Assembly (NCBI GenBank): GCA_031402655.1
Contig: JANNSO010000038.1
Span: 17,260-81,259, forward strand
Direction of reading: 5' to 3'
Length of the DNA stretch: 64,000 nucleotides
Source: Spirochaetota bacterium
GTDB taxonomy: Bacteria > Spirochaetota > Spirochaetia > Treponematales > UBA12059
In this document: one piece after another, positions 1 through 64,000 of the stretch
Position numbering within the stretch: the stretch's first letter is position 1
Layout: each line of letters opens with the position of its first letter
Made by a program: the position numbers and the translations under genes
The notes under the pieces: model-generated
Told to the model about the DNA's origin: nothing
Database searches by the model: none
Seen by the model: the letters and a program-made list of their open reading frames with translations, nothing else

Positions 1-2523
1 GCGAACCGCCATTACTATTGAACCACCTAGTTTTTCTATGACTTCCAATCCACCTTCACGAGTACCCCCTTGAGCAATGGTATTTGTGGCTAGGGTTCCG
101 AAGGCACGTGCAGGTTTTAGCAAATTATAATTACGTCGTACAAAATAGCCAACCAAATCAATAGCACCAGCAGGTGCATATTCTGTCGTCAAATAATCAA
201 GATAAGCTGCACCAAAAGTGCTTTTCAATTTCCGGTTACCTAAAAACGGAGGATTGCCCAAAAAGCAATCAAAGCCACCATCCTGCATAACCTCGGCAAA
301 CTCCAAAAACCAATGAAAAAATCGGCGTTCCGAAGCCGCCTTTTCGGCACGTAGGCTTATTGGGTGGTCTTGCAAGTCAGTAGTACCGTTTAGAAATTCA
401 CGGTATTGGCTTTCAGTAGCTATAGCTTCATGTGGTTGTTTGTTAATAAAAAACGGTGCAACTTTGATGTCAGCCAAAGCTTTAAGCTTAAGCCAAGCGC
501 TGCCTGACGTTACGTGCTGGTAGGTTTCTTTCTTATGTGCAGCTGCCTCTGGCGTCGAGTCGTCCATGGCTCCAATGGCTTTTAGTGTTTCAATAACCGT
601 ATTCAAGCTATCGCCTAGTGGGCTACGCCAATTAAACATTGCTTGTTTGATTGCAGCGTCTTCATATTCTTTTTTATGACGCTTACGTAACAAAGCGCCA
701 TAGTCCTTGTCATCACCATCGCGAGAGGCAAAGGCGGCTTCGCTTATTCCGTCAAGTAACTCTTCGGCCCTAGTAAGGCCTACAAGGCTATCACCGCATT
801 TTATATGGTTATCCAAGAAACCTAGTGAAGTGCCGGGATTATGGCTTTCTAGCCAGAGTGCTACTTTACATAATCGAACGGCTTGCGGGTTACTGTCCAC
901 ACCATAAATACAATGTTCTATGACTTCACGAAGCGCTTTACGGTAACTGCCAGGATCGGGATTGTCAGTGCCAGTACGCACCCGGGCAAGTTCCAAGGCA
1001 ATTCGGCGCGCGGCATTGAGTAAAATGTGTCCTGAACCGCAAGCATCATCGCATACCTTCAGTTTAAGTAGGCGTTCCTGTGCATCCGTATGCGTTAAGG
1101 CTTCGGTTATAAGTGGTTCAAGGGCGTGTTCTATGAGAGGCTGTACGAGTTCCTCAGGCGTGTAATGGCTACCGCTTCTGCCTCGGTCGTTACCTTTGGT
1201 AAAACAGAAACGCCAGATACTGCCATGGTCGGCAACGCAAGCATCCAAGTCTAGTAAGCCTTCATATACTGAGCCAAATTCTTCAACGTTTAGCGCTGCA
1301 TAGTTAACGCGTACTTCCACGCCTCGCTTATCGTCCAGATACGAGTCTAAAAGATTGAGGCCACGCGCAAAGGCATAATTATCAATAGTTAACTCTTTGA
1401 GCAAAGGCATGGCGTCCATTGCAAAAAGATCGCCTGCCAGCGGTTTAAGACCCAGCTTCTCAGCCTGCGCGGCATCTTCATGCAAGTCAAAGCAGGAACA
1501 TAAGGTTTGCCATAAATCTACGTGTCGCGATTCCTCGCGCCTTACAAGGCGACAACGAGTCCTTAACGATTGCAGCGAATAATACGTAAAGTAGATCTCC
1601 TTAAGGTCCTGCGAGCATTCGCTTGGGTGTACAAGGTCGCGTTCTTCGATAACGAGCAGGAACAATATCCGATAGACAAGAGTCAATAAATCTTCATACA
1701 GATTTGACGCCTGCCAAGCCCCAGCCTTGAATGTTTCCCGGAAACGAGTGTTTTCTGCATGAGCTAAAAAGCCGTCAGCCCACAATACCATGGACTGCTC
1801 CACTGCTACAGAAAGTTTATTGCGTATTCGCTCACCGTTTTCCAGGCTATCTTGATGATACTGTTCAAGGAGGCAGGTTGCGGCATCTTGACCTTGCTCA
1901 GGCCAGCGGCTTACGTGTAGTAGCCGAAACAATACTGCAAAGTCTGCATACAGTTCTTCCTCGAATATCTGTTCAAGGTTAAACTCAAGATACGATAATT
2001 TAACAAGGCGGCTTGAATCCCGTAGTATGCGCAACACAAGCCCATTACTTACGATTGCAAAGAGCGTTTCCTCGTTCAGATTCAAGTATTCCTGCACGAG
2101 ACTATGAGGGCTGTACCGAGCGCCTTCCCGTTTTTTATCAAGGCTTTCCATCCAGCCAACGATGTGCACAGGGCAAATCCGTCCACCTGCTTTGTAGCTT
2201 ATCGCAAAACTTTTTCCGGCAACTTCTTCAGCTTGAGCAGCTTGCAAATCAAATCCAAGTAATGCCAAAAAAGGCTGCAACCAGAACTGACGCGTGCGAG
2301 AAGTGCCGTATTTATCTTTTATGTCTTCTCGCTCACGCCGTGCTCGGAACATGCCCCATTGAGCCTTGGCGTCAGCCCAAGCGATTGCAATTTCGTCCTT
2401 TACCTTACCTTGAAGGCAAAAGTCGCCAGGCTTCTGCCCTTTCAAAGTGTTATCGTCGCTTAACTTGTCTATGGTCTGGGGACCTATAAGACCGCCCTCC
2501 CAAGAAATGCCTGCATATTTCAT
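1..2523 (-). CDS. N6-adenine DNA methyltransferase, Eco57I/PglX/DrmMI-like; C-terminus cut by window start
   Basis: Absent from the ORF track because the frame reaches no stop inside the window. Hand translation of the minus strand from ATG 2523..2521 gives 841 uninterrupted codons (MKYAGISWEGGLIGPQTIDKL...). AdoMet motif KVCDDACGSGHILL lies at about 1024-1065. SHYTPEELV and catalytic GNPPF are present (NPPF = 244-255). The ATG overlaps the TGA of the upstream helicase gene (ATGA, 2520-2523). Confidence 0.85.
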   Translation of the reverse strand, partial: MKYAGISWEGGLIGPQTIDKLSDDNTLKGQKPGDFCLQGKVKDEIAIAWADAKAQWGMFRARREREDIKDKYGTSRTRQFWLQPFLALLGFDLQAAQAEEVAGKSFAISYKAGGRICPVHIVGWMESLDKKREGARYSPHSLVQEYLNLNEETLFAIVSNGLVLRILRDSSRLVKLSYLEFNLEQIFEEELYADFAVLFRLLHVSRWPEQGQDAATCLLEQYHQDSLENGERIRNKLSVAVEQSMVLWADGFLAHAENTRFRETFKAGAWQASNLYEDLLTLVYRILFLLVIEERDLVHPSECSQDLKEIYFTYYSLQSLRTRCRLVRREESRHVDLWQTLCSCFDLHEDAAQAEKLGLKPLAGDLFAMDAMPLLKELTIDNYAFARGLNLLDSYLDDKRGVEVRVNYAALNVEEFGSVYEGLLDLDACVADHGSIWRFCFTKGNDRGRSGSHYTPEELVQPLIEHALEPLITEALTHTDAQERLLKLKVCDDACGSGHILLNAARRIALELARVRTGTDNPDPGSYRKALREVIEHCIYGVDSNPQAVRLCKVALWLESHNPGTSLGFLDNHIKCGDSLVGLTRAEELLDGISEAAFASRDGDDKDYGALLRKRHKKEYEDAAIKQAMFNWRSPLGDSLNTVIETLKAIGAMDDSTPEAAAHKKETYQHVTSGSAWLKLKALADIKVAPFFINKQPHEAIATESQYREFLNGTTDLQDHPISLRAEKAASERRFFHWFLEFAEVMQDGGFDCFLGNPPFLGNRKLKSTFGAAYLDYLTTEYAPAGAIDLVGYFVRRNYNLLKPARAFGTLATNTIAQGGTREGGLEVIEKLGGSIVMAVR

Positions 2524-5396
2524 AACGAACCCTCGCTTACAGGTACGAATATGTACATGCCAAGCACATCGAGGGGAATCACCGGTTCAACGACGCGAAA
2601 GCGTGCGTTTTTAGTTACTGTCCCCAAACCTTGTACTTCACCTAAAGCGCGGTAATAGCGTTCGTGTTCACGTATCAGTTCATTGGCGCGTTCGTGCGCA
2701 AGTACATCCAAGGCAGTTCGCGTCTGCTCTAAAAGGACAAGTTCGCGCTCAAGCTGACGTTTTTGCGTTTCCAATGGAATATCTCCGACAATTTTCGGGT
2801 CATTCATGAGTGTTTCTGTTTCCTCAACGCTCATGATCTGCCTACTCGTTCCTTTATAGCCCCGAACCAAAATTTCTTCCGCCACGAGATGCCCGCCAGC
2901 TCGTTTATCTTCTATAACATGTCTCGCCCGTAAAACATAGATGGCACAACGCTCGCTTATGACTGTAGAAGCGCTAACCGAAGCCCGAGATGCATTCTTG
3001 TATTCTCTATCAGGATTAAGGGATTCAGATAAAACAAGTTGGCATAAAGCTTCCACGGCATCGTTATTACGCCCCCAGTAGACAGTGCCTTCCGGAGTTG
3101 GTGCCTTAAAAGCCAAACTGGTTTTCCCGGGCAACCATTTGCGCAGGGTATCGGGTACCTGAGTTGCGTTCACGTTAATTATTAATTTCTTGTCATCAAG
3201 TGGTATGTTTACGCCATAGAGTTCTTTCAATGCAGTATGAACGAAACGGCAAACGGTTTCCGGTCTTCCTACTGCTTCGTCGGTACGACCCAGGTCTTTT
3301 TCTATTTCCTGCGCCTTGATACTACGCTGGGCAAAAATAGTCCGCAAGCTTATTTCTTTCTTCTCTCGTTCGTTCATCAAAATTCCCAGAGCCTGTTCAC
3401 TACGGACCATCTCGTCCAAGCCGAACAATTCCATCTGATCTACTGGCTTTCTTTTCTTTTCTGCTTCCGCAAGCAAAGCCTTGAATATGGTATCGAGGAA
3501 CACCTTGGAATCCTCGGGAAACGGTATGCTTACGCCAATATTGGTTCGTATCACTTTGGCCTTGTTGTACAACACCTTGAGTACGATCTGATCCATGGGG
3601 TTATCCTGCCCAAAGAGCAGACAAGTATATACGTTTGGCTTTAGCTGCCCAAAACGATCTACTCGTCCCTCGCGCTGTTCCAAGCGGTTCGGGTTCCAAG
3701 GCAAATCGTAATGCAATACCGCATCAAAAATATGCTGCAAGTTGATACCTTCGGACAGGCAATCGGTAGCTACTAGCACACGGCGCTTAATCTGGCCATC
3801 AATCGGAGCCATCGCCTGTACCCGTTCGCGGCGCACTTCGTCAGGATCTTCGCTGGTAATGCATTCCACCAGCACCTTGTTCCCTAATTCCTTCTGGAGT
3901 TTATCAGCAAGGTATTTGGCGGTTTCAATATAGCGGCAAAAAACTACCGGTGATATTTCCTTCGCAATCCAGTCTTTTATCTGCAAGGCGCAATAAAACG
4001 CCTTTGCATCCTTGTTTCCTTCCTGTAATCCGCGCAGGATTTTACCAAAGCGTGCAAAGCTTTCTTTCTGTCCGGTCTTTAGTTCTATCTGTTCCAGAAC
4101 GGGAGTTGGCAATTCGTCATCACTGGCTTCTAGTCGCTCATAGTGTGGATTTTCCAGTTCTTCCGCACTTATAGAATCATCGGCTTCAGCGTTTTTATTG
4201 GCACTCCCTGCCCGGTTCTCAAGCATCGTAGCTCCAGCCGCTGGGCTGGAAATTATACCACGCAGCAATGCCAGTGCCGACCAGTAGCGGAATCGTTTCT
4301 GATTTTCACTACCGCCGGGAGCAGCCATAAGAGCGGATGCGAAAAGCAATACTTCGTCGTATAAAGCCTGATATTCGGCACTCAGCTTGTAGGGAATATC
4401 CTTGGAGACACGCGTAGGAAATGGTGTTGTTTCATCGAGCCATACTTTTATATCACCGCGCCTGCGTTGCACGAAATGTTCGGCCAGCTCGGCACGTAGA
4501 TTTTTTTTGTCTTCAGACTCCCATTCGCCTGTTTCAAACGCTGGCTTTAGCAGTCCTAACAGGGAACGAAACTCGTCTTCCTTCCCCGAATGAGGAGTTG
4601 CTGTCATCAACACAAGATGCTGCTTGGGGTTTTGCGCTAAAGTACGAACCAAACGATGCCGTAATTGCTGGCCATGGTGCGAACCTTGCGGCTTCGCGCA
4701 GGTATGTACTTCATCGACAATAACCAGTTCCGGGGCTTGCGACGTAAACACGCTATAGCGTTGATCGCTTTTAATATAATCGATGCTGATAACCTGATAC
4801 GGGTAATACTCAAACACGCTGCGGTCGCCTTGAATCTTTCGGTCAAGACTTGCCTGCGTTGTTGTTCGCATGATAACCGCATCGATATTGAACTTTTCCT
4901 TAAGCTCGGTATGCCATTGATCGCAGAGATGTGGAGGACACAGAATCGCGAATCGCTTTATTTCCCTGCGCTCAATAAGTTCTTTTGCAATCAGCAGAGC
5001 TTCCACAGTTTTACCAACACCCACATCGTCGGCAATAAGCAGTCGTATCGCGTCCTGCTGTTTTAATGCCATAATGAGAGGCACCATCTGGTAACTGCGC
5101 GGTCTAAACCCAAGCATTGCTGCACAGCGAAAAGGTCCAGCGGCAGAACGCAATGACAGCCTTGATGCATCGAATAGTAGCCGGGCAGCACGAGCTGTTC
5201 CGAGATCTCCTACTGTTGGCGGGTTAAACTGCGATGGCTGCACACTTCCTGTGGCCATAAGGGGCATATAAATTCCGCTTACATCGTCTTCACGCCCACC
5301 AAGGGGCTTCAAGCGCAATAGATCTGCATTTTCAGAAGGAAGTACAACCCAATCTCTGCCACGCGCATGGACTAACGTTCCGGTTTTATAGAGCAT
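2520..5396 (-). CDS. SNF2-family helicase (DISARM DrmD-like)
   Basis: 958-aa ORF. Motif I DDVGVGKTVEA, DExH box LVIVDEVHTC, and helicase-C block VLVATDCLSEGINLQ...LPWNPNRLEQREGRVDRFGQ are typical of SNF2/RapA-type ATPases. There is a 6-nt gap to the upstream gene and a 4-nt overlap with the downstream methyltransferase. Confidence 0.85.
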   Translation of the reverse strand: MLYKTGTLVHARGRDWVVLPSENADLLRLKPLGGREDDVSGIYMPLMATGSVQPSQFNPPTVGDLGTARAARLLFDASRLSLRSAAGPFRCAAMLGFRPRSYQMVPLIMALKQQDAIRLLIADDVGVGKTVEALLIAKELIERREIKRFAILCPPHLCDQWHTELKEKFNIDAVIMRTTTQASLDRKIQGDRSVFEYYPYQVISIDYIKSDQRYSVFTSQAPELVIVDEVHTCAKPQGSHHGQQLRHRLVRTLAQNPKQHLVLMTATPHSGKEDEFRSLLGLLKPAFETGEWESEDKKNLRAELAEHFVQRRRGDIKVWLDETTPFPTRVSKDIPYKLSAEYQALYDEVLLFASALMAAPGGSENQKRFRYWSALALLRGIISSPAAGATMLENRAGSANKNAEADDSISAEELENPHYERLEASDDELPTPVLEQIELKTGQKESFARFGKILRGLQEGNKDAKAFYCALQIKDWIAKEISPVVFCRYIETAKYLADKLQKELGNKVLVECITSEDPDEVRRERVQAMAPIDGQIKRRVLVATDCLSEGINLQHIFDAVLHYDLPWNPNRLEQREGRVDRFGQLKPNVYTCLLFGQDNPMDQIVLKVLYNKAKVIRTNIGVSIPFPEDSKVFLDTIFKALLAEAEKKRKPVDQMELFGLDEMVRSEQALGILMNEREKKEISLRTIFAQRSIKAQEIEKDLGRTDEAVGRPETVCRFVHTALKELYGVNIPLDDKKLIINVNATQVPDTLRKWLPGKTSLAFKAPTPEGTVYWGRNNDAVEALCQLVLSESLNPDREYKNASRASVSASTVISERCAIYVLRARHVIEDKRAGGHLVAEEILVRGYKGTSRQIMSVEETETLMNDPKIVGDIPLETQKRQLERELVLLEQTRTALDVLAHERANELIREHERYYRALGEVQGLGTVTKNARFRVVEPVIPLDVLGMYIFVPVSEGSL

Positions 5397-5402
5397 GGTG
5401 GT

Positions 5403-8400
5403 TTATCGTACCTTTCTGAAAATATCGGGACGAGAAGCTACAAGCTCATCCAATGATTCCAGGTAATGATACACGATATAATCTTGACCCATATCGAGTA
5501 TCGCATCGCGCTGTTGTGTGTCCTTATTCATTACCGATTCGCGGTCATGGGGAGTGCCGTCGCAAAATACATGAATGGGCACGCTGCCATGTATCGGCGC
5601 ATAGTAAAAATCGGGTACACAATATAATCCGGTTACTTTACGTTGAGCCTCGTCCGGCAATCGCAAACCATGGTCATACACGTAATCGAGAAACTTTCGC
5701 TCCGTTACGCTGTTTGTATCATAAGCATCAAGCAAGCGCTTGTATTGTTCTTCGTAAGTACCAGCATCTGCCACGCCTACTTCTACACGGGCAGAACGCA
5801 GGCGCTCCATGGCTCCTCTAATCAAATTGCGATCTATAATGGCATGGTCAGGCTGATTATAATAGCTTAACAGGTCATCGTAGCTTGCTTTATCCGTGTA
5901 AGTAGGGTCGTCGAACCTGCACAAACGCCATGCCTCATCGGCGACCATCTTCCAGGCGTCATTATCATCGACCAAACCGGCAAGGACTCCCAAACTGCCT
6001 TCTGCCGCTTCATACATTAAAAGATTCGGTTCGGCAGCCTCACCAATGGGAACAATTCCTAATTCGGCGCTTTCTATGCTGAAGACTCGTTCAACTGCAG
6101 TTTTCAAGGCGTATTGCAGTGTTGTACGTCCCGAAGCATCAAGTTCGAGTATTTTAAGCGGCTCAATATAGAGCGCATCAGCAGTATCGCTGGTGTATAA
6201 TTTCACGATTTTCAGGTCGTCCATCGTTACCGATTTTGATTGCAGTTTCCCTGTCGCGATACTCTCGCGATATCCATGGCTCTTCCAATGTCCTGATATC
6301 TTATTCAGTACAAAACCATCGGCTTTCTGGTTACGCCATTTTGAGTTTACGTATACCAGCTCGGCAGAAGGTATGAAGCGCAATCGAAGCAAAATATCCT
6401 CTCCCGACATAAGCCTGAGTTCTCGTATACGCGAAGGATCGCCGGTAAAACGGAAATATGTGTCTATTTGATAACCAAGGCGTGTCCGTTCCTCTTCTTC
6501 ACAGGTAATATGGGTCATCCGCTCGGCAATTCCGTCAGGCAAGCGCATAAGTCCGGCTATTTTACAGGTATGCGTATCCAGCTCTGCCCCAGTCCAAGGG
6601 TCGGTATTTCGCTGCTGGTCTGAGCCCAGAAGGATATACCCAGATCTTGAACAGACCGTAGCTTCTTCTCCATCATTAGCGATTTCCTGTAACTGAGCGC
6701 GAGTAACTTGATACTTAGCCCCATTATGGTAGATTAGATTTTCAGGTCCCATTTCACGGATTGCCAACACACGGTCACGGCTTAAAGCTTCCGCATCCTT
6801 ATCTAGCTGCAGGAACAAGCGAACTGGTAACCGGGTAAAATTATAACCGGGTAAAAAACCTTCGCTTGCAAGATAACGGTATGCATAGAACTCGGAGAAA
6901 CTTCCACCTCCAGCTTCATTCAATAGAAGTTTGCGCATCCTCAGGGCAAGGCTTGCATTACGGTATGCTTCCTTATGCTCGACACTGGTTGTCTGAATAA
7001 TCGGGTTATCTAAAACACGGTCTGCATCGTCCTTTTGCCTGGCTTGTTGATGGAACAAGTTTCTCCAGCGATCCATAGCGGAATCAAATGTACCCGGTAG
7101 ATTAATAAGCTGGCGTTCAGCCCAATCGGGGGTATACCAGGAGCACAAAGCAAGATCAGGTAGCAAATCATCTATTACAGCGAGCCATTTCTTGATTATG
7201 GATTCTGAATTTATGGAAGCCCTGGCTACATCGATTTTTGTTTCCGGCTTTAGCGGAATCAAGGGGTTCAGAATATCCAGCACGTCATCAAGCTTTCCGC
7301 TTAACCCAGCGATGCCGCGTTTCGAAAGATACAATGCATGGAAGTGGCTTCGCAATAATTCTTCATTAACCAGATCGAGGCGTGGTGCATGCACGGCACC
7401 GGATACCATATCATTATTGTTTTTGAAAAAATGAGTATCGTGAGCAGAACGCCTGCTGCAGCTAGTAAAGACAAGAGCTGGCTGGCCACTACGCCCTGCC
7501 CGCCCGGATCGTTGCGCATAGTTTGCAGCATTCGGTGGCACATTGCGCATATGAACGATACTCAGGTCGGCAATATCGATACCCAGTTCCATTGTCGGGG
7601 AGCAAAACAACGTTGATAATTTGCCGCTTCTAAAATCATCTTCCCGGCTCTGTCGTTCATTCTTGTCAACTTGCCCCGTATGTTCTTTAGCTTTTATACG
7701 CCCGGCAATGCTGGTTGAATTATATAAATCCCTAAAAAATTCGTTTGGGCTGCGTAGTGTATCTCGAACATTCCGCCTAAAAACTGGGTCGGCCGAAATT
7801 GTTCCATCCCCAAGCTTCCAAGTAATCTGGTCAGCTTTAAGCCGGTACGCCTTCTCCCCCGTAGCTTTAGGAATAGGCATACTCAATAGCCAGCCCGCAC
7901 TTTCCATGCGGTCAAGAAGCTTGCCAATAAAATCAATATAGGTAGGACCATCCATTTTGATGCCTTCTTTTGAAAGCATCTGTCGGATGTATTTCCCTAG
8001 TCGGCTTTGTTCTCCGATAGATTGCGAGAATCCAACATTTCGAGGTAGGTTTGCGCGTTTAAGCGTAAGCCAGTTTGGTTCCTGAATATCCTTTTCTTCT
8101 GGGACCCAATCAGGATGAAGGTTTTCCTTGAATTCCTCCAAATTTTTACGCAAGGCTCCTTCGCCAAAATATGAGGCGTGGCTAAAGGCATAAGATTTAC
8201 GAAAATATTCAAGCACCAAATGCACGAGAGTGGGGAAATCAAGTTCACTGCCTTTGCAAATATCGGGTAAGTCTCCCCATGCAGAATCGCCAATACGTTC
8301 ATCCCACTCATCATATGCAATAGTCAATAAACCGCACGCCTCAAGGCCAGGCATATTTATTCGCCATGAGTTTGATAGATCAGCGAGTACTAGGTACTTT

Positions 8401-10538
8401 ATTAGGCTTTGAAATATTTCTTTAAGCCGTCTTTGCGCAGTAACAAAACGAGGAGCATTTGGATTATCGGGGGTACGTGCAAAATCATCGTGCGACAATC
8501 CAATATTGTCGAATATTGCTTTGTCTATGTCTGAAAAGTTTATAACATGCTTCGTTTGTAAAGCCCGCACTAAAGCGGAACGCATGCGTACCGTAGAAAC
8601 AAAATCGTTAAAATGCCCAGACTGAAGAGATGCATCCTGCCTGTTATCGGTAAAACTCAAAACCTTGGTGTCTTTGGTGGAAAAACCGGCGCGCGGCATT
8701 GCATCGAGGATTCCAAGAGACAAAATAGTGGTAGCTGTTGAGCGGCCTTCGATTCCGATACGCGTAAGCTTAGTAAACTCGCTAGTTTGATGATGATATA
8801 AGTCACCGCTAGTCGGATCATAAATAAATTTTACAGGCACAAACCATCCAGAATATGGCAGATTGGTTCCTGAGCCATAGTTTCCCATGGCGTCATATGA
8901 AATAGGGGAAGGAAACTTGTGTGCGTACTCCTTTTTAATGGTCAGCACTCCCAACTGTTCCTTGGTAAACTCGCCAGGCAAATTCACCAGGTCCTCATCT
9001 CTATTCCATGAGTCTTTTCCTGGCAAGATGTACCCGCAGACAACCGAGTTCTCTTGTTCTTCATCCACGGATTCATCACTAAAATCGCGGGCTTCAATCG
9101 TTGAAACTAAAATATTTTTCCGTATGCATAAAAAAGGCTTACCTGACGAACGGCCAAAGACAACTGGGAACAGCGGATAGTTAAGCCCGTCTTTCTCCTT
9201 CGACGGAACTCCATCGAAACTCAAAAGGCGTTCGGGTGGTTCGTGGAGAGACACTGAAAGAGAAGCTGATTGAGCTATAAACTGATGTAGCTTAAATGGC
9301 AATACAAAAGGAACCCGCCCGCCACTCGTTTCGTTTGCCTGGGCAATCTGTTCGTTTATTCGGGATATGGCGCTAAAGATATCGCGCAACGCCTGCTGAC
9401 ACAGCTCGAAATTAGCGACCCCAGAATCTTCCGATAGCACTGCAGCTATGTTTTTCAAAGCAAGTGCTAAGCCTCGTCGAATTACTATCCCTTCCTGTTT
9501 TAGAGCGATCTTGCGCTCAACCCAACGAAACAGTGGCAGAGATAGTACTTGATCCATCGATAGATCAGTAGGCAAGGATATAGAAACCGCTTTGAAAAGT
9601 TCAGCCTTGCTTGGCAGTTCAGATTCAATCGAAATAGCTTTAAGGGATTCTTCGACTATCTGATCCTGGCTAAAAGGACTTCCAAAAAACCTTGATGCCA
9701 CCTTGGCGATCGTAGTTTTTCTTTCGGAAACGGTAGCCCCTCCTGCCATTGTGGCCGAAGTGCCCATGCATTGGATCTCTTTCTTGCATTCAGCCTTGAT
9801 TCGGCGAATAAGAACACCAACATCTGCACCTTGCCTACCCCGGAAGGTATGCAGTTCATCGAAGGCGATATACTTGAGATTATTAAAAATTGCATTCTTG
9901 AGTGAATCATCGCCGCCGCGCGTAAGCAACAATTCAAGCATCATATAATTGGTAAGTAAAAGATGCGGTGGATTCTGCCGTATCTCATCGCGCGTTTTTT
10001 CATCTTCCTGCCCGGTAAACTGGCACGCCCGGATCGGAAAGGCCTTCCCAGTTTTTGCATAGTACTTATCAGCATATTTTTTTATTTCGTTGGTCTGCGA
10101 ATTTATTAGGGCATTCATAGGATATACTATCAATCCGACTATCCCTGAGCTCTGGTTTTGAAGTACATCGTTAAAAATTGTGCCCAAAAAAGTTAGCGAC
10201 TTTCCGGAGCCAGTTCCAGAGGTTACAACAAAACCCTTTCCTTTGGACCCTAGGCGCAACGCTTCTTCCTGATGCTTGTGTAACTTATAGCCACTAAACA
10301 CGGCGGCCATATCCGCGTGAAGTACGCCTTCAGTCACCAAAGAATCGATACTTGCGCCTTCCTCATAGGATGGATTGAATTGAATAAGCGGATCCGGCCA
10401 CATAATCTTGTTCCGGCCTTCAATCGCAAGAGCTTCCTCGATCTGGGGATCATCAATATCCACAAAACTGCTGGCAAAAGCCTTATACTTGGTCATTATG
10501 TCTTCATGCAGACTGAAAATATCGATTATTTTGCTCAT
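5403..10538 (-). CDS. 1711-aa DEAD/DEAH-box helicase with DUF1998-like region and endonuclease-like C-terminal tail (DrmA-DrmB-like fusion; DruE-like is the alternative)
   Basis: Walker A VVTSGTGSGKSLTF (around 10205-10228), DExH box AFDELHTFRG (9843-9866), motif III GTSAT, motif VI YAQRSGRAGRSG (about 7492-7517). Downstream, the FLPGYNFTRLP and YEAAEGSLGVL stretches resemble YprA/MrfA-type DUF1998 modules. The last ~110 aa (CVPDFYY...IHVFCDGTPHD...QRDAILDMGQDYIVY) resemble a Vsr/DUF559-type nuclease fold. Confidence 0.8.
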   Translation of the reverse strand: MSKIIDIFSLHEDIMTKYKAFASSFVDIDDPQIEEALAIEGRNKIMWPDPLIQFNPSYEEGASIDSLVTEGVLHADMAAVFSGYKLHKHQEEALRLGSKGKGFVVTSGTGSGKSLTFLGTIFNDVLQNQSSGIVGLIVYPMNALINSQTNEIKKYADKYYAKTGKAFPIRACQFTGQEDEKTRDEIRQNPPHLLLTNYMMLELLLTRGGDDSLKNAIFNNLKYIAFDELHTFRGRQGADVGVLIRRIKAECKKEIQCMGTSATMAGGATVSERKTTIAKVASRFFGSPFSQDQIVEESLKAISIESELPSKAELFKAVSISLPTDLSMDQVLSLPLFRWVERKIALKQEGIVIRRGLALALKNIAAVLSEDSGVANFELCQQALRDIFSAISRINEQIAQANETSGGRVPFVLPFKLHQFIAQSASLSVSLHEPPERLLSFDGVPSKEKDGLNYPLFPVVFGRSSGKPFLCIRKNILVSTIEARDFSDESVDEEQENSVVCGYILPGKDSWNRDEDLVNLPGEFTKEQLGVLTIKKEYAHKFPSPISYDAMGNYGSGTNLPYSGWFVPVKFIYDPTSGDLYHHQTSEFTKLTRIGIEGRSTATTILSLGILDAMPRAGFSTKDTKVLSFTDNRQDASLQSGHFNDFVSTVRMRSALVRALQTKHVINFSDIDKAIFDNIGLSHDDFARTPDNPNAPRFVTAQRRLKEIFQSLIKYLVLADLSNSWRINMPGLEACGLLTIAYDEWDERIGDSAWGDLPDICKGSELDFPTLVHLVLEYFRKSYAFSHASYFGEGALRKNLEEFKENLHPDWVPEEKDIQEPNWLTLKRANLPRNVGFSQSIGEQSRLGKYIRQMLSKEGIKMDGPTYIDFIGKLLDRMESAGWLLSMPIPKATGEKAYRLKADQITWKLGDGTISADPVFRRNVRDTLRSPNEFFRDLYNSTSIAGRIKAKEHTGQVDKNERQSREDDFRSGKLSTLFCSPTMELGIDIADLSIVHMRNVPPNAANYAQRSGRAGRSGQPALVFTSCSRRSAHDTHFFKNNNDMVSGAVHAPRLDLVNEELLRSHFHALYLSKRGIAGLSGKLDDVLDILNPLIPLKPETKIDVARASINSESIIKKWLAVIDDLLPDLALCSWYTPDWAERQLINLPGTFDSAMDRWRNLFHQQARQKDDADRVLDNPIIQTTSVEHKEAYRNASLALRMRKLLLNEAGGGSFSEFYAYRYLASEGFLPGYNFTRLPVRLFLQLDKDAEALSRDRVLAIREMGPENLIYHNGAKYQVTRAQLQEIANDGEEATVCSRSGYILLGSDQQRNTDPWTGAELDTHTCKIAGLMRLPDGIAERMTHITCEEEERTRLGYQIDTYFRFTGDPSRIRELRLMSGEDILLRLRFIPSAELVYVNSKWRNQKADGFVLNKISGHWKSHGYRESIATGKLQSKSVTMDDLKIVKLYTSDTADALYIEPLKILELDASGRTTLQYALKTAVERVFSIESAELGIVPIGEAAEPNLLMYEAAEGSLGVLAGLVDDNDAWKMVADEAWRLCRFDDPTYTDKASYDDLLSYYNQPDHAIIDRNLIRGAMERLRSARVEVGVADAGTYEEQYKRLLDAYDTNSVTERKFLDYVYDHGLRLPDEAQRKVTGLYCVPDFYYAPIHGSVPIHVFCDGTPHDRESVMNKDTQQRDAILDMGQDYIVYHYLESLDELVASRPDIFRKVR

Positions 10539-10637
10539 TTACGGCTCCAACTCTGAAATTGCTGTTTTTTGTTTCTTCCATGCTCCACTAGAACAAAGCC
10601 GGTTAAAAGGTTAGTTCAAGATTGCCAAAATGTCCAT

Positions 10638-11036
10638 CTAATAGATTCCTAATACTGATAGCTTTGCTCTAATAAACGAAATAGCCTCATCAGCCAGATG
10701 CAGGGCATGCTGTATAACGGCAATATCAAGCGATCCTGGATAAGGATATCGTATTTTTACTGCATACTCGGTTAATTGAGCGCAGGTTTGCGTTAGCGTA
10801 ATAAATTGTTCATCGTATTTTTTACACTGGCTTAGTAAGAAGAGTAAGTCATGGGTTTTGTCCGGCTCAATATCATGTTTTATTAAATAAGCCTTGAGGT
10901 ATTTTTCAACGGCTTGCTGGCAATGAAAACCGACTATCTCCAGCGGAACAGGTTTCATACTCATGAGAAATTTAGCGGAATTTAGATCTTGAAGACCCAG
11001 CTCCAGCCATTCTGCGATCAGCTTATCAAGCTGCAT
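10638..11036 (-). CDS. HEPN domain protein (toxin of an MNT-HEPN pair)
   Basis: 132 aa. QQAVEKYLKAYLIKHDIEPDKTHDLLFLL and KIRYPYPG are typical of PF05168-type HEPN proteins. The start overlaps the MNT gene by 11 nt. Confidence 0.75.
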   Translation of the reverse strand: MQLDKLIAEWLELGLQDLNSAKFLMSMKPVPLEIVGFHCQQAVEKYLKAYLIKHDIEPDKTHDLLFLLSQCKKYDEQFITLTQTCAQLTEYAVKIRYPYPGSLDIAVIQHALHLADEAISFIRAKLSVLGIY

Positions 11037-11367
11037 ACAAGACCTTTCCTTCGCGCGCTATTTTCCGTTCGAGTGTGGGAAGCGTAGACCGAGCCTGATA
11101 ATCATGCATGTTTTCAACGATCAGGTCTAAAGGAAACGAAACCATCCCAAAAGCCTGCTGTCGTATCGTCGATGCAATACGGGCATGTTCGGATTCCTCG
11201 TTATCCACTAAAACGAGCAAGTCGACATCGCTGCTCTCGTTCCTTGTCCCGCGCGCGGTTGACCCGAACAGGATTATCGACCTCACTGAAGGGTCAGAGC
11301 TTATTGATGATAAAAGTGCTTCAAGTTCCTGTAGCATAATTTTAGATAATTGGATACCTTCTTGCAT
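11026..11367 (-). CDS. Minimal nucleotidyltransferase (MNT antitoxin-type)
   Basis: 113 aa with the signature LFGSTARGTRNESSDVDLLVLVD (GSxxRGxxxxxSDxD). It lies immediately upstream of and overlaps the HEPN gene. Confidence 0.85.
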   Translation of the reverse strand: MQEGIQLSKIMLQELEALLSSISSDPSVRSIILFGSTARGTRNESSDVDLLVLVDNEESEHARIASTIRQQAFGMVSFPLDLIVENMHDYQARSTLPTLERKIAREGKVLYAA

Positions 11368-11461
11368 TAAATTGCCCCCTCCACAATCGCAGTACTTTTT
11401 AAGAGCCTTCCAAGATACTCTTGCCGTACCTCAAGGATCATAATATTATCTACCATTCTAA

Positions 11462-11695
11462 TCATAAACTCGCCTGAATCGACGATTTCCCTAGTTCAAA
11501 GTCAGTTTTCTCTAAGACGCTTCGGACCGATTCATTCAAGCGTTCTCGCAGTTGCTTAGAATCCATATCGGCGGCAGCTCTGAGCACAAACCGCAGAAGA
11601 TCCGCCCTTGAGATGCCGACTTCAGAAGCGATTTGATTTAGCTTAGCCCCAAGGCTTTCTTCTATTCTTATCGTCATTACTTCACTGTTAGCCAT
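11462..11695 (-). CDS. Ribbon-helix-helix (CopG/Arc-like) DNA-binding protein
   Basis: I place the start at the internal ATG 11695 (MANSEVMTIRIEESLGAKLNQIASEVGISRADLLRFVLR). This gives a beta-strand plus two-helix RHH pattern. The longer track ORF (to 11809) adds an implausible N-terminus. The gene is divergent from the plus-strand phage-like cluster. Confidence 0.6.
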   Translation of the reverse strand: MANSEVMTIRIEESLGAKLNQIASEVGISRADLLRFVLRAAADMDSKQLRERLNESVRSVLEKTDFELGKSSIQASL

Positions 11696-11999
11696 GCATA
11701 CAGAGTAATCTATTTGACTACAGAACGCAACATTAAATGATGTTTTAGGTATTAAATATCTATTATCACGTTTCATTAAATGAAATACCAGAATCAGTTG
11801 TTCACCCAATTAAAACTGACAGCGGTTAAATATTCCAGTATACAATCTAGGGAAGGCTTAAAATATTGCTCATAGGGAGATCTTGCAAGAAGACGGTACT
11901 CGAACTCTCGCCAGCTTTTGACACTTCAGATTAGATTGCTGGATACAAACAATCATCACGCCTACTTCAAATTCATTCTATAAAGCCTCTTAAAGTCTG

Positions 12000-12028
12000 T
12001 TAACAAAAACCTAACGCACCTTTGTTAA
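12000..12028. promoter_or_regulatory. Inverted repeat TTAACAAA-N13-TTTGTTAA (candidate operator); related half-sites at 12077-12090
   Basis: Perfect 8-bp arms at 12000-12007 and 12021-12028. A second abutting dyad TTAACAA/TTTGTAA sits at 12077-12090. Both lie in the 365-bp divergent intergenic region between the RHH gene and radC-like. Confidence 0.3.
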
Positions 12029-12174
12029 ATTTGTATTCAGATTAACCGACCTACTCTATTATATAGTCCCTGTCTATTAACAATTTGTAACATCATTGAA
12101 CCAAAACTAGATATTATTATTTAGCATCTAACCATCTCGCATGATATGGTTAATTTAATGTAATAGGATAAAAC

Positions 12175-12594
12175 ATGCTGTACGATCTTGTCTCAGAACG
12201 CAGGAGTAAGTATTGCGTTAAAGTCACCCAACCTGAGGAAGCTTACTCCGCGTTGAAACGTTATTCTCGAAAGGCACAGGAGCATTTTCTCGTCATCTGC
12301 TTGAATGCAGGGCGTATGGCCATCGCCACACGTATCATAACTGTCGGGCTCCTTAACCGTACGGTAATTCACCCTCGAGAGATATTCCGCCAAGCCATCA
12401 TCGACAATGCGGAGTCAATCATCATCGCCCACAATCATCCCTCAGGACTACTCTCACCCAGTAACGAAGACATTGAGCTTACAAAACGTATCCAAGAAGT
12501 TGGGAGGCTCGTGGGAATCCCGGTACTCGATCATCTTATTATTGGCCGAAATGGTTTCTATAGTTTCGCCACCGAAGGACTCTTGCGCCTATGA
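12175..12594 (+). CDS. RadC-like JAB/JAMM domain protein
   Basis: 139 aa with the JAMM motif IIAHNHPSGLLSPSNEDIELT, followed by VLDHLIIG. The length and motif match the short phage/ICE-borne RadC family. Confidence 0.85.
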   Translation: MLYDLVSERRSKYCVKVTQPEEAYSALKRYSRKAQEHFLVICLNAGRMAIATRIITVGLLNRTVIHPREIFRQAIIDNAESIIIAHNHPSGLLSPSNEDIELTKRIQEVGRLVGIPVLDHLIIGRNGFYSFATEGLLRL

Positions 12595-12612
12595 GCGCAG
12601 AAAGGAAAGACA

Positions 12613-13548
12613 ATGGAACTTGATTCCAAACGCAGTCACAGTGAAGAAGGATTAAATTCGGTCGTCGACCGTGCTCTTCTTGAAAACTGGATTACCAAGA
12701 CACCTGAAGGTAGCGCTCTCATGCCGGATGAAAAAGAACGCTTCATCAACACGGCCTTACTCTATCAGCTGAATCCATGGAAACGCGAAATTCATTGCAA
12801 AATCGATAACGCAAACCAGAGCCGGAAGCTTGTACTCGTAGTCGGCTATGAGGTGTATGTAAAGAAAGCGGAACGTACAGGTCTGCTTGATGGTTGGAAA
12901 GCATGGGTAGAAGGATCCGGCGACAATCTCAAAGGTGTTATAGAGATATACCGCAAGGATTGGTCTCATCCTTTTATTCATGAAGTCTACTGGGCAGAAG
13001 CAGTCCAGACTAATGAACGCGGGGAGCTCTTATTTTTCTGGCAAAAGATGCCCTGTTTCCAGCTCAGAAAAGTCGCTATCAGCCAAGGATTCAGACTAGC
13101 CTTCTCCGATGAAATCGGTGGGATTCCCTATGATGGATCAGAGCTTCCACTGTCTGAGAATATGCCTCCGCTTAAACAGGCAACCAATGAAGAGCGTGTC
13201 CAAAAGCCAGCCGCGACACCGTTAGCAAAAACAGAATCCGTGGATACCCTCGAAAACTTACAGGAGGGCATTCGGAAACTCACCTTGGATAACCAAGCCT
13301 TCCTAAAACCTACACATGTCTCATGGATTATCACTCAGCTAACAACGGAAAAGTCTGAGAAGCAACTTACAGGTCTTCATCAGCATGTAAAAAATGCAAT
13401 CGAGGAAGGCAAAGCTAATTCTATACCTCAGGTTAAGCCAAACGGTATTCGTCGCTTTCCCTCTAGGCGTCCACCAGATACTTCTAATGGCAACGTCCGC
13501 CATGAGCCGCTCAAAACCGCTGCTGGAGCTGAAGATCAAATATTCTAG
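12613..13548 (+). CDS. RecT/Bet-family single-strand annealing recombinase
   Basis: 311 aa. LNPWKREIH...VVGYEVYVKKAERTGLLDGW...FWQKMPCFQLRKVAISQGFRLAFSDEIGG matches the conserved W..MP..ML.K.A...ALR.AFP block of RecT/phage Bet proteins. Confidence 0.7.
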   Translation: MELDSKRSHSEEGLNSVVDRALLENWITKTPEGSALMPDEKERFINTALLYQLNPWKREIHCKIDNANQSRKLVLVVGYEVYVKKAERTGLLDGWKAWVEGSGDNLKGVIEIYRKDWSHPFIHEVYWAEAVQTNERGELLFFWQKMPCFQLRKVAISQGFRLAFSDEIGGIPYDGSELPLSENMPPLKQATNEERVQKPAATPLAKTESVDTLENLQEGIRKLTLDNQAFLKPTHVSWIITQLTTEKSEKQLTGLHQHVKNAIEEGKANSIPQVKPNGIRRFPSRRPPDTSNGNVRHEPLKTAAGAEDQIF

Positions 13549-13565
13549 TTAGAAAGGAATTTCCC

Positions 13566-14150
13566 ATGTTCGAACGTGCAAATACAAAGCAAAGCTCGCC
13601 GGATCTCGGCGAGCTTTTGTTTTCTCCTGAAAGCATTGATGTAACTACTAATGCCGAAGATTTTTCTATCACATCGATCGAGATGGCTACCTGGGCAGCT
13701 CGTAAAGTAATACAGGCGCGAACGCGCGTCGCGGAGCGAAAAACCTTGGCTGAGCGCTACAAGGCTCGCATCGACCAGTGGGTGAATGACGCCAACAAAG
13801 AAGATGATGACAGCACCGAATTTTTCATGAACCACCTAAAGCCCTTTGCAGAACGAGAAATCGGGAAACAGCGCCGCTCTCGCACACTTCACTTGCCCGG
13901 AGCAGAATTGTGTATGAGGAAGAAACCGGACCGCATAGAAATCCTCGATGAGCAGGAAGCCATTATCTACTGCGAGGAATATCTCCCGTCGGCGCTTATT
14001 ATAAAGAAAAGTCTCTCAAAGACCGTATTGAAGGCATCGATGCATTCAGGAGAACTTCCGCCCTCGGTATCCTTTATTCCAGGTGAAGATGAACTGTATG
14101 TGAATGCAGATGGCATAGGTCAGAACCTTGGAGCTCTCGATGCAGCGTAA
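13566..14150 (+). CDS. Mu Gam-like host-nuclease inhibitor family protein (tentative)
   Basis: 194 aa. An N-terminal coiled-coil-like segment (ATWAARKVIQARTRVAERKTLAERYKARIDQW) is followed by RSRTLHLPGAELCMRKKPDRIEILDEQEAIIYCEEY. This resembles the Gam-like pattern KS..L..G.v..R......v.d...... Confidence 0.5.
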   Translation: MFERANTKQSSPDLGELLFSPESIDVTTNAEDFSITSIEMATWAARKVIQARTRVAERKTLAERYKARIDQWVNDANKEDDDSTEFFMNHLKPFAEREIGKQRRSRTLHLPGAELCMRKKPDRIEILDEQEAIIYCEEYLPSALIIKKSLSKTVLKASMHSGELPPSVSFIPGEDELYVNADGIGQNLGALDAA

Positions 14151-14496
14151 TGAGAGCATTTGGAGCCTTCCGGGTATCCTTGTAGACGCAAGCGACCAAG
14201 CAAAGTCGCTCAATCTTGAAGGGTCAGTTGCCATCACGTATGGCGCTACAAAAGAACTCAAGCCATCTGGATTCCTTCAGGACCTTGGGATATCACTTGA
14301 AAGCCGCATTACGAATCTACTCCGCCTCGTTAAAGCTAGGTTATCGCCAGCAAACGATAGCCAGCGCTTTGTCATCAGTCTCTGCATCGCGCAAGGGCCA
14401 GTTATACGCGAGCAAATCGTCGATTTCTATGTGACTGTCGAAAGCAACGATTCCTCAGAATCCTCCATCATCATTTCTACTACAGCAAGTGAGTAG
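14128..14496 (+). CDS. Hypothetical protein
   Basis: 122-aa ORF co-oriented within the cluster. It overlaps the previous gene's end, so the true start may be the MQRNES methionine at about 14140. No recognisable motif. Confidence 0.4.
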   Translation: MELSMQRNESIWSLPGILVDASDQAKSLNLEGSVAITYGATKELKPSGFLQDLGISLESRITNLLRLVKARLSPANDSQRFVISLCIAQGPVIREQIVDFYVTVESNDSSESSIIISTTASE

Positions 14497-14520
14497 CGCC
14501 ATCAAGAAAGGAAATATCAC

Positions 14521-15075
14521 ATGATTGAAATTCAGAAATCAACTACCACAACAGCGGACTACGAAGGCTTATCCTTTGTTCTTAAAGCGCTCAGTACCGA
14601 CGAGACTCGGCCATTCATGATGGTCGTGCATATCGAAAAACGGAAACGAGGAATCACGGCCGTAGCAACGGATGGAAAGCGCATGCATACTGCGGATTTG
14701 GATCTTGATGTAGCTCCCGGTGATTACGTGCCGCTGATTACCAAAGCCTCGGTGATCCTGAAACCTAGCACCGGTATTCAGTTTCCCGATTGGAAACGCG
14801 TGTTTCCCAAAGTTGGGACTGAGATTACTATGCTTGATTTCTCATCTGCCGGAATTGGCAAGAAAAACACGCAATGCGCAAATATGACCCAGCAAGTCCT
14901 GAAGCTCTACGAAAAGACGCATCAAGCCGTAAACATGCAATTCCTCGATGACCTTTCCAAGGGTCCATGGACTGTATATGGCGTAGGCGGAACCTCGCGT
15001 GCAGTGCTCTTGAAACGAACAGAAGGGGAACTTGAACGTAGCGCTGTACTCATGCCGATGGAAATGGCAGCGTAG
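14521..15075 (+). CDS. DnaN (sliding-clamp beta)-like protein, about half normal length
   Basis: 184 aa. VATDGKRMH matches the clamp ATDGHRLA motif. FPDWKRVFP matches the clamp FPDY.RVIP motif. The C-terminal AVLMPMEM resembles the clamp C-terminal ..MPMRL. Confidence 0.45.
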   Translation: MIEIQKSTTTTADYEGLSFVLKALSTDETRPFMMVVHIEKRKRGITAVATDGKRMHTADLDLDVAPGDYVPLITKASVILKPSTGIQFPDWKRVFPKVGTEITMLDFSSAGIGKKNTQCANMTQQVLKLYEKTHQAVNMQFLDDLSKGPWTVYGVGGTSRAVLLKRTEGELERSAVLMPMEMAA

Positions 15076-15079
15076 ATGT

Positions 15080-15982
15080 ATGACAAAATTCGCACGAGCT
15101 ACCTTAGACGTGCTCGTGAAAGGAATTAATGGAGAGACGGTGACTGCTTTCTTGCAACGCCGTCTCTTTTCAGATGAAGCTAATATTCCATCACGAAAAT
15201 GGTCATTGCTGAACCAGTTCACACTCGTTTTGGCAGGGACAAGCGATGCGCGAGGTATCAGGCAATGGGCAGTGGCAGGACGAACCATCAAGAAGGATGC
15301 AAAAGCCTTCTATATTCTAGTGCCCATCTTCATAAATCCAAAAACCACAACAGTTCGGGAAAGCAACAAAAATAGTGATAGGAAAAATACTCACATTCTT
15401 ACAGAAAAGGCTAAACAGGAAAGTGATCCTTTTAGTTTCAAGTGCATGCCGGTTTTCAAGATTGAGGATACCGAAGGAGAACCTCTCCCGTATGAGCTTA
15501 TTCTCAAGGCGTTCGATCCGTCCAAGCTACCGCTCATTAAAGTAGCACAGAGCTTGGGAATTAAGGTACAAACAGCTCTCATGCAGAACGCCTATGGTTC
15601 TTTCAATCGTACAAAGAAGGAAATCAGGCTTGGTACCGATGATCCACTCGTTTTTCTTCATGAACTTTCCCACGCCGTAGATAACGAGCTTCCTGCCAAG
15701 AGTCCAATCTATGCGTTCAACGAAGTAGTAGCGGAACTCTCTGCAGCTTTCCTCGGTTCCCTCTACGGATATCCACCATCTTTGAGCGATACTCGTGCCT
15801 ATATCGAAACGTATACTGGTCGAGGGCATGTCGCTTTTACTATAGCAAAGGCATTGCGACGCGTCGAGGAAATCTACTCTTTTATCAAAATACATGAAAA
15901 TATAACTAAAACTAAAATCGTTCGTTTCGAAAAATCATTAGATCTGTTCCCAAATTTATCTCCTGAAAGGAATGTATCGTGA
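15080..15982 (+). CDS. ArdC-like antirestriction protein (ssDNA-binding N-domain plus HExxH metalloprotease)
   Basis: Start taken at ATG 15080, just after the upstream stop at 15073-15075. The N-terminal SRKWSLLNQFTLVLAG...GIRQWAVAGRTIKKDAKAFYILVP resembles the ArdC/DUF1738 N-domain. The zincin motif is FLHELSHAVD. Confidence 0.55.
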   Translation: MTKFARATLDVLVKGINGETVTAFLQRRLFSDEANIPSRKWSLLNQFTLVLAGTSDARGIRQWAVAGRTIKKDAKAFYILVPIFINPKTTTVRESNKNSDRKNTHILTEKAKQESDPFSFKCMPVFKIEDTEGEPLPYELILKAFDPSKLPLIKVAQSLGIKVQTALMQNAYGSFNRTKKEIRLGTDDPLVFLHELSHAVDNELPAKSPIYAFNEVVAELSAAFLGSLYGYPPSLSDTRAYIETYTGRGHVAFTIAKALRRVEEIYSFIKIHENITKTKIVRFEKSLDLFPNLSPERNVS

Positions 15983-16311
15983 ATAACACAGCAGTAGAAA
16001 GCCCCCATACAAATCGAATGAGCGATCTAAACAGTGTTCTTGTCGAAGGGAAAATAACAAAACTCATCGAGAAGGATTCCGAGCTAGTCGAACTCGAACT
16101 AGCTTCAGAACGTCGAAATCAGAAAGTTTCGCATAAAAGTAATATTTCGATTATTCGAATCAGCGTTGCTAGTTTCAATTCCGACGTTAAGAAATTACTC
16201 AAGCAAGGCGGCTGCATTCGAGTAGTAGGCTATATTTCTTCACCAAAACGAAATTTGGTCGTCGTCATCGCGGAACACGTTGAACTCAAGAGAACCGCGG
16301 AAAGGAATTAA
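15979..16311 (+). CDS. OB-fold SSB-like protein (tentative)
   Basis: 110 aa. LNSVLVEGKITK...ELELASER...IRISVASFNSDVKKLLKQGGCIRVVGYIS follows the SSB OB-fold pattern (N.V.L.G.l...., KG..v.v.G). There is a 4-nt overlap with the ArdC-like gene. Confidence 0.4.
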   Translation: MNNTAVESPHTNRMSDLNSVLVEGKITKLIEKDSELVELELASERRNQKVSHKSNISIIRISVASFNSDVKKLLKQGGCIRVVGYISSPKRNLVVVIAEHVELKRTAERN

Positions 16312-16312
16312 C

Positions 16313-16546
16313 ATGGCGAAAAACACACTGAAAAATGAGCGCAGGGGTTGGATTCGCAATCGTATCCAGTACTTCGATCCGATGCTCTCGGCATGGCTTA
16401 AGCGCGATACCCAGACAGGCGTAATCCTAGACAGGAAAAAAGGTGAGCCATGGAAAGGAATCCGGCAGGAAACTAGTAGTGCCACGATACTTGTATTCCC
16501 CCAAACACGGGAGGCGGATCGTGGCAATTTGCTCCCCGCCATATAG
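16313..16546 (+). CDS. Hypothetical protein
   Basis: ATG 16313 lies 2 nt after the upstream TAA, with AAAGGAA upstream (MAKNTLKNERRGWIRNRIQYF...). No recognisable domain. Confidence 0.4.
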   Translation: MAKNTLKNERRGWIRNRIQYFDPMLSAWLKRDTQTGVILDRKKGEPWKGIRQETSSATILVFPQTREADRGNLLPAI

Positions 16547-16721
16547 AGAGGATCCAGAATTGGTAATTGAACTTCTAGCCCTTATCGCCGCAATCATCAG
16601 CTTTATCGTTGCACTCCTCAAAGCAGGAGAGAAACCTGAAAGCATACTCAACATGGCCTCAAATAAGTTCGATGTACCGCTCTCAGTCATCGAACGGATT
16701 CTCAAGCTTTTTAACAAGTAA
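16443..16721 (+). CDS. Hypothetical small membrane protein
   Basis: 92-aa ORF with one hydrophobic helix (LLALIAAIISFIVALL). It overlaps the previous ORF in another frame, so the start is uncertain. A hairpin terminator follows. Confidence 0.3.
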   Translation: MSHGKESGRKLVVPRYLYSPKHGRRIVAICSPPYREDPELVIELLALIAAIISFIVALLKAGEKPESILNMASNKFDVPLSVIERILKLFNK

Positions 16722-16723
16722 TA

Positions 16724-16768
16724 TCTATCGCCTGCAGGTTAATCGCCTGCCGGCGATAGGTTTATTTA
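16724..16768 (+). terminator. Candidate intrinsic terminator ending the phage-like cluster
   Basis: Stem CTATCGCC (16724-16731) pairs with GGCGATAG (16751-16758), followed by GTTTATTTAT. The loop is long and the T-run is interrupted. Confidence 0.4.
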
Positions 16769-16880
16769 TGTACCTACTTTGAAATATTCTTAGGATCCCC
16801 AAACCTTCTCTGAGTCTCAAGTGCAGTTTTCTGCAATTCAGATAAGAGTTCATCGGAAAATTGTGAAAGCATGGTATTAA

Positions 16881-17129
16881 CGGTACAGCCAGGACGAACA
16901 AGTAGTCAAGATTGGAGCAGCTGTCATTTTTATGATTTTTGGTCTCATCAGCACCTTCAAAATATTCCGAGAGGAGATGGCAATGAATAGGGGACTTGCA
17001 CTCGTTTGCATCCTCGCATTTATCACTGCCACCGTACTTGCCAGCATCTATATTATTCGAAAGTACCCTACTGTAAAATGTACAACTTTAATTGAAGCTG
17101 CCTGTATCGATAAAAATTCGAACGTATAG
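16881..17129 (+). pseudogene. Possible 3' gene remnant or small membrane ORF
   Basis: The open frame begins right after a TAA at 16878-16880 and reads ...VVKIGAAVIFMIFGLISTFKIFREEMAMNRGLALVCILAFITATVLASIYII.... It consists of hydrophobic helices with no upstream coding context and is followed by a strong terminator. Confidence 0.25.
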
Positions 17130-17148
17130 TTCATCAAAGGTGCCATAC

Positions 17149-17197
17149 AAAACCATCCTGAAATCGATTTCAATTCAGGATGGTTTTTTGTTTTTTT
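17149..17197 (+). terminator. Rho-independent terminator
   Basis: The 12-bp stem AACCATCCTGAA (17151-17162) pairs with TTCAGGATGGTT (17174-17185), followed by TTTTGTTTTTTT. Confidence 0.75.
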
Positions 17198-17410
17198 GCC
17201 TGCAGCGTCCATCAAAAATTTACTTAACTGGCGATACGTTTTGGCGCAAAAAGTCTAAGTGGGCAAACTAAGCCTGCGCATCGATTTGGTTTATGGGCAA
17301 TTCCACAGAAAAACTCAATTTCTCCTTGCTTTAATCTACCACTGTTCTAACGGAGTCGAGGAAATTAACCGGCCACTGTATCCTTTTTCTGGAACTCAGC
17401 AAGTGGAACC

Positions 17411-17439
17411 TTGACAAAAGAAAGGAAAATGAATAACAT
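17411..17439 (+). promoter_or_regulatory. Sigma70-type promoter for the FTR1 gene
   Basis: TTGACA (17411-16), a 17-nt spacer, then TAACAT (17434-39). It sits 48 nt upstream of the ATG. Confidence 0.5.
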
Positions 17440-17445
17440 GATATT

Positions 17446-17464
17446 GATAATGATTATCATTATC
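17446..17464. promoter_or_regulatory. Fur box
   Basis: GATAATGATTATCATTATC matches the classical 19-bp Fur consensus GATAATGATAATCATTATC at 18 of 19 positions. It lies just downstream of the -10 element and 23 nt before the FTR1 start codon. Confidence 0.7.
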
Positions 17465-17486
17465 AATTTTCTTTCAAGGAGATGCT

Positions 17487-18326
17487 ATGAGCGAATTTTT
17501 CCCCGGTCTAATTGTTGGTTTTAGAGAAGGGTTGGAAGCATTCTTAATTGTGGCGATAGCTTTAAGATTTTTAGAAAAGCTTGGAAAACCGGAGCTTAAA
17601 CGAGGAGTCTTTATCGGTTCCGGGATTGGAGCAGTAGTCTCGCTTCTCTTCGGATTGGTATTGTTCGCCTTTAGCAACGTGCTGGGAGGAGCTGGAAACG
17701 CGGGGAAGATATGGGAAGTCATTGCCAGTCTGGCAGCTATGGCATTGGTATCCACTTTTATCGTCTGGATGATTAGACATGGTTCTGAAATCAAGGGAGC
17801 CGTCGAGAGCCGTCTGGGTACCCAGCTTACGGCTAGCGGAGTCTCCCTCATGATTGCCGCCATGGTATTGCGGGAAGGAGTGGAAATCGTCTTGTTCAGT
17901 TTCGCCGGCACCTATCCGCCACTGTCTTTATTCATAGGTATCATGGCAGCCCTGGTATTGGTTGCAATGGTATTCTACTCACTGGTCAAGTTTTCCCTAT
18001 CGGCGATTTTTAACCTTACCCTTGCTTATCTTATACTGCAAGCTGGGTTCCTGCTCGGCTACGGCCTGCACGAAGCCTTGTCAGCCTTGAAAAATTCAGG
18101 AGCGCTCGAGGCCACACACCCGATACTCATAAAAGCCTTTGATCTATCATCCACTGCCTTTAATCACAAAACCGGTTGGTTGGGCATACCACTCTATGCC
18201 TTGGTCGGGTGGTACTCAAAACCGGAGTGGCTTCAGTTCATCGTGCAATATCTGTATACCGGCCTTATGGTCGCATATTGGCTGGCGCTGCGATATGGAA
18301 AGAAAAAAAGCACTCTCTCCCGCTAG
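17487..18326 (+). CDS. FTR1/EfeU-family high-affinity iron permease
   Basis: 279-aa polytopic membrane protein with two RExxE motifs (FREGLEAFLIV near the N-terminus, LREGVEIVLF mid-protein). Confidence 0.85.
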   Translation: MSEFFPGLIVGFREGLEAFLIVAIALRFLEKLGKPELKRGVFIGSGIGAVVSLLFGLVLFAFSNVLGGAGNAGKIWEVIASLAAMALVSTFIVWMIRHGSEIKGAVESRLGTQLTASGVSLMIAAMVLREGVEIVLFSFAGTYPPLSLFIGIMAALVLVAMVFYSLVKFSLSAIFNLTLAYLILQAGFLLGYGLHEALSALKNSGALEATHPILIKAFDLSSTAFNHKTGWLGIPLYALVGWYSKPEWLQFIVQYLYTGLMVAYWLALRYGKKKSTLSR

Positions 18327-18691
18327 GAAATTCACTCGGAAGCGCTTCCGCGATCATTCAAGTTTCCCCAGTATGGATGCATGCTATCCTTTGGGGAACC
18401 GTATCCGGAAGCAGCTCCCTTTTTCCAAGGAGAATTCAAATGCTCCTGAAAACCTGCTTTGATAAAAGCGCTTGCCGATGTACCCGAAGAGTATGTTCCA
18501 GGTGAATGGGAATACAGTTGCGGTCTACATCGATTCGGTACTGGTTTTTTTTCTATACATCCGGCTGTATTTTTTAAGATTTGGAGGGATTTGATGCGAC
18601 GACACTTTAGAACTGCTTTCCCAAAGCTGGTTTTTATTTTCTTTTTTGTTTTCTGGATACTCGCATCTACTTAAGGTGACGAAGTTTATTT

Positions 18692-19165
18692 TTCTACTTA
18701 TGGGCAGGCCTTGGGCTCAGGCCCTTCGACGCAGTAAGCAGCGCCACTAAAGCGGGAAGAAATGTATCCTTTTCGGGAGAGCAATCTTATATTAACATTT
18801 ACCTTCTTACCGAAAAAGGTGCCTACAAATACCAACCTGAGACTCAGGCTCTTAAGTTTATCAAAACGGGAGATTTACGAGCGCTTATTTCTCAGGCAAC
18901 TATCCCTAATGCAGCGACAATGCTTGTTTATACTGTGGACAATGCCTTGACTCCATCCTTTCTAAAATCGAATCCCGCAACATTCATGCTAATGTCACAT
19001 GCCACGGCTAGCTTCGCAGCGCAAAATTTATCCCTTGCGGCATCAGCGAGAAAGCTCGCATCCATAATTCAATATTCACTAAAGGCTCAAGGGGCAATCG
19101 ACACATAGGGACTAGCAAAGGAAGAAATCCCTTTATTTATCCAGCAGATTGGATTCACAGAATAA
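18692..19165 (+). pseudogene. 5'-truncated nitroreductase-like pseudogene (paralogue of 25420-26070)
   Basis: Aligns codon-for-codon, without indels, to the C-terminal 157 codons of the 216-aa gene at 25420-26070 on the opposite strand. The first ~58 codons are missing and there is an upstream in-frame TGA at 18677. An internal TAG replaces TTG 19 codons before the normal stop (...AIDT*GLAKEE...). Confidence 0.8.
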
Positions 19166-19228
19166 TCGACCTTGTGTCGGTATTAGTCAGGAAAAAGCAG
19201 AACCGCATTCAAAGGCAGAAAGCGGTCC
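18692..19228. repeat. Left arm of a 537-bp inverted repeat (partner 25357-25893)
   Basis: By hand alignment I count about 43 mismatches and no indels over the 474-nt coding part. Homology continues ~60 nt past the stop into the terminator stem. Confidence 0.8.
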
Positions 19229-19762
19229 CGGCCTGACATCCCGCGGGGAATAGAGCCGCGGGAGGGGATATCTGGAGTCGAAGTAGCCTGCCGGTCAACA
19301 ATACAACTGAAGCTACTGCCCATTAAGCCCTAGAGCATATAAAGTGTCAAACTTTGGATGATGCACTGTAATTACATACATTACATTGCATTATCTAATT
19401 TTCTATAGGTTATATAATTATATTTCATGGGTTCCATAGGCACCGCTGGAATGGCATGCTTTGGCACCGGAATCTGCTCACACAAGTGCTCACAAGGAAA
19501 TAATGGGGTAAATTAACTGTTAGCCAAAAAAAGTTTCTAGTATTTCCCAGGATATCGATAGAAAGAGGTGTTTTTTTTGAATAACTGACTTCTCTGACGA
19601 TCATTTCAAACTGGCTACTAGTCTCGGTGATTGTGAACCTGGAGTGAAAGAACGGAGCGCTTACTGTGAATTGAAGGAATTTTGGGCATCCGTGTATTGT
19701 AGCTGGCCAAATTCGCTCATATACTGTGAAGGTATATATAGTAGAAATGCTTTTTATGTCCT

Positions 19763-21949
19763 TTGGAGGATCTAGTGCGCAGAAGCAGACTTGGAACAAA
19801 AATCGCTTTGTTGGTTGCGGCGGTTGTGCTTGCAGCCTTATCCATAACCATAGGTTTCATAGCCCTTACAATACAAACTTCGGCTCGAGAATCCGCGCTC
19901 AGCGAAGCACGTGGCTTAGCGACGACGCAAGCGGCGATTGCCTCGTCGGAATTCACTTTGGTACGAACCTCAATGACCGAGTTGGCGCGGATATTCAGCA
20001 TATATAAAAGCTTTCCCGATAGTCATACCATCAGGTTGATCGAGGAAATGCTCCGGGCGACGCTCGCGGATGAACCGCGGATTATTAACGCATGGGTAAT
20101 ACTGCTTCCGGGAATGATCGAGCAGGATTCCTATTTTCGTACTGGTTGGCACCGGATGGATGGCATGATAAGCAAGCAGGAAGCTTCAGCGGAAGAGCTC
20201 CCGCAAATATTCTCGGATGTACAGAAGACCGGGAAATCATGGATCGCCGAGCCTTATGAAATCAAGGAAATCTCAGGCGATATGGCAATGGGTTCCAGCT
20301 CGATGCAGCTTGCAAGCAGTATAGCGGTTCCCATCCTAGATGAAAGCGGGAAGACGGTCGGAATCGTAGGCGCGGATTTTACCCTTGCGTTTCTCCAGAA
20401 AAAGATCGGGACCGTCGCTGTGTTTGACAGCGGTTATGGAGAGCTTCTTACGAGTAAGGGAATGGTCACTACGTCTAATCAGCTGGATCGCATCGGTAAA
20501 ATCGCCCATGAAATCGAGGATGAGTCTAACGCATCGGTGCTTGCCGCGATAGGGGGCGGTAGCGGGTATGGGTTCGTCTCGAAGGCCGATCAGCATGGTG
20601 GTTCCGCCTTTAAATATCTCGCTCCGGTATCAACGGGAGAAGCCTCCGCGCTATGGAGTTTCCTGATCGTGGTTCCGTATTCTGAAGTCATGGTCGAGGT
20701 CTATCGGCTCGTCGGAATCATCGTGATCGTGGGAATTGTCGCCCTCGTCGCGATGGTACTGATCATAGCCTTCCTCGTTACGGCCTTGATACGTCCCCTC
20801 GACTCGATGGTTCAGGTTTTGAAGGAAATCGCGGATGGCCAAGGAGATTTGACAAAGAAAATCGAATCCCGCCGAAAGGACGAAATCGGTTTCCTGGCGC
20901 AGCATTTCAACCGTTTCAGCTCATCGCTCGCGGCTTCGATAGGCTTGATTGTCATGTCCGCAGAACGCCTGATCGGAACCGGTCGCGACCTCGAAAAAAA
21001 CATGGGTACCGTATTCTCCGCCATAACCGAGATCGCAGCGAACGCTCATAAGATGAAGGAAGGATCCGAAAGGCAGGCGAGCAGCGTGGCCCTGACTTCC
21101 GATGCCACCGGCCTGATCCTCGAAAGAATCGAGCGCCTCAAGCTTCTCGTGAAGGGACAATCCGCGAGCGTCCTGCAGTCTTCGGCATCAATAGAGGAAA
21201 TGATAGCGAATATCGTGTCGATGGCTACAAACGCGGAATCCGCCGGTGGCCATTACGCGAGCCTGGTCGGGGCCTCGGAAAAGGGCACGGACGTAATCGC
21301 GGACGTAAGCAGGCAAGTGAAGGAAATCGCCAACCAATCGGCTGCCTTAAGCGAAGCTAATGAAATAATTGCGGCGATTGCCTCGAAGACGAATCTCTTG
21401 GCGATGAATGCGGCCATCGAGGCCGCACATGCGGGAGATTATGGAAAGGGATTCGCGGTCGTTGCGGATGAGATTCGCAATCTCGCCGAGAGTTCCGCGA
21501 CCCAATCCATGGGCATCGGGAACAGTATCAAAGGCATTCAGTCATCCATTACCGCAGTCGTTTATTCTTCGTCAATAGCGGAAGATACGTTCTCTGATGT
21601 GCGAAGCCGGATAACGTTACTCTACTCCCTTCAGGATGAATTGAAGAGCGCGCTGCTCGAGCAGAAGCAAGGCTCGGCTTCGACCTTGGAGTCCCTTGCC
21701 TCAATACGCGATACGACCGCTGAAGTCGATTCGTCCGCAGGCGAGATGAGGGATGCCTGCGCGAAAGTTGCGAACGAAATGACCGCCCTCGTCGCTGCAA
21801 GCGTCGAGTTTAATCGCGGCGTAGAGGAAATCGCGCTTGGTGCATCGGAAATCGATCGGAGCCTCGCCACTACTGCGGACCTGACGCGCATGAACCGAGG
21901 GAATATCGACGAAGTCGTCCAAGTGACAAGGGCATTCAAGATTAAATGA
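19763..21949 (+). CDS. Methyl-accepting chemotaxis protein (Cache-type periplasmic sensor, HAMP, MCP signalling domain)
   Basis: There are two TM segments around a ~280-aa periplasmic region. HAMP motif: [23 protein letters not shown]. The signalling hairpin is highly conserved: [40 protein letters not shown]. The start may be GTG 19775 after GGAGGA rather than TTG 19763. Confidence 0.9.
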
Positions 21950-23238
21950 GCATTTTTAAAATAATCTCCCGTCATAGGGCCAGACTCGGGCGCAATGTCC
22001 TGATTGAGTTTTCATTACTCATGTTTTCGGTTATCCTGGTTACTTCGGCTACTCTCGGATATGTGCTTACGGGATTCGTGCGGGGACATGTCATACGTAT
22101 GCATGGCTCTTTCTATGCGCAAGGCCTGACGACTGTTTTCCCCCAATTCCTGGAAAGCGAAAACGAGGAGCAATTTAAGGCAATTGTCGCTCGTTTTGAA
22201 TTATCTGGTAGCTTGCCTCATGTCGAAGAACTGGCGATTTGGGATTCCACTGGAACCCAGGTCTTCGGCGACCTAGGCGAAAATAAGACAAAAGAGCTTG
22301 ATCTGATGGTTCGCGGCGCTTTAAACGGACTGATCCAGTACTCATACCAACGTGGGAATTTCCTGAATAGCGGCGTCGGAAACCATAAGGAATTATTTCT
22401 TTACCTGCCGATTACAGATGCCTTTTTCAAGGTGATAGGTATCGTCGGCTTAAGGGAATCCGATGACGCCTTGATCGATGACTTGTCTGCTGCCAGCGCG
22501 AAGATCGTCTTGTACGTCGTGCTCGCTGGGTTCCTTATATATGTAAGCCTATTCATATCATTTTACCATGCCTACAACCGCCAGCTCCTGATTAGCGAGC
22601 GGCTACAGAAGTCCCAGGATAGCATTATTTTTGCGATGTCCAGCCTCTCGAGCTTACGTGATCAGGAAACCGGCGGGCATCTGGAACGTTGTAGGGCCTA
22701 TGTAGGCTTGCTTGCTTCGAAACTCATAGGCGAACCCAAATATAAAGAATACGTCGATGATCAGTATATCCGGGATCTTGCGAGCATCGCCCCGCTGCAT
22801 GATATCGGAAAAGTGGGTATAGAGGATTCGATTCTGAGGAAGCCGGGAAAGTTGACCGATTGCGAATTTGATGTCATGAAGACGCACTCCGCGCTCGGTT
22901 CTGAAATATTGCAAAAAGCGCGTGAGCAGCTTCCGTTCAACTCGCAGCTTGAATTGGCGGTAGACTTGACTCGCCATCATCATGAACGCTGGGACGGCAA
23001 GGGATATCCTTCCGGTCTCGCCGGCGCTTCCATTCCACTGTCCGCGAGGATAATGGCGCTCGCCGACGTCTATGATGCGCTGAGATCCGAGCGTTACTAC
23101 AAGAAAGGGATGTCCCATATCGACGCGGTGAAGATTATCGAATCGGGCAGCGGAAGCCAGTTCGATCCGTTATTGGTTTCTGTATTCTTGAAGAATCATG
23201 TTGAATTTGAATCGATATTTATGGGTTTAGCCATTTGA
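21946..23238 (+). CDS. Membrane-anchored HD-GYP domain protein (c-di-GMP phosphodiesterase family)
   Basis: 430 aa. Two TM helices flank a ~150-aa external domain. HD-GYP signatures are LHDIGKVGI and [14 protein letters not shown]. The ATG overlaps the MCP stop (ATGA, 21946-21949). Confidence 0.85.
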
Positions 23239-23484
23239 AATACATGGATTTTTGACAAATCAGCATTAAAAAATATTACTTAGCGATTCGGGCGAAAATA
23301 ACTTTCCGCGGAAACGATGCTTCTTTGGCTCCAGGTTCTGCTCTTGCAGCCGGAAAAGAAGACCGCCATGTCCATGACTTCAGCAAAACTGGCACGAAAA
23401 TTCCAGTTTTCCATCTCCTGAAGATTGAACTCGATGCATGCACACCCCGACGGGAGCAATAAAATTTAATAAGCTGCGGTAAAA

Positions 23485-23513
23485 TTGACGAATACGCTAG
23501 GCCTGCGTATCTT
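23485..23513 (+). promoter_or_regulatory. Sigma70-type promoter with embedded dyad ATACGC-N7-GCGTAT upstream of the multicopper oxidase
   Basis: TTGACG (23485-90), a 17-nt spacer, then TATCTT (23508-13). The dyad arms lie at 23492-97 and 23505-10. The RBS GGGAGGAG is at 23517-24 and the ATG at 23531. Confidence 0.45.
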
Positions 23514-23530
23514 GTAGGGAGGAGATTACT

Positions 23531-24904
23531 ATGAACTCAAAATTTCTTTTAACCATCGCCTTGACGGCGGTTTTTTTTGCCGGTACGAACGCCAGTGCAC
23601 TCAGCGTCAAGCTCGACATCAAAGAAAGCTTGGTTGAATTGAGCCCTGGACTGAAAACCAAGGTCTGGTCCTACAATGGTTCGGTTCCCGGCACCCCCAT
23701 AATTTTAAACGTTGGCGATGAACTTACCCTCGAAGCAGTAAACCATTTGCCGGTGGCCACCAGCATCCACTGGCACGGAATGGAAGTGCCGAACGACCAG
23801 GATGGGACAATGGCTGCCATTGAACCTGGGAAGACGGTTATCTATCGCTTCAAAGTCACAACCCCGGGTACTTACTGGTTTCACAGTCACACCCGACCCG
23901 TCCTTGATCAGGTTGACATGGGTCTCTACGGAGCTTTTATCGTCAAGGCTCCGGAAGATTCCCAATATACCTCGGACCAAACGTTCCTCCTTGACGATTG
24001 GTTCCTCGGAGCCCGAGGCGAAAGGTTGAAGGGTACCGCCCGGGGTGGGATGGAACGTCTGGGTAACATCGAGACTGTCAATGGAAAGACGGGCGATGCC
24101 ATCCTTCCCTTGAACGTGAAACAGGGGGAGCTTCACAAGTTACGGTTTATCAATGCATCTACGGCGGCTGTTCATACCCTCAAACTGTCCCAAGGGAAAT
24201 TTCGGGTCACTCACACCGACGGACATCCCCTGACACAACCGTATTTTACTGACACATTGGTGATTCAGCCCGCCGAACGTTTTGACGTGGAATACTCGGC
24301 GACCGGAATACCCCGGAGCAAGCAAATGATTGAATCGGCAGACCGGGACCTCGGTCTTTCAATCCCCATTGTCTACGGCTCTGGCAGTCAGGTCCAGCAG
24401 GCTTCCCCGTATATCCCACCGGCCTCGAGAGCGTTTGCAGGGATCGGGGCAAAGAAGCCTGACTTTACCTTGGTTCTCAATTCACAGATGGCTATGACAA
24501 TGGCCAAGGACGACGGGATAGGAATGGGCGGAATGATGATGATGGACCACGGCTCGGGTACCATGCCCATGGAATGGACCATCAATGGAAAAACGTTCCC
24601 CAACGCCGATCCTTTGACCGCGAAGGTTGGCCAGATCATCAAGGTTAAGTTCGTGAACAACGACACCCAGATGATGCATAAGATGGATCACCCGATCCAT
24701 CTCCATGGCACCTACTTTCAAGTCGTCAGTATCAACGGAAAAGCACCCGAACGCGAAACATGGAAGGACACAATCTCAGTACCGGCTGGCGGCAGCGTTG
24801 AAATCGCCTTTCAGTTCAAGAACCCTGGGGACTGGATGCTTCATTGCCACATCCTGGATCACGAGGACAACGGAATGATGACGGCCGTAAAGGTGAAGGA
24901 ATAA
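23531..24904 (+). CDS. Multicopper oxidase (CopA/CueO-like, Met-rich insert)
   Basis: 457 aa with signal peptide MNSKFLLTIALTAVFFAGTNASA. Copper ligand motifs are SIHWHGMEV, YWFHSH, HPIHLHG and HCHILDHEDNGMM. The Met-rich segment is MAMTMAKDDGIGMGGMMMMDHGSGTMPME. Confidence 0.9.
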   Translation: MNSKFLLTIALTAVFFAGTNASALSVKLDIKESLVELSPGLKTKVWSYNGSVPGTPIILNVGDELTLEAVNHLPVATSIHWHGMEVPNDQDGTMAAIEPGKTVIYRFKVTTPGTYWFHSHTRPVLDQVDMGLYGAFIVKAPEDSQYTSDQTFLLDDWFLGARGERLKGTARGGMERLGNIETVNGKTGDAILPLNVKQGELHKLRFINASTAAVHTLKLSQGKFRVTHTDGHPLTQPYFTDTLVIQPAERFDVEYSATGIPRSKQMIESADRDLGLSIPIVYGSGSQVQQASPYIPPASRAFAGIGAKKPDFTLVLNSQMAMTMAKDDGIGMGGMMMMDHGSGTMPMEWTINGKTFPNADPLTAKVGQIIKVKFVNNDTQMMHKMDHPIHLHGTYFQVVSINGKAPERETWKDTISVPAGGSVEIAFQFKNPGDWMLHCHILDHEDNGMMTAVKVKE

Positions 24905-24945
24905 CGGAACAGGATGGAAACCTGTGTCCAGGCTAGATCAATAGC

Positions 24946-25117
24946 ATAATGGCGCTCGCCGACGTCTATGACGCGTTAAGGTCTGAGCGTTACTATAAAA
25001 AAGGAATGGACCATCGTGAGGCTGTGGAAATCATCGAAACCAGCAGCGGAAGTCAATTCGACCCTTTGCTGGTTTCTGTCTTCATCAAACATCATGGTGA
25101 CTTTGATTTTTTTTAAG
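24946..25117 (+). pseudogene. Orphan 3' fragment of an HD-GYP gene
   Basis: Reads [56 protein letters not shown]. This parallels residues ...[51 protein letters not shown]... of the intact gene at 21946-23238. There is no upstream coding sequence. Confidence 0.8.
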
Positions 25118-25180
25118 GAAAAACATTTTACATAGCATATCCAAGAATATTGTTATTTTTAATTCAGGTATAAATTATGG

Positions 25181-25284
25181 GACTCTCTAATAACCCTGTT
25201 GGTTATCAGGGATGCCTCTCTGATTCCTTACAGGAATCAGGTTTTTTAATGGTCGACCTCGCAAAACTGAAGTTTTTCGAGGTC
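25181..25284 (-). repeat. ~104-nt three-hairpin repeat element, copy A (partner 36450-36553, opposite orientation)
   Basis: Hairpins lie at 25255-25284 (GACCTCG...CGAGGTC), 25220-25240 (CTGATTCC...GGAATCAG) and 25187-25209. A 35-nt core (ACCATTAAAAAACCTGATTCCTGTAAGGAATCAGA on the minus strand) is identical to copy B. Confidence 0.75.
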
Positions 25285-25344
25285 CCCTTATAAAAAAAGC
25301 TGAGGGCAACATATTTTTGCCAAGAACGCTTGCGCCACTATTCA

Positions 25345-25395
25345 GTGAAAAAAAGAGGACCGCTTTCTACTTTTGAATGCGGTCCTGTTTTTTTC
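25345..25395. terminator. Bidirectional intrinsic terminator
   Basis: Stem GGACCGC (25357-63) pairs with GCGGTCC (25379-85). It is flanked by an A-run upstream and TGTTTTTTT downstream. It follows the minus-strand nitroreductase-like gene and closes the plus-strand MCO unit. Confidence 0.65.
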
Positions 25396-25893
25396 TGACT
25401 AATACCGGCATAAGGTCTATTATTCTGTGAATCCAATCTGCTGGATAAATAAAGGGACTTCGTCCTTTGCTAGTCCCAATGTGTCGATCGCCCCTTGGGC
25501 CTTTAGCGAATATTGAATTATGGATGCGAGATTTCTCGCTGATGCCGCAAGGGATATATTTTGCGCTGCGAATCCAGCCGTAGCGTGTGACATCAGCGTG
25601 AATGTAGCGGGATTCGCCTTTAGGAAGGACGGAGTCAAGGAATTGTCCACAGTATAAACGACCATTGCCGCTGCATTGGGGATAGCTGCCTGCGAAATTA
25701 GCGCTCGTAAATCGCCTGTTTTTATAAACTTGAGAGCCTGAATCTCAGGTTGGTATTTGTAAGCGCCTTTTTCGGTAAGAAGGTAGATGTTAATATAAGA
25801 TTGCTCTCCCGAAAAGGATATATTTCTTCCCGCTTTAGTGGCGCTGCTTACTGCGTCGACGGGCCTAAGCCCAAGACCCGCCCATAATATGAA
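25357..25893. repeat. Right arm of the 537-bp inverted repeat (partner 18692-19228)
   Basis: Covers the 3' two-thirds of the intact nitroreductase-like gene plus its terminator stem. See the left-arm entry. Confidence 0.8.
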
Positions 25894-26070
25894 GGACAAA
25901 TCGGGTGCGGGAATCTCCTTCTTTACAAAGGTTCTTGAAACACGGCGATCCTGAATTGCCTTGGCAAGGTCGATTCCTACGCTTCTTGCCGGTTTTTGCA
26001 ATGGTATGTCTTGTGTGAAGACGCTTGCTGCCGCGGAAACCGCGATTAAAATTGCCAGTAATCTTTTCAT
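25420..26070 (-). CDS. Secreted nitroreductase-family-like protein
   Basis: 216 aa with signal peptide MKRLLAILIAVSAAASVFTQ. RRVSRTFVKKEIPAPDLSFILWAGLG resembles the N-terminal R.S.R.F....l....l..iL.A motif of nitroreductase-fold proteins. The family call is tentative. Confidence 0.55.
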   Translation of the reverse strand: MKRLLAILIAVSAAASVFTQDIPLQKPARSVGIDLAKAIQDRRVSRTFVKKEIPAPDLSFILWAGLGLRPVDAVSSATKAGRNISFSGEQSYINIYLLTEKGAYKYQPEIQALKFIKTGDLRALISQAAIPNAAAMVVYTVDNSLTPSFLKANPATFTLMSHATAGFAAQNISLAASARNLASIIQYSLKAQGAIDTLGLAKDEVPLFIQQIGFTE

Positions 26071-26148
26071 CTCTTGATCCTTTCTCTAACGTCGAGCCTT
26101 ATCCGGCCCAACGATCACAACTTGCCAGGCAAGTTATTCTCTTATAAG

Positions 26149-26868
26149 TTATTTTAAGTTGACTGCCTTAATCAACTTGTCAACAAAGACCACTTTCCCC
26201 CTTTCATCTTTCTCCTCAAATTTCCTTGGAGTCCAACCTGAAACTTTAGCCGGGTCCAAGCCGGCCTGAACAAGTGGACCTAGATTTAATATCCAGACAA
26301 GATCATTACTGTTCATTGAGAGATCTTGAGCCCATTCGATCATATTGCCGTCGGCGAGCATTATGCCATAATGGTAGAGTTTTTTATGAAATCGGAAATT
26401 GTTGGGATAAATCCTGGCTATCTCCGCGAATGTAGCTTTGAGCGAATCCTTGGTATCCGAAGCAGTTTTTTTGTTTCCAAGCTCAAAATGAAGCATAAAC
26501 CTATCACCCTCAATTTCGTATTTGACGCCTTCTACCATCGGGAGCTTACTTGGGTCCAAGCCGGCAGCTAAAAATGGCTTAACATCAAAAGAGAACTCAG
26601 CATCCGGCTTATCCATATCCGGCATTCCTGACCCCCCGGCGTTACGGGAAAAATCAGAAGAAAAATAAACTTCGTCACCTTGCGTAGATGCGAGCATCCA
26701 GGCAGAGTCCTCCTCGACCCATGTTACATTGCTTCCCGAAGCGTCTGCGACGGCATTGAAGGATGCTTTTGCTTTTTCGGTTACTAAAGAACTCGAATTG
26801 CACCCGGAAAATAAAATTAAAATCGCCGTGAAAGCGATTCCTACCGCGAATACTTTTGGATTTCTCAT
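26149..26868 (-). CDS. Lipoprotein of unknown function
   Basis: 239 aa with lipobox LILFSGC. There is an internal duplication (PFLAAGLDPSKLPMVEG / PLVQAGLDPAKVSGWTP). Confidence 0.6.
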   Translation of the reverse strand: MRNPKVFAVGIAFTAILILFSGCNSSSLVTEKAKASFNAVADASGSNVTWVEEDSAWMLASTQGDEVYFSSDFSRNAGGSGMPDMDKPDAEFSFDVKPFLAAGLDPSKLPMVEGVKYEIEGDRFMLHFELGNKKTASDTKDSLKATFAEIARIYPNNFRFHKKLYHYGIMLADGNMIEWAQDLSMNSNDLVWILNLGPLVQAGLDPAKVSGWTPRKFEEKDERGKVVFVDKLIKAVNLK

Positions 26869-27410
26869 GAATTTCTCCCTTTGTTTCCGGCTTTACCGGT
26901 TTTTAGTTCCATCTTCCAGGAATGTAATCTGGTTCAAAGCATAATCTTTCTCGCACTATATTGCAAATAATAACCATTAATTATGAATTTTACATGAATG
27001 CCTGATAGTATCTTTGTACTATCGATTCATTTTGATTTTACTACCTCGTGCTATTTATACAAGGATTCTGTTCGATAGACTGCAAGAATAGCGAAAGTAG
27101 ATATCGTATTTTATCAGCTATCCACATGAGTGCCCTGCGAAGAAGGTGGTAGAAGTGACCAATACTAATCCGATGAGCTTGACTATAATAAAGCGTAGTC
27201 TTGTTATTGTCAAAGTGAGTAGAGGATATCTATGTATTTAAAACGGGCAATCGACACGAGGCTTAGTACTTGCTCGTCACGGATCGAGCGGAAATTTTGA
27301 ACCCTGAACTCAAGCAACATATTAGACTCCGATATAAAAAAAATACATTAGTATTGCAGATTTTCTACCGGGATATAATTTATTTTTATACCCCTCCATA
27401 TCATTGATCC

Positions 27411-28631
27411 TTAAGCGATAAAAGGCAAAATCCTTGCCTCCACCGCCATGGCGGTTTCTTTAAGGCGGATATCATGGTCGGCATGGTCATAATGATCCGT
27501 CATGCTCTTGGTTAAGTGCCCAGTTGACTCCCTTAGGTTCTCGTCGGAAATCGTTCCGCGAAGCAAGGTATTATAGAGGTGGCGGAGTGAGTGAAAAGTA
27601 ATATTCCTGGCTTGCCTGGAACCCATAGGCACAGGACGTTTTGCTCCTGCATCCTTAATGCCTATTATACCTAGCTGAGCGTAAAATGCGGTTTCGATAG
27701 TCTTTCCATGGATGGGTACTGCTTCTTTTTCCGACCAGAATACCCAATCATTTTTATAGGGATTAAGCTTTTTCAGCTTGCAAATTGCCAGGTATAAAAC
27801 TTTGGGCAGGAATACGACTCGGGTCTTCCCGTTTTTTGTGCTTTTCAAGCCTTCTTTTTTACTATAGGAGCCTGATACCACGATGCGATCAGACTCGATC
27901 ATCGAATGGCGTAAACCGATAACCTCGCCAAGTCGAAGCCCGCATGCCAGCGAAATCATGGCAGCTATCTTGATACGGTCGTTATCCCACTTTGAGTTGA
28001 AGAGGCTCTTAATTTCCAGGCTGGTCAACAAGCCTTTAACTACGTTGTCCTTCTGTAGCTTAGGTACCCGCTGAATGGGGTTGTCGCGAATCATACCAAG
28101 GCGTAGCGCCTCGCTTAATGGCTTGCCTAGCGTGCAGAGAAGGGCATTACAGCTCGTGTTGCTCAATCCGGTTCACTGCTTAAAATCGAGAATAAACGAT
28201 TCGATAGCCCCGCTCGTCACTTTGGAAAGAAGGGTATCACCAAGCGCGCTGGCGATAAGGTATCGCTTAATATAAGAGTGATTGCTCATTACGTATTCTT
28301 TGCCAATAGAACGGCCTCGTAACCTGAGAGCCCGTATATATGAGGATTGCTCCCAGTCCCAAAACTGCAGGCAATAGTCGCCGAACTGGATCTCTTTTAC
28401 GCGCTTTTCCACCCCATACTTTTCTAGCCATGCCTGAGCGATAAGACGGGAATCGGGTTTCTTTGTCGCCGAGTACATTGCAGAATCAAGGCTCAGTAGT
28501 TCGCGCAGCCGCTCAACAGAACGCCCAGTCAAGTAAACGCGTCCCTCTGGGTCCCAGAATTGAACATAATAGGAAAACCGAGCATTTGTACTGGATCTTC
28601 GCTTGTATAGGGCATAGGGAAACCGCGCCAT
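27411..28631 (-). pseudogene. Tyrosine recombinase/integrase interrupted by one in-frame TGA (28173-28175)
   Basis: The track ORFs 28173..28670 (N-terminal arm/SAM-like part, likely start MARFPYALYKRR at 28631) and 27411..28166 (catalytic part) are in the same frame. Across the junction the sequence reads ...FILDFKQ*TGLSNTSCNAL.... Catalytic residues are present: GLRLGE (R), HSLRH (HxxR), GHLTKSMTDHYDH (H..Y). It is adjacent to the tRNA 3' end. Confidence 0.8.
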
Positions 28632-28748
28632 CGTGTGCTCCGAAAAAATCTGACATTTCGTCTGACACACACTGTTTAGACCGCAAGCACCATAAAATAC
28701 AAAAACCGCAATCCCTTATCTAGTAAGGAGTTGCGGTTCTCGTCTAAT

Positions 28749-28821
28749 TGGAGAATACCGGATTCGAACCGGTGACCTATTGATTGCGAACCAATCGCTC
28801 TACCAACTGAGCTAATTCCCC
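28749..28821 (-). tRNA. tRNA-Ala (anticodon CGC)
   Basis: The minus strand reads GGGGAAT TA GCTC AGTTGGTA GAGC G ATTGG TTCGCAA TCAAT AGGTC ACCGG TTCGAAT CCGGT ATTCTCC A. This folds as a 73-nt cloverleaf with the G3:U70 alanine identity pair and anticodon CGC. CCA is not encoded. Confidence 0.9.
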
Positions 28822-28963
28822 AAGGTTGGGCTTGACTATAATCGAGTGTAAAAAAATAATCAAGCATTTGACTCTTGGCTGTCGAATCTTGGCAAAAAAT
28901 ATTTCTGTGATACCTTACAAAGCAAAGGAAACCGTCAACGGTTCTTTTTTTGGAGGAACAGGC

Positions 28964-29476
28964 ATGAAGCGGTTTAGCTTATTTCTAATAATCATAACTA
29001 TTTGCGCGGGTATCGCAGCAGCGGAAGACGTCTATGTGTTGCGGGCAAAAACAGGAAGCAGCGAAGGAGCTGATCTTTGGGCGCGAAATATGCCGCTCAG
29101 TGCCGAGGCTCTGTCCCTCTACGCACCCCTTGGCTTCACGGCGAGCGGCAAAGCCGTCAATTATAATCGAAGTGCGGATTTATCGTATTCCGTCCGTGAT
29201 CTGGGCGTGGCAGCCGAAACGGCAAACGGCGAAATTCTTCATTTCAGCGTTACTTTTTCCGGAAAACCGAAACTTCCAACCCCATCCAGGGTCATTACGC
29301 TGAAGATTCTGGTTTCGGAATTAAAAAAAGATTCCGTTCGCACTGAATCGCCTGGTTTCCTGGCATTGAATAAAGCCATCCTGCAAAGCAACTATAAAAC
29401 GGGAAGCGCATGGATTCAATCGACGGAATATGACGGCAAAAATACATTTACGGTCAAAGTGGCGCTAAAAAAATAA
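28964..29476 (+). CDS. Secreted hypothetical protein
   Basis: I prefer the internal ATG 28964, which gives a signal peptide (MKRFSLFLIIITICAGIAAAEDV). The longer track ORF starts inside the tRNA flank. Confidence 0.55.
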   Translation: MKRFSLFLIIITICAGIAAAEDVYVLRAKTGSSEGADLWARNMPLSAEALSLYAPLGFTASGKAVNYNRSADLSYSVRDLGVAAETANGEILHFSVTFSGKPKLPTPSRVITLKILVSELKKDSVRTESPGFLALNKAILQSNYKTGSAWIQSTEYDGKNTFTVKVALKK

Positions 29477-29541
29477 AACCGGATTCCCTAATTGCCGAAT
29501 CCGTCTTCTCAAGACTCGAGATTGGCATTACAATCCAGTCT

Positions 29542-30648
29542 ATGGATTATGAGCAATTTGCCCTAGGTATCAGATCCCTTGTGGAAAAGACACCCTTGTT
29601 CGGGCGCGAAAAACTGGAATCGGTACTGGTAATCAATCCGCGCGCCGGTGGATTCGCGCACCCGGCTCGCTATCGGCGCGCGCTTAAAAGCCTGCAGGCG
29701 GCCGTAACCTCATCGTCTGAAATGCCCACCCGCGGCGCAGATACCGCCTTCCGGACTTTGCCTACCGATTCCCCGCGGCATGCCAGCCGCTTCGCCATTA
29801 ACCTGCTGGAAGAAGCCGCCATCAAGCCAGGTTCCACCTGGCTTATAATTTTGGCCTGCGGCGATGGCACCAGCCTCGAATTCCTCGACGAGCTGTCGAG
29901 GGCACCTTCCGATATCCGCGAGCGTTTTACCATGCTGCGCCTTCCCATGGGAACCGGCAACGACGCGTCGGACGGCAGGTTCCTGGACGACTCGCTGTCC
30001 AGGCTTCTTGAGCACGGCAGCATCGAGCGGCAATGCGCGCTGCTCGTAAAGCCCAACCCGGCCGGGCCTGCAAACAAACGCACCACGGGCAGCCGCCAGG
30101 ACGACTCGAGCGGTGGACACTGGCGCTCCTTTAACATAGCCAGCATCGGACTGGATGCCTACGTTACGCATAAAACGAATCAGCTCAAGGCAAGCATGCC
30201 CGGCGATTCATATAAATTGTGGCTGGACATCGCTTCGGTATTCTACGATAAAGTTTATCCTCCGCGCGACATGCTCATCATCGCGAAGGACGCCCAGGGC
30301 AAGGAAACCGCTCGTTACGACGGCCTGTTCCTGCTCGTTGCCATGGGCGTAAGCGGCTGCCGCACCTACGGTTCCAACAAGCCCATCCTTCCCGACGCCG
30401 ACACGGTCTGCGCAGTACGGCAGATGCCCCTTATGCAGAAGCTCGCTCTCAAGACGCGGGTTGCCAAAGGCCTGCACCGCTCGCATCCCGCGGTCTGCCT
30501 TTTTTCCGCCGACACCCTGGAAATCCATTACTCAGGCAAGCTTCTCGTACAGATGGACGGCGAAGCCGAGCTTCTACAGCCGGAGGATTTTCCGCTGGTC
30601 ATGGAACGCACCGGACCCATCATCAGGTACCTGGCGCGCAGGGACTGA
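29542..30648 (+). CDS. Diacylglycerol/lipid kinase catalytic-domain protein (YegS/BmrU-like)
   Basis: 368 aa with the DAGK_cat motifs ILACGDGTSLEFL and LPMGTGNDASDG. Confidence 0.75.
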   Translation: MDYEQFALGIRSLVEKTPLFGREKLESVLVINPRAGGFAHPARYRRALKSLQAAVTSSSEMPTRGADTAFRTLPTDSPRHASRFAINLLEEAAIKPGSTWLIILACGDGTSLEFLDELSRAPSDIRERFTMLRLPMGTGNDASDGRFLDDSLSRLLEHGSIERQCALLVKPNPAGPANKRTTGSRQDDSSGGHWRSFNIASIGLDAYVTHKTNQLKASMPGDSYKLWLDIASVFYDKVYPPRDMLIIAKDAQGKETARYDGLFLLVAMGVSGCRTYGSNKPILPDADTVCAVRQMPLMQKLALKTRVAKGLHRSHPAVCLFSADTLEIHYSGKLLVQMDGEAELLQPEDFPLVMERTGPIIRYLARRD

Positions 30649-30771
30649 AGCAGGCAGGAAATCACCGGGCACACTGGAAATTCCCCCCGTAATTATGCCA
30701 TACTCCAAGAACGTATGCCCGGAGCCAGTAGCGCGGGCCTACCGTACATAGAATAGTTCCGAGGAGTTTCC

Positions 30772-33700
30772 ATGTTCGAGCCCGTAGACAACAAAGTCAG
30801 CTTCCCCGCGATGGAAGAAAAAGTTCTCGCATTCTGGCGGGAAAACAGCGTATTCGAAAAATCGATAAGTCAGCGCGAAGGCGCCACCGAATACGTTTTT
30901 TACGACGGACCGCCTTTTGCCACCGGCCTGCCGCACTTTGGCCACTTTGTTCCGGGAACCATCAAGGACATCGTTCCGCGCTATAAAACCATGAAGGGCT
31001 TCAAGGTGGAGCGACGCTTCGGCTGGGACTGCCACGGCCTTCCGGTGGAATACGAGATGGAAAAAGAGCTCGGCATCTCGGGGAAAAAAGCCATAGAAGA
31101 TTTCGGCGTCGCCAAGTTCAACGAGGCGTGCAGATCCATAGTCCTCCGCTACACCGGCGAATGGCGCCGCATCATGACGCGTGCCGGCCGCTGGGTGGAT
31201 TTCGACAATGACTACAAGACCATGGATCCCGACTACATGGAATCCATCTGGGCCGTGGTCAAGAACCTGTGGGACCAAAAGCTCGTGTACGAAGGTTATT
31301 ATATCCTTCCCTATTGCCCGCGCTGTTCCACGGTGCTGTCCAACCACGAATTGGCCCAGGGCGGCTACAAGGACGTGCACGACCCCGCCATCACGGTAAA
31401 GTTCAAGGTAAAAGCCGACCCGAAAGGCGCACCGGGCCTCCTCAGCTCCGGCGAAAACACCTTTATCCTGGCGTGGACAACAACCCCGTGGACGCTGCCC
31501 TCCAACCTGGCGCTCGCAGTCGGCGCGGACATGGACTACGTCCTCGTAGAAGACGGGCAGGAGCGCTATGTCCTGGCCGAGGCGCGGCTTGCCGCATATT
31601 ATAAAGATATAACCAGCCTCAAGGTCCTGAAAAAACTCAAGGGCAGCGAGCTCGTTGGCGCGCAGTACGAGCCCCTGTTCCCCTATTTCGCCGACCTGAC
31701 CGCCAAAGGCGCCTTCCGCGTGCACACGGCGGACTACGTCACCACAGAGGACGGCACGGGCATCGTGCATACCGCTCCCGGCTTCGGCGAGGACGACTAC
31801 CAGACCCTAAAAGGAACGGGCGTGCCCACCGTCTGCCCGGTAGACGGTGAATGTAAATTTACCGACGAGGTAAGCGACTATAAAGGCATGTTCGTAAAGG
31901 ACTGCGACAAACCTATAATCGAGCGCCTCAAGGCAGAAGGCAAGCTGGTCAAGAAAGAGCAATACCTCCACCCCTACCCGCACTGCTACCGCTGCTCGAG
32001 CCCGCTCATCTACCGCGCCATATCCAGCTGGTTCGTAAAGATAGAGCCCGTAAAGCAGAAGATGCTCGACGCCAACGGAAAAATCTACTGGGTCCCCAAC
32101 CATATCCAGGGCGGCCGCTTCGGCAAGTGGCTGGAAAACGCCCGCGACTGGGCCATAAGCCGTAACCGCTACTGGGGCAACCCGCTTCCCATCTGGAAAT
32201 GCGATTCATGCAGCGCCACTACCTGCGTGGGCTCGCGCGACGAGCTTGAAAAACTATCAGGCACCCGCCCCGCGGACCTTCACAAGCATTTCGTGGACGA
32301 CATAAGCTGGAACTGCGCAAAACCCGGCTGCCAGGGCACCATGAAACGCATACCCGAAGTTCTCGACTGCTGGTTCGAGTCGGGCTCGATGCCCTACGCG
32401 CAGGTGCATTATCCATTTGAGAACAAAAAACACTTCGAGGAACACTTCCCCGCGGACTTCATCTCCGAAGGCCTGGACCAGACCAGGGGCTGGTTCTATA
32501 CGCTTACCATACTCGCGGCCGCCATGTTCGACAAACCCGCGTTCAAGGCCTGCGTCGTCAACGGCCTCATCCTGGCAGCCGACGGCCGCAAGATGAGCAA
32601 GAGCCTCCGCAACTATACCGACCCCATGAAGGTCATGGAAGAATTCGGCGCGGACGCCCTTCGCCTGTTCCTCATGAATTCGGGAGCCACGCGGGGCGAC
32701 GACCTCGTCTATACCGACGACGGCGTCAAGGATGTGCTCAAGAGCATACTGCTGCCGCTGTGGAGCGCCTACGGATTCCTCGTTACCTACGCGCGCCTGG
32801 ACAAGATCGACCCAAGCGACGCCAAGCCGGGGACGGGCAACCCCATGGACCGTTGGATACTTTCCGTCTGCGAGACCATGGTGCGCGACGTAAGCGCGGG
32901 CCTCGAAGCGTACGACATGCAGAAAGCCATAGCCCCGCTCGTGGATTTCATCGACGCCCTGAACAACTGGTACATCCGCCGATCGCGCAGGCGCTTCTGG
33001 CGCAGCGAAAACGACGGCGACAAGATAGAGGCCTACGCGACCCTATACCGCGTGCTCAAGCGATTCGCCCTGATACTGGCGCCGGTCGCTCCGTTCATCA
33101 GCGAGACCATGTGGCAGAACTTCCGCCGCGACGCAGACCCCGCGAGCGTGCACCTGGCCGCCTGGCCCGGGTACGACGACAGCTTCCGCGACGAAAGCCT
33201 TGAATGGAAAATGGCCACCATCCGTAAGGCGGTCACCATGGGTCGCGCGCTGCGCTATCAGCACAACCTCAAGATCCGCCAGCCGCTGGCCAGCGTGCTC
33301 ATCGTTACCCGCGACGCTAAAGAGCGCTCCGTGCTCCTTGAGATGGAGGAAATCGTGCGCGAGGAACTCAACGTCAAGGAAGTAATCTTCCGCGACAACG
33401 AGGAAGACTTGGTGGAATATAGCGCCAAAGCCAACTTCCGCGTGCTGGGCAAGGAACTGGGCAAAGACATGAAGGAAGGCGCGGCCATCATAGAAAAGCT
33501 TGCGGCCAACCAGATAGCCGGCCTCCTGGCAGGCGCGTCCTTCGAGATAACGGTAGCGGGAAAACGCATCGACATTACCAAGGACAAGGTTGAAGTCCAG
33601 CGCACCGAAAAAGCGAGCCTTCGCGTGCTCAACGAAGGCACGCTTACCGTAGCCCTCGACGCCAGGATAAGCGGAGAACTGATGGACGAAGGAAACGCAC

Positions 33701-33933
33701 GCGACCTGATCCGCGGCGTGCAGACCTTGCGAAAAGAATCAGGCTTTGCCGTAAGCGACCGCATAGAGCTCTTTGTTTTCGGCAGCGCAGAACTCCGCCG
33801 CTCCTTCGATGCCTTCTCCGAGTTCGTGGCCAGCGAAACGCTGGCGCTGCAGATCCGCTGGGAGGAAACCCCCGGCATGGGCACAATCGAAGCAGGAGAC
33901 GAAAACTGGAAAGTGTCGATTAAGAGACTGTAA
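30772..33933 (+). CDS. ileS: Isoleucine--tRNA ligase, type 2 (long form)
   Basis: 1053 aa. HIGH-type motif PHFGHF, KMSKS present, WTTTPWTLPSN, and class Ia editing and anticodon-binding regions. Confidence 0.95.
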   Translation: MFEPVDNKVSFPAMEEKVLAFWRENSVFEKSISQREGATEYVFYDGPPFATGLPHFGHFVPGTIKDIVPRYKTMKGFKVERRFGWDCHGLPVEYEMEKELGISGKKAIEDFGVAKFNEACRSIVLRYTGEWRRIMTRAGRWVDFDNDYKTMDPDYMESIWAVVKNLWDQKLVYEGYYILPYCPRCSTVLSNHELAQGGYKDVHDPAITVKFKVKADPKGAPGLLSSGENTFILAWTTTPWTLPSNLALAVGADMDYVLVEDGQERYVLAEARLAAYYKDITSLKVLKKLKGSELVGAQYEPLFPYFADLTAKGAFRVHTADYVTTEDGTGIVHTAPGFGEDDYQTLKGTGVPTVCPVDGECKFTDEVSDYKGMFVKDCDKPIIERLKAEGKLVKKEQYLHPYPHCYRCSSPLIYRAISSWFVKIEPVKQKMLDANGKIYWVPNHIQGGRFGKWLENARDWAISRNRYWGNPLPIWKCDSCSATTCVGSRDELEKLSGTRPADLHKHFVDDISWNCAKPGCQGTMKRIPEVLDCWFESGSMPYAQVHYPFENKKHFEEHFPADFISEGLDQTRGWFYTLTILAAAMFDKPAFKACVVNGLILAADGRKMSKSLRNYTDPMKVMEEFGADALRLFLMNSGATRGDDLVYTDDGVKDVLKSILLPLWSAYGFLVTYARLDKIDPSDAKPGTGNPMDRWILSVCETMVRDVSAGLEAYDMQKAIAPLVDFIDALNNWYIRRSRRRFWRSENDGDKIEAYATLYRVLKRFALILAPVAPFISETMWQNFRRDADPASVHLAAWPGYDDSFRDESLEWKMATIRKAVTMGRALRYQHNLKIRQPLASVLIVTRDAKERSVLLEMEEIVREELNVKEVIFRDNEEDLVEYSAKANFRVLGKELGKDMKEGAAIIEKLAANQIAGLLAGASFEITVAGKRIDITKDKVEVQRTEKASLRVLNEGTLTVALDARISGELMDEGNARDLIRGVQTLRKESGFAVSDRIELFVFGSAELRRSFDAFSEFVASETLALQIRWEETPGMGTIEAGDENWKVSIKRL

Positions 33934-34024
33934 CCCGGGATTTTTTTTCGCGGACGCGGAGCAGAGCAGCAGGACAGCGCCTTCGTGCGCTCCATTTCGT
34001 TCTTCGCCGCGTCAGGCTAAAATA

Positions 34025-35944
34025 TTATATTTTCTTTACCGGCTTGGGAAAGGTTACCGTAATAACCGCGCCGCCATCGCTGCTAAGGGATAGAGAGCCG
34101 CCAAGCTGCTCGGCAAGGGAGTTGATCAGTACCATCCCAAGGGATTTTTGCGATCCGCTCAATGCATCGGGAGGCAGTCCTACTCCATTATCCGCAACCC
34201 GCATGACGAGCTCGTCGCCTTGCTCCAAAAGGCTAAGTTCCAGCCTTCCGTCCGGCCTGTTCTTGAACGCGTGCTTCAAGGCATTGGTGGCGGCTTCCGA
34301 AAACAACAAGCCAACCGTAACCGCAATGTCGTTAGGCAGGCTCAGCGGGTCCGCCCGGGCTATCAGGCTGATCCTGGCGCTTCCCGGAATCATACCCGAA
34401 AGATTTTTCCCGAGGTCTATCATGTAATCCGCCATGTCCACGTTTTCCATGTCCTTGCCCCGGTAGAGGCGTGCGTGGATCATCGCGATGGCTTCCATGC
34501 GCTGTTCTATATCCCGCATCGCGAAGCGATCCGCATCGGTTTCCAGATGCGCGGATCGGAGGCGTATCAAGCTGCTTATTATCGCCAAGTTGTTTTTAAC
34601 CCTGTGGTGGATTTCCCGAACGAGCATTTCTTCCTTTGCGAGCGAAGCGCGCAAATCGTTGTCGATCAGCTTGCGCCCGGCTATTATGGTATTTGCGGAA
34701 GTAGCGATAGTGGAAAATTCGGACCACCTGAATTCAGCCTTCATGGGTTCAAGCGCCAAGGCGGATTTTTCGAATTCCCTCATAAACGCCTGCAGTGCCC
34801 TGCTTAGCCGCGTCGACATCATTATGGAAAAAACGCTTCCAATAATGGCTGCGGCAAGGGATACCAAGCCAATGCTGAATGTCCTTACCAGCATTTCCTT
34901 GCGGAATTTTTGGTTGCGATCCCTTATTTCCAAGTTGATTTCGTCGCTCCGAAACTCCGCCGCCAATACCCAACGCCAGGAAGGAATCCCAATGGCAAAC
35001 ACCGTGCGCACAGGCAGCGGTCCGGCATCGCCGATGGAGGCATTCGTCGTAGGCAGCTCAAAAAACCTGCCGGCAGGATTCGCTTCTATATCCTTGAGCA
35101 CTTGAGGATCCAGAATCGTGCTGCCGCGTTCTGCCGTGATGGGATTCTGCGCGCCGCCCTCCAGTATCTCTCCGTTCGAAAAAAGTAGCTTACCCTCGAA
35201 CGTTTGAGAATAAAGAAACGTATTCCCTTGGGAAAAACGCAAAGTAGCCAACCAGGTCAGCGTTTCCGCTCTGGTGGCGGCATCTATCTCGTCAATATAA
35301 TCGCCTGCGCCGATGTACCAATCGAAGGGCTCGAATAGCTTTACGAATGAAAGCTTGCGAAACCTGGCATCGCCGGATATCCCCGGTTTTTTCCAGTAGC
35401 CTTCGGTGAAACCCTCGCCCGATTCCTTGACAACGCGTATCTCGTCGCGAATTACATAGGTACCGGATTCGTCTTGCAGACCAAGGATGTTCTTTCCCTC
35501 GAATTCCGGGGCGATCGGATACAAAAGCTCCACGCCAACCAGGTCCACCACAAAAAAATACCCTCTCCCCTGATTGAAGCGGAGAGGTCTTAATGTTTCG
35601 AGTATTAGTTTTTTTACCTCGGAGGGCGGCATGGTGCCGCGTAGACGATCATAGAGAGCAGTGATTATGTCATGCGCCTGGCTAACCTCGGTTTGCAGAT
35701 GCGCGCGAAGCTGGCTATCCGCTTCCCGCGTACGAAGTGCCGCATAGGCGGCTGCCATGCCAACGAATTCTTCAATTGCATCCCGTCTTTCCGTTACGAA
35801 ACCGGCGCGAAAACTATACAACTCCTGGTTGAAGCTTGCATTGCGCGCGATATTCCAAATTGCGCCGATTAGCAGGGACGAACCCACGCTGGTAAGCAGC
35901 AACAGAATGAGTAGAGGGCGTGTCAAAGACGATGCTCTTTGCAT
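34025..35944 (-). CDS. Cache-domain sensor histidine kinase (HisKA_2/HATPase)
   Basis: 639 aa with an N-terminal TM helix. Cache-like motifs are GYFFVVDLVGVELLYP and DWYIGAGDY, followed by a second TM. The H-box is EIHHRVKNNLAIISSLIRL. The ATPase part includes FSEAATNALKHAF...VADNGVGLP. Confidence 0.85.
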   Translation of the reverse strand: MQRASSLTRPLLILLLLTSVGSSLLIGAIWNIARNASFNQELYSFRAGFVTERRDAIEEFVGMAAAYAALRTREADSQLRAHLQTEVSQAHDIITALYDRLRGTMPPSEVKKLILETLRPLRFNQGRGYFFVVDLVGVELLYPIAPEFEGKNILGLQDESGTYVIRDEIRVVKESGEGFTEGYWKKPGISGDARFRKLSFVKLFEPFDWYIGAGDYIDEIDAATRAETLTWLATLRFSQGNTFLYSQTFEGKLLFSNGEILEGGAQNPITAERGSTILDPQVLKDIEANPAGRFFELPTTNASIGDAGPLPVRTVFAIGIPSWRWVLAAEFRSDEINLEIRDRNQKFRKEMLVRTFSIGLVSLAAAIIGSVFSIMMSTRLSRALQAFMREFEKSALALEPMKAEFRWSEFSTIATSANTIIAGRKLIDNDLRASLAKEEMLVREIHHRVKNNLAIISSLIRLRSAHLETDADRFAMRDIEQRMEAIAMIHARLYRGKDMENVDMADYMIDLGKNLSGMIPGSARISLIARADPLSLPNDIAVTVGLLFSEAATNALKHAFKNRPDGRLELSLLEQGDELVMRVADNGVGLPPDALSGSQKSLGMVLINSLAEQLGGSLSLSSDGGAVITVTFPKPVKKI

Positions 35945-35982
35945 ACCCTAAGTATAGCGCGTATAAGCCGGGATGCAAGTAC

Positions 35983-36246
35983 CTACACAGCTAAAGCCTT
36001 CTCGAGCGCCAGAGCCAATTGATCGGGGCAGGAAGTTTCCTTATCACCGCAGTGGATTCCTTTTAAGCGCATCATCGCATCCTGCGGTTCCAGGCCGACT
36101 ATCAGCTTGGAAATGGCTATCAGGTTTCCCGAGCAGCCGCCCAGGAACTCCGCCTCCGTTATCCTGCCGTCCTTAATTACAATCCTAATGGATTCCGAAC
36201 ATGTTCCCTGAGTTTCATAGCGTATTTCTCTGTCTTTGACTTGCAT
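35983..36246 (-). CDS. TSCPD-domain small protein (TIGR03905-like)
   Basis: Start taken at the internal ATG 36246 (MQVKDREIRYETQGTCS...GGCSGNLIAISKL...HCGDKETSCPDQLALALEKA). It contains the eponymous TSCPD motif. Confidence 0.7.
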   Translation of the reverse strand: MQVKDREIRYETQGTCSESIRIVIKDGRITEAEFLGGCSGNLIAISKLIVGLEPQDAMMRLKGIHCGDKETSCPDQLALALEKALAV

Positions 36247-36449
36247 GACGCGAGTATACAGAATAGTAAATACTTGATGCAACACAAGAGCAAAAAAATA
36301 TGATGGTTTTCCTAGTCTATCCTGGGAAATTGTAGTACTCTTATAGAGAACCGAGAATTTTCTAATAGAGAGAAGGCGCCGTAGGTCTGCAATTATTTTT
36401 TTAAATTAATTTAATTCCATACCACGGGTAAATTTATCTCATACCAGGA

Positions 36450-36553
36450 GAGCTCTAAAAACTGCAGTTCTTAAGAGCTCAACCATTAAAAAACCTGATT
36501 CCTGTAAGGAATCAGAACGGAAGCTCTGATACCCAACAGGGTTATTGGAGCTT
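36450..36553 (+). repeat. ~104-nt three-hairpin repeat element, copy B
   Basis: Hairpins lie at 36450-36480 (GAGCTCT...AGAGCTC), 36495-36515 (CTGATTCC...GGAATCAG) and 36526-36548, the last enclosed by AAGCTC/GAGCTT (36521-26 / 36548-53). The element ends 28 nt before the ATG of the lipoprotein gene at 36582. Confidence 0.75.
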
Positions 36554-36581
36554 ACCGCAAATCTCAAACAGGAGGATTTAA

Positions 36582-37703
36582 ATGACTTTTGGAAGGATCA
36601 TGATTCTGGCCGGGGCTTTGCTTATGCTTGCATCCGCATGTGTATCAAAACCCCCGGTAAAACCCGATACAAGTGCTCCAGTGGTCGTTACCGATCCGGC
36701 GCCGCCTACAAGTCCGACTAGCGTTGTACCGGCATCTATCAGCAAGGCAGATTTAACGGTTTTACACGATAGAGTTTTGGGTTTGAGAAAACAAGCCTTC
36801 GATCTGGGTGCAAAAGAACTTGCGGCGGAAGAGTTTAACTCAGCCGACACGCATTATATAGAAGGAAAAACCGCATTTGATGCCGATAAAATCGATTCGG
36901 CAAAAATCTCCTTCGAAACGGCGGAACCTTTATTTAAGGTTCTTATAGCCAAAACCCAGAAACTTGTGGCAGAAAATAGGCGCACCGATGCCGATTCAGC
37001 CCGCCTGCGGGCAGAGAATTCCGGTGCTCCCGAGTTTTCTGCAGACGTTTTGGCCCTGGCGGATCAAGCGTACGCGGATGGCCTGAAAGCCTACTCAGCC
37101 GGAGATAACCAACAGGCTGCCGAAGCCTTCGCTCGTGCGCTAGCCCTGTTTGACGGCGCGGAAAAACGCGCTCGTGCAGTGCTTTCAAAAAACCGTATCG
37201 ATGAGCTTGGATACGCCTCATATGATACTGGCAATTACCAGATCGCCGGCGAAAAGCTTGCAAGTGCGGACGAAAAATTTGCCACAGATCCTTTAGCTGC
37301 CGTAGACTTGACTGAAGAGGCACTGCTTCGCTTCAACCTGGTACTTTCCAAAGGCTGGGAATTGTCCGCTGGAGACAATAAGGTTAAAGCCGCCGGATTC
37401 AAGACGAAGTCGGACGAAATAAAGGCTTCCGTTGCGGTCAAGAATGACTATGTGCAAGCCCAGCTTGTTTGGGACGCAGCCGGAGAAGCATTTGAAAAAT
37501 CCGAGTTTGAATACTCATTTGAACTTTTCGCAAAAGCTGAGGCTTTATTTTCCGATGTTTATACCCTCGCCGCGGCAAAGCGAGCCAATGCCCAGGCCGC
37601 CATGACGGCAGCCGCAGCCAAACGGGAACAAAGCACCGGTCTCATTACCCAGGGGCAAAACACCCTGGATAATCCGGATGCAAACAAGAAAGCGGGAGAG
37701 TAA
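36582..37703 (+). CDS. Lipoprotein with tandem helical (DUF4398-like) repeats
   Basis: RBS AGGAGG lies upstream and the lipobox is LMLASAC. There are four to five ~60-aa Ala/Glu-rich repeats ending in ...A(E/L)ALF. Confidence 0.65.
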   Translation: MTFGRIMILAGALLMLASACVSKPPVKPDTSAPVVVTDPAPPTSPTSVVPASISKADLTVLHDRVLGLRKQAFDLGAKELAAEEFNSADTHYIEGKTAFDADKIDSAKISFETAEPLFKVLIAKTQKLVAENRRTDADSARLRAENSGAPEFSADVLALADQAYADGLKAYSAGDNQQAAEAFARALALFDGAEKRARAVLSKNRIDELGYASYDTGNYQIAGEKLASADEKFATDPLAAVDLTEEALLRFNLVLSKGWELSAGDNKVKAAGFKTKSDEIKASVAVKNDYVQAQLVWDAAGEAFEKSEFEYSFELFAKAEALFSDVYTLAAAKRANAQAAMTAAAAKREQSTGLITQGQNTLDNPDANKKAGE

Positions 37704-37708
37704 CGACC

Positions 37709-38404
37709 ATGAAGAAGACACTTATAAGCTTCATCGCTGCCGTTTTATTCGCCGCAGCCCTTTCGGCGCAAAACCTGGCAGAAAATGAATTTTACCTAAA
37801 GAGTTTGGATCTCGAAACACAGGCGGCCGAGGCATTCGACACTGGAGACTACGACGGCGCCGCCGATTACGCGGCTCAAGCCGGGGAATATGCCGATATG
37901 TCCGATGCATACGTGGCCAAAATGCTTGCCCTGCGGGCTGCCGAGATGGCTATTGGCACTGCACAGGATCGATTCGATTGGGCTACGGCACTCGCCGCGG
38001 AACGACGCTTTCCCGACAAGTACGCGGCCGCCGGCACGGAACTGACTCTTGCAAAAGAAAGCTTTGCGGCGGAAAATTTTCAGACAGCGCGGGAGCATGC
38101 CGAATTGGTTTTACCCTGGCTTGAGGGAGTCAAGGAAGAAGCCGTATTCCCTGCCCAGTACACCGTAAAATCCCTCGATTTGGATACCGACTGCCTCTGG
38201 CGAATTGCCGCCCAGCCCTTTGTCTACAACGATGGGCTTAAGTGGCCGCTGCTGTTCAAGGCAAACAGCAGCAAGCTTCAGGATCCCGGCAACGCGGATC
38301 TGATACAGCCGGGGATTATTCTGTCCATTCCACCAATCGCAGGGGAAAGACGAGTCGGCCTTTATGATCCCGCGAAAAAGTACCCGGTATTTTCCGCCAA
38401 ATAA
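37709..38404 (+). CDS. LysM-domain secreted protein
   Basis: Signal peptide MKKTLISFIAAVLFAAALSA. C-terminal LysM motif: YTVKSLDLDTDCLWRIAAQPFVYNDGLKWPLLFKANSSKLQDPGNADLIQPGIILSIP. Confidence 0.75.
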   Translation: MKKTLISFIAAVLFAAALSAQNLAENEFYLKSLDLETQAAEAFDTGDYDGAADYAAQAGEYADMSDAYVAKMLALRAAEMAIGTAQDRFDWATALAAERRFPDKYAAAGTELTLAKESFAAENFQTAREHAELVLPWLEGVKEEAVFPAQYTVKSLDLDTDCLWRIAAQPFVYNDGLKWPLLFKANSSKLQDPGNADLIQPGIILSIPPIAGERRVGLYDPAKKYPVFSAK

Positions 38405-38419
38405 CCGCTTTTCAGAATC

Positions 38420-38455
38420 AAAAAAAAGGCCGCCCGCATGGGCGGCCTTTTTTAT
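38420..38455. terminator. Bidirectional intrinsic terminator between convergent genes
   Basis: AAAAAAAA, then GGCCGCCC (38428-35), loop GCAT, GGGCGGCC (38440-47), then TTTTTTATT. The T-run overlaps the stop of the minus-strand aminopeptidase gene. Confidence 0.85.
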
Positions 38456-39762
38456 TCAGCCAATAGCGGTCCAGCCGAATATGCCGCCGACAGCAAAGCC
38501 GTCATGGCATCGTGATCGCGTACACCGGCGGTTTCACGAACGGAGTGCATGGCCAGCATGGGAACTCCAATGTCTATCGTGCGCACGCCAAGCAGAGCCG
38601 AGTTTGTAGGCCCTATCGTGGAACCCGGAACAAGGTCGGAGCGCATGCGGAAGCGCTGGCAGGGAATATTCTCTTTTGCGCAGAGCGACAGAATGGCCGC
38701 CTCGCCGCGAGCCTCGGTAGCATAGCGCACATTCGCGTTGCCTTTTATCGCCAAACCCTTATTAAGCAGTGGAGCGAAATCCTCGTCAAACATGTCCGCA
38801 TACGAGGGATGCCAGGCTTGAGCGCCGTCTACCGAGATGCACAGCGAGCGGGCAAAGGCGCGGAACGAATCCTCCTCGCTGCCGCCATAGAAAAACGATA
38901 TGCGCGTAAGCACATCCCGAAGAAAGCAGGAATTAGCGCCGCGGGGACTTGTGGAGCCTATCTCCTCGTTGTCGAACAGCGCGGCCACCTGGGTGTGCAC
39001 CGAGGCTTTTGCCTGGCATAGCGCGCTTATTATAGCATGGCAGCCTTCCAGGTTGTCGATGCGGGGGGCATTGATTATCTCCGCATGCTCGCCAAACACA
39101 AGTGGTGGAGCCGAGTCTACGAAACTAAGCTCGCCGGAGACTATCGCAGCCGGGTCCACGGACAGTTCGGCCGACAGAGTCCTAAGAATCCAGGAACCCT
39201 GCGGAATTTCCGACGAGCCATGGGAGGACACCAGGGGCATCATCGCGCTATGCATGGGGTATTCGATGCCTTTGTTCATTTCGCGGTTAAAATGAATCGC
39301 CAGGTTCGGAATAACGGCAACAGGCCTGGCAAGATTCACGAGCTGGCAGGAAAGAGCCCCGTCCTTGCCGCGCACTATTACCCGGCCGGCAAGGGACAGT
39401 GGCCGGTCCAGCCAGGTGGAATTGATGGGACCTCCATAGGGTTCGACCGCCACGCGTTCCATGCCGCGCGATGCCACCTTTTTCTCGATGCGCGCGCGAA
39501 GACCCGGAGAATCCGTATGGGCGCCTGCAAGCAGGAAGCCGGATTCCGCCGCCGCGTTGCGGCCCAGTCGAAACGACACGATGCTTGCATCGTCGCGGAC
39601 AACGTAGTAAAGGCAGCCCCGTTCCAATTTCCAGGAATTGCGCTCGTCCAGGGCTTTTGCACCCGCAGCCTTGAGCAGGGCGATGGATGAAGCCACTGCG
39701 TGAAAAGCGCTCGGCGAAGCGTCTATAAAATCGCAAAGTTCGCGTATAGTGTTGTTAGGCAT
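38452..39762 (-). CDS. M18-family (aspartyl) aminopeptidase
   Basis: Start taken at ATG 39762, preceded by GAGGAG (MPNNTIRELCDFIDASPSAFHAV...). It has the GAHTDSPGLR motif and an M18-like length (436 aa). Confidence 0.85.
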   Translation of the reverse strand: MPNNTIRELCDFIDASPSAFHAVASSIALLKAAGAKALDERNSWKLERGCLYYVVRDDASIVSFRLGRNAAAESGFLLAGAHTDSPGLRARIEKKVASRGMERVAVEPYGGPINSTWLDRPLSLAGRVIVRGKDGALSCQLVNLARPVAVIPNLAIHFNREMNKGIEYPMHSAMMPLVSSHGSSEIPQGSWILRTLSAELSVDPAAIVSGELSFVDSAPPLVFGEHAEIINAPRIDNLEGCHAIISALCQAKASVHTQVAALFDNEEIGSTSPRGANSCFLRDVLTRISFFYGGSEEDSFRAFARSLCISVDGAQAWHPSYADMFDEDFAPLLNKGLAIKGNANVRYATEARGEAAILSLCAKENIPCQRFRMRSDLVPGSTIGPTNSALLGVRTIDIGVPMLAMHSVRETAGVRDHDAMTALLSAAYSAGPLLAE

Positions 39763-39832
39763 GAATAACTCCTCGAGGCAAACAGTATACACGAGGACTT
39801 TATTTTGCGCCACCGGGAGGCCCGGCATAAGG

Positions 39833-40228
39833 TTATGAATTATTAAGTTTCACTGTTGAATCCGCCGCAAGCAGTTCCGTAGCCCGCCGCTGAAGGCGGC
39901 CGCTGGAAAAATAAGCCTGTATCAGGCCAACTCGCGCCTCCGTAAGGGTGGCGGAAATTTCGGCCCTGCTTCCCGCACCCGAGCCGCCGCGCTCGGCAAG
40001 CAGGATAGCCAGTACCGAACCCAGGCCCAGCCCGCGATCCCGCACCAAATGCCGCACCCGCAGCAGCAAGGCCACGTCGGCGCAGCTGTACTGCCTGCGG
40101 CCAAAACTGCGAGCGGGCGACAGAATGGGCAGTGCGCGCTCCCAGTATCGGAGCACATGCTCGCCTACTCCCAGGAGCCGCTGCACTTCGCCGCTTAGGT
40201 ATGGTCCGCTCATGCCGGAGGCGCTCAT
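39833..40228 (-). CDS. MerR-family HTH protein
   Basis: YLSGEVQRLLGVGEHVLRYWERALPILSPARSFGRRQYSCADVALLLRVRHL is a MerR-type winged HTH. The ATG at 40228 overlaps the der stop (ATGA). An alternative ATG at 40213 was created by a 15-bp tandem duplication. Confidence 0.65.
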   Translation of the reverse strand: MSASGMSGPYLSGEVQRLLGVGEHVLRYWERALPILSPARSFGRRQYSCADVALLLRVRHLVRDRGLGLGSVLAILLAERGGSGAGSRAEISATLTEARVGLIQAYFSSGRLQRRATELLAADSTVKLNNS

Positions 40229-41658
40229 GCCGGAGGCGGGGCAGACTTCTTTTCCAGATCCTCGAACTGCTTCCGCGACGCCTTGAGCTCGAGCTCCACG
40301 GGCACCAGGGTAAAGCCCAAATCCGAGCGTATCTTGTTCTTGAGGAACGAGCAATAGGTATCGTTTACCGACTCCGGTTTCGTGACGAACAGGGTAAATT
40401 TAATGGGGTTGATACCGGTTTGTACCGCGTATCTCAGCTTGAAGCGCGAACCGCGGCTGGCGGGCGCGGGATTGGAGTCCATCCATTCGCGTATGGCCAT
40501 GTTCAGCTTGGAGGTTTCCACCTTGCGCATAAGCTGGTCAAACACGTTAACCGCGGTGTCGAGGAGCTTGTCCACGCCCTCGTTTTTCATGGCCGCCAAG
40601 GGCAGGACGGGCGCGTAGGCCATCTGCCCGAAGAAATAGCGCAGCTTGTCGCGCGCCGCCTCGAAGGTATTCTTGATACCCGGCATCTGGTCCCACTTGT
40701 TAAGCGCAAACACGATGCCGCGCCCCTTGTCGGTGGCCAGCTTCACAATCTTCTTGTCCTGCTCGGAAAGGCCTTCCACGGCGTCTATCATCAGTATTAC
40801 CACGTCGGCGCGGTCGATGGTCTTGATGGCGCGGTTCACGGAGTAGTATTCCACGTTTTCTGTTACTTTTCCTTTACGCCTTATTCCGGCGGTATCCAGC
40901 ACGGTAAACTGCCTGCCCTTGCGCTCGAAATGGCCTTCCACCACGTCGCGCGTGGTGCCCGGCATGTCGCTTACTATGGACTTGTCCTCGCCCAGGATGC
41001 TGTTCAGCAAAGTGGACTTGCCTACGTTGGGCTTGCCCATGATCGCAATACGAACGTCGGTATGCTCGTCGGTAAAGGACTCGACCTTGGACCAGTCCAG
41101 GCGAGAGACTATAAGTTCCTCAAGCTCGCCGATATTGCGGCCATGCTCCGCAGACACGAAGATCATATCTTTATAACCCCAGCTGGCGTGGTTCCAGGCG
41201 TTGGCGTCGCGCTCGGGGCTGTCCGCCTTGTTTACCACCAGTACGGTCTTGTCCGCATACTTGCGCAGTATCTGGGCAAACTCCTGGTCCTCGGGCGTAA
41301 TGTTGACGGCGTCCACGAGAAACAGCACAAGGTCGGCGGCCGCTATGCGCTCCCAGGCTTTCTTGGCCACGAGCTCGTCCATGGCGTCGCGCTCCAGCTT
41401 GAGCCCGCCCGTGTCCACGAGTATCGCGGGCATGTCCGAATAAGAGGGCATCCACTGGGCGTCGATGGGGTCGCGCGTAACGCCGGGAGTCGGATCCACG
41501 ATGGCGCGACGGCTATGGAGCATCCGGTTGAACAGGGTCGACTTGCCCGCATTGGGCCGGCCGGCTATGGCCACTACCGGCAGGTTTCTCCAGCTCGTAG
41601 GCAGGGAAATTTCTTCGTTTTCGTTATCATCGTTTTCGCGTATGCGCTTCTTCATCAT
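40225..41658 (-). CDS. der: Ribosome-associated GTPase Der (EngA)
   Basis: 477 aa with two tandem G domains (GRPNAGKSTLFN...DTGG and GKPNVGKSTLLN...DTAG) and a C-terminal KH-like domain. Confidence 0.95.
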   Translation of the reverse strand: MMKKRIRENDDNENEEISLPTSWRNLPVVAIAGRPNAGKSTLFNRMLHSRRAIVDPTPGVTRDPIDAQWMPSYSDMPAILVDTGGLKLERDAMDELVAKKAWERIAAADLVLFLVDAVNITPEDQEFAQILRKYADKTVLVVNKADSPERDANAWNHASWGYKDMIFVSAEHGRNIGELEELIVSRLDWSKVESFTDEHTDVRIAIMGKPNVGKSTLLNSILGEDKSIVSDMPGTTRDVVEGHFERKGRQFTVLDTAGIRRKGKVTENVEYYSVNRAIKTIDRADVVILMIDAVEGLSEQDKKIVKLATDKGRGIVFALNKWDQMPGIKNTFEAARDKLRYFFGQMAYAPVLPLAAMKNEGVDKLLDTAVNVFDQLMRKVETSKLNMAIREWMDSNPAPASRGSRFKLRYAVQTGINPIKFTLFVTKPESVNDTYCSFLKNKIRSDLGFTLVPVELELKASRKQFEDLEKKSAPPPA

Positions 41659-41723
41659 GCTTCCTTAGATTCGGGAAATAGGTTTTGGTGCGGTACCGGC
41701 ATGATAAAATCACCCGGTCGGTT

Positions 41724-43469
41724 TTACAGTCCCTGCGCCGGAATGAGTACGGCAAGCTGCTCGCGCAGGTACGCGTCGATTGCCCGGTGCGATCCGAGCG
41801 ACATGGCTTTTTCGGCTATGTTCTGCGCCTCGGAATAATCCACCGAGCGCAGTATGCGCTTGATGGAGGGAATGGCGGACGCGGACATGGAATACTCGTC
41901 CAGGCCAAGGCCCAAAAGCACAACTGCGGCAGCGGGGTCGCTTGCCATCTCTCCGCACATGGAAACGCTTATGCCGGCCTTGTGTCCCTCGTCGATTACT
42001 TTCTTTATGAGGCGCAGCACCGCCGGATGGAAAGGCTCATGAAGGTAGGCGACTCGCTCGTTTCCGCGGTCGACGGCTATAGTATACTGTATAAGGTCAT
42101 TCGTTCCTATGGAGAAAAAATCCACCTTGGGCGCGAGCAGGTCGGCTATCATGGCTGCGCTGGGAATCTCTATCATGATGCCTACGGGAATGTCACCCCG
42201 GAACGGGATGCCCATGCGCGCGCAGTCGGTTTTCGCCTTGTCCAGCGCTACAAGCGCGGCGTCCAGTTCGTCGGGTCCCGATATCATGGGAAACATGATG
42301 CGCGCGTCACCATGAGCCGAGGCGCGAAGTATGGCACGCAGCTGGTTTTGGAACATTTCGGAATCCGACAGGCAATAGCGTATGGCACGCCAGCCCAGCA
42401 GAGGGTTTTTCTCGGCTACCATCGCCAAATCGGGTACAACCTTATCGCCACCGACGTCCAGGGTTCTGATGGTTACCGGTTTGCCATCCATATCCTTGAG
42501 CACGCGCCTGTACGCATGATACTGATCTTCCTCCGATGGAGCCCTGCCAGGCTGCAGAAAAAGAAATTCCGACCGAAACAGCCCGACGCCTGCCGCACCG
42601 TAGCGCAGGACGGCAGCGGTCTCCTCGGGAACCTCTATGTTTGCCTTAAGCACCAGTACACGGCCATCTTTAGTGGCCGCGGGGAGGCTCTGCAATGATT
42701 CCAGATCCTGTTCCCTGGCAAGCAGTTGCAGACGCATGGATTCAAAGCGCGTCTGGGTATTGGCGTCGGGCGAGATTATTACCTCTCCGGATTGGCCGTT
42801 TACAATAATCGTCTCATCATTCTTTATAGTGCGCAGCGCCGCTCCGACACCCAAAACGGAGGGAATCTCGAAAGCCCTCGCTAATATAGCGGTGTGGCTT
42901 GTTTTTCCGCCCGCCCCCATGACAATTGCCTTGACGCAGCTGCGATTCATGGAAATCATGTCCGAAGGCAGCAGATTGTGCGCAACGAGCACCACGTCAC
43001 AATTTATGTCTACAAGCGAAAAGCGCTCGCGGAACATAAGATGGTTAAGGATACGGTGGGTAATGTCGTGAACGTCCGAGGAACGCTCCTGAAGAATGGG
43101 GTCGTTGAGCCCCTCGAGCTGCTTTACGATAGCCGTAGAATACTGGTGCACTATCCATTCTATGTTGATTCGCTGAACCGTCAATGCGTTTTCCAGGGAA
43201 TCCAGCAGTTCAGGATCCTCGAGCATAAGCAGGTGCGCGTCAAAAATCGCGCCGTGTTCCTTGCCCATTTCGCGCAAAGCCCGATCGCGGAGAAGCGTAA
43301 TATCCGCCCTGGCGTGTCCAAGCGCTACCTTAAATCGCTTCCATTCGTCATCTACCTCGTTTGCGGCGACGGCATAGCGAGGAATAGTTGGATCTTCTTC
43401 GTCGAGGAACACAAAAGCCTTGGCTATTGCTATGCCCGGCGATACAGGAATGCCCTGAATCGTTCTCAT
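41724..43469 (-). CDS. ptsI: Phosphoenolpyruvate--protein phosphotransferase (PTS enzyme I)
   Basis: MRTIQGIPVSPGIAIAKAFV at the N-terminus, the phosphohistidine region GGKTSHTAILARAFEIPSV, and a C-terminal PEP-utilising domain (IGTNDLIQYT). The start is uncertain among the Met codons at 43505, 43478 and 43469. Confidence 0.9.
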   Translation of the reverse strand: MRTIQGIPVSPGIAIAKAFVFLDEEDPTIPRYAVAANEVDDEWKRFKVALGHARADITLLRDRALREMGKEHGAIFDAHLLMLEDPELLDSLENALTVQRINIEWIVHQYSTAIVKQLEGLNDPILQERSSDVHDITHRILNHLMFRERFSLVDINCDVVLVAHNLLPSDMISMNRSCVKAIVMGAGGKTSHTAILARAFEIPSVLGVGAALRTIKNDETIIVNGQSGEVIISPDANTQTRFESMRLQLLAREQDLESLQSLPAATKDGRVLVLKANIEVPEETAAVLRYGAAGVGLFRSEFLFLQPGRAPSEEDQYHAYRRVLKDMDGKPVTIRTLDVGGDKVVPDLAMVAEKNPLLGWRAIRYCLSDSEMFQNQLRAILRASAHGDARIMFPMISGPDELDAALVALDKAKTDCARMGIPFRGDIPVGIMIEIPSAAMIADLLAPKVDFFSIGTNDLIQYTIAVDRGNERVAYLHEPFHPAVLRLIKKVIDEGHKAGISVSMCGEMASDPAAAVVLLGLGLDEYSMSASAIPSIKRILRSVDYSEAQNIAEKAMSLGSHRAIDAYLREQLAVLIPAQGL

Positions 43470-43535
43470 CGCTAGCATGGTAGCCGAAAAGCGGGTTGCT
43501 GTCAAATAATGTTGTATGGAAAAGCCGGCTTACGT

Positions 43536-44498
43536 TTAGCGCAGCACCGTCATGGGATTGACTGCGGAGCCGTATTTACTTACCGAGAAATGCAGGTGCG
43601 GCCCCGTGCTGTAACCGGTATTTCCCACAAGCCCGATAACCGTAGCCGTACTCACGCGCGCTCCGGGCTGGGTCATTATCTTGGACAGGTGAGCATAGAG
43701 CGATGAGTAGCCTGAGTGATGGGAGATAACGATATAATTTCCAGTGCTGGTGGAATACCCGGTGGCCGAGACGACCCCTTCCATGGCGGCATGGATTCTC
43801 GTGCCGATGGAAGAGCCGATATCCAGACCGCCGTGATAGGAACGCGTGCTCGTGAACGGATCTTTCCGCCAGCCAAACCAGCTTGTTATATAGCCGCGGA
43901 TCGGCCAGATAAAAAGGTCGCCGTTTATCTCGCGGAGCGCCCAGCTGGACAGCCTCGCATCCGGCAGGAATACCGTAATTCCCGCAGGCAAGTGCGTAGA
44001 ATCAAGGTAGTTTATCTCCGTGACGCGGGCGGGGGAAATACTGTAGGTGGCGGCTATCGCGTCTACCGTGTCGCCTTCCTTGGTTTTGTAGAGGATGCCG
44101 TTCATTGTGGGCACTTTAAGGAGCTTGCCGATGGCCAGGGAGCGCGAATTGCGTATGTCGTTAAAAGTAATGATGGTGTCCGGCGTTACGTCGAAAGTAT
44201 CGGCGATCTGAGAGACGGTATCGCCCTTGCGGACCCGGTACGCGGTGTAAAACAAGCCTTCGTCGGGAGGAGCCAGCTCGTCGGCGCTGGCGATTCCCGC
44301 CGAGGCCTCGAGCGCCGCCAGATCATCCTGATTGACATTTCCCATCGAAGAAAAAGAAGCGGAAGCAGAAGTGCCGGTCGAGCCTATAAAAAAGAAAACG
44401 AGAATTATAGAGCTTAAGATAACGAAAAAACCGCGTCTCGTGGTTATGCGTACGAGCAGTTCTTCTTTTTGGTTTTCGCAACGCCTGTTAATCAACAC
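43536..44498 (-). CDS. M23 peptidase with two LysM domains
   Basis: LysM motifs are YRVRKGDTVSQIADTF and YKTKEGDTVDAIAATYSI. The M23 core is HGGLDIG...GNYIVISHHSGYSSLYAHLS...GNTGYSTGPHLHF. Confidence 0.9.
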   Translation of the reverse strand: MLINRRCENQKEELLVRITTRRGFFVILSSIILVFFFIGSTGTSASASFSSMGNVNQDDLAALEASAGIASADELAPPDEGLFYTAYRVRKGDTVSQIADTFDVTPDTIITFNDIRNSRSLAIGKLLKVPTMNGILYKTKEGDTVDAIAATYSISPARVTEINYLDSTHLPAGITVFLPDARLSSWALREINGDLFIWPIRGYITSWFGWRKDPFTSTRSYHGGLDIGSSIGTRIHAAMEGVVSATGYSTSTGNYIVISHHSGYSSLYAHLSKIMTQPGARVSTATVIGLVGNTGYSTGPHLHFSVSKYGSAVNPMTVLR

Positions 44499-44581
44499 GA
44501 TCTCCGTTCAGGTTTTTGATACTATACCACTTGCCCGATCTTGTAAACCGGAAATTGCATCCGAGGATTTCCAACGGCCTG

Positions 44582-45832
44582 TTAATGCGGAAGAATGATG
44601 ACGCTCACCGATACGCCCAGCGATGCGGCTTTTTTTTCTACCAGGGCCCTGTCTATTTTTGCCCGTGGAATGGGATGGGGAGGCGCATCGCCTATCAGCA
44701 CGATAAGCTTGGAAGCGGCCAGCCAGTCGTAACCGCTGAGCGCTTCGTACAGGGCCTCATACACGGCCTCCGGAATATCACGGCCACCCTGAACCCGAAT
44801 CTTGCTCAGCGTGGAATTAAATGCCTCGGGATCCAGGGTAAATGGCGTTTTTTGCACCACGTAATCCTCAAAATAGTCCTTGTAGGCAACCAGCCCCAGG
44901 CGGAAAGACCGGAAGCGGGCCGTTTTCTCGCGCAGCATTGGAGGCAGGCTCGTCTTGATGGCGTCGATATCGTCCGCCATGGATTCCGTAGTGTCCAGGC
45001 AAATTACCAAATCCACGGAAGGTCCGGGGATGGAGTCCAGGATGCGCGCCAACGCGGGAATAATGTCGTTTTTGCCTACCGAGTATTCGGTAGTACCCTT
45101 GCTGGTATCCGCAAGAGAGCTGAAAGCGCTTACCGTTTCCGGCATATACAGGCTTAAGTCGCGGGGTGGAGCCTGCGGTGGCTCGGGCTTTGGAGCAGTA
45201 GCAGCTGCCGCGAGTACCGGCGGCGGCGGGGTTATAGGCGGCGCGCTTACCGGGGAGAGCACAGGCTTTACCGGCTCCGGCGTTTTAGCCGCAGGCCGCT
45301 CGAAAGGCGCTTGGGTAACCGAAATTCTATAGGGGTTCTCGAAGAAACTGCCGGCGTAATTTGCATAGGGCTTGGCAAACGTCCGGATATTGATAAAGGT
45401 GCCGTCGGCCAGAAACGTGCGGCCGTTCCGGCTCCACGAATATCCCCAGGCCACTACCCAGGGAATAAATATGTGAAACGCCTGCCCAAACTGGGTGTCG
45501 CTCTCCGCGCTTGAATCGATGAGCGAGAACAAGTGCTGGTCCTTGTCGATAAACGAGCCGTCCAGCATGCGCCGCTCGTCGCCGTTTACCGCATTATAGC
45601 TTTCCGCGCGATACGCGTAGTTGTCTTTCTTGCCTGAAGGATCCTTCGTGGTCTCGGTAAGCAGCACGCTGCCCATTCCCGCCTTTGCACGGATAAATAA
45701 ATGATAACCGCCGTCGCTTCTCTGCTCGATGCGCACGTCCACGGGCTTGACGCTCAAGTCCTGGGCCTCCGCGGAAAATACGGCGGCAAACAGGAGACAC
45801 ACAGCCAGTAAACGGGCAAATAAATTATTCAC
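44582..45832 (-). CDS. Secreted von Willebrand factor A domain protein
   Basis: I prefer GTG 45832, which gives the signal peptide (M)NNLFARLLAVCLLFAAVFSAEAQ. A Pro-rich linker follows, then the vWA MIDAS-type motif VDLVICLDTTESM. The track ORF extends to 45940. Confidence 0.7.
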   Translation of the reverse strand: MNNLFARLLAVCLLFAAVFSAEAQDLSVKPVDVRIEQRSDGGYHLFIRAKAGMGSVLLTETTKDPSGKKDNYAYRAESYNAVNGDERRMLDGSFIDKDQHLFSLIDSSAESDTQFGQAFHIFIPWVVAWGYSWSRNGRTFLADGTFINIRTFAKPYANYAGSFFENPYRISVTQAPFERPAAKTPEPVKPVLSPVSAPPITPPPPVLAAAATAPKPEPPQAPPRDLSLYMPETVSAFSSLADTSKGTTEYSVGKNDIIPALARILDSIPGPSVDLVICLDTTESMADDIDAIKTSLPPMLREKTARFRSFRLGLVAYKDYFEDYVVQKTPFTLDPEAFNSTLSKIRVQGGRDIPEAVYEALYEALSGYDWLAASKLIVLIGDAPPHPIPRAKIDRALVEKKAASLGVSVSVIILPH

Positions 45833-46002
45833 CTTGAAATTTTCGGCATAATACGGCAAGGATATTAGGAAATAACCGGAGGAATGTCCCCAAGAAAGCG
45901 TCCCAGGCGCCGGTATCGCTCTTTTACGGGAACGCCCCACCCGTCATTGTCGAATACAGGATTATCCAAGCGTCAGGTATCGAGGCGAGCCAGGCTGGCT
46001 GT

Positions 46003-47832
46003 TTAAGCCCCGGTGCCTTCATGGATTCGGGCATCGAGTGGCACTTCCGGATACTTCGCGGCTACGGCGAGAAAGCGGTCTAAATTCAGGAAAAGGAGAT
46101 CGACGAGTTCCGGATCGAACATCCTGCCTTTTTGGTCCCGGAAAAACTCGTAGATTCGCGGCAGTTCCCAGGCATCCTTGTAAATCCGCGTCATGGCTAG
46201 GGCGTCAAAAACGTCGCATACGCAGACTATTCGACCGGCAAGGGAAATAGTGGTGCCTACCATGCCTTGGGGATACCCTCCGCCGTCCCAGTGTTCGTGG
46301 TGCTCCAAGGCGATAAGCGCCGCAGTCTTGATGAGCGAGCGCTCCGATTTTGAGAGGATTTCATAACCTACCGTGGTGTGCGTGCGCATAAGTTCCATCT
46401 CGTCCGCGCTGAGGCTGCCGGGCTTGTTTAGAATTCCGTCGGGCACCACGATTTTGCCCAGGTCATGCATAGGCGCTGCGTCGGCTACGAGAGACACTTC
46501 CTCTGGCGCCAGTCCCCGGACTTCCGACATTATTCTGGCGTATTCCGCCACCCGGAGCACATGATTCGCGGTTTCCTTGCTCCGGCTCTCCACGAGCTCG
46601 GCCAGCGTCAGCATTATCTCGCGCTGGGTTCCGTGGATATTCTGGCCTGCGGAACGCAGCTTAGCCTCTGCCTGCCGGCTTTTGAGCACCTCGGCCTCCA
46701 GTGCTTCGGTTCTCTCGTGGATGCGTGATTCAAGAGCGTCGTTCCAGGTGTGCAAGGAGCGTTCAGCCTCCACGATATCGCTAATATCGCGAAGCACGAC
46801 AACCTTGCCTAAAACCGCCGCTTCCTGGCCGGGAGTGCCGTCGCTTTTTTCCAAGGTAGCGCAATCGAGCATAAAATGCTGCTGCCCCGGGCTTGAGCCC
46901 AGGCTTATCCTACATTCGCCCGAGCATTCCTGCAAAATTTCTTTGGCGTCCGAGGGCCACGACGAAAAAACACTTGAGACGGCGCTGCCCCGAAGGCGTC
47001 CCCGTCGGATTTTAAGCAAAGCACCCATTGCCCGATTGCAGTCTACGAGCACGCCATCGGTATCTATAACCATTACAGGATCATGGAGGCTTTCCACGAT
47101 CAAACGCCTGGCCAGGGGCAGTAAATTGAAGAGCCGATAGCGGAACAGAGCAAACGCAATGCAAATATTGGCAAGAACAAGCGTAAACGCCGAAAAATCC
47201 CTATGGCCTAAAATGCGAAGCCCGAGCATCGAACCCAGTATCCCCAGAACGGGAAACATGAATCCTATAGCCACCAGCGTGTGTTTTATCCTTGATGCAG
47301 CGTGTGATCTTGCCCCCTTGCGCAGCAATAGAAAGAGGCTCCAGAGCGAGATGGCGTAAAACAGCGTAAATATCAGCCAGTCCAGGAAGGTAAAATCATA
47401 GGCCAATTCCCCTTGCACAACAGAGCTGTCAAGATACGGGGAAGCGCGCACGAGGCCGTGAAGGCCATCTGTAAAGGAAAGCACGCTTATGGCAGCGATG
47501 ATAACGAGAAGCGCGGTAAGCTCCAGCGGTTTAAACGCTTTCGGGCAGCCTGTATACAATCGTGCGAAACCCAATAGAAAAACTGTGCAGGCCAGCGAAG
47601 GGGCAAACTGGACGGAGTCCCAAAACAACTTTCCCTGAATGTCCTGCGCCAGCAGTTCAAGGATGAATCCAACGATCCAGGCAGACTCGCAGAGAATGAG
47701 CCACAAAAACACGCGGACCTCCGGTCGCTTCCTGCCGGGAATAAAATTCAGCGCCAAAAGGAAACAGAGGAGAAGGCAGATCAGGTATGGTATCGTCGAG
47801 ATACGCAGCGGCCCAAAGTTAAGGGCGCTCAT
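46003..47832 (-). CDS. 7TM-PAS-HD-GYP signalling protein (paralogue 1)
   Basis: 609 aa with an N-terminal polytopic membrane region and a PAS-like segment. HD-GYP signatures are MHDLGKIVVP and HHEHWDGGGYPQGM. Confidence 0.85.
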   Translation of the reverse strand: MSALNFGPLRISTIPYLICLLLCFLLALNFIPGRKRPEVRVFLWLILCESAWIVGFILELLAQDIQGKLFWDSVQFAPSLACTVFLLGFARLYTGCPKAFKPLELTALLVIIAAISVLSFTDGLHGLVRASPYLDSSVVQGELAYDFTFLDWLIFTLFYAISLWSLFLLLRKGARSHAASRIKHTLVAIGFMFPVLGILGSMLGLRILGHRDFSAFTLVLANICIAFALFRYRLFNLLPLARRLIVESLHDPVMVIDTDGVLVDCNRAMGALLKIRRGRLRGSAVSSVFSSWPSDAKEILQECSGECRISLGSSPGQQHFMLDCATLEKSDGTPGQEAAVLGKVVVLRDISDIVEAERSLHTWNDALESRIHERTEALEAEVLKSRQAEAKLRSAGQNIHGTQREIMLTLAELVESRSKETANHVLRVAEYARIMSEVRGLAPEEVSLVADAAPMHDLGKIVVPDGILNKPGSLSADEMELMRTHTTVGYEILSKSERSLIKTAALIALEHHEHWDGGGYPQGMVGTTISLAGRIVCVCDVFDALAMTRIYKDAWELPRIYEFFRDQKGRMFDPELVDLLFLNLDRFLAVAAKYPEVPLDARIHEGTGA

Positions 47833-49616
47833 GATACACCTTCTTCAATATAAGAAGTGAATTGCAGGTCCGGGTACCGGGAGGCCAGCTCAAGGTATTT
47901 AGGCAAATCGCGGAGCAGCAGCGCCACGAGGCTGGGGTCGAACATTATCCCGCTTTTGCTGCGTATGAAGTCAAGGATTTCGTTCAACTCCCAGCCTTGT
48001 TTGTAGCTCCTGGCTACTGAAAGCGAGTCGAACACATCGCAGAGGCACACGATTCGCCCATAGAGCGATATGGCGGTTCCCGCCAGGCCTGCGGGATAGC
48101 CGGAGCCGTCCCAGTGTTCGTGATGCTCGAGGGCTATGTGCGCAGCCACCACAACCAGCGGTTTATCCGATTTTTTAAGAATCTCGTATCCGATCGCCGT
48201 ATGAGAGCGCATCAGAAGGGTTTCAGCCTCGCTCAGGGTTCCAAGTTTCGAAAGTATAAGATCGGGAATGCCTATCTTGCCGATATCGTGCATTGCGGAG
48301 GCATCGGCGAGAAGTTCGGACTCTGCTTCCGGCAAACCGCAGGCCCTGCCCAGGAGCCGGGCGAACTCCGATACCCTGGCAACATGCTGCGGCGTGTCGG
48401 AACCACGGCTCTCCACCAGCTCAGACAGGGTTACCATTATTTCCTTCTGCGTTTTTCCCATCTCGGCGTTGAGTTCCCGCAGCCTGGTCTCAATCCTGGT
48501 CCTGTGCTCCACTTCCCGCTGCAGTTCCGCCGAGCGCTCCGATACCCGATGCTCCAGTTCCATGCCCAGAAGCTTCAATTCCCGCTCTGCGCGCCTTACC
48601 AGACTCAGATCCCTGACTACGACTACCCTGCCGCCTAACAATCCTGCCAGGTGACGTGCCGCGATGCCTAGGTTAACCCTTGCCTCCCCGTCGCCTATCG
48701 CAATTTCGGCAGCAAAGCTACGACCCTCGATTACGGCAAGTCCTTCGGGCGGCCAGGAAGAAAAAAAAGAAACGGCGGGGCGTCCAATATCTTCTGGTTT
48801 TACAAAGGGGGAAATTGCAGCGAAAGCAGCGTTGTAATCCACAAGCCTTCCGTCTGCATCCACTACAAATACGGAATCCCGGATGCTCTCAACTATGGAT
48901 GAATGGGCGACGGGCAGCAAACCTATCAAGGGATGCCTAAAAATTCCCCAAGCGCAGAAAAGGTCGCCAATTGCCGTCCAAACTGGATTCAGTTCGTGAA
49001 ACCCGAAAATGGAAACCCCCACTATGCCCATGAGAGATCCAGCTAGAGGGATAGCCAGCCCGAAACACGCGAAAAAAGTATTAGCGCGGATTTCACCCCT
49101 GCTCTTCAAGGCAAAATGGAATAAGCCCAGGATTCCGACGGCTGCCATGAGCAGCGAAGGGGCAAGTATCGCAATAAGCACCGGTTTCATTGTGTAAACC
49201 AGTTGCTGGTACGGAAGCGTGCCTATAAGTTGGATTGAGTCCCGTGCCAGTCCATGCCAGGGATTTGTCAAGGCAAAACAAAAGGTTAGCAGAGGATAGT
49301 GAAGCAAAAAACTTGAAAGCAGCCTGTTTCCGGGAAACCATGTCTTACGGAAACGAAGCGAGTACGCAAGCGCAAAATAGGCTGCAAAGCCCGCCGGAAT
49401 AAATTGAAGGTCGTCGAAAAACAGTTTCAAGGATTGGGAGGCTGCAAAAAACTCGAAAATAACCAGCAGAGACCACATCGCCTGGGAAAAAAACATCAAA
49501 GCCAGTGCGTTTGAAGCACGGGATCTTGAGCGTGAGGCGATGAATATCCCCAGTATCATGGGTAGAAGCGTGCCCAAAACGGTTGGACCGATAATACTGG
49601 CAAAGGTTTCTTCCAT
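47829..49616 (-). CDS. 7TM-PAS-HD-GYP signalling protein (paralogue 2)
   Basis: 595 aa with the same architecture (MHDIGKIGIP, HHEHWDGSGYPAGL). Its stop overlaps the start of paralogue 1 (47829-47832). Confidence 0.85.
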   Translation of the reverse strand: MEETFASIIGPTVLGTLLPMILGIFIASRSRSRASNALALMFFSQAMWSLLVIFEFFAASQSLKLFFDDLQFIPAGFAAYFALAYSLRFRKTWFPGNRLLSSFLLHYPLLTFCFALTNPWHGLARDSIQLIGTLPYQQLVYTMKPVLIAILAPSLLMAAVGILGLFHFALKSRGEIRANTFFACFGLAIPLAGSLMGIVGVSIFGFHELNPVWTAIGDLFCAWGIFRHPLIGLLPVAHSSIVESIRDSVFVVDADGRLVDYNAAFAAISPFVKPEDIGRPAVSFFSSWPPEGLAVIEGRSFAAEIAIGDGEARVNLGIAARHLAGLLGGRVVVVRDLSLVRRAERELKLLGMELEHRVSERSAELQREVEHRTRIETRLRELNAEMGKTQKEIMVTLSELVESRGSDTPQHVARVSEFARLLGRACGLPEAESELLADASAMHDIGKIGIPDLILSKLGTLSEAETLLMRSHTAIGYEILKKSDKPLVVVAAHIALEHHEHWDGSGYPAGLAGTAISLYGRIVCLCDVFDSLSVARSYKQGWELNEILDFIRSKSGIMFDPSLVALLLRDLPKYLELASRYPDLQFTSYIEEGVS

Positions 49617-49703
49617 TATAATAATCCTTGCCGATAAACACTCAAGGTCAAGTCTAAACAGAAAAATGCCACTGTCAAGGGCGGTGGGAGAGCTTTGTGG
49701 AGA

Positions 49704-50957
49704 CTAACGCCCCGATTCTGCAACTTCTAAAGCGCTCCTATTGGTTTCAACCATTGTAGCGAATCCGCGATAACGTGCTTTTCGGGTTTCGGATGACTCA
49801 CCGACGAGTCCAAAAACCAGTTTTTGCCGTACAATGCGGCTCGCGGCGTCCCTGAGTCTTTCGAGGCTCAAAGAGCCATTATCAAGTGCCGCAAGTATCG
49901 CCAGTTGCACGGACCTGACGCTTACCCCGCCGCTAATCATTACCATATCGGTGCCTGCCGCTAGAGCAGCCACCACGCGGCCCTCGATGCTTCCCGCGGC
50001 GGAAAGCGCCTTCATGGCCACGTCATCCGACAGCACGATGCCCTCATAGCCAAGCTCGCCCTTGAGCAGCCCCTGTACAAGCGCCTGGGAAAGCGGAGCG
50101 GGATTCTCCTGATCGATGCAGGGCACCACGACGTGCGACAGCATGACAAGCGCGGGATTTGACTTGAGCGCCTGCCGAAAAGGGCGCAGATACAGTGACT
50201 CGAGCTCGCTGCTCTTTACGTTCAGCGAGGCCAGTGCGCTGTGAGGGTCCGCATCGGCGGTGCCGGGGAAATGCTTGGCTGCGCAGGCGGTACCGGCCTT
50301 CTGGCAGGCGGCAAGGTAGATACCCGCCAACTCGCCTGATCTTTCAGGATCCGCCGACCAGGCTCGCCAGCGAAGGAATTGCGCCGCGGGACCGGCTGCA
50401 GCCTCAACGACGGGAGCCAGGTTCATGCTGATACCCAGGGCTCGCAGCTCCTTCCCGGCGATGTTCCCGACCAGAGCCGCGCCTTTTTCTGCGTCGGCAC
50501 TCCCACCGATGCTTTGGGCGGAAGGCAGCATCGTAGGCCCAGACTTAAAACGGAAAACGGTTCCGCCCTCATGGTCTATCGCGATAAACGGATCCACTTC
50601 GGAAACCCGCGCCGCCGTGCAGATGGAATCGGTAAATGCCGCTACGACCTCAGTTGATGGATTGAGGTTGAAGCCAAAAAAAATAATGGCTCCCGGATGG
50701 AACGCCGTCAGTAAAGCCCTGGAGTTTTCCGACAGCGAGGCGGAACCGGAGAGCCCGACCATCAACACCTGAGCCGCAAGATCGGCCGTATCCATGGAAT
50801 CGACTATAGTGCTGGCCCGGGCTGCGAATTTCCCTCGCAGTTCGGGAGCGTTTCTTTCGCCCGGAGATTCCTTGCCATCGCGGGGAGTCTTGCACGAAAA
50901 AGCCAAGCTGAGAATCAGGGCTGGTAAAATACGGTAGGTGAAACCCGGTTTACGCAT
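49704..50957 (-). CDS. Glycoside hydrolase family 3 beta-N-acetylhexosaminidase-like lipoprotein (NagZ-like)
   Basis: Start taken at ATG 50957 (MRKPGFTYRILPALILSLAFSC lipobox), which lies downstream of the upstream gene's stop at 51031. GH3 motifs are IDHEGG and AKHFPGTADADPHS. Confidence 0.8.
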   Translation of the reverse strand: MRKPGFTYRILPALILSLAFSCKTPRDGKESPGERNAPELRGKFAARASTIVDSMDTADLAAQVLMVGLSGSASLSENSRALLTAFHPGAIIFFGFNLNPSTEVVAAFTDSICTAARVSEVDPFIAIDHEGGTVFRFKSGPTMLPSAQSIGGSADAEKGAALVGNIAGKELRALGISMNLAPVVEAAAGPAAQFLRWRAWSADPERSGELAGIYLAACQKAGTACAAKHFPGTADADPHSALASLNVKSSELESLYLRPFRQALKSNPALVMLSHVVVPCIDQENPAPLSQALVQGLLKGELGYEGIVLSDDVAMKALSAAGSIEGRVVAALAAGTDMVMISGGVSVRSVQLAILAALDNGSLSLERLRDAASRIVRQKLVFGLVGESSETRKARYRGFATMVETNRSALEVAESGR

Positions 50958-51030
50958 GCGGATTTTGTACCATGCAATAAACGAAAGAGCAAGGCTCGGC
51001 ATCGGGAATAATCGGCCTGCCCGTTTATTA

Positions 51031-52014
51031 CTAGGAGTTTTCCGAATCCAAGGCCAGCGTCTTTTCCATAAGGCCGAACAGATCCTCATCGTCCAGCTCC
51101 AGTGCGTGGGTCTTGCCTTCGGGCATTGCCAGAATGCGTTCTGCGGCGCGCGCGACTCCCCGCGAAAATGGCGATTCCGGGTGCGAGCGAAACAGCAGCT
51201 CACGCCGCCCCAGGGAGCGCGACACCTCGGGATCCCTCATTATATAGGCGATGTAATCCATGTTGACACCCAGATTTCTCGAAGATATTTCCCGAAGGCG
51301 CGTGGAAATACCCGCATCCTCCGGACCGCTGCCCATGTTGATAACGACGCGCGGACGAAGCGCGGATAGTTCCGCCAGAGCTTTTTCGCCCTTGCTGCCT
51401 GCTTCGAGGGAAAGCCTTTGCGCGAACTGCACGAAGGTCTCGCCCTGGCCTTCGGTTCTATTTACCACGAAATCGACTATTCGCGCGCGCTCGTCGCCCC
51501 CCCGCGAAAACGATCGGAACAGCATGCGAAACGCAGCGGTTTTAAGAAACGAATACGCATTGAGTATAGACGGTATCTCCGGGGCGGAGAGGAGGAGCCC
51601 GAACGGGGCCATGAGCCAAAAATCGATAATATTGTACGATGCTCCGGCGCCGAGGTCTACGATTACATAATCGGCCGTTATCTCCAGCAGCTCCTTCATG
51701 ATGCGCTTTTTTGTAAAAAAATCCAGGTTCGCCGTACCCGGCAAAAGATTGTCCCCGGGCACCAGGAAGAGCCTTTCCAGACTCGTGCCGATAATAAGCG
51801 CGCTGATGCTCTTCTCTTTTTTCCAAACAATAGAGCCTACGCCGGGGTGGGTATTGCGCACGCCCACCGTCGTATGCAGGTTAGCTCCGCCAAGGTCCAA
51901 GTCAACAAGCACCACCGTCTTGCCCGCCCGCGCAAGAGCCGCACCCAGATTGGCGGTAAAAACCGTTTTTCCCACGCCGCCTTTGCCGGATGCCACGGGT
52001 ATCAATATGGCCAC
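51031..52014 (-). CDS. MinD/ParA-family P-loop ATPase
   Basis: The deviant Walker A is ASGKGGVGKTVFTANLG, followed by VVLVDLDLGGANLH and VIVDLGAG. The 327-aa length includes a C-terminal extension. Confidence 0.85.
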   Translation of the reverse strand: MAILIPVASGKGGVGKTVFTANLGAALARAGKTVVLVDLDLGGANLHTTVGVRNTHPGVGSIVWKKEKSISALIIGTSLERLFLVPGDNLLPGTANLDFFTKKRIMKELLEITADYVIVDLGAGASYNIIDFWLMAPFGLLLSAPEIPSILNAYSFLKTAAFRMLFRSFSRGGDERARIVDFVVNRTEGQGETFVQFAQRLSLEAGSKGEKALAELSALRPRVVINMGSGPEDAGISTRLREISSRNLGVNMDYIAYIMRDPEVSRSLGRRELLFRSHPESPFSRGVARAAERILAMPEGKTHALELDDEDLFGLMEKTLALDSENS

Positions 52015-52311
52015 ATAGATCTCCTTGCGATATTGCTGACTCGAACTACGAACCCAGTCTAAGCCATTATACCCGTCAAATCAATAAAAATTATGAAGCA
52101 CCTAAAAAGTCGGCTTTTTCCAGGCGCTTCATTGCTTATTTGATCCGGGAATCCCACGCTCCGCTAAATCCCCATGGCTTTCACGGTTCTGAAATGCTTG
52201 AGATGAATCGCTACTTGTATTACAGTATGGGGAAGGATGAATAATCGAGATTGTTTATCCTTCCCGTAATTTCAAGGTCGGTTTGTGGGTTATCAGAGGT
52301 GCCCTATAAAA

Positions 52312-53844
52312 ATGAAACAATTCATGTGTACCTTGTGCCTTTTACTAAGTACGGCGTGGATACAGGCTACCGACGAACCGGTGCCCGATATCAAGACCGA
52401 AAGCATGGACCTGGCGGGAAATTCGGCGCTGCTCGTGCGCAGCAACACCAAAGAAGCCGACATATGGCTGGATATGTCGTTCAAGGGATCCGTCCCCGTG
52501 GACATGAACGGGCTCAAGCCGGGAAAGTACTCCCTGCTCCTGCAAAAAGACGGATACTACGACTGCACAATCATACTGACGCTGGCGGCGAATACAAGGA
52601 CGACCATTTGGGTGGACCTGCTGCTTAAAACAGGCTTTATCAAGCTCAGCACAAACGTCGGACATGCGTTTCTGCAGTACAAAAACGAGCGCTACGATGA
52701 AGGCCTCATCGAATTGCCTGCGGGCAGGCAGAGAGTAAGCATCCGCGCCTTTGGCTACGAGGACCATGAAGAGGAAGTATTCGTACCGCTGCGCTCCACG
52801 TATGAGATGTCCGTGATACTCGAAAAAGCACTGTTCGCCGCCTCGGGTTTCAGCGTAAGCTCAGACGATTTTAATCCCCGCAATTCCGGTCTCAAGGGCC
52901 AGGCATCATTTGCATTTTCGGTGACGGCACCGGGTTTTGCGCATCTTTCGATACGCGACGGAGCCGGTCTGCTGGTCTACGAAGAGCGATTCGGCCCCTT
53001 CGACACCTGGGAACAGGAAACATCCTGGGACGGCAAGGACATGGAAGCGCTGCAGGTTCCCGACGGCCTTTACAGCCTGGCGCTGTCCGTAGAACCTGGT
53101 CCTGGAATCGAAACGCAGAAAGATTTATTAACTTTCGACGGCTCCATAAGGGTTGACAGCACGATGATCCAGGTTCCCCGGGGCATGGCAGCCGTGCTGC
53201 CCGGCCCATCGCTGGGCTACGGCGGCTTCGTTCCGGGCATAAACTCCGCACAGGTATCCGGGGGCTTGCTGGCCACCGCCACCGGTTCGGAGGTCCCGCT
53301 GTTTCGCGCTGTCATGGGGGCCAGTGTTTCGCTCCGGGACAGCCTTGACGCGAGCATCAACCTCCAGCTGGGTACGGAGCCGGGCGACGGTATTTTCCGA
53401 GCAGGGCTCCGCTATGGATTAAGGCCTTCGGGATACTTTTCCTTCGGCGCCGCCGTGAACGGAACGGTCGCGTTCAATCCGCTCCTCCAAGCCTCGAACC
53501 TGCTGCTGGCCTTTCCGCTGACTTTCGGAACGCGCTTTATGCATGTCACCCTCAGTCCGGTTCTAGGCAGCTACTGGAATCCAGCCTGGACATGGCGGCT
53601 GGAAGGTTCCACCGCGCTGGTCTTGGCAAATTACAGCACCAGCGCCGAGCTTTCCCTGCGTTTGGTCTCCACGAATTTGGGAACCGAAACATTCGCCATG
53701 GACATGCCTGTGCTGCTGGCTCTGGACTTTGGCTACCTTCCCCCGTCGATGCCCCTGTCATTCGGCCTGCACGGACAATTGGGCTTAGACCAAAATTCTT
53801 TACGAAGCTGGGAAGCCGGCTTTTATATTGGAGCGTACTTTTGA
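52312..53844 (+). CDS. PEGA-domain / FlgD-Ig-like envelope protein with probable beta-barrel C-terminus
   Basis: Start taken at ATG 52312 (signal peptide MKQFMCTLCLLLSTAWIQA). PEGA-like repeats are LKPGKYSLLLQKDGYYD and LPAGRQRVSIRAFGYED. An Ig-like segment (DGLYSLALSV) is present, and the protein ends in ...GFYIGAYF. Confidence 0.65.
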   Translation: MKQFMCTLCLLLSTAWIQATDEPVPDIKTESMDLAGNSALLVRSNTKEADIWLDMSFKGSVPVDMNGLKPGKYSLLLQKDGYYDCTIILTLAANTRTTIWVDLLLKTGFIKLSTNVGHAFLQYKNERYDEGLIELPAGRQRVSIRAFGYEDHEEEVFVPLRSTYEMSVILEKALFAASGFSVSSDDFNPRNSGLKGQASFAFSVTAPGFAHLSIRDGAGLLVYEERFGPFDTWEQETSWDGKDMEALQVPDGLYSLALSVEPGPGIETQKDLLTFDGSIRVDSTMIQVPRGMAAVLPGPSLGYGGFVPGINSAQVSGGLLATATGSEVPLFRAVMGASVSLRDSLDASINLQLGTEPGDGIFRAGLRYGLRPSGYFSFGAAVNGTVAFNPLLQASNLLLAFPLTFGTRFMHVTLSPVLGSYWNPAWTWRLEGSTALVLANYSTSAELSLRLVSTNLGTETFAMDMPVLLALDFGYLPPSMPLSFGLHGQLGLDQNSLRSWEAGFYIGAYF

Positions 53845-54974
53845 ACCTTGAAACCCCTAAGCACACGGTCGCGCTGCAGGATTGCCAGGACTATGACCAG
53901 GCGAGAGTCGATGCGGCGATATCCAGTGCGTGCATCGCCGCCGGTTTTCCGGACGTCGCCGGAAAATCGGTACTGCTTAAACCCAACCTGCTCAACGCCA
54001 GCGATCCCCAGCGGGCCGCGACCACGCACCCGTCCGTCCTGCGCGCAGCCATCCGCTTCGTAAAAAGCCGCGGCGCAGCGTCCGTTTCGGTGGGCGACTC
54101 TCCCGGATGGCAGGCGCAGGACATGGTAGGCGGCAAAACCGGCATCATGGAGGCAGCGAAGGCAGAAGGCGCCGCATGGGTGGATTTCAGCGAAGGTGCG
54201 AGCGTCGAGGTTCCCGAAGCCAGGCTCATACGGCGCTTCGAGATCGCCAAGGCCATCCTTGCCGCTGATATAATCATAACCGTGCCCAAGCTCAAGACGC
54301 ATGGGCTCATGTACTACACGGGCGCGGTAAAGAACCTGTTCGGCGCCATCCCCGGATTCAAGAAAAGCGCGTTTCACCTGCGATTTCCAGGCAGGGAGGA
54401 ATTCGCCATGATGATCGCGGACCTGGCGCTCGCCGTAAAACCGGCATTCGCGATCATGGACGCGGTCACGGGCATGGAAGGCCAGGGACCGAACAACGGG
54501 ACTCCGCGGCATATCGGCCTGATCCTGGCTTCCCGCAATTCCTTTGCCCTCGACTGGGTCGGCTCAAGCCTCATCGGTTACGATCCGGTAGACGTTCCGT
54601 ACCTCAAAATCGCCGCGGACGACGAGCGCTACGGCTTTAATCCGAAAAAAATAAATACGGTGGGCGAAGATCCCGCGGCAAGGGCGATCAGGCATTTCGA
54701 GCTGGTGCGGGTCCTGCACGAAAACGATTTTTTCAGGAAATTCATGCCCGCCTGGCTGCACCGCGCCGCCCGCAACCTGACGGTCGCCAAGCCGTATTTT
54801 TCCGACGAACGCTGCGTCCGCTGTTCGGGTTGCGTGCAAATCTGTCCCGCGGGGGCTCTGGCCTTCGTTCCGGACAAACAAGCGCCGGCCGTGGATTATT
54901 CGGCCTGCATCCGCTGCTACTGCTGCGACGAAGTGTGCCCGGAAGACGCTATCCGCCTGCGCCGCACGCTGTGA
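53841..54974 (+). CDS. DUF362-domain protein with C-terminal 2x[4Fe-4S] ferredoxin motif
   Basis: There is no in-frame ATG before conserved sequence. TTG 53841 lies 7 nt after GGAG and overlaps the upstream stop. The DUF362 pattern is KSVLLKPNLL...ATTHPSVLRAAIRFV...VSVGDSPG. Cysteine motifs are CVRCSGCVQICP and CIRCYCCDEVCP. Confidence 0.7.
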   Translation: MNLETPKHTVALQDCQDYDQARVDAAISSACIAAGFPDVAGKSVLLKPNLLNASDPQRAATTHPSVLRAAIRFVKSRGAASVSVGDSPGWQAQDMVGGKTGIMEAAKAEGAAWVDFSEGASVEVPEARLIRRFEIAKAILAADIIITVPKLKTHGLMYYTGAVKNLFGAIPGFKKSAFHLRFPGREEFAMMIADLALAVKPAFAIMDAVTGMEGQGPNNGTPRHIGLILASRNSFALDWVGSSLIGYDPVDVPYLKIAADDERYGFNPKKINTVGEDPAARAIRHFELVRVLHENDFFRKFMPAWLHRAARNLTVAKPYFSDERCVRCSGCVQICPAGALAFVPDKQAPAVDYSACIRCYCCDEVCPEDAIRLRRTL

Positions 54975-56644
54975 CGGCGCACGCTGTGAAAGTCGTCTCC
55001 TTCGAGCAGGCTTGCTCTGAATCCATCGCCAGGCTGACGATGGCCGGCGGAACCATCCGTTTCGACCGCCTGGACATCGCCCCACCCGGTATTTTCCACA
55101 GCGGGTCCCTGGAATTTCTTTCGGTTTCCGAAGCCGGCCTCGAGCAGCTTTCCCGCGAAGCCTTTGCCTCCCTCCAGTTCAAGCTGCGAGGCGGCTTCAT
55201 ACGGGATTTAGCCACCATGGCCGGAAAATCTCAGGGCAGGGAACGCTTCGTGCTCGACACCATCCTGGACAACGCCCGCATTTCCTCAGAGGGCATCTTT
55301 CCGCTCTGCCAGGACTCTGGAAGCGCCGGGGTTTATGCATGGAAAGGCGATAAAATAATTACGCACAACAATCAGGAAGACGCGGAAATCCTGGAACGCG
55401 GAGCATTGGCGGCGTGGAAGGAAAAAAAACTTCGCAACAGCCAACTTGCTCCTTCGGGCATGTATGAAGAAAAAAACACAGGGAACAACGGTCCCTTGTC
55501 CTGCGACGTGTTTTCGCAAAAAGGCAGCGACTACCGCCTGCTATTTTTGGCAAAGGGCGGGGGATCATCCAACAAGACTTCTTTATACCAGGAAACAAAA
55601 AGCATCCTGGAACCGCTGGCCTTTAGAAATTTCCTCGCACAGGCCATACGCCGCATTGGCGTTTCCGCCTGCCCTCCGTATACGATCGGCGTCGCCGTAG
55701 GAGGCCAGACTCCTGAACAGTGCATACTTGCCGCAAAGCTGGCCACAACGGAAGCCCTTGACGCGCTCCCGATTGACGCGCAAAACGCCTCGCCGTTCCG
55801 CGACCTCGAAACCGAGGCTCTGGTCATGCGCCTTGCGGAAGAGTCGGGCTGGGGCGCGCAATTCGGGGGTAGCTTCATGGCCCGCCAGGCGAGGGTAATA
55901 CGGCTGCACAGGCACGCGGCAAGCCTACCCATAGCCGTGGCCGTTTCATGCGCCGCCCACAGGCACGCTTTTGCGCTCATAAACCGCGACGGGTATTTCC
56001 TCGAGCATCTATGCGATACGCAAGAAGTCGAAAAAATAGTGACGGAAGAAGCCGGCGTCCGGCTCCAGCCGCTGGAATCGCGGCACACGGATATCCCCGT
56101 TCCACTGGAAATACGGCTGGGAGAAACGAATTTAGGAAAATTGCGCGCAGGGGATCTCGTGGCGCTGCACGGCAAGGTGGTGCTCGTACGGGATGCGGCG
56201 CATGCCCGGCTACGGGCCATGCTTAAAAGAGGGGAATCCTTGCCCGCGTGGACTAGCCTGCCCGCATATTACGCAAGCCCCACGGAAACACCCGATGGCG
56301 CGGTTCTGGGTTCCCTTGGCCCCACCACGGCCAAGCGCATGGATGCCTACCAGGACGAACTCATGGCAAAAGGCGCTTTCCTGGCCACCATCGGCAAAGG
56401 AGAGCGAGGCCCGGCTTGCCGCGAAGCCTGCAAAAAATACGGCGGCATTTATTTCGCCGCGATTGGCGGGGCTGCCGCAACGGGGACGGTTCGTTTCGTA
56501 AACTCCGCAAAGGTTCTGGACTGGCCGGAGTTGGGCATGGAAGCGGTGCTCGAAGTGGAACTGTGCGGATTGCCTGCCCTCGTAGCCGTAGACGGCAGGG
56601 GCGTCGATTTTTACTCGCCGGGATTGGCCGGATCAAGTGATTGA
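54971..56644 (+). CDS. Class I (Fe-S) fumarate hydratase, fused N- and C-terminal domains
   Basis: Motifs are LCQDSGSAGVY, AKGGGSSNK, a C-domain GKVVLVRDAAHARL, and SLGPTTAKRMD...GKGERG. The start is uncertain: GTG 54971 (overlaps the upstream TGA), GTG 54986 or ATG 55040. Confidence 0.85.
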   Translation: MTAHAVKVVSFEQACSESIARLTMAGGTIRFDRLDIAPPGIFHSGSLEFLSVSEAGLEQLSREAFASLQFKLRGGFIRDLATMAGKSQGRERFVLDTILDNARISSEGIFPLCQDSGSAGVYAWKGDKIITHNNQEDAEILERGALAAWKEKKLRNSQLAPSGMYEEKNTGNNGPLSCDVFSQKGSDYRLLFLAKGGGSSNKTSLYQETKSILEPLAFRNFLAQAIRRIGVSACPPYTIGVAVGGQTPEQCILAAKLATTEALDALPIDAQNASPFRDLETEALVMRLAEESGWGAQFGGSFMARQARVIRLHRHAASLPIAVAVSCAAHRHAFALINRDGYFLEHLCDTQEVEKIVTEEAGVRLQPLESRHTDIPVPLEIRLGETNLGKLRAGDLVALHGKVVLVRDAAHARLRAMLKRGESLPAWTSLPAYYASPTETPDGAVLGSLGPTTAKRMDAYQDELMAKGAFLATIGKGERGPACREACKKYGGIYFAAIGGAAATGTVRFVNSAKVLDWPELGMEAVLEVELCGLPALVAVDGRGVDFYSPGLAGSSD

Positions 56645-56811
56645 AAAATAGCAAAAAAACCATGTGCGCATGCGGCTTGCGAAGCCTGTCCAATCCTCGG
56701 CCTGCAACCGCTCGCCAGTGCAGTATTGTGCGACACCACCACTTGTTGATACAGTGCAGCTCGAAAAACCGGGTGTCTGTTTAGCGGACTACCATAAAAA
56801 AGGAGCCTTCC

Positions 56812-57153
56812 ATGATGCCAGATTGGGTTACATCGTTTCCGGGTGCCGTAACAGTAGCCGACAGGGAATTGGTCATTCGTTACATGAACGACAAGGCCAT
56901 CGCCACGTGGGCGGACAAGGGCGGCGCAAGCCTGATAGGCAAAGACCTGGCCGAATGCCACAACCCGAAATCCAGGGAGATGATTCAGAGGCTCCTGGAA
57001 ACAGGCGGTACAAACTCGTACACCGTAGAAAAAAAAGGCCTGAAAAAATTCATCTATCAGAGCGCCTATAGGGACGAAAAGGGCGAAGTTGCCGGCCTCG
57101 TAGAACTATCCATGGTTATTCCCGAAAACTTGCCCCATTTCGTCAGAGCTTGA
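56812..57153 (+). CDS. Small PAS-like domain protein
   Basis: 113 aa. AVTVADRELVIRYMNDKA...GKDLAECHNPKSREMIQRLL...EKGEVAGLVELSM follows a single-PAS-domain pattern. Confidence 0.55.
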   Translation: MMPDWVTSFPGAVTVADRELVIRYMNDKAIATWADKGGASLIGKDLAECHNPKSREMIQRLLETGGTNSYTVEKKGLKKFIYQSAYRDEKGEVAGLVELSMVIPENLPHFVRA

Positions 57154-57157
57154 GAAA

Positions 57158-59302
57158 TCAGATTTCGAACAGCAAACGCTCATAGGCGGGGAACGGCCAT
57201 AATTCCGGGGGCATGATGTTTTCAAGCTCATCGGTTTTGGCGCGCAGCGCATCCATGAGCGGAACGAGCTTATCGCGACAGTATCGCGCCCAGGGCTCGG
57301 GATCGTTGTGTTCGTGCGCAGCCAGCATTGCCGTCCGCAAAAGGCACAGCTTGGCGTCGACGAGATCGATTGCCCCCGCAAGCTCGTGAACCCGCCTGGA
57401 CGAGGAAGAAGCCGCCGGGTCATTGTCCCTGGAGCCTGCTATTCCCTGCATCAGTTTTATGTTTTTCGCGAGATCGCTCAGGTAGGAAGTGGCTGCGGGG
57501 ACGGCGGACCTGTCCACCATCCGCAGCATCGTTGCGGCCTCGATCTGCACATATTTGGCGTAGCGCTCGTATTCGATATGGCGCATGGCGTCCACTTCCG
57601 TAGCCGACATGACATTGGTACGCGCGAGCATGGAGGTGCATACGGGATCCGACCAGGCGGAAAAAGCCGAGACGCTGTCGGCGAAATTCGGCAAGCCTCG
57701 CCTGACTGCCTCTTCGCGCCACGGCTGCCCGTAACCGTTGCCGCTGAACACTACCCGTTTGTGATTATTCCATAACGCACCCGTAATCTCCATCGCCGCG
57801 GAGCTCTTGTCTTTCGCAGCCTCGAGCCTGTCGGCGACCTCGCAGAGCACGTCGGCGACGGCCGCGTTGAGGATGGCCACCGGAGTGGAAATCGACTCGC
57901 CCGAAGGCGCCATGCGGAACTCGAACTTGTTTCCCGTAAAGGCGAAGGGACTGGTGCGGTTCCTGTCCGAAATGTCCCTGGGCAGGTGCGGAAGTACCGT
58001 ATGCCCCATGACCACGGAAGAATCCGCGCAGCGCTCCGCCTTATTGCCTCCGCAGGATGCCTGGTCCAGGTGGGCCATCAGGTCTTCGCCCAGGAATACG
58101 GACACGATGGCCGGCGGAGCCTCGTTTGCGCCCAGCCGCAAGTCGTTGCCCGCGCTGGCTACCGTGGCGCGCAAAAGGGGGGCGTAAACGTCCACGGCCT
58201 TTATGACCGCGGCCAGGAACAGGAGGAACGACTCGTTGCGCGCCGGATCCTTGCCCGGCTCCAGCAGGTTGAGCCCGTCGTCCGTGGCCATGGACCAGTT
58301 GATATGCTTGCCCGATCCGTTTACGCCGGCGAAGGGCTTCTCGTGCAGGAGGGCCACGAGACCGTGCCTCGAGGCGACCTTGCTCATGGTTTCCATGACG
58401 AGCTGGTTGTCGTCGGCCGCCATGTTCGCCGCGCTGTACACCGTCGCGAGCTCGAACTGGTTCGGAGCAACTTCCTTGTGCTGCGTCTTGGCGGAAACGC
58501 CCAGGCTCCACAACTCGTTGTTGAGCTCCCGCATGAAGCTCGCCACCCGCTCGGGGATCTGGCCGTAATAGTGGTCCTCCAGCTCCTGTCCCTTGGGCGC
58601 GCTTACGCCCAGGAGCGTCCGGCCGCAAAAACGGAGGTCCGGCCGCTTGTTATAAAGACTTCGCTCCACGAGAAAATATTCCTGCTCCGGCCCCACGGTG
58701 GTAATTACGCGCGAGGAGCTGGCATTCCCAAGCTGCCGCAGTACGCGCATCACCTGCACGCCCAACGCGTCGCTGGCCCGCAGGAGGGGAACTTTCTTGT
58801 CGAGGGCTTCGCCGTTGTAGGAAACAAAGGCCGTGGGAATGTACAGGGTCACGCCCTCCGGGTCTTCCTTTAGAAAGGCGGGACTCGTCGTGTCCCAGGC
58901 CGTATAGCCGCGCGCCTCGAATGTGGCGCGAAGGCCTCCGGAAGGAAAGCTGGACGCGTCGGATTCGCCCTTGATAAGCTCCCGCCCGGAAAACTCCATC
59001 AGGGTTCCGCCTTCCGGATTTGGCCGGATGAAGGCATCGTGCTTCTCGGCCGTTTTTCCGGTAAGAGGCTGAAACCAATGCGTATAATGCGTAGCGCCAT
59101 GTTCCACGGCCCAATCCTTCATGGCATTGGCGACCGTCTCGGCGGTCTGCGGGGACAACTCGATATGGCCGGCCTGCACTCGCTTGAGTTCTTCGTACAC
59201 GCTCCAGGGCATGCGTTCACGCATGACCCTGTCGCCAAAGCGGTGTTCGCCGTAATGTGCCATCAGAGTACTTCTCGGCGTTTCTTTTCTTCCCGTCTTC
59301 AT
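57158..59302 (-). CDS. glnN: Glutamine synthetase type III
   Basis: 714 aa. The N-terminal block MKDWAVEHGATHYTHWFQPLTGKTAEKHDAFI is characteristic of GSIII enzymes, and the length fits the ~700-aa type III class. Confidence 0.9.
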   Translation of the reverse strand: MKTGRKETPRSTLMAHYGEHRFGDRVMRERMPWSVYEELKRVQAGHIELSPQTAETVANAMKDWAVEHGATHYTHWFQPLTGKTAEKHDAFIRPNPEGGTLMEFSGRELIKGESDASSFPSGGLRATFEARGYTAWDTTSPAFLKEDPEGVTLYIPTAFVSYNGEALDKKVPLLRASDALGVQVMRVLRQLGNASSSRVITTVGPEQEYFLVERSLYNKRPDLRFCGRTLLGVSAPKGQELEDHYYGQIPERVASFMRELNNELWSLGVSAKTQHKEVAPNQFELATVYSAANMAADDNQLVMETMSKVASRHGLVALLHEKPFAGVNGSGKHINWSMATDDGLNLLEPGKDPARNESFLLFLAAVIKAVDVYAPLLRATVASAGNDLRLGANEAPPAIVSVFLGEDLMAHLDQASCGGNKAERCADSSVVMGHTVLPHLPRDISDRNRTSPFAFTGNKFEFRMAPSGESISTPVAILNAAVADVLCEVADRLEAAKDKSSAAMEITGALWNNHKRVVFSGNGYGQPWREEAVRRGLPNFADSVSAFSAWSDPVCTSMLARTNVMSATEVDAMRHIEYERYAKYVQIEAATMLRMVDRSAVPAATSYLSDLAKNIKLMQGIAGSRDNDPAASSSSRRVHELAGAIDLVDAKLCLLRTAMLAAHEHNDPEPWARYCRDKLVPLMDALRAKTDELENIMPPELWPFPAYERLLFEI

Positions 59303-59320
59303 GCTTTCCTCCTAATAAGA

Positions 59321-59353
59321 CAAAAGGTCGCCGCTCCCCGGGGAGCGACGACC
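59321..59353 (-). terminator. Candidate intrinsic terminator between the DUF2156 gene and glnN
   Basis: The minus strand reads GGTCGTCGCTCC CCGG GGAGCGGCGACC TTTTG. The stem is 12 bp with one mismatch, and the U-run is short. Confidence 0.45.
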
Positions 59354-59375
59354 TTAAAATCGGCAGGCCTTGCGG

Positions 59376-60248
59376 TCATGCGCGCAGCACCCTGTATTTT
59401 TTTACGAAACCTTCGGGCCTGTACGTCATCTTCGCCTGCCGCAGCCCCTCGTCTCCAAGATCCTGTTCGCGGTTTACGTGCTTTATATGCGTTGGCAATG
59501 CCTTGGCGAAAGCCTGATTGATAAACTGATAGATACCTTTGTAGGAACCCACGGCCTTCTCGAAGTGTACGGCGAACATGCGCGCCTTGGCGATCGGCTC
59601 GCCCAGAGCATAGCCTGCGGGCTTTCCGTCCACATAGTAAACCGCCCCGCTCATGCCCAGTATTTTGTAGAGGTCGAGAGCTTCGCGGGCGGCGCGATAA
59701 TCACCGTCCATGCCCTTCTCCACTTTCCAGGTATCCAAAATCGCAATGGCGTCCGCCACGTTGGTTTCATCGAGAATCCGCTGCTCATAGGTATAGGAAT
59801 TGAGGAACGCGTTTACAAGGTTGCGCTTCTTGTGGTATTCCTTGCCCGCGAGCTCGATCAGGTCATGCTTGCAGTAATAATAGTCGAAGTTGTCGCGGTC
59901 CTCATGAACCTGATAGCCTTCGGCCTCGAGCCTCACGCGCTCCTTGAGACATTGCGTCTCGGACATGTTCTTGAGGTAATCATGAGTCTTGAACAGGTCC
60001 CCAAGAATGGAAGGCTCAGGCACGCAGCAGGGCGTAAAGAAAAACGCTTTCCCTTCCTTTACGCCGGATATCACGAAAGTCTTTCCCGTTATATGGGATG
60101 CCTTGTACTGGTATGTTTCCCGAAAGAGGTACAGGTTGGAGAAGGTAAACTCTGAAATACCGTCTGGAAGCACGTTGAGGGCAGGATACAGTTCATCCCG
60201 CATTTCTATGCTGATGGGAGCAAAGTCCGGATACTCTGGTATTGGCAT
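59376..60248 (-). CDS. DUF2156-like (lysyl-PG synthase C-domain-like, GNAT fold) protein
   Basis: Start taken at the internal ATG 60248 (MPIPEYPDFAPISIEMRDELYP...). The FTFSNLYLFRETYQY pattern is typical of DUF2156 proteins. The call is tentative. Confidence 0.5.
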   Translation of the reverse strand: MPIPEYPDFAPISIEMRDELYPALNVLPDGISEFTFSNLYLFRETYQYKASHITGKTFVISGVKEGKAFFFTPCCVPEPSILGDLFKTHDYLKNMSETQCLKERVRLEAEGYQVHEDRDNFDYYYCKHDLIELAGKEYHKKRNLVNAFLNSYTYEQRILDETNVADAIAILDTWKVEKGMDGDYRAAREALDLYKILGMSGAVYYVDGKPAGYALGEPIAKARMFAVHFEKAVGSYKGIYQFINQAFAKALPTHIKHVNREQDLGDEGLRQAKMTYRPEGFVKKYRVLRA

Positions 60249-60371
60249 TCGTCTACTATATAAAAATAATCGCCAAAAGGCAAGTGAACAAAAAAAACGT
60301 GTCAAAAAAAACGCCTCCCGTTTATCCGCGCTTGCGGAAACGGAAGGCGCAATCCGGGGGCCGAGCCGCCG

Positions 60372-63300
60372 TTACTTGATCAGTATAAACTCGACGCGGC
60401 GGTTCTTCCATAGGTTGTCCGCATCGGTAAAGGGAACTACGGGCTGGCTCGAACCAAGTCCGTCTACCGAAAGGCGCCTGCCATCCACGCCAAACTCGAT
60501 GAGTTTCTGCATTACGAGGCTTGCCCTATTCTTCGAGAGCCCCAGGAGCTCGGTTTTCTCTTCCCTGTCTATCTCCGCCTGACTGGCCTTGCGCATCTTG
60601 GCGATGGAATTGGCATGCCCTTCCACGCGGATATTGTAATCGCGGAAACGATTCAGTATCTGCGCTATTCGCTTGAGGACTTCCTCGTTGCGCGCGACTA
60701 CGTCCCCGGGCAATTCCTTGAAGTCGGCGAAACCGGAGCGGAACACGATGGAAGGAACCTTTATCTTGAGCTTGTCCCCGTCGCGTATCACCAATACGTC
60801 CACGGTTATAAAACCTTCAGCCACCGACTGGTTCCCCAGCGCGTCCTCCACGGTCAGGCGGTAGGGGTAGTCGCTGGCGGCCTCCACGAGCTCGCCTTTT
60901 TGCGACCGGCCATCCCAGACCAGGCGCTCGGCGGGCTTGCCTTTTCCCGTCCAGGTAAAGAAGGCTCGCGTTTTCTTCCCGATGGCCGAACCCTGGGTTT
61001 CGGTAACCGCAACCTCTACGACCTCGAAAGCCCAGGTCTCAACCTGGCTTTCGTCCACTACCGCGAGCTTGATGTTCAACTCGTCGTCGATGCCGTCGTT
61101 GTCGGGGCTGAACAGCTTGGGACCGACGGTCGCCGATAAGCGGGGACCGGCCGTGTCCAGCACGAAAGCCGCCGATTTGGCCTCGGCCCGGTCGCCTTTC
61201 AGGTAATCGACCGTAAACGATGCGGTGTAGCTTCCCTGCCCCGTCGAGCCGACGTCGCCCTTGCCGTCCCACGGCTGTTTCTGGGGAATCGTGGCAAAAC
61301 CCTTTCCGCCGAAAGTCTTGCGTGTTATGCCTTGCGCGTCCACGACGGCAAGCTTCCAGGAATCGATGCCTTCCTTCTGGGGAACTATCAAACCGAATGA
61401 CAGCTCGTCGAATTTTCCGTCGCCGTTGGGGCTGAATCCCGCGGCGCTGGCGGTCACGAATGCCTGAACCGGTTTTGCGTCGACCGTGATCGCCTTGAGC
61501 GAAACCTCCACCTTGTTTCCGGCAAGGTCCTCGGAGCGCACCGAGTAACTGTAGTTTCCGTCGGGCAGCTTGTTGCCCTCCGAATCGGTTCCGTCCCACT
61601 CGAAGGCGAGGGCTTTATCCTTCCAGGCAAAGCTGCGTACAACTTTGCCGTCCGCCGAGGAAATGCGACCTTCCCAGTTATCGCCTGGTTTGGATTCCTG
61701 GCTTATTTTTATTGTATCCTTGCGGCCGTCGCCGTTGGGGCTAAACAGGGTATCCGCGGCCGTGACGGTTATGGCCGGAACGGCGGTATCAAGGGCCATA
61801 TCAAAAGAAACCGCGCTTTCAAGCTCGTCGGTTATATAGCGCACTTCCAGTTTCGCCGTGTAGATTCCGTCGGGAGCCCGGGTGCCCGAGTCGGTTTTGC
61901 CGTCCCATGCCTGACGGGCAGGAGGCGCGGCATTTCCCTTGAAGGCGCGTACCGTGGTCTTGGCGGAATCGAGGACGGTGAGTGTCCACGACTTTACGCG
62001 ATCGGCCGACGCCGTCTCGGGAAGCAGCGTTACAACTTCTTTGACAGCGTCTCCGTTGGGGCTGAAGGCGCGCATGTCCACGGCCAGCCGAACCGCTTTT
62101 TTCTCGGTATCGATGCTTACTGCGGCACTGGACACGTTGACACTGTTGCCCGCTTTGTCCGTGGCCGCCAAGTGATACGTATAGATTCCGTCGGCTACAA
62201 CGCGACCCGTTTCATCGGCGCCATCCCAGGAAAGAGAGGTATCCGGCGTCCCGATAAAAGACCACGACTTTACGGATTTTCCTTTTACGTCCAGTATTTG
62301 CCCTACCCAGCGTTCCTCGCTGGAGCCGCTCTGGGTAATCGTAACGACGGAGTTTCCGCCGGCCAGCGGATTAAATGCCGCACGGTCAAGCTTGGCGCTT
62401 GCAAGAGGCGCGCTCACGTCGATAAAAAAAGCCGGGCTCCAGGATTCGGGGCTGTGGCCGTTGCTGTATTGAACGGTAAGCTTGGTGCGGTACTGTCCCT
62501 CCGGCAATATAGCGCCGGCGGAATCCCTGCCTTCGAAGGGAATCTGTTCGGGCACTCCGGAAGCCGCGCTGCCCGAATTGGCCCAGCGCTCCTTGTTGGA
62601 AGCATCCACCACCGAGAGCTTCCAGATGGCCAGACCGGTCTTGACAGGTACGCTGGGACTCAGCGTAAGCACGTCCTTGACGCCGTCGCCGTTAGGGCTG
62701 AATGCCCCCTGGTCGATGGAAACATTGATCGGAGGCTGCTGGGTGTTGACCAGAATGTTATCCAGCTTGGCGGAGGAGGGATTGGCTGCCCTGTCCGTTG
62801 ATGCGACGCGGTAGGCATACACGCCGTCGCTTACGATTTTTCCGCCGTCGTTCTTGCCGTCCCACTGAAGGTCGGCCAACTCGATATCCTTGAAAGTAAA
62901 GACGCGCACGGAAATTCCGGCCGCATCCACGATTTCGCCTTTCCAAAGATCTTCCCTGGAACCCGTTTGCTTTACCGTAAACGCATCCTTGTTTCCATCG
63001 CCGTCGGGGCTGAAAATCAAAGTATCAGCCGCCGCGGGAACGGCGAGCGCCAGGGCAGGAGGGGTATTATCCACGACAAGCTCGTATTTCCGGCTCGTGG
63101 CGGTATTGCCGTTGTCATCCGTAGCGTCCACGACGAATGAATATATGCCGTCGGGAACCACGCTGCCGCTCTCGGCCAGGCCGTTCCAAACCAGCTGTGC
63201 CGGAATGGGGACACCCTTCTTTACATAGAAGATACGGTTCAGCAAACTCGACAGATTTTGGGTTTCCGGCCTCGATTCCTTGTTGGCTATCGTGCGGATC

Positions 63301-64000
63301 AAAGTACCGTCCTTGTCAAAAATCTTGAACGAGAAGGACTCCACGTAGTGCTGGTCGGTAATCGTAACCGGCAGCGCAATCTCGTCCAGCTTGCCGTCGC
63401 TGTTCGGGCTCATGTAAAAAGAACCGTAACTTGTGGCGGGATACGTCAGCGTTATTTGCGGAGGGACAATATCAATGACGCCCAGCGGAAGGGATACACC
63501 GCCGCCTATTGCCCAGGCGCCATTATAGAGCGGCCTGGCCGAAAGCGAAGGCCGAATCTCGGACTTGTCCCAGCCCTTTTTCGAGATTATAGACTCGTCC
63601 GACTTCCTGTTGATAGGTATGGTTGCCGAAATTCCAAACGAAGGCAAAAGCGATTTACCGCTGCCGGCAAGTGCTTCCCGCGCATTGATGTCCCAGCCTA
63701 ATCGCGCAAAGGCCATTTCCTTCCAGGCCAGCTCCAGGCCGGCGGCAAATACCAAATTCTGGAATGAAGGCAAATAAATATCGATATTGGCACCAAGGCG
63801 CAAGCCGGACTTTTCGCTTGTAAATACGTCCGCGGCGGTTCCAAGAGCCAGAGTAAAAGGAGAGTCGTATGACGAAGCAGGACTGGTTCCCGCGAAACCC
63901 GCCACTCCGGCAGGACTGAAGGCCTTGCCCATGTTGCGAAGCGCCACGCCATAGCGCAGGTTTTTTAAGAATTCGCGGGTACCTAGGAGATGAACGATGC
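60372..64000 (-). CDS. Giant outer-membrane protein: N-terminal barrel-like region, ~8 FlgD-Ig-like repeats, C-terminal OmpA domain; 5' end beyond window
   Basis: The repeats carry FSP(N/D)GDG.KD motifs (FSPDGDGNKDAF, FSPNGDGVKDVL, FSPNGDGRKDTI, FSPNGDGKFDEL, FSPDNDGIDDEL and others). The OmpA-like C-terminus is VEGHANS...GLSKNRASLV...NRRVEFILIK. The reading frame stays open upstream of the track start (63947) to position 64000. Confidence 0.8.
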   Translation of the reverse strand, partial: IVHLLGTREFLKNLRYGVALRNMGKAFSPAGVAGFAGTSPASSYDSPFTLALGTAADVFTSEKSGLRLGANIDIYLPSFQNLVFAAGLELAWKEMAFARLGWDINAREALAGSGKSLLPSFGISATIPINRKSDESIISKKGWDKSEIRPSLSARPLYNGAWAIGGGVSLPLGVIDIVPPQITLTYPATSYGSFYMSPNSDGKLDEIALPVTITDQHYVESFSFKIFDKDGTLIRTIANKESRPETQNLSSLLNRIFYVKKGVPIPAQLVWNGLAESGSVVPDGIYSFVVDATDDNGNTATSRKYELVVDNTPPALALAVPAAADTLIFSPDGDGNKDAFTVKQTGSREDLWKGEIVDAAGISVRVFTFKDIELADLQWDGKNDGGKIVSDGVYAYRVASTDRAANPSSAKLDNILVNTQQPPINVSIDQGAFSPNGDGVKDVLTLSPSVPVKTGLAIWKLSVVDASNKERWANSGSAASGVPEQIPFEGRDSAGAILPEGQYRTKLTVQYSNGHSPESWSPAFFIDVSAPLASAKLDRAAFNPLAGGNSVVTITQSGSSEERWVGQILDVKGKSVKSWSFIGTPDTSLSWDGADETGRVVADGIYTYHLAATDKAGNSVNVSSAAVSIDTEKKAVRLAVDMRAFSPNGDAVKEVVTLLPETASADRVKSWTLTVLDSAKTTVRAFKGNAAPPARQAWDGKTDSGTRAPDGIYTAKLEVRYITDELESAVSFDMALDTAVPAITVTAADTLFSPNGDGRKDTIKISQESKPGDNWEGRISSADGKVVRSFAWKDKALAFEWDGTDSEGNKLPDGNYSYSVRSEDLAGNKVEVSLKAITVDAKPVQAFVTASAAGFSPNGDGKFDELSFGLIVPQKEGIDSWKLAVVDAQGITRKTFGGKGFATIPQKQPWDGKGDVGSTGQGSYTASFTVDYLKGDRAEAKSAAFVLDTAGPRLSATVGPKLFSPDNDGIDDELNIKLAVVDESQVETWAFEVVEVAVTETQGSAIGKKTRAFFTWTGKGKPAERLVWDGRSQKGELVEAASDYPYRLTVEDALGNQSVAEGFITVDVLVIRDGDKLKIKVPSIVFRSGFADFKELPGDVVARNEEVLKRIAQILNRFRDYNIRVEGHANSIAKMRKASQAEIDREEKTELLGLSKNRASLVMQKLIEFGVDGRRLSVDGLGSSQPVVPFTDADNLWKNRRVEFILIK

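Follow-up and report, generated by a model that had tools for sequence, protein, structure and literature searches.

A predicted Vsr/DUF559-type nuclease domain fused to the YprA-family helicase of an ARMADA Type I locus

The window, a stretch of 64,000 nucleotides from a Spirochaetota bacterium, codes for a giant helicase whose C-terminal tail raises the question of whether this enzyme carries its own nuclease and, if so, in which defence system. The original prediction had taken the tail for a restriction-endonuclease-like domain of the Vsr/DUF559 type that may stand in for the separate PLD protein of a DISARM system. Our analysis leads to the reading that the tail is a Vsr/DUF559 PD-(D/E)xK domain on the YprA helicase in an ARMADA Type I operon of three genes and that it works as proposed in the last section, and we give this reading as a whole a probability of about 0.7. 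Two of its parts carry weights of their own: that the tail represents a nuclease domain of the Vsr/DUF559 type carried by an ARMADA I helicase is very probable, and the tail has a somewhat better than even chance of being an active, defence-relevant nuclease.

A folded C-terminal domain on a YprA-family helicase

The best PADLOC matches of the helicase are DruE models, each of which covers the protein in two to three stretches, the best of the stretches listed falling in the helicase core; its best PDB matches are DruE (9tu7) and MrfA/YprA (6znp). In BLASTP comparisons residues 946-1688 align with residues 991-1795 of ArmC (E 8e-25), and the C-terminal half of the helicase can be aligned with ArmC, which is not the case for DruE. 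The MZB family, for which Table 1 gives the value of the window protein, is matched in 45 of 69 helicase relatives (Pfam, best 3.7e-8). Zinc-binding modules are typical of ARMADA helicases (PMC12458937); the window helicase, in contrast, belongs to a Cys-poor sub-clade, having no CxxC motif and lacking the 4-Cys cluster of DUF1998. In this sub-clade the tail would sit in a helicase that has lost its zinc-binding modules altogether.

Table 1. Features of the locus with their positions in the window and the evidence for each assignment
Feature	Position	Strand	Evidence
PglX-like N6-adenine DNA methyltransferase (ArmB-like), first ~841 aa, runs off the left window edge	1..2523	-	NPPF motif; Pfam Eco57I, MmeI_Mtase, N6_Mtase; BLASTP ArmB E 6e-17
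BrxHII/RapA-like SNF2 helicase (ArmA-like), 958 aa	2520..5396	-	Pfam SNF2-rel_dom + Helicase_C; PADLOC DpdE, DrmD, BrxHII; BLASTP ArmA E 5e-41
YprA-family (ArmC-like) helicase, 1,711 aa	5403..10538	-	Pfam, PADLOC, PDB, BLASTP
DEAD, residues 88-265	9744-10277	-	Pfam, 1.2e-24
Helicase_C, residues 947-1018	7485-7700	-	Pfam, 1.1e-14
MZB/DUF1998-like, residues 1474-1536	5931-6119	-	Pfam; MZB only 0.013 in window protein
C-terminal Vsr/DUF559-type PD-(D/E)xK nuclease domain (predicted), residues 1593-1711	5406..5762	-	AF2, Foldseek, Pfam in relatives, hhalign
E1613, invariant Glu of the first core helix; opposite Vsr E25 and the Glu of YcjD 'QERK'	5700..5702	-	Conservation + hhalign
P1642-D1643-F1644 ('PDF'); D1643 opposite catalytic Vsr D51	5607..5615	-	D and F invariant; alignment
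F1658-C1659-D1660-G1661-T-P-H1664-D1665; opposite Vsr F62-T63-H64-G65 + His cluster and YcjD E-L-D-G-G-Q-H-D	5544..5567	-	Conservation + hhalign
D1673, invariant; opposite Vsr D97	5520..5522	-	Conservation + hhalign

The tail residues quoted in the original prediction (1614-1692) match the translation of the minus-strand open reading frame 5403..10538. The span given there, 5403-5750, corresponds to residues 1597-1711 plus the stop codon; the modelled domain begins slightly earlier, at residue 1593. In an AF2 model of 119 amino acids, residues 1593-1711 fold into one compact domain with high confidence (pLDDT 96.5, pTM 0.88) and with secondary structure elements in the order alpha-alpha-beta-beta-beta-alpha-beta-alpha. 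The model shows the alpha-beta-beta-beta-alpha-beta core of the PD-(D/E)xK fold and matches known members of this fold structurally.

Structure prediction followed by a Foldseek search had been suggested together with the original prediction, and this approach gave a confident fold, BFVD matches to DUF559 proteins and homing endonucleases, and weak PDB matches. The best matches of the model in BFVD, a library of predicted viral structures, are DUF559 proteins, Vsr-like homing endonucleases and DUF2726, with a probability of 1.0, TM scores of 0.57-0.67, an rmsd of about 3 Å and, for the DUF559 proteins and homing endonucleases, E-values of 3e-4 to 5e-3; phage DUF559 proteins rank second and twelfth among them. 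Unlike BFVD, the PDB did not yield clear DUF559 matches. Its top 50, recorded with a 185-aa model and with the 119-aa core, consist almost entirely of PD-(D/E)xK nucleases with weak scores (best E 0.011), with nothing at E<=0.001 and with the Vsr and DUF559 entries lying outside the top 50.

On the sequence level the tail of the window protein matches nothing relevant in Pfam (E<=1, including Vsr and DUF559), NCBIfam or PADLOC, and searches of the PDB sequences with phmmer, or with hmmsearch and a 278-position profile, returned only spurious matches. A tighter and more diverse tail profile placed the Vsr-like homing endonuclease 3r3p first among the PDB sequences, at an E-value of only 0.33. 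The assignment to Pfam families comes from the relatives of the tail, whose best matches are DUF559 (PF04480, e.g. E. coli YcjD) and MTES_1575 (PF18741): DUF559 is matched by 38 of 57 related tails (best 5e-7) and MTES_1575 by 24 of them, while Vsr is matched by just three, at E>=0.016. In profile-profile comparisons with hhalign the tail family aligns in register with both E. coli Vsr (E 8.7e-5) and the DUF559 protein YcjD (E 6.5e-4, probability 27%).

The domain is widespread. A search with the tail profile gave 976 cluster representatives at E<=0.001, of which 516 also pass E<=1e-10, the clusters being formed at 50% identity and many of the listed matches being short fragments. Among the full-length matches listed (~1,650-1,910 aa) the domain is always C-terminal, ending no more than about 15 residues before the protein does, and 472 loci on GTDB contigs, with one genome per species, code for it. 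The tail is also the best conserved segment of the helicase, with 70% identity to the closest fully compared locus (L002), where the first 1,500 residues reach 60%, and about 52% compared to 40% in distant loci. That the resemblance of the motifs is fortuitous and the tail adopts no nuclease fold is hardly credible: the window tail itself has no direct Pfam or PDB sequence match, but transitive Pfam matches, in-register profile alignments and structural matches converge on one superfamily, and chance does not account for the resemblance because the C-terminal domain recurs widely with its residues conserved. The type of domain named in the original prediction is therefore borne out by the AF2 model, Foldseek, the Pfam matches of the relatives and hhalign.

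Conservation and register of the active-site residues

In an alignment of 121 close homologues P1628-D1629, Q1632, D1643-F1644, D1660-G1661, H1664-D1665, D1673 and R1677 vary hardly or not at all, and E1613, D1643, F1644, G1661, H1664 and D1673 show no variation even in a set spanning down to 32% identity. E. coli Vsr (PF03852) has the core fold in common with the tail, and its residues E25, D51, F62-T63-H64-G65, D97 and G108 are in register with it. The catalytic residues of Vsr, reportedly defined by Tsutakawa et al. in 1999, are said to be D51, the main chain of T63, H64, H69, D97 and E25. According to the hhalign register E1613 corresponds to E25, D1643 to D51, F1658 to F62, C1659 to T63, D1660 to H64, G1661 to G65 and D1673 to D97. 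H1664 falls within the His cluster of Vsr, with H69 as its probable counterpart. Counterparts of the Vsr-type catalytic constellation are thus present in the tail and invariant or nearly so, with Asp replacing His at D1660.

The comparison with DUF559 corrects a detail of the original prediction, which had stated that the acidic residue before the DG motif is replaced by Cys. This was one position out of register: in the profile alignments the Glu of DUF559 (the E of 'vELDG' in YcjD) sits opposite F1658 and not C1659, which faces a Leu in YcjD and T63 in Vsr. Diverged members and E. coli ArmC ('IFLDG') have I, V or L in place of C1659. YcjD and the tail can be aligned over the whole motif D-F...x-D-G-x-x-H-D...D..R...G. 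Of the DUF559 motif D-F ... E-x-D-G-x-x-H ... D-x-x-R ... G the tail keeps all positions except for the Glu of 'vEvDG', which is Phe in the tail.

This substitution bears on the idea that the tail has a nuclease fold without catalytic function, retained for DNA binding, structure or regulation. Such inactivity is what Bell et al. predict for the Vsr domains in Druantia I/II and for the additional Vsr/EEP domains in ARMADA II, inactivated Vsr domains exist in related helicases (PMC12458937), and the window tail scores below every curated family threshold. Yet a Phe at the DUF559 Glu position is no argument for inactivity, because active Vsr, like the tail, has no acidic residue there but a Phe. 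The remaining counterparts of the Vsr active site are invariant or nearly invariant down to 32% identity, which is rare in inactivated domains, and the ARMADA I domain has been classed as predicted active by Bell et al. (PMC12458937). We consider a dead fold very improbable.

Outside the active site the tail differs from Vsr in several features. It has neither the Zn site (C66/H71/C73/C117) nor the intercalating residues F67, W68 and W86, contains no Cys/His cluster, and its aligned segment, G-T-P-H-D, has a deletion relative to Vsr residues 66-73. Nothing points to a T:G mismatch specificity of the tail. Taken by itself, its active site has a hybrid appearance, with a Vsr-like Phe at the Glu position, a DUF559-like Asp at the position of Vsr His64, and a conserved Cys.

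Operon architecture and system identity

The helicase gene is the first of three closely packed genes. Its stop codon and the start codon of the SNF2 gene are 6 nt apart, and the ATG of the methyltransferase gene overlaps the SNF2 stop codon (ATGA). The order YprA helicase, SNF2, methyltransferase is kept in 80 related loci from many phyla wherever enough downstream sequence is available, and the same order occurs on the Paraburkholderia plasmid NZ_LR699555.1. The SNF2 protein matches one PADLOC DpdE model over its full length (8.7e-169), and the window methyltransferase gives weak NCBIfam matches to PglX of BREX. A tblastn search with E. coli ArmD detected no ArmD-like (GajB-like/RelE) fourth gene in the 80 related loci, the window itself ending inside the methyltransferase gene; in two loci (L007, L086) the downstream genes are unrelated. 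The conserved three-gene core comprises no other nuclease gene. Extra genes in two further loci (L021, L012) code for a Schlafen-AlbA_2/HATPase_c_4/Fic-like_C protein and an AbiE-like pair, which are not nucleases. The expectation that the predicted nuclease is fused to the helicase instead of being a separate PLD protein is supported, as the tail is part of the helicase and neither the window nor those related loci whose extra genes were scanned showed a PLD gene.

By gene order, domain content and homology to Arm proteins, the locus is assigned to ARMADA Type I, a predicted anti-phage operon of three genes. For this type a C-terminal nuclease of the Vsr kind, predicted to be active, has already been described (Bell et al. 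2025, bioRxiv, PMC12458937), the YprA helicases of ARMADA I and II being listed with a 'predicted active Vsr-type nuclease' (PMC12458937), and ArmC has been likened to a fused DrmABC in which a Vsr-type nuclease replaces the PLD domain (PMC12458937; PMC13463889). ARMADA Type I shares with the window the same gene order of YprA-like helicase, BrxHII-like SNF2 protein and PglX-like methyltransferase and the single C-terminal Vsr-type nuclease on the helicase, and has no GajB-like fourth gene, which is likewise missing in the loci related to the window. As a fused Vsr-type nuclease has already been published as a hallmark of the ARMADA systems, the window system counts as one more ordinary example of them.

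For comparison we used the experimentally validated ARMADA Type II system of E. coli ATCC 8739 (ArmC, WP_000937965.1). The helicase core and C-terminal half of ArmC are homologous to the window helicase (E 8e-25), the tail aligns with its first Vsr-type domain (residues 1734-1795, 'RPDY...IFLDGFAFH...KRQAI..G', E 2.8e-6), and homologues of ArmA and ArmB adjoin the helicase in both systems. Type II differs in its order ArmA-ArmB-ArmC-ArmD with RelE-GajB as fourth gene, and its ArmC comprises 2,113 aa with extra EEP and Vsr domains predicted to be inactive and nine CxxC motifs; overall identity to the window helicase is just 22-34%.

The DISARM setting assumed in the original prediction does not hold. 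Like the window locus, DISARM brings together a YprA-type helicase, DUF1998, a second helicase of the SNF2 type, a methyltransferase acting on adenine and a nuclease, but this nuclease is a PLD protein and not of the Vsr-type PD-(D/E)xK kind. Here DUF1998 is fused to the helicase with no separate DrmB gene, a gene for a PLD nuclease such as DrmC was found neither in the window locus nor in the related loci scanned, and the NCBIfam scores for DrmA (17.8 bits, cut-off 950) and DrmD (about 291, cut-off 610) are far below the thresholds. DruE of Druantia type III (9tu7, 9wae) resembles the window helicase in being a YprA-type motor of 3'-to-5' polarity to whose C-terminus a nuclease domain is fused. 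However, DruE has two PLD domains and the partner DruH, whereas the window helicase has a Vsr-type domain and SNF2 and methyltransferase neighbours, and the BLAST similarity between the two is restricted to the helicase motifs; we thus rejected Druantia. Dpd was rejected as well, since the NCBIfam scores reach only 183 bits for DpdE (cut-off 500) and 58 for DpdJ (cut-off 800) and the neighbours do not include the 7-deazaguanine modification genes dpdA/B/C. The locus is now placed in a defence class for which PADLOC 2.0.0 has no model; PADLOC labels ARMADA I proteins as DruE, DpdE or DrmD, and RefSeq lists them plainly as 'DEAD/DEAH box helicase'.

Proposed role of the tail in defence

Beyond the observed fold family, active-site conservation and operon architecture with its conservation, we infer a catalytic activity, a substrate, a coupling to the helicase and a need for the tail in defence. 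In the proposed mechanism the PglX-like methyltransferase would mark host DNA, and the YprA-type motor would load on invader DNA that lacks the mark, at forks or single-stranded stretches, and translocate in an ATP-driven manner, as has been shown for its relatives MrfA and DruE. The tail might then nick or degrade the DNA fed by the motor. Its metal site would combine D1643 and D1660 with the main-chain carbonyl of C1659, helped by E1613, H1664 and D1673, and the domain would take the place of the separate PLD protein DrmC in DISARM and of the fused PLD domains in DruE. Two related systems speak for this reading: ARMADA II provides direct, non-abortive defence that needs all its genes, and with DruE from P. 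aeruginosa, an ATP-driven nuclease coupled to a helicase, defence is lost once the nuclease is mutated.

Alternatively, the tail could be active but accessory, with the activities of helicase, SNF2 protein and methyltransferase carrying defence, e.g. by unwinding or stalling invader DNA, and the nuclease serving in end-processing, in synergy with other systems or against some phages only. The C-terminal PLD domains of E. coli DruE are fully dispensable for defence, with no nuclease activity detected, defence against some phages does not need DrmC, which some DISARM systems lack altogether, and the ARMADA mutants reported concern only Walker and methyltransferase motifs, with no Vsr-domain mutant among them (PMC12458937). 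Nevertheless, we regard an accessory role as unlikely, given that no other segment of the helicase is as well conserved as the tail, that the tail is always C-terminal among the full-length proteins listed of the 976 cluster representatives and belongs to a three-gene core without any other nuclease gene, and that defence is abolished in the P. aeruginosa nuclease mutants.

Classical Vsr is the partner of the methyltransferase Dcm and reads a methylation-related lesion. By analogy, the tail might be sensor for self and non-self and effector at once, reading a mark or distortion that originates from the PglX-like methyltransferase and nicking only unmarked DNA presented by the helicase, an extension of the proposed mechanism that we rate as improbable.

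What the nucleases fused to defence helicases of the YprA family contribute is currently disputed, since one DruE study found the nuclease essential and another found it dispensable, and the compact three-gene Type I operon with its single nuclease domain would offer a clean system to settle this dispute. E1613, D1643, D1660, H1664 and D1673 are the residues that we name for mutation of the predicted ARMADA nuclease activity. Among public contigs, a single one, a Logan assembly of 14.9 kb, encodes the exact 1,711-aa protein, and the nearest relatives of the window helicase are encoded in Spirochaetota MAGs.

Fold and family of the helicase tail

Residues 1614-1692 of the translated helicase ORF are identical to the C-terminal sequence quoted in the original prediction. 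Pfam matches in the helicase comprise a DEAD/DEAH core (residues 88-265), Helicase_C (947-1018) and, weakly, MrfA Zn-binding/DUF1998 (1474-1536), and the tail, i.e. its last ~119 residues (1593-1711), has no Pfam match of its own and, searched alone, none in PADLOC, NCBIfam or PDB sequences. Among 57 diverse family tails, DUF559 was found in 38 (best 5e-7), MTES_1575 in 24 (best 1.4e-5) and Vsr in three. The family profile matches E. coli Vsr (E 8.7e-5, probability 60%) and the DUF559 protein YcjD of E. coli (E 6.5e-4); its best PDB sequence match, at an E-value of only 0.33, is the 'Mobile intron protein' 3r3p, which we take to be the Vsr-like homing endonuclease I-Bth0305I.

For the 119-residue core, AlphaFold2 with an alignment of 30 sequences predicted the order alpha-alpha-beta-beta-beta-alpha-beta-alpha (pLDDT 96.5, pTM 0.88). 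Foldseek matches of this model in the PDB were weak, none being better than E 0.011, and almost all were PD-(D/E)xK nucleases, including arenavirus/bunyavirus cap-snatching endonucleases, TnsA, Bax1, R2 endonuclease and Hjc; Vsr was absent from the best 50. Viral predicted structures gave clearer matches (E 3e-4 to 5e-3, probability 1.0, TM 0.57-0.67, rmsd ~3 Å), the best including DUF559 proteins, a Bacillus-phage homing endonuclease, DUF2726 and 'restriction endonuclease' entries. Pfam matches of relatives, profile alignments and structural matches thus place the tail in the Vsr/DUF559 branch of the PD-(D/E)xK superfamily, bearing out the predicted nuclease domain, and it is too diverged for membership proper in either curated Pfam family, Vsr or DUF559.

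A search with the last 185 residues returned 205 homologues, nearly all C-terminal fragments of larger proteins and two named 'very-short-patch-repair endonuclease' by JGI, and a 114-position profile of the core returned 976 cluster representatives at E<=0.001. In the listed full-length proteins (about 1,650-1,910 residues) the domain lies at the C-terminus or within ~15 residues of it. On one-genome-per-species GTDB contigs the tail is encoded at 472 loci from many phyla, the nearest (~70% identity) being in Spirochaetota and Treponemataceae MAGs. Conservation is higher in the tail than over helicase residues 1-1,500, at 70% versus 60% identity in the nearest locus that was compared over its full length and about 52% versus 40% in distant loci. 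The tail motif is more than a chance likeness.

The putative active site

The tail profile is in register with Vsr and YcjD along the whole core.

Correspondence of tail residues with Vsr and YcjD in profile alignments
Tail	Vsr	YcjD
E1613	E25	Glu of 'QERK'
D1643	D51	Asp of 'LDF'
F1658	F62	Glu of 'vELDG'
C1659	T63	Leu
D1660	H64	Asp
G1661	G65	Gly
H1664	within His cluster	His
D1673	D97	Asp of 'YDSRR'
G1684	G108	Gly

In the 1999 Vsr-DNA crystal structure of Tsutakawa and colleagues the metals are reportedly bound by D51 and by the T63 backbone carbonyl, with E25, H64, H69 and D97 said to assist. On the basis of these roles each Vsr active-site position would have a conserved counterpart in the tail. 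P1628-D1629, Q1632, D1643-F1644, D1660-G1661, H1664-D1665, D1673 and R1677 vary little or not at all among 121 close sequences, and E1613, D1643, F1644, G1661, H1664 and D1673 are still invariant in a set with identities as low as 32%.

The earlier suggestion that an acidic residue is replaced by Cys was off by one position in the alignment: it is F1658 that lines up with the DUF559 Glu, and active Vsr has Phe at this place, too. C1659 would occupy a position needing only a backbone carbonyl, in agreement with what stands there in diverged members (I, V or L, as in 'FIDG' and 'FVDG') and in E. coli ArmC (Leu, 'IFLDG'). The tail differs from Vsr in lacking both the Zn site and the intercalating aromatic residues, and therefore nothing suggests mismatch specificity. 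The insertion 'HGSVP' (residues 1650-1654) is situated within the hairpin that joins the 'PDF' and 'FCDG' strands and is common to only ~5 of 121 close homologues, longer versions being 'SGGNALP' and 'GPGKNALP'.

System identity and helicase cysteines

The locus shows the architecture for which Bell et al. 2025 (PMC12458937) introduced ARMADA Type I, and the joint assignment of domain and system is very probably correct.

Features of the locus and its surroundings (window positions)
Feature	Position	Strand	Remark
PglX-like N6-adenine methyltransferase	ATG overlaps SNF2 stop (ATGA; 2520-2523), open to window position 1	-	NPPF motif
SNF2 helicase, 958 aa	5396..2520	-	models DpdE, DrmD, BrxHII
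1,711-aa helicase	10538..5403	-	ORF
Terminal 'RPDIFRKVR'	5403-5432	-	
Tail	5406-5762	-	
'HGSVP'	5577-5591	-	
MZB/DUF1998	5931-6119		residues 1474-1536
HEPN protein	10638-11036	-	directly upstream of helicase
MNT-type nucleotidyltransferase	11026-11367	-	upstream of helicase
RHH protein	11462-11809	-	upstream of helicase
Mobile-element-type genes	12175-16311	+	RadC, RecT, Mu Gam-like protein, ArdC-like zincin
tRNA-Ala(cgc)	28748-28822		

At the junction 5396-5405 six nucleotides separate the helicase stop codon from the SNF2 ATG. The order helicase-SNF2-methyltransferase is kept in all 80 related loci wherever the sequence is long enough, and on a RefSeq-annotated Paraburkholderia plasmid; none of the 80 loci encodes a homologue of E. 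coli ArmD (RelE-GajB). The E. coli ARMADA II locus, which has been validated by experiment, served as reference: the helicase matches ArmC 991-1795 over its residues 946-1688 (E 8e-25), and its tail matches the first Vsr-type domain of ArmC (E 2.8e-6). ArmA is the counterpart of the SNF2 protein (5e-41) and ArmB that of the methyltransferase (6e-17). The alignment with DruE is confined to helicase motifs. DISARM, Dpd and DruE identities were rejected under the curated criteria.

PADLOC 2.0.0 labels the proteins DruE, DpdE or DrmD, and RefSeq labels the helicase DEAD/DEAH box helicase. The SNF2 protein aligns over its entire length with the PADLOC model PDLC02853 ('DpdE'; 8.7e-169), but NCBIfam DpdE scores 183 against a cut-off of 500 bits and the scanned neighbours include no Dpd modification genes; PADLOC 2.0.0 thus likely mislabels ARMADA I loci as partial Dpd, DISARM or Druantia. 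The finding is real, was correctly read in outline by the original prediction and is an ordinary addition to a described class, its main value lying in correct annotation and in a precise list of residues for mutation.

The helicase contains 17 Cys and no CxxC motif; E. coli ArmC has nine and DruE six. The DUF1998 cluster, which defines the family, here (MZB/DUF1998 region and onward to residue ~1565) reads 'LCRFDD...ASYDDLLSYY' / 'LCRFDD...ASYDDLLSYYNQ' and retains only C1540 of four cysteines; CxxC-rich relatives have 'CVQACYDCLLSYY' and ArmC 'ECSC...DGCYRC'. Among 58 full-length cluster representatives with the tail, 46 have 0-1 CxxC and 12 have 5-7. Judged from these sequences the cysteine-poor members seem to form a large, zinc-free branch within ARMADA Type I, and this apparently zinc-free sub-clade is more unusual than the tail. 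Loss of the cluster has been reported by Bell et al. only for Dpd (PMC12458937), and DruE no longer confers defence when cysteines of its cluster are changed to Ala.

The extreme C-terminus 'RPDIFRKVR' is near-invariant in the cysteine-poor clade, CxxC-rich relatives having '...DVFG...' in its place. Its codons (AGAAAGGTACGATAA) lie shortly before the SNF2 start codon and may double as the SNF2 ribosome-binding site.

Role of the tail and genomic setting

We put the probability that the tail is an active nuclease that matters for defence at roughly 0.55. In the likeliest mechanism the methyltransferase would mark host DNA, the YprA motor would engage unmarked DNA at single-stranded or forked regions and then translocate, and the Vsr-type tail would cut via a metal site formed by D1643, the C1659 carbonyl and D1660. 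A dead structural domain is highly improbable because the whole catalytic constellation is invariant. The main alternative, an active but accessory nuclease, is somewhat unlikely. Evidence from relatives is divided: DruE of P. aeruginosa, an ATP-driven helicase-coupled nuclease, no longer defends when its nuclease is mutated, whereas E. coli DruE showed no nuclease activity and did not need its PLD domains. Against some phages DrmC is likewise dispensable. Published ARMADA mutants affect Walker A/B and methyltransferase motifs (Bell et al., PMC12458937) or are gene deletions (mBio, PMC13463889). The proposal of a built-in substitute for DrmC coincides with the published view, which concerns a sister system of DISARM.

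About one in four related loci showing both genes (L014, L021, L023, L024, L027, L029 and others) have roughly 1-2 kb of extra sequence at the SNF2-to-methyltransferase junction. L021 carries a 520-aa Schlafen-AlbA_2/HATPase_c_4/Fic-like_C protein there and L012 an AbiE-like pair (8287-10033); no PLD or other nuclease was seen in these extra genes.

Upstream of the helicase, the overlapping HEPN and MNT genes look like a HEPN/MNT toxin-antitoxin pair, and the RHH-MNT-HEPN arrangement is the same on the sole public contig with an identical helicase (L085). The mobile-element-type genes adjoining the operon, a GC content of 42-50% in the left ~28 kb (except for a 53% bin at 20-22 kb) versus 53-60% further right, and the tRNA-Ala(cgc) together suggest an integrated island (window 1-29000). 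Downstream of the methyltransferase gene in L007, a locus from a closely related member of the Spirochaetes, come an Abi_2 (Abi-like) gene and a PDDEXK_4 nuclease gene (12953-15210), in a region whose counterpart in the window would fall past its left edge; this gene content fits a defence-island setting.

Follow-up and report, generated by a model that had tools for sequence, protein, structure and literature searches.

Inverted pairs of paralogues such as tufA/tufB in Salmonella or the rrn operons recombine with each other; their members are nearly identical and are kept so by gene conversion. In E. coli, the minimal processing segment for recombination is approximately 25–30 bp, and a divergence of 10% typically cuts recombination by two to three orders of magnitude where mismatch repair is active. 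The vls and tprK systems of pathogenic spirochaetes are silent-donor conversion systems. Gene-altering programmed inversion loci have been catalogued by Milman, Yelin and Kishony (NAR 2023; PMC9881135), whose screen, in that study's own outline of it, took inverted repeats of at least 22 bp with coding sequences (CDSs) on opposite strands and no more than 15 kb apart. In the same outline, the strongest single predictor of programmed inversion is the asymmetry between a gene and a truncated pseudogene, and the distances between CDSs are significantly shorter in the validated loci (Milman et al., 2023; PMC9881135).

The window (the whole 64,000-nt stretch of DNA analysed here) contains two ungapped inverted arms of 544 nt that are 90% complementary and are separated by 6128 nt (Table 1). 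The locus resembles the programmed inversion loci, as outlined by Milman et al. (2023), in that a full-length gene and a 5′-truncated inverted copy are linked by a repeat within 15 kb and a recombinase gene lies nearby. By contrast with that outline, the spacer of 6128 nt holds three genes and is not of the short kind, there is no variable region, and both the silent copy and the recombinase gene carry an in-frame stop. As inverted homologous genes, the arms could in principle invert or convert like the tufA/tufB and rrn pairs; unlike those pairs, they have diverged by 10% and display no conversion tracts. With decayed paralogues, the locus shares an intact copy next to one that is truncated, has lost its frame and is interrupted by a nonsense codon; the divergence of the pair bears the mark of past purifying selection, and replacements are over-represented on the dead copy. 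It differs from the ordinary case in that the duplicate is a two-gene operon, lies inverted within its own functional neighbourhood and is accompanied by a relic of a gene for an HD-GYP-type phosphodiesterase. We consider it probable that the inverted repeat represents a decayed second copy of an operon encoding a putative lipoprotein (LIPO) and a nitroreductase-family protein (NTR), set amid its usual neighbours, and that it does not delimit a cassette, whether mobile or invertible.

Table 1. Features of the arms, the enclosed segment and their surroundings (positions in the window).
Feature	Position	Strand	Remarks
FTR1/EfeU-type iron permease gene	17487–18326	+	directly upstream of the left remnant
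LIPO′, piece of a second lipoprotein gene copy	18653–18701	+	44/49 identical to the reverse complement of 26701–26653
Left arm, nitroreductase pseudogene	18685–19228	+	repeat search, base-by-base comparison, codon alignment, hairpin folding
MCP, methyl-accepting chemotaxis protein gene	19763–21949	+	dCache, HAMP and MCPsignal domains; first gene of operon
HD-GYP-type (HD_5) phosphodiesterase gene	21946–23238	+	full length
MCO, multicopper oxidase gene	23531–24904	+	three-domain, CueO/CopA-like
HD-GYP 3′ fragment	24943–25116	+	final ~55 codons of another HD-GYP gene, which is more diverged; convergent to NTR
NTR hairpin terminator	25347–25395	−	−24.1 kcal/mol, z = −7.2; A-tract and T-tract at the sides
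Right arm	25357–25900	−	3′ 481 nt of intact NTR and 63 nt of 3′ flank into the terminator stem
NTR, intact nitroreductase-family gene	25420–26070	−	216 aa; signal-peptide-like N-terminus
LIPO, intact putative lipoprotein gene	26149–26868	−	239 aa; upstream partner of NTR
Tyrosine recombinase (integrase) gene	27411–28670	−	one in-frame TGA at 28173–28175
tRNA-Ala(CGC)	28748–28822	−	

The arms were delimited by a repeat search of the window, and a base-by-base comparison found 490 of the 544 positions identical. The first-pass annotation had described a gap-free alignment of 18692–19228 (plus) with 25893–25357 (minus), with approximately 43 mismatches in 474 coding nucleotides and a majority of them at third codon positions. 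That alignment holds within the slightly longer full arms (18685–19228/25900–25357), exactly 43 mismatches are counted within 18692–19165, and the mismatches over all aligned codons are distributed 11/5/30 among codon positions 1, 2 and 3 (chi-square, p = 1.5e-5). Comparison of the window with itself by blastn, which had been proposed as a check, recovered the arms as a match of 531 nt at 91% identity, no lower than the hand count, with an E value of 0.0 that excludes chance similarity. The homology was also correctly seen to run into the terminator stem of the right copy: its inner end (19228/25357) coincides with the 3′ edge of the stem of the strong NTR terminator hairpin.

The right arm forms part of the intact operon. 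NTR belongs to the nitroreductase family (43.6 bits against PF00881, for which the cutoff is 23.5), its 86 homologues are almost all 216 aa in length, and it has relatives in the PDB (8cqs and 3hoi), while LIPO matches nothing in Pfam, NCBIfam or the PDB. An exact-sequence look-up returned no record for NTR and returned records for LIPO, MCO and FTR1. The NTR terminator is possibly bidirectional, since it is flanked by both an A-tract and a T-tract. With regard to a 105-nt element, Rfam at the gathering threshold gave the tRNA as its only match, a scan of JGI metagenomes gave no match to the core of the element, and a covariance model of it found no further copies in the 393 kb of the window and the comparison loci.

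The left arm opens with a 49-nt piece (LIPO′) that matches the interior of LIPO (E = 1e-11) and corresponds to codons ~56–72 of the intact gene; thus, the duplicated unit was the LIPO-NTR operon, of at least 1.35 kb. This piece had gone unmentioned in the first-pass annotation. LIPO′ is joined out of frame, at approximately 18696–18698, to a nitroreductase remnant that retains codons ~58–216. The loss of the first ~58 codons and the presence of a TAG 19 codons ahead of the stop, both noted earlier, are accurate: the first 57–61 codons are gone, so that the remnant begins at codon 58–62 of the 216-codon gene, and a TAG at 19106–19108 precedes the conserved TAA at 19163–19165. The left copy aligns with the right one codon for codon, yet it cannot be translated as a whole, having lost its start codon, its frame at the LIPO′ fusion and its 3′ end to the early TAG, and its longest in-frame open reading frame (ORF) is 62 aa. 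A remnant of the terminator stem persists at approximately 19199–19228 without the T-tract, because the homology stops at the stem.

The two copies are each other's closest relatives. They are approximately 89% identical as proteins, with 16 amino-acid replacements that are mostly conservative exchanges, whereas the next-best protein among 5.8 billion, the window's own excluded, is 68% identical. Between the copies, dS is 0.285 and dN is 0.052 (dN/dS, or omega, = 0.18). Among the 15 replacements that could be polarised, 12 are derived on the left copy and three on the right (p = 0.035), and those on the left include changes at the near-invariant residues S59 and G166. Divergence dominated by synonymous changes, combined with an excess of replacements on the left, argues for long-lived paralogues of which the left one decayed late; this substitution pattern would be expected if both copies were under selection through most of their divergence and the left copy was released only late. 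The earlier view of two once-functional paralogues, as opposed to a fresh duplication, is thus upheld by the omega of 0.18, the third-position excess and the left-biased replacements. Recent gene conversion was considered and rejected: the longest perfect blocks between the arms (39, 38 and 34 bp) are at the chance level for 10% divergence, with a simulated probability of 0.61 for a run of at least 39 bp.

The genes between the arms are as the first-pass annotation had listed them, namely an MCP gene, an HD-GYP gene, an MCO gene and a fragment of an HD-GYP gene. The end of the MCP gene overlaps the start of the full-length HD-GYP gene by 4 nt. MCO matches the Cu-oxidase_3, Cu-oxidase and Cu-oxidase_2 domains, with scores for CueO and copper_res_A under the NCBIfam cutoffs. 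The HD-GYP fragment is a 164-nt direct repeat of 23047–23210 with 79% identity, a relationship that had been overlooked. The HD-GYP pair is far more diverged than the NTR pair (pS of 0.63 versus 0.24; Fisher p = 4e-5), and a single event as the source of both relic pairs was rejected on this significant difference in synonymous divergence. A blastx search of six intergenic stretches (16000–17500, 18327–18700, 19166–19800, 23200–23560, 24880–25440 and 26860–27420) against all ORFs of the related loci detected the HD-GYP fragment and no further gene relic at the borders.

Comparison loci were taken from related Rectinemataceae/Treponemataceae genomes that carry an NTR homologue of at least 56% identity; the window's own genome is not one of the GTDB species representatives. 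Among these loci, LIPO accompanies NTR in eight, HD-GYP in six, MCP in four and MCO in four; a CopA-type ATPase is found in seven and an HMA-DsbD_2 membrane protein in nine, and FtrD-like genes also occur. In locus L015, the order is CopA, MCO and NTR, followed by a convergent HD-GYP and MCP pair with the same 4-nt overlap as in the window, and the full HD-GYP gene there is convergent to NTR as is the HD-GYP fragment in the window. In L020, the order is HMA-DsbD_2, LIPO, NTR, CopA, MCO, GGDEF and HD-GYP, and in L005 an FTR1 gene lies near NTR. A copper ATPase and a metal-responsive regulator stand beside NTR in L005, L015, L016, L018, L020 and others. Both orientations of NTR relative to MCP-HD-GYP are found among the relatives, which implies that the neighbourhood was rearranged during the history of the family. 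By gene order in the relatives, the enclosed genes are habitual neighbours of the arm genes and not foreign to them.

With its MCO of three cupredoxin domains, the window resembles copper-homeostasis loci, which comprise a CopA P-type ATPase, a CueO/PcoA-type multicopper oxidase and two-component regulators, and the related NTR/LIPO loci add the CopA-type ATPase, HMA-domain proteins and an OmpR-type two-component system. On the other hand, the window lacks a copper-exporting P-type ATPase, an HMA protein, a two-component system and a metal-responsive regulator, and a tblastn search of the window gave no match to genes for a CopA ATPase, HMA-DsbD_2, a two-component system, FtrD-like proteins or GGDEF. 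Classical copper loci, for their part, contain no MCP-HD-GYP pair, no secreted nitroreductase-fold protein and no uncharacterised lipoprotein of this kind.

The arms and the enclosed genes lie in a low-GC region (approximately 45% GC over 1–29 kb versus approximately 57% over 30–64 kb). As in islands inserted at tRNA genes, an integrase gene adjoins a tRNA gene and the base composition is deviant, and tRNA-Ala(CGC) is likely the integration site of the region. No exact repeat of at least 12 nt from 28700–28830 was found elsewhere in the window as a candidate att site; the far end may lie outside it. No transposase was found in 17–27.4 kb and no intact recombinase was detected, the only one nearby being the integrase next to the tRNA, whose in-frame TGA recurs in the independent Logan contig L001. 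A repeat search and blastn detected no direct repeat outside the arms that would represent a target-site duplication.

The probable history may be outlined as follows. The lineage would once have possessed two LIPO-NTR operons in opposite orientation, within a copper- and iron-handling neighbourhood that also held the MCP-HD-GYP operon, the multicopper oxidase and the FTR1 permease. To judge from the substitution pattern, selection would have kept both copies while their DNA diverged to approximately 10%. The left copy was then inactivated by the loss of everything upstream of LIPO codon ~56 and of a further ~760 bp (the 3′ part of LIPO, the intergenic region and NTR codons 1–57/61), the ends of this deletion being joined out of frame at a few bases of microhomology, and by a TTG-to-TAG change. 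The losses and the nonsense change can be read directly in the sequence. The right copy is left as the single functional operon, and the 6.1 kb between the arms consists of normal neighbours of NTR and LIPO, not cargo that the arms brought in. The second relic, in which the 3′ end of an HD-GYP gene abuts the right NTR, shows that the neighbourhood underwent duplication or recombination on at least two separate occasions, with redundant parts lost afterwards, and the low-GC segment bounded by integrase and tRNA, with its mobile-element genes, is a plausible source of the diverged duplicates. The order of events could be an in-place inverted duplication or the joining of two paralogous clusters; neither, as a simple one-step model, accounts for the difference in divergence between the NTR and HD-GYP pairs.

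Other readings of the arms were weighed against this history. As the first-pass annotation had suggested, the arms might serve as a passive inversion substrate; they would recombine by a RecA-dependent homeologous route, so that both orientations of the MCP/HD-GYP/MCO segment exist in the population. The 544 bp of inverted homology, the perfect blocks above the ~25–30 bp minimum and the two orientations seen in relatives are compatible with this idea, which is nevertheless unlikely: the divergence of the arms is of the degree that typically lowers recombination by two to three orders, the mismatch pattern has no conversion or crossover tracts, and none of the four independent contigs departs from the window over the length that it covers. 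Moreover, a crossover upstream of 19106 would place the TAG in the only intact NTR, so that most recombinants would be selected against. The same contigs bear on a possible assembly artefact, in which the metagenome-type source contig (101,685 bp) would have fused two strain variants of a single locus head against head; an identity of 90% is within the range of variants between strains or species. The contigs from independent Logan assemblies of SRR20217205 and SRR20217196 match the window at 100% identity, and both outer junctions are confirmed by these two runs, from FTR1 into the left arm and from the tRNA, integrase and LIPO into the right arm; among the contigs retrieved, the inner junctions (19229 and 25356) are covered by the source contig only. 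The Logan contigs end at the mirrored positions 18755 and 25830, within a 38-bp run common to both arms and just where a shared 30-mer begins, as expected where a k = 31 assembly graph meets a repeat. Since the longest exact run is only 39 bp, assemblers with larger k or read pairs resolve the arms, and the left arm is set apart by a deletion junction of its own and by flanks that are unique; such an artefact is most improbable.

Readings in which the repeat is a working device or an element end fare no better. A programmed inversion, in which the neighbouring tyrosine recombinase would flip the segment and thereby swap the 3′ part of NTR for that of the truncated silent copy, accords with a locus that passes the screen of at least 22 bp, opposite strands and at most 15 kb, with the gene-pseudogene asymmetry (the left copy lacking its 5′ region) and with a recombinase gene 1.3 kb from the operon. 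We regard it as highly improbable, given that the recombinase has its in-frame TGA in the window as well as in independent contigs and sits beside a tRNA like an island integrase, that 6.1 kb and three complete unrelated genes separate the copies, and that the differences are mostly synonymous (omega again 0.18) with no variable domain; the stop codon in the silent copy means that an exchange would yield no alternative functional allele. That stop codon, the single donor, and differences that are mainly synonymous, unclustered in variable regions and free of mosaic tracts also make it barely credible that the left copy is a silent donor for segmental conversion into the expressed NTR in the manner of vls or tprK, even though, in a spirochaete-like genome, a promoterless, truncated, inverted copy of ~90% identity does lie a few kilobases away from an expressed gene whose product is secreted; the relatives are environmental metagenome-assembled genomes, for which no immune pressure is expected. 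The first-pass annotation had regarded the arms as bracketing a cassette, possibly by insertion, and the arms could accordingly be composite-transposon-like ends that delivered the sensory and copper genes to a site within or beside NTR, as the accessory-gene block between inverted arms and the low-GC segment with mobile-element genes would allow. This insertion reading is not supported, and its chance of being right is very slight: the product encoded by the arms is of the nitroreductase fold and is not a transposase, no intact recombinase or flanking direct repeats accompany them, the border stretches yielded no further gene relics in blastx, and genomes that lack such arms have the enclosed genes as conserved neighbours of NTR. 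The left arm runs on into a piece of the next gene, which marks it as a copy of an operon and not the end of an element.

It is tempting to speculate, though the idea is very unlikely, that selection retains the truncated inverted copy for recombination with the intact one and that rare inversion or conversion acts as a homology-driven on/off switch for a copper- and iron-handling module in an environmental spirochaete. Such a switch would reverse the MCP/HD-GYP/multicopper-oxidase operon with respect to the FTR1 gene and would toggle the secreted nitroreductase-fold protein between its full-length form and a truncated or variant form. With respect to the decayed operon copy that we favour, the arms may recombine now and then, and nothing points to their upkeep for that purpose.

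The inverted repeat is most likely an ordinary relic of genome evolution, not a working device. As one more case of duplication followed by decay in a rearrangement-prone accessory region, it matters little in itself, apart from the warning that accessory genes between inverted arms do not necessarily form a cassette. Possibly of more use is the recurrence of NTR and LIPO in the Rectinemataceae/Treponemataceae beside copper ATPases, multicopper oxidases, HMA-domain and FtrD-like proteins and the MCP-HD-GYP pair. Judged from gene context, this recurrent neighbourhood points to a putative, unstudied periplasmic redox accessory of metal homeostasis in these families.

The two arms of the inverted repeat align without gaps over 544 nt, are 90% complementary and are separated by 6128 nt, as found by a repeat search. 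A base-by-base comparison gave 490 identical positions of the 544, and a self-comparison by blastn, which the first-pass annotation had proposed as a check, recovered the arms at 91% identity over 531 nt (E = 0.0). The repeat exists as that annotation described it: the 474 coding nucleotides contain exactly the 43 mismatches counted by hand, third codon positions are in excess (11, 5 and 30 mismatches at positions 1, 2 and 3 of the aligned codons; uniformity rejected, p = 1.5e-5), and Leu198 (TTG) of the right copy corresponds to a TAG (19106-19108) in the left copy of the nitroreductase-family gene (NTR), 19 codons ahead of the common TAA. The codon differences comprise 24 synonymous and 17 non-synonymous changes, and the first codon present in the left copy is 58-62. 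The homology ends at the 3′ stem edge of a strong hairpin terminator (-24.1 kcal/mol, z = -7.2), whose U-tract is present in the right copy and absent from the left.

The left locus was once larger than its arm. The sequence directly left of the arm (18653-18701), overlooked in the first pass, is the reverse complement of 26701-26653 (44 of 49 nt identical, E = 1e-11), which lies within LIPO, the putative lipoprotein gene next upstream of the right NTR. This match is collinear with that of the arm and has the same orientation, which makes the left locus a copy of a LIPO-NTR operon that spans at least 25357-26701 (1345 bp). It later lost about 760 bp, roughly from 25888/25901 to 26652/26658 in the coordinates of the right copy, with a few ambiguous bases around the deletion junction at 18696-18698. 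The junction leaves LIPO and NTR in different reading frames, no likeness to the LIPO 5′ end or promoter region was found upstream of 18653, and the longest in-frame ORF remaining in the left arm encodes 62 aa. The left operon copy is thus dead several times over.

The NTR pair shows dS = 0.285, dN = 0.052 and omega = 0.18 (Nei-Gojobori). When the 17 replacement differences were polarised against 25 homologues, 12 were derived in the left copy, including changes at the near-invariant Ser59 and Gly166, three in the right copy, and two were ambiguous (binomial p = 0.035). The low omega together with this bias indicates that purifying selection acted on both copies during most of the time since they separated and that the left one was released late, on a rough reading perhaps during the last quarter of its branch. 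These values bear out the earlier suggestion of old paralogues rather than a fresh duplication. Among 5.8 billion proteins searched, the best non-self match of NTR is 68% identical, and the two copies are about 89% identical to each other; they are each other's nearest relatives, and the duplication is therefore specific to this lineage or to its unsampled close kin. The pair bears no trace of recent gene conversion: its longest perfect block measures 39 bp, a length reached or exceeded in 61% of trials in which 54 mismatches were placed at random.

A second relic lies between the arms. The 55-codon HD-GYP fragment repeats, in direct orientation, the 3′ end of the full-length HD-GYP gene (23047-23210 and 24943-25106; 164 nt, 79%), so that the multicopper oxidase (MCO) gene is flanked by two such repeats. 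The fragment is closest to the window's own HD-GYP (78% at the protein level vs at most 65% for homologues in related loci), its differences again favour third positions (9/3/23), and divergence in this pair greatly exceeds that of the NTR pair (pS 0.63 vs 0.24, Fisher p = 4e-5). This unequal divergence implies that the locus underwent either two or more duplications or recombinations, differing in age, or a single event with traceless homogenisation. Each event was followed by loss of the redundant partner, and the remaining locus holds one working copy per gene, drawn from two lineages of copies. The origin may be either an in-place inverted duplication or a fusion of two paralogous clusters. 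The fragment is convergent to the right NTR, in the exact place of the full HD-GYP gene in L015, a locus of a related genome. The repeats on either side of the MCO gene suggest an illegitimate recombination event that fused this gene, or the entire MCP-HD-GYP-oxidase block, to a pre-existing HD-GYP/NTR junction.

The genome is absent from the GTDB species representatives. A profile search for the NTR family yielded 25 loci, nearly all from Rectinemataceae, Treponemataceae or unclassified Spirochaetota MAGs, plus Rectinema subterraneum, and neighbours were identified by tblastn with the window proteins and by clustering of all ORFs in the loci. These neighbours are an HMA and DsbD_2 membrane protein (nine loci), LIPO (eight), a CopA-type P-type ATPase with HMA domains (seven), HD-GYP (six), MCP (four), MCO (four), the FTR1 permease (one) and, in several loci, FtrD-like proteins, OmpR/histidine-kinase pairs and a GGDEF protein. 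Of the 12 loci with sufficient flank and an NTR of at least 56% identity, 11 contain copper or iron genes. In L015, CopA, MCO and NTR are followed by HD-GYP and MCP in convergent orientation, and the latter two overlap by 4 nt, just as they do in the window; the order in L020 is HMA-DsbD_2, LIPO, NTR, CopA, MCO, GGDEF and HD-GYP. Both relative orientations of NTR and MCP-HD-GYP are found among relatives. These recurrent neighbours indicate that the arms and the enclosed genes form one persistent neighbourhood of variable order, of which the window holds a reduced version, with no ATPase, HMA protein or two-component system. Thus, the earlier reading of the enclosed genes as an inserted cassette is not supported, because they are the usual neighbours of NTR and LIPO. 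A transposon-like cassette is excluded by the arm content and the conserved neighbourhood.

Positions of features and Logan contigs in the window
Feature	Position	Strand	Remarks
DpdE-like SNF2 helicase	2520-5396		PADLOC E = 9e-169
DruE-like helicase	5403-10538		1711 aa
HEPN gene	10638-11036		
RadC, RecT, Gam-like genes	12175-14150		
FTR1 permease	17487-18326	+	adjoins left remnant
Left arm	18685-19228	+	NTR pseudogene
MCP	19763-21949	+	
HD-GYP	21946-23238	+	
MCO	23531-24904	+	
HD-GYP fragment	24943-25116		
105-nt element	25185-25288	+	
Right arm	25357-25900	-	
NTR	25420-26070	-	intact, 216 aa
LIPO	26149-26868		239 aa
Tyrosine recombinase	27411-28670	-	at GC boundary; single in-frame TGA at 28173-28175
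tRNA-Ala(CGC)	28748-28822		at GC boundary
105-nt element	36446-36550	-	
Contig L029	7487-18755		
Contig L028	19396-25248		
Contig L001	28777-25830		
Contig L002	28158-25830		

Logan assemblies of two sequencing runs (SRR20217205 and SRR20217196) were compared with the window, and their contigs are 100% identical to it. L029 and L001/L002 end at mirrored coordinates (18755 + 25830 = 44585, the sum linking paired arm positions), 30 nt into a 38-bp run common to both arms, just as a k=31 graph behaves when it reaches a repeat. Because the outer contigs end inside this run, the reads do contain both arms, each with an outer flank of its own. Only the source contig spans the inner junctions, which larger k or read pairs easily resolve because the arms share no exact run longer than 39 bp. 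L028 starts 167 nt inward of the left arm's inner border, in AT-rich sequence that is not repeated in the window; candidate causes are strain variation, low coverage or a repeat at another place in the genome.

Homeologous recombination between the arms, which would invert the enclosed segment, is physically possible but should be rare at 10% divergence, and most crossovers would carry the TAG into the sole intact NTR. A programmed gene-altering inversion would be another, unlikely explanation, and loci of that kind show a gene-pseudogene asymmetry (Milman et al., 2023, PMC9881135). The present locus shares this asymmetry and passes the entry screen of that study; however, a long spacer packed with unrelated genes separates its arms, the NTR pair has no variable domain, the silent copy carries a stop codon, and the only recombinase is TGA-interrupted and located at a tRNA. 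A donor of the vls/tprK kind is not supported, the NTR differences being synonymous and evenly spread. The feature is a decayed inverted duplicate of a well-known kind.

The GC content is about 45% over 1-29 kb vs about 57% over 30-64 kb, and the low-GC segment (1-29400) ends near the tRNA-Ala gene. The TGA split of the tyrosine recombinase gene also occurs in independent Logan contigs and is therefore not a sequencing error of the source contig; the gene is either a pseudogene or a case of read-through or recoding. The gene beside the HEPN gene, as called on L029, matches nucleotidyltransferase families. No repeat of the tRNA-Ala end was found within the window, and the far end of the segment lies outside it. 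The segment resembles an integrated mobile element carrying defence genes.

An element of about 105 nt occurs twice in the window, at 85% identity, and both copies form three hairpins (z about -5). The middle hairpin resembles a terminator (CTGATTCC-TTAC-GGAATCAG followed by T6), and the outer stems of hairpins 1 and 3 show compensatory changes between the copies. It has no Rfam match, its 34-nt core was not found in JGI metagenome contigs, and a covariance model found no further copies in 393 kb of window and related loci. L028 ends inside it.

The composition and gene content of the low-GC segment suggest that the copper/iron neighbourhood is cargo of a degenerate integrated element. NTR family members, of which several related genomes hold two paralogues, are nearly all 216 aa long and start with a sequence resembling a signal peptide, an unusual trait in a flavin nitroreductase fold. 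LIPO has a lipobox-like LFSGC and an internal repeat around AGLDP[SA]K, and no match in Pfam, NCBIfam or PDB. A by-product of modest interest is that, in free-living spirochaetes, a secreted nitroreductase-fold protein and an uncharacterised lipoprotein are conserved associates of genes for copper/iron homeostasis and MCP-HD-GYP signalling.

Follow-up and report, generated by a model that had tools for sequence, protein, structure and literature searches.

The window (the whole 64,000-nt stretch of DNA analysed here) begins with a low-GC island, positions 1-28822, that has 42-53% GC, compared with 53-60% to its right. At the end of the island a tyrosine integrase gene (27411-28166, minus strand) adjoins a tRNA-Ala(CGC) gene (28748-28822, minus strand), and the island also carries genes for a SNF2/helicase protein (2520-5396), RecT (12613-13548) and a Mu Gam-like protein (13566-14150) as well as an ORF of 1711 aa (5403-10538). 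The island has the appearance of an integrative or prophage-like element, with the tRNA as its site of insertion. Within it, an HD-GYP-type gene (21946-23238) is followed by a multicopper-oxidase gene on the plus strand (23531-24904). The 3' end of the HD-GYP-type gene is repeated with 79% identity (23047-23210 / 24943-25106) beyond the multicopper-oxidase gene, as a 55-aa ORF (24949-25116) that is a gene remnant or decayed paralog. Just to the right of this ORF lies copy A, one of the two repeats with which this study is concerned. Between copy A and a nitroreductase gene we noted a GC-rich hairpin at 25352-25395 (GAGGACCGC...GCGGTCCTG) bordered by an A-run and, at its other side, a T-run; it resembles a terminator for both directions and was not reported by the consensus scanner. 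An inverted duplication of 544 nt, 90% complementary (18685-19228 / 25357-25900), covers most of the nitroreductase gene, and a second inverted pair of 49 nt is found nearby (18653-18701 / 26653-26701). These inverted pairs indicate segmental rearrangement within the island. The other repeat, copy B, lies to the right of the island and ends 25 nt before the start codon of a lipoprotein-like gene (36582-37703). The features of the two copies are as follows.

25175..25178, no strand: first half of the copy A target-site duplication, TTAT on the plus strand
25179..25287, minus strand: copy A of the putative MITE, 109 nt, in the same sense as copy B; 126 bits with the covariance model; boundaries from the family's terminal repeats and the flanks
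25180..25216, minus strand: copy A hairpin 3, the internal repeat paired with the right terminal repeat (25179-25194)
25219..25247, plus strand: copy A hairpin 2 and T-run, resembling an intrinsic terminator that reads on the plus strand; from the terminator scan
25255..25284, minus strand: copy A hairpin 1, most of the left terminal repeat (25272-25287) and its internal inverted copy, loop TTCA
25288..25291, no strand: second half of the copy A target-site duplication, TTAT on the plus strand
36447..36556, plus strand: copy B of the putative MITE, 110 nt; 117 bits with the covariance model; boundaries from the family
36450..36480, plus strand: copy B hairpin 1
36488..36516, minus strand: copy B hairpin 2 and T-run, terminator-like and antisense to the lipoprotein gene; from the terminator scan
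36519..36556, plus strand: copy B hairpin 3, including the right terminal repeat

The original prediction had described the two repeats as one family with three hairpins. We reproduced the alignment on which it was based, that of the reverse complement of 25181-25284 with 36450-36553. With up to three mismatches allowed, the window contains the 35-nt core just twice, while none was expected from 100 shuffles. As had been stated, the differences in stem 1 are compensatory (GACCTCG/CGAGGTC in copy A, GAGCTCT/AGAGCTC in copy B), hairpin 2 is the same in both copies and hairpin 3 is kept in both. Over their full lengths of 109-110 nt, copies A and B represent one three-hairpin element and are 83% identical overall, with compensatory changes in the stems. 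A repeat finder independently paired 25185-25260 with 36475-36550 as arms that are 88% complementary over 76 nt. An exhaustive, filter-free search with a covariance model found no third copy in the window.

In order to find further members of the family, we scanned genomes and metagenomes with patterns. The genome scan covered one genome per species and used hairpin 2 as the pattern, with its loop left free. Nine loci were obtained, and the five with the whole three-hairpin element were all in the Treponemataceae MAG GCA_964485395.1. The other four (two in Anoxynatronum, one each in Armatimonadota and Caldisericota) had the short hairpin only and were rejected as unrelated. For the metagenome scan the pattern consisted of the hairpin-1 apex and the linker, with all three stems left free, and 52 loci were returned. 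A covariance model was built from six copies; a search with such a model had been suggested in the original prediction. With pattern scans and model combined, ~40 real copies were recognised in all, 5 in the related MAG and ~35 in metagenome contigs, some of which carry two or three copies. Several of the metagenomes are presumably termite-gut samples, which is our impression. No match to the element was obtained by blastn in phage and plasmid collections, and carriage by phage or plasmid was rejected, the one viral pattern match being due to chance.

The family comprises several subfamilies with quite different stem sequences. The hairpin-1 apex and the A-run were part of the metagenome pattern, so their conservation across subfamilies derives in part from the search. 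The element is 108-146 nt long across the family, and the window copies are too short for any ORF of at least 50 aa. We also noted several unusual arrangements, given here with the L numbers of their loci. The 2.3-kb metagenome contig L037 has three copies (732-855, 2041-2142 and 2156-2260), two of which are members of another subfamily, arranged almost head to tail with 13 nt between them. A shorter variant at L046 (4909-4993) has hairpin 1, linker and hairpin 2 only, ends in ...CTGCTC and has AATT on both flanks; it may be a transposition-competent deletion derivative. At L041 (5445-5573; identical in L059) a 129-nt variant, which comes from other metagenomes, has a fourth hairpin, GGCTTGGCT-CAA-GCCAAGCC, between hairpins 2 and 3, and L020, L014, L057 and L060 have small insertions at the same position.

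Comparison of the copies defined the ends of the element. In the largest subfamily the element starts with GAGGCTCTTGCAAAAC and ends with GTTTTGCAAGAGGCTC, which together form a terminal inverted repeat. In the J and K types 9-10 of the 11 outer bases match and the repeats continue into AAAAC, while the terminal repeats of the window type are imperfect, with 7-8 of the 11 outer bases matching. The left end of each subfamily fits its own right end better than the ends of other subfamilies. We then applied a uniform rule for the boundaries, placing the left one 18 nt upstream of the hairpin-1 apex and the right one where the reverse complement of the first 7 nt was best matched. Under this rule, identical 4-nt flanks were found in 15 of 25 copies; random pairing of flanks gave 1.1 on average and at most 7 in 20,000 trials. 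When either boundary was shifted by 1-3 nt only 0-4 flanks matched, and 5-mers never matched. The duplicated 4-mers (TAAT, TTAA, ATAA, AAAT, TACC, AGCC and others) vary from copy to copy, which marks them as target-site duplications rather than a fixed attachment core. The automatic rule placed the right boundary of copy A 1 nt off. The duplication of this copy, as read in the sequence, is perfect, ATAA/ATAA in the orientation of the element. Copy B has ACCA and GCAA as flanks and thereby no intact duplication, as is also the case for several of the MAG copies. The hexamer ATCTCA flanks copy B at 36434-36439, 7 nt to the left of its boundary, and at 36561-36566, 4 nt to the right; this pair may be chance or the trace of a more complex insertion history.

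Small size, lack of coding capacity, terminal inverted repeats, a target-site duplication and multiple dispersed, mostly intergenic copies in either orientation are among the features by which a MITE is recognised, and these were found here. We believe that the two repeats are very probably copies of a non-autonomous transposable element of this kind belonging to the Treponemataceae. Prokaryotic MITEs range in size from 50 to 800 bp, and a 2024 census counted on average ~145 MITEs per genome in a cluster of Spirochaetes that includes Treponema (PMC11602168). Among the identities offered in the original prediction, that of a MITE-like mobile element is strongly supported by the terminal inverted repeats, the 4-bp duplications, the ~40 dispersed copies in either orientation and the absence of the element from orthologous sites.

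The hairpins themselves might suggest a different way of moving, namely that of a REP/BIME-like or IS200/IS605-like element mobilised as single-stranded hairpins by a tyrosine (HUH) transposase. Each end of the present element is a near-perfect hairpin whose arms covary and whose apex is conserved, and HUH transposases such as those of the IS608 and RAYT systems recognise their substrates as hairpins with such features. However, HUH systems are not known to duplicate their target sites or to possess terminal inverted repeats, while here the terminal inverted repeats are clear and a variable 4-bp duplication flanks 15 of 25 copies. We consider movement by such an enzyme to be scarcely credible.

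The locations of the copies were also compared. Twenty-seven of the 34 copies are clear of any ORF of at least 130 aa, and the genes on either side of a copy may be divergent, convergent or tandem. The gene downstream shares the strand of the element in 14 cases and is on the opposite strand in 11, so that orientation is unbiased. The interior of the element forms the end of six short-read contigs (L022, L044, L053, L062, L063 and L072). L062 and L063 carry the gene that adjoins copy B, and L072 ends at the position matching window 25248, within copy A. L072 is the sole contig with the oxidase, and a look-up of the nitroreductase protein gave no record; no strain-level empty site for copy A was found. 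For copy B, orthologs of the lipoprotein-like gene are 67% identical in the related MAG (L064) and 46% identical in L066, and the neighbours TSCPD, a 231-aa gene, peptidase M18, MerR and GTPase are shared with both. The syntenic site upstream of the lipoprotein ortholog is without the element in both L064 and L066, the intergenic DNA around copy B being too diverged from that of the nearest relative for a clean, base-precise alignment of the empty site.

Copy A is 93-94% identical to L008, from another species (the related MAG), and to L032, from a metagenome contig, and the duplications of these three copies are perfect. Since copy A is only 83% identical to copy B, it is most likely a member of a recently active sublineage present in more than one species and probably a recent insertion in the integrase-bearing island, whereas copy B looks like an older insertion.

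The architecture of the hairpins explains why their stems covary. In hairpin 1 the left terminal repeat pairs with a copy of itself that lies inverted further inside the element. The right terminal repeat forms one arm of hairpin 3, opposite an internal copy, and hairpin 2 is a separate internal hairpin. Because stems 1 and 3 are built from the terminal repeats and their internal inverted copies they covary, and all four arms change together between subfamilies. This concerted change is the set of compensatory substitutions seen in the original prediction. In a model-based alignment of 30 copies, which was fitted to the model structure and so favours pairing, standard pairs were found in 97.1% of cells, compared with 36-48% in a control with slid partners. 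Changes on both sides were found in 29 of 37 pairs among the 30 copies. Helix 1 was paired in 98% of cells across these copies, and 7 of the 9 pairs of helix 2 had changed on both sides. The apex AAAAC-TTCA-GTTTT and the AACCA motifs are fixed while the arms vary between subfamilies. The covariation had originally been read as selection on structure. The pairing and the two-sided changes bear this inference out up to a point, but for hairpins 1 and 3, consisting of terminal repeats and their internal copies, the covariation is no pointer to an RNA function.

Three covarying hairpins could also be expected of a multi-copy family of structured small RNAs or of cis-regulatory 5' leader RNAs. Copy B, L004 and L008 are located just upstream of genes on the same strand, and the products of the genes downstream of copy B and L004 have signal peptides. 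On the top strand G:U slightly outnumbers A:C (22 cells in 12 columns versus 9 cells in 7 columns), and the top-strand fold is more stable by ~2.3 kcal/mol in 22 of 29 copies by comparison of minimum free energies; in neither count can the copies be taken as independent, and on the strand that was modelled G:U pairs are favoured by the model. The G:U excess can be accounted for by a few inherited variants together with an alignment fitted to the top strand. Watson-Crick pairs occupy 95% of paired cells, which is what DNA palindromes would give. Furthermore, the 4-bp duplications and terminal repeats show that the element was inserted by transposition, and copies lie in either orientation, some of them between convergent genes or after genes. 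A search against Rfam 15 returned nothing on the element at the gathering threshold for the window or at E<=1 for L008 and L039, and the ortholog of the gene downstream of copy B is without such a leader. Mixed orientation and orthologs without the element also led us to reject a dedicated 5' leader element. We regard an RNA family as very improbable, and the small RNA gene of the original prediction found no support, with no Rfam match even at E<=1, unbiased orientation and hairpins that are 95% Watson-Crick paired on both strands. Nothing in the structure of the family demands an RNA function.

Hairpin 2 has properties of its own. On the bottom strand it is followed directly by 5-7 T in every subfamily; the A/T-run was partly required by the search pattern, while a hairpin next to it was not demanded. 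The hairpin and T-run are kept across at least five unrelated types of hairpin-2 sequence (CUGAUUCC..., GCAGUUUCUCGCCC..., GCGACGUUUCAAAGCCCG..., GCAUUUUUUCGGGC... and GUAGUUUUUCGGC...). Its stability is approximately -8 to -17 kcal/mol across subfamilies, with one short remnant at -6. Both window copies have a 10-pair stem and then TTTTTT, and the consensus scan called both terminator-like (25219-25241 on the plus strand and 36516-36494 on the minus strand), in agreement with the earlier reading of this strand. A GC-containing hairpin directly 5' of a U-tract is the hallmark of an intrinsic terminator, and by this match to the consensus hairpin 2 with its T-run is a predicted one. In copy A the terminator-like site is downstream of the plus-strand multicopper-oxidase gene and the HD-domain gene remnant, and it is predicted to be oriented so as to stop plus-strand transcripts from the multicopper-oxidase gene. 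In copy B, by its orientation, there is no terminator on the strand of the lipoprotein gene, and this copy would put three stable hairpins into the leader of that gene if the promoter is upstream.

These properties raise the question of whether a MITE by origin has been kept by selection on the host, hairpin 2 and its U-tract terminating one strand while the hairpins stabilise or insulate mRNAs on the other. The retention of the hairpin-2/T-run unit with at least five different, covarying stem sequences would fit this, as would L002 and L006, in terminator orientation between tandem genes, and copy A, downstream of a plus-strand gene. On the other hand, orientation with respect to genes is unbiased, and copy B and several others are antisense to any gene. 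L006 and copy A adjoin separate terminator-like hairpins belonging to neighbouring genes, and the T-run was in part selected by the search pattern. Inheritance from a parent IS explains the same facts without selection on the host. We consider maintenance by the host unlikely, and believe that hairpin 2 was probably the terminator of the parent IS, retained when the transposase gene was lost; it may still affect host transcripts. The portable terminator module of the original prediction thus survives as a plausible side property, found in the form of a hairpin-2/T-run in every subfamily, though this property may simply have come with the parent IS.

For the MITE we propose the following mechanism. 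The mobile unit would be an element of ~110-125 nt that codes for nothing and is bounded by terminal inverted repeats of ~11-16 bp. According to established transposon biology, terminal inverted repeats combined with a 4-bp duplication suggest a DDE-type transposase that acts in trans, and such an enzyme, encoded elsewhere in the genome, would move the element. It would cut its target with a 4-bp stagger, giving rise to the 4-bp direct duplication of AT-rich intergenic DNA. Each end would present a near-perfect hairpin formed by the terminal repeat and its internal inverted copy (hairpins 1 and 3). Between the ends would lie the GC-containing hairpin 2 beside 5-7 A on one strand (T on the other), and on the T-run strand this hairpin would act as a Rho-independent terminator, probably derived from the 3' end of the parent IS. 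Among the families of the ISfinder classification, the 'GA/GG' tips and the 4-bp duplication may best fit the IS5 family.

We searched the window and ~430 kb of related loci for the parent. No autonomous IS with matching terminal repeats was found there, and neither were lone terminal repeats or IS-sized inverted repeats with 4-bp duplications. Among the ORFs of the window and island tested against Pfam there was no DDE transposase, and no transposase of any type was identified. L036 and L038 were followed as leads to a parent IS and rejected, as they share only hairpin 1 and the linker and are truncated remnants beside host genes.

Some of the observations could be taken to go beyond a conventional MITE. 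The concerted change of four arms, the fixed apex and AACCA and the pairing of each terminal repeat with an internal copy might point to a transposase that reads hairpin or cruciform ends and yet cuts with a 4-bp stagger, a combination that is not known to have been described. Near-identical copies with perfect duplications in genomes whose orthologs are only 67% identical might instead point to a horizontally spreading terminator or leader-RNA module recruited by the host. Even taken together, these two possibilities appear improbable to us.

The element can be compared with several known systems. It is like other prokaryotic MITEs, including those of the Spirochaetes Leptospira, Sediminispirochaeta and Treponema (PMC11602168), in being small and non-coding, with inverted repeats and a short duplication, and also in having many dispersed, mostly intergenic copies and presumably relying on a transposase encoded elsewhere. 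Compared with MITEs generally, it is unusual in that the terminal repeat is one half of a subterminal hairpin and in having an internal terminator-like hairpin.

The Correia elements of Neisseria, the RUP elements of Streptococcus pneumoniae and ERIC are MITEs of ~100-150 nt that adopt stable RNA or DNA structures on transcription, and effects on the transcription termination, mRNA processing or mRNA stability of their neighbours are known or have been proposed. Correia and RUP duplicate TA, and all three kinds fold end to end into one long hairpin. In contrast, the present element has a variable 4-bp duplication and a separate hairpin at each end, and there is no sequence similarity. REP/BIME sequences are likewise intergenic, multi-copy, palindromic units with linkers, sometimes serving as terminators or mRNA stabilisers. 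However, REPs are not known to have terminal inverted repeats spanning the unit or a target-site duplication, and the present element has both.

The IS6/IS26 family has a 14-bp repeat, GGTTCTGTTGCAAA, with terminal GG and an invariant G at position 7, and makes an 8-bp duplication (PMC6807381, PMC7986276). The repeat of the J subfamily contains GGCTCTTGCAAAA, which resembles the consensus, but it is without the G at position 7 and has an extra GA before the GG, and the repeat of the window subfamily (GGGGACCTCG...) shows no resemblance. We have treated the similarity of the J type as a coincidence or a very distant relationship and not as membership. An IS6/IS26-derived MITE was rejected because the duplication is 4 bp and not 8, G7 is absent, the GG does not stand at the terminus and the sequence of the window subfamily is unrelated.

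MITEs are a well-known class, and nothing about this element is unexpected for them. Features worth noting are the subterminal hairpins with concerted change of four arms, the embedded putative terminator and the near-identical copies across species. The last of these, copies that by their sequences appear active in different species, would point to recent horizontal spread. For annotation, a repeat at which short-read assemblies of Treponemataceae genomes break up now has a name and a model, and this guards against taking the element for a riboswitch or small RNA owing to its strong covariation. Compensatory changes in stems do not by themselves show an RNA function, as palindromic transposon ends give the same signal. 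The element brings a predicted one-way terminator and three stable hairpins into intergenic regions, and it may thereby alter the expression of neighbouring genes, as for example 25 nt upstream of the lipoprotein gene.
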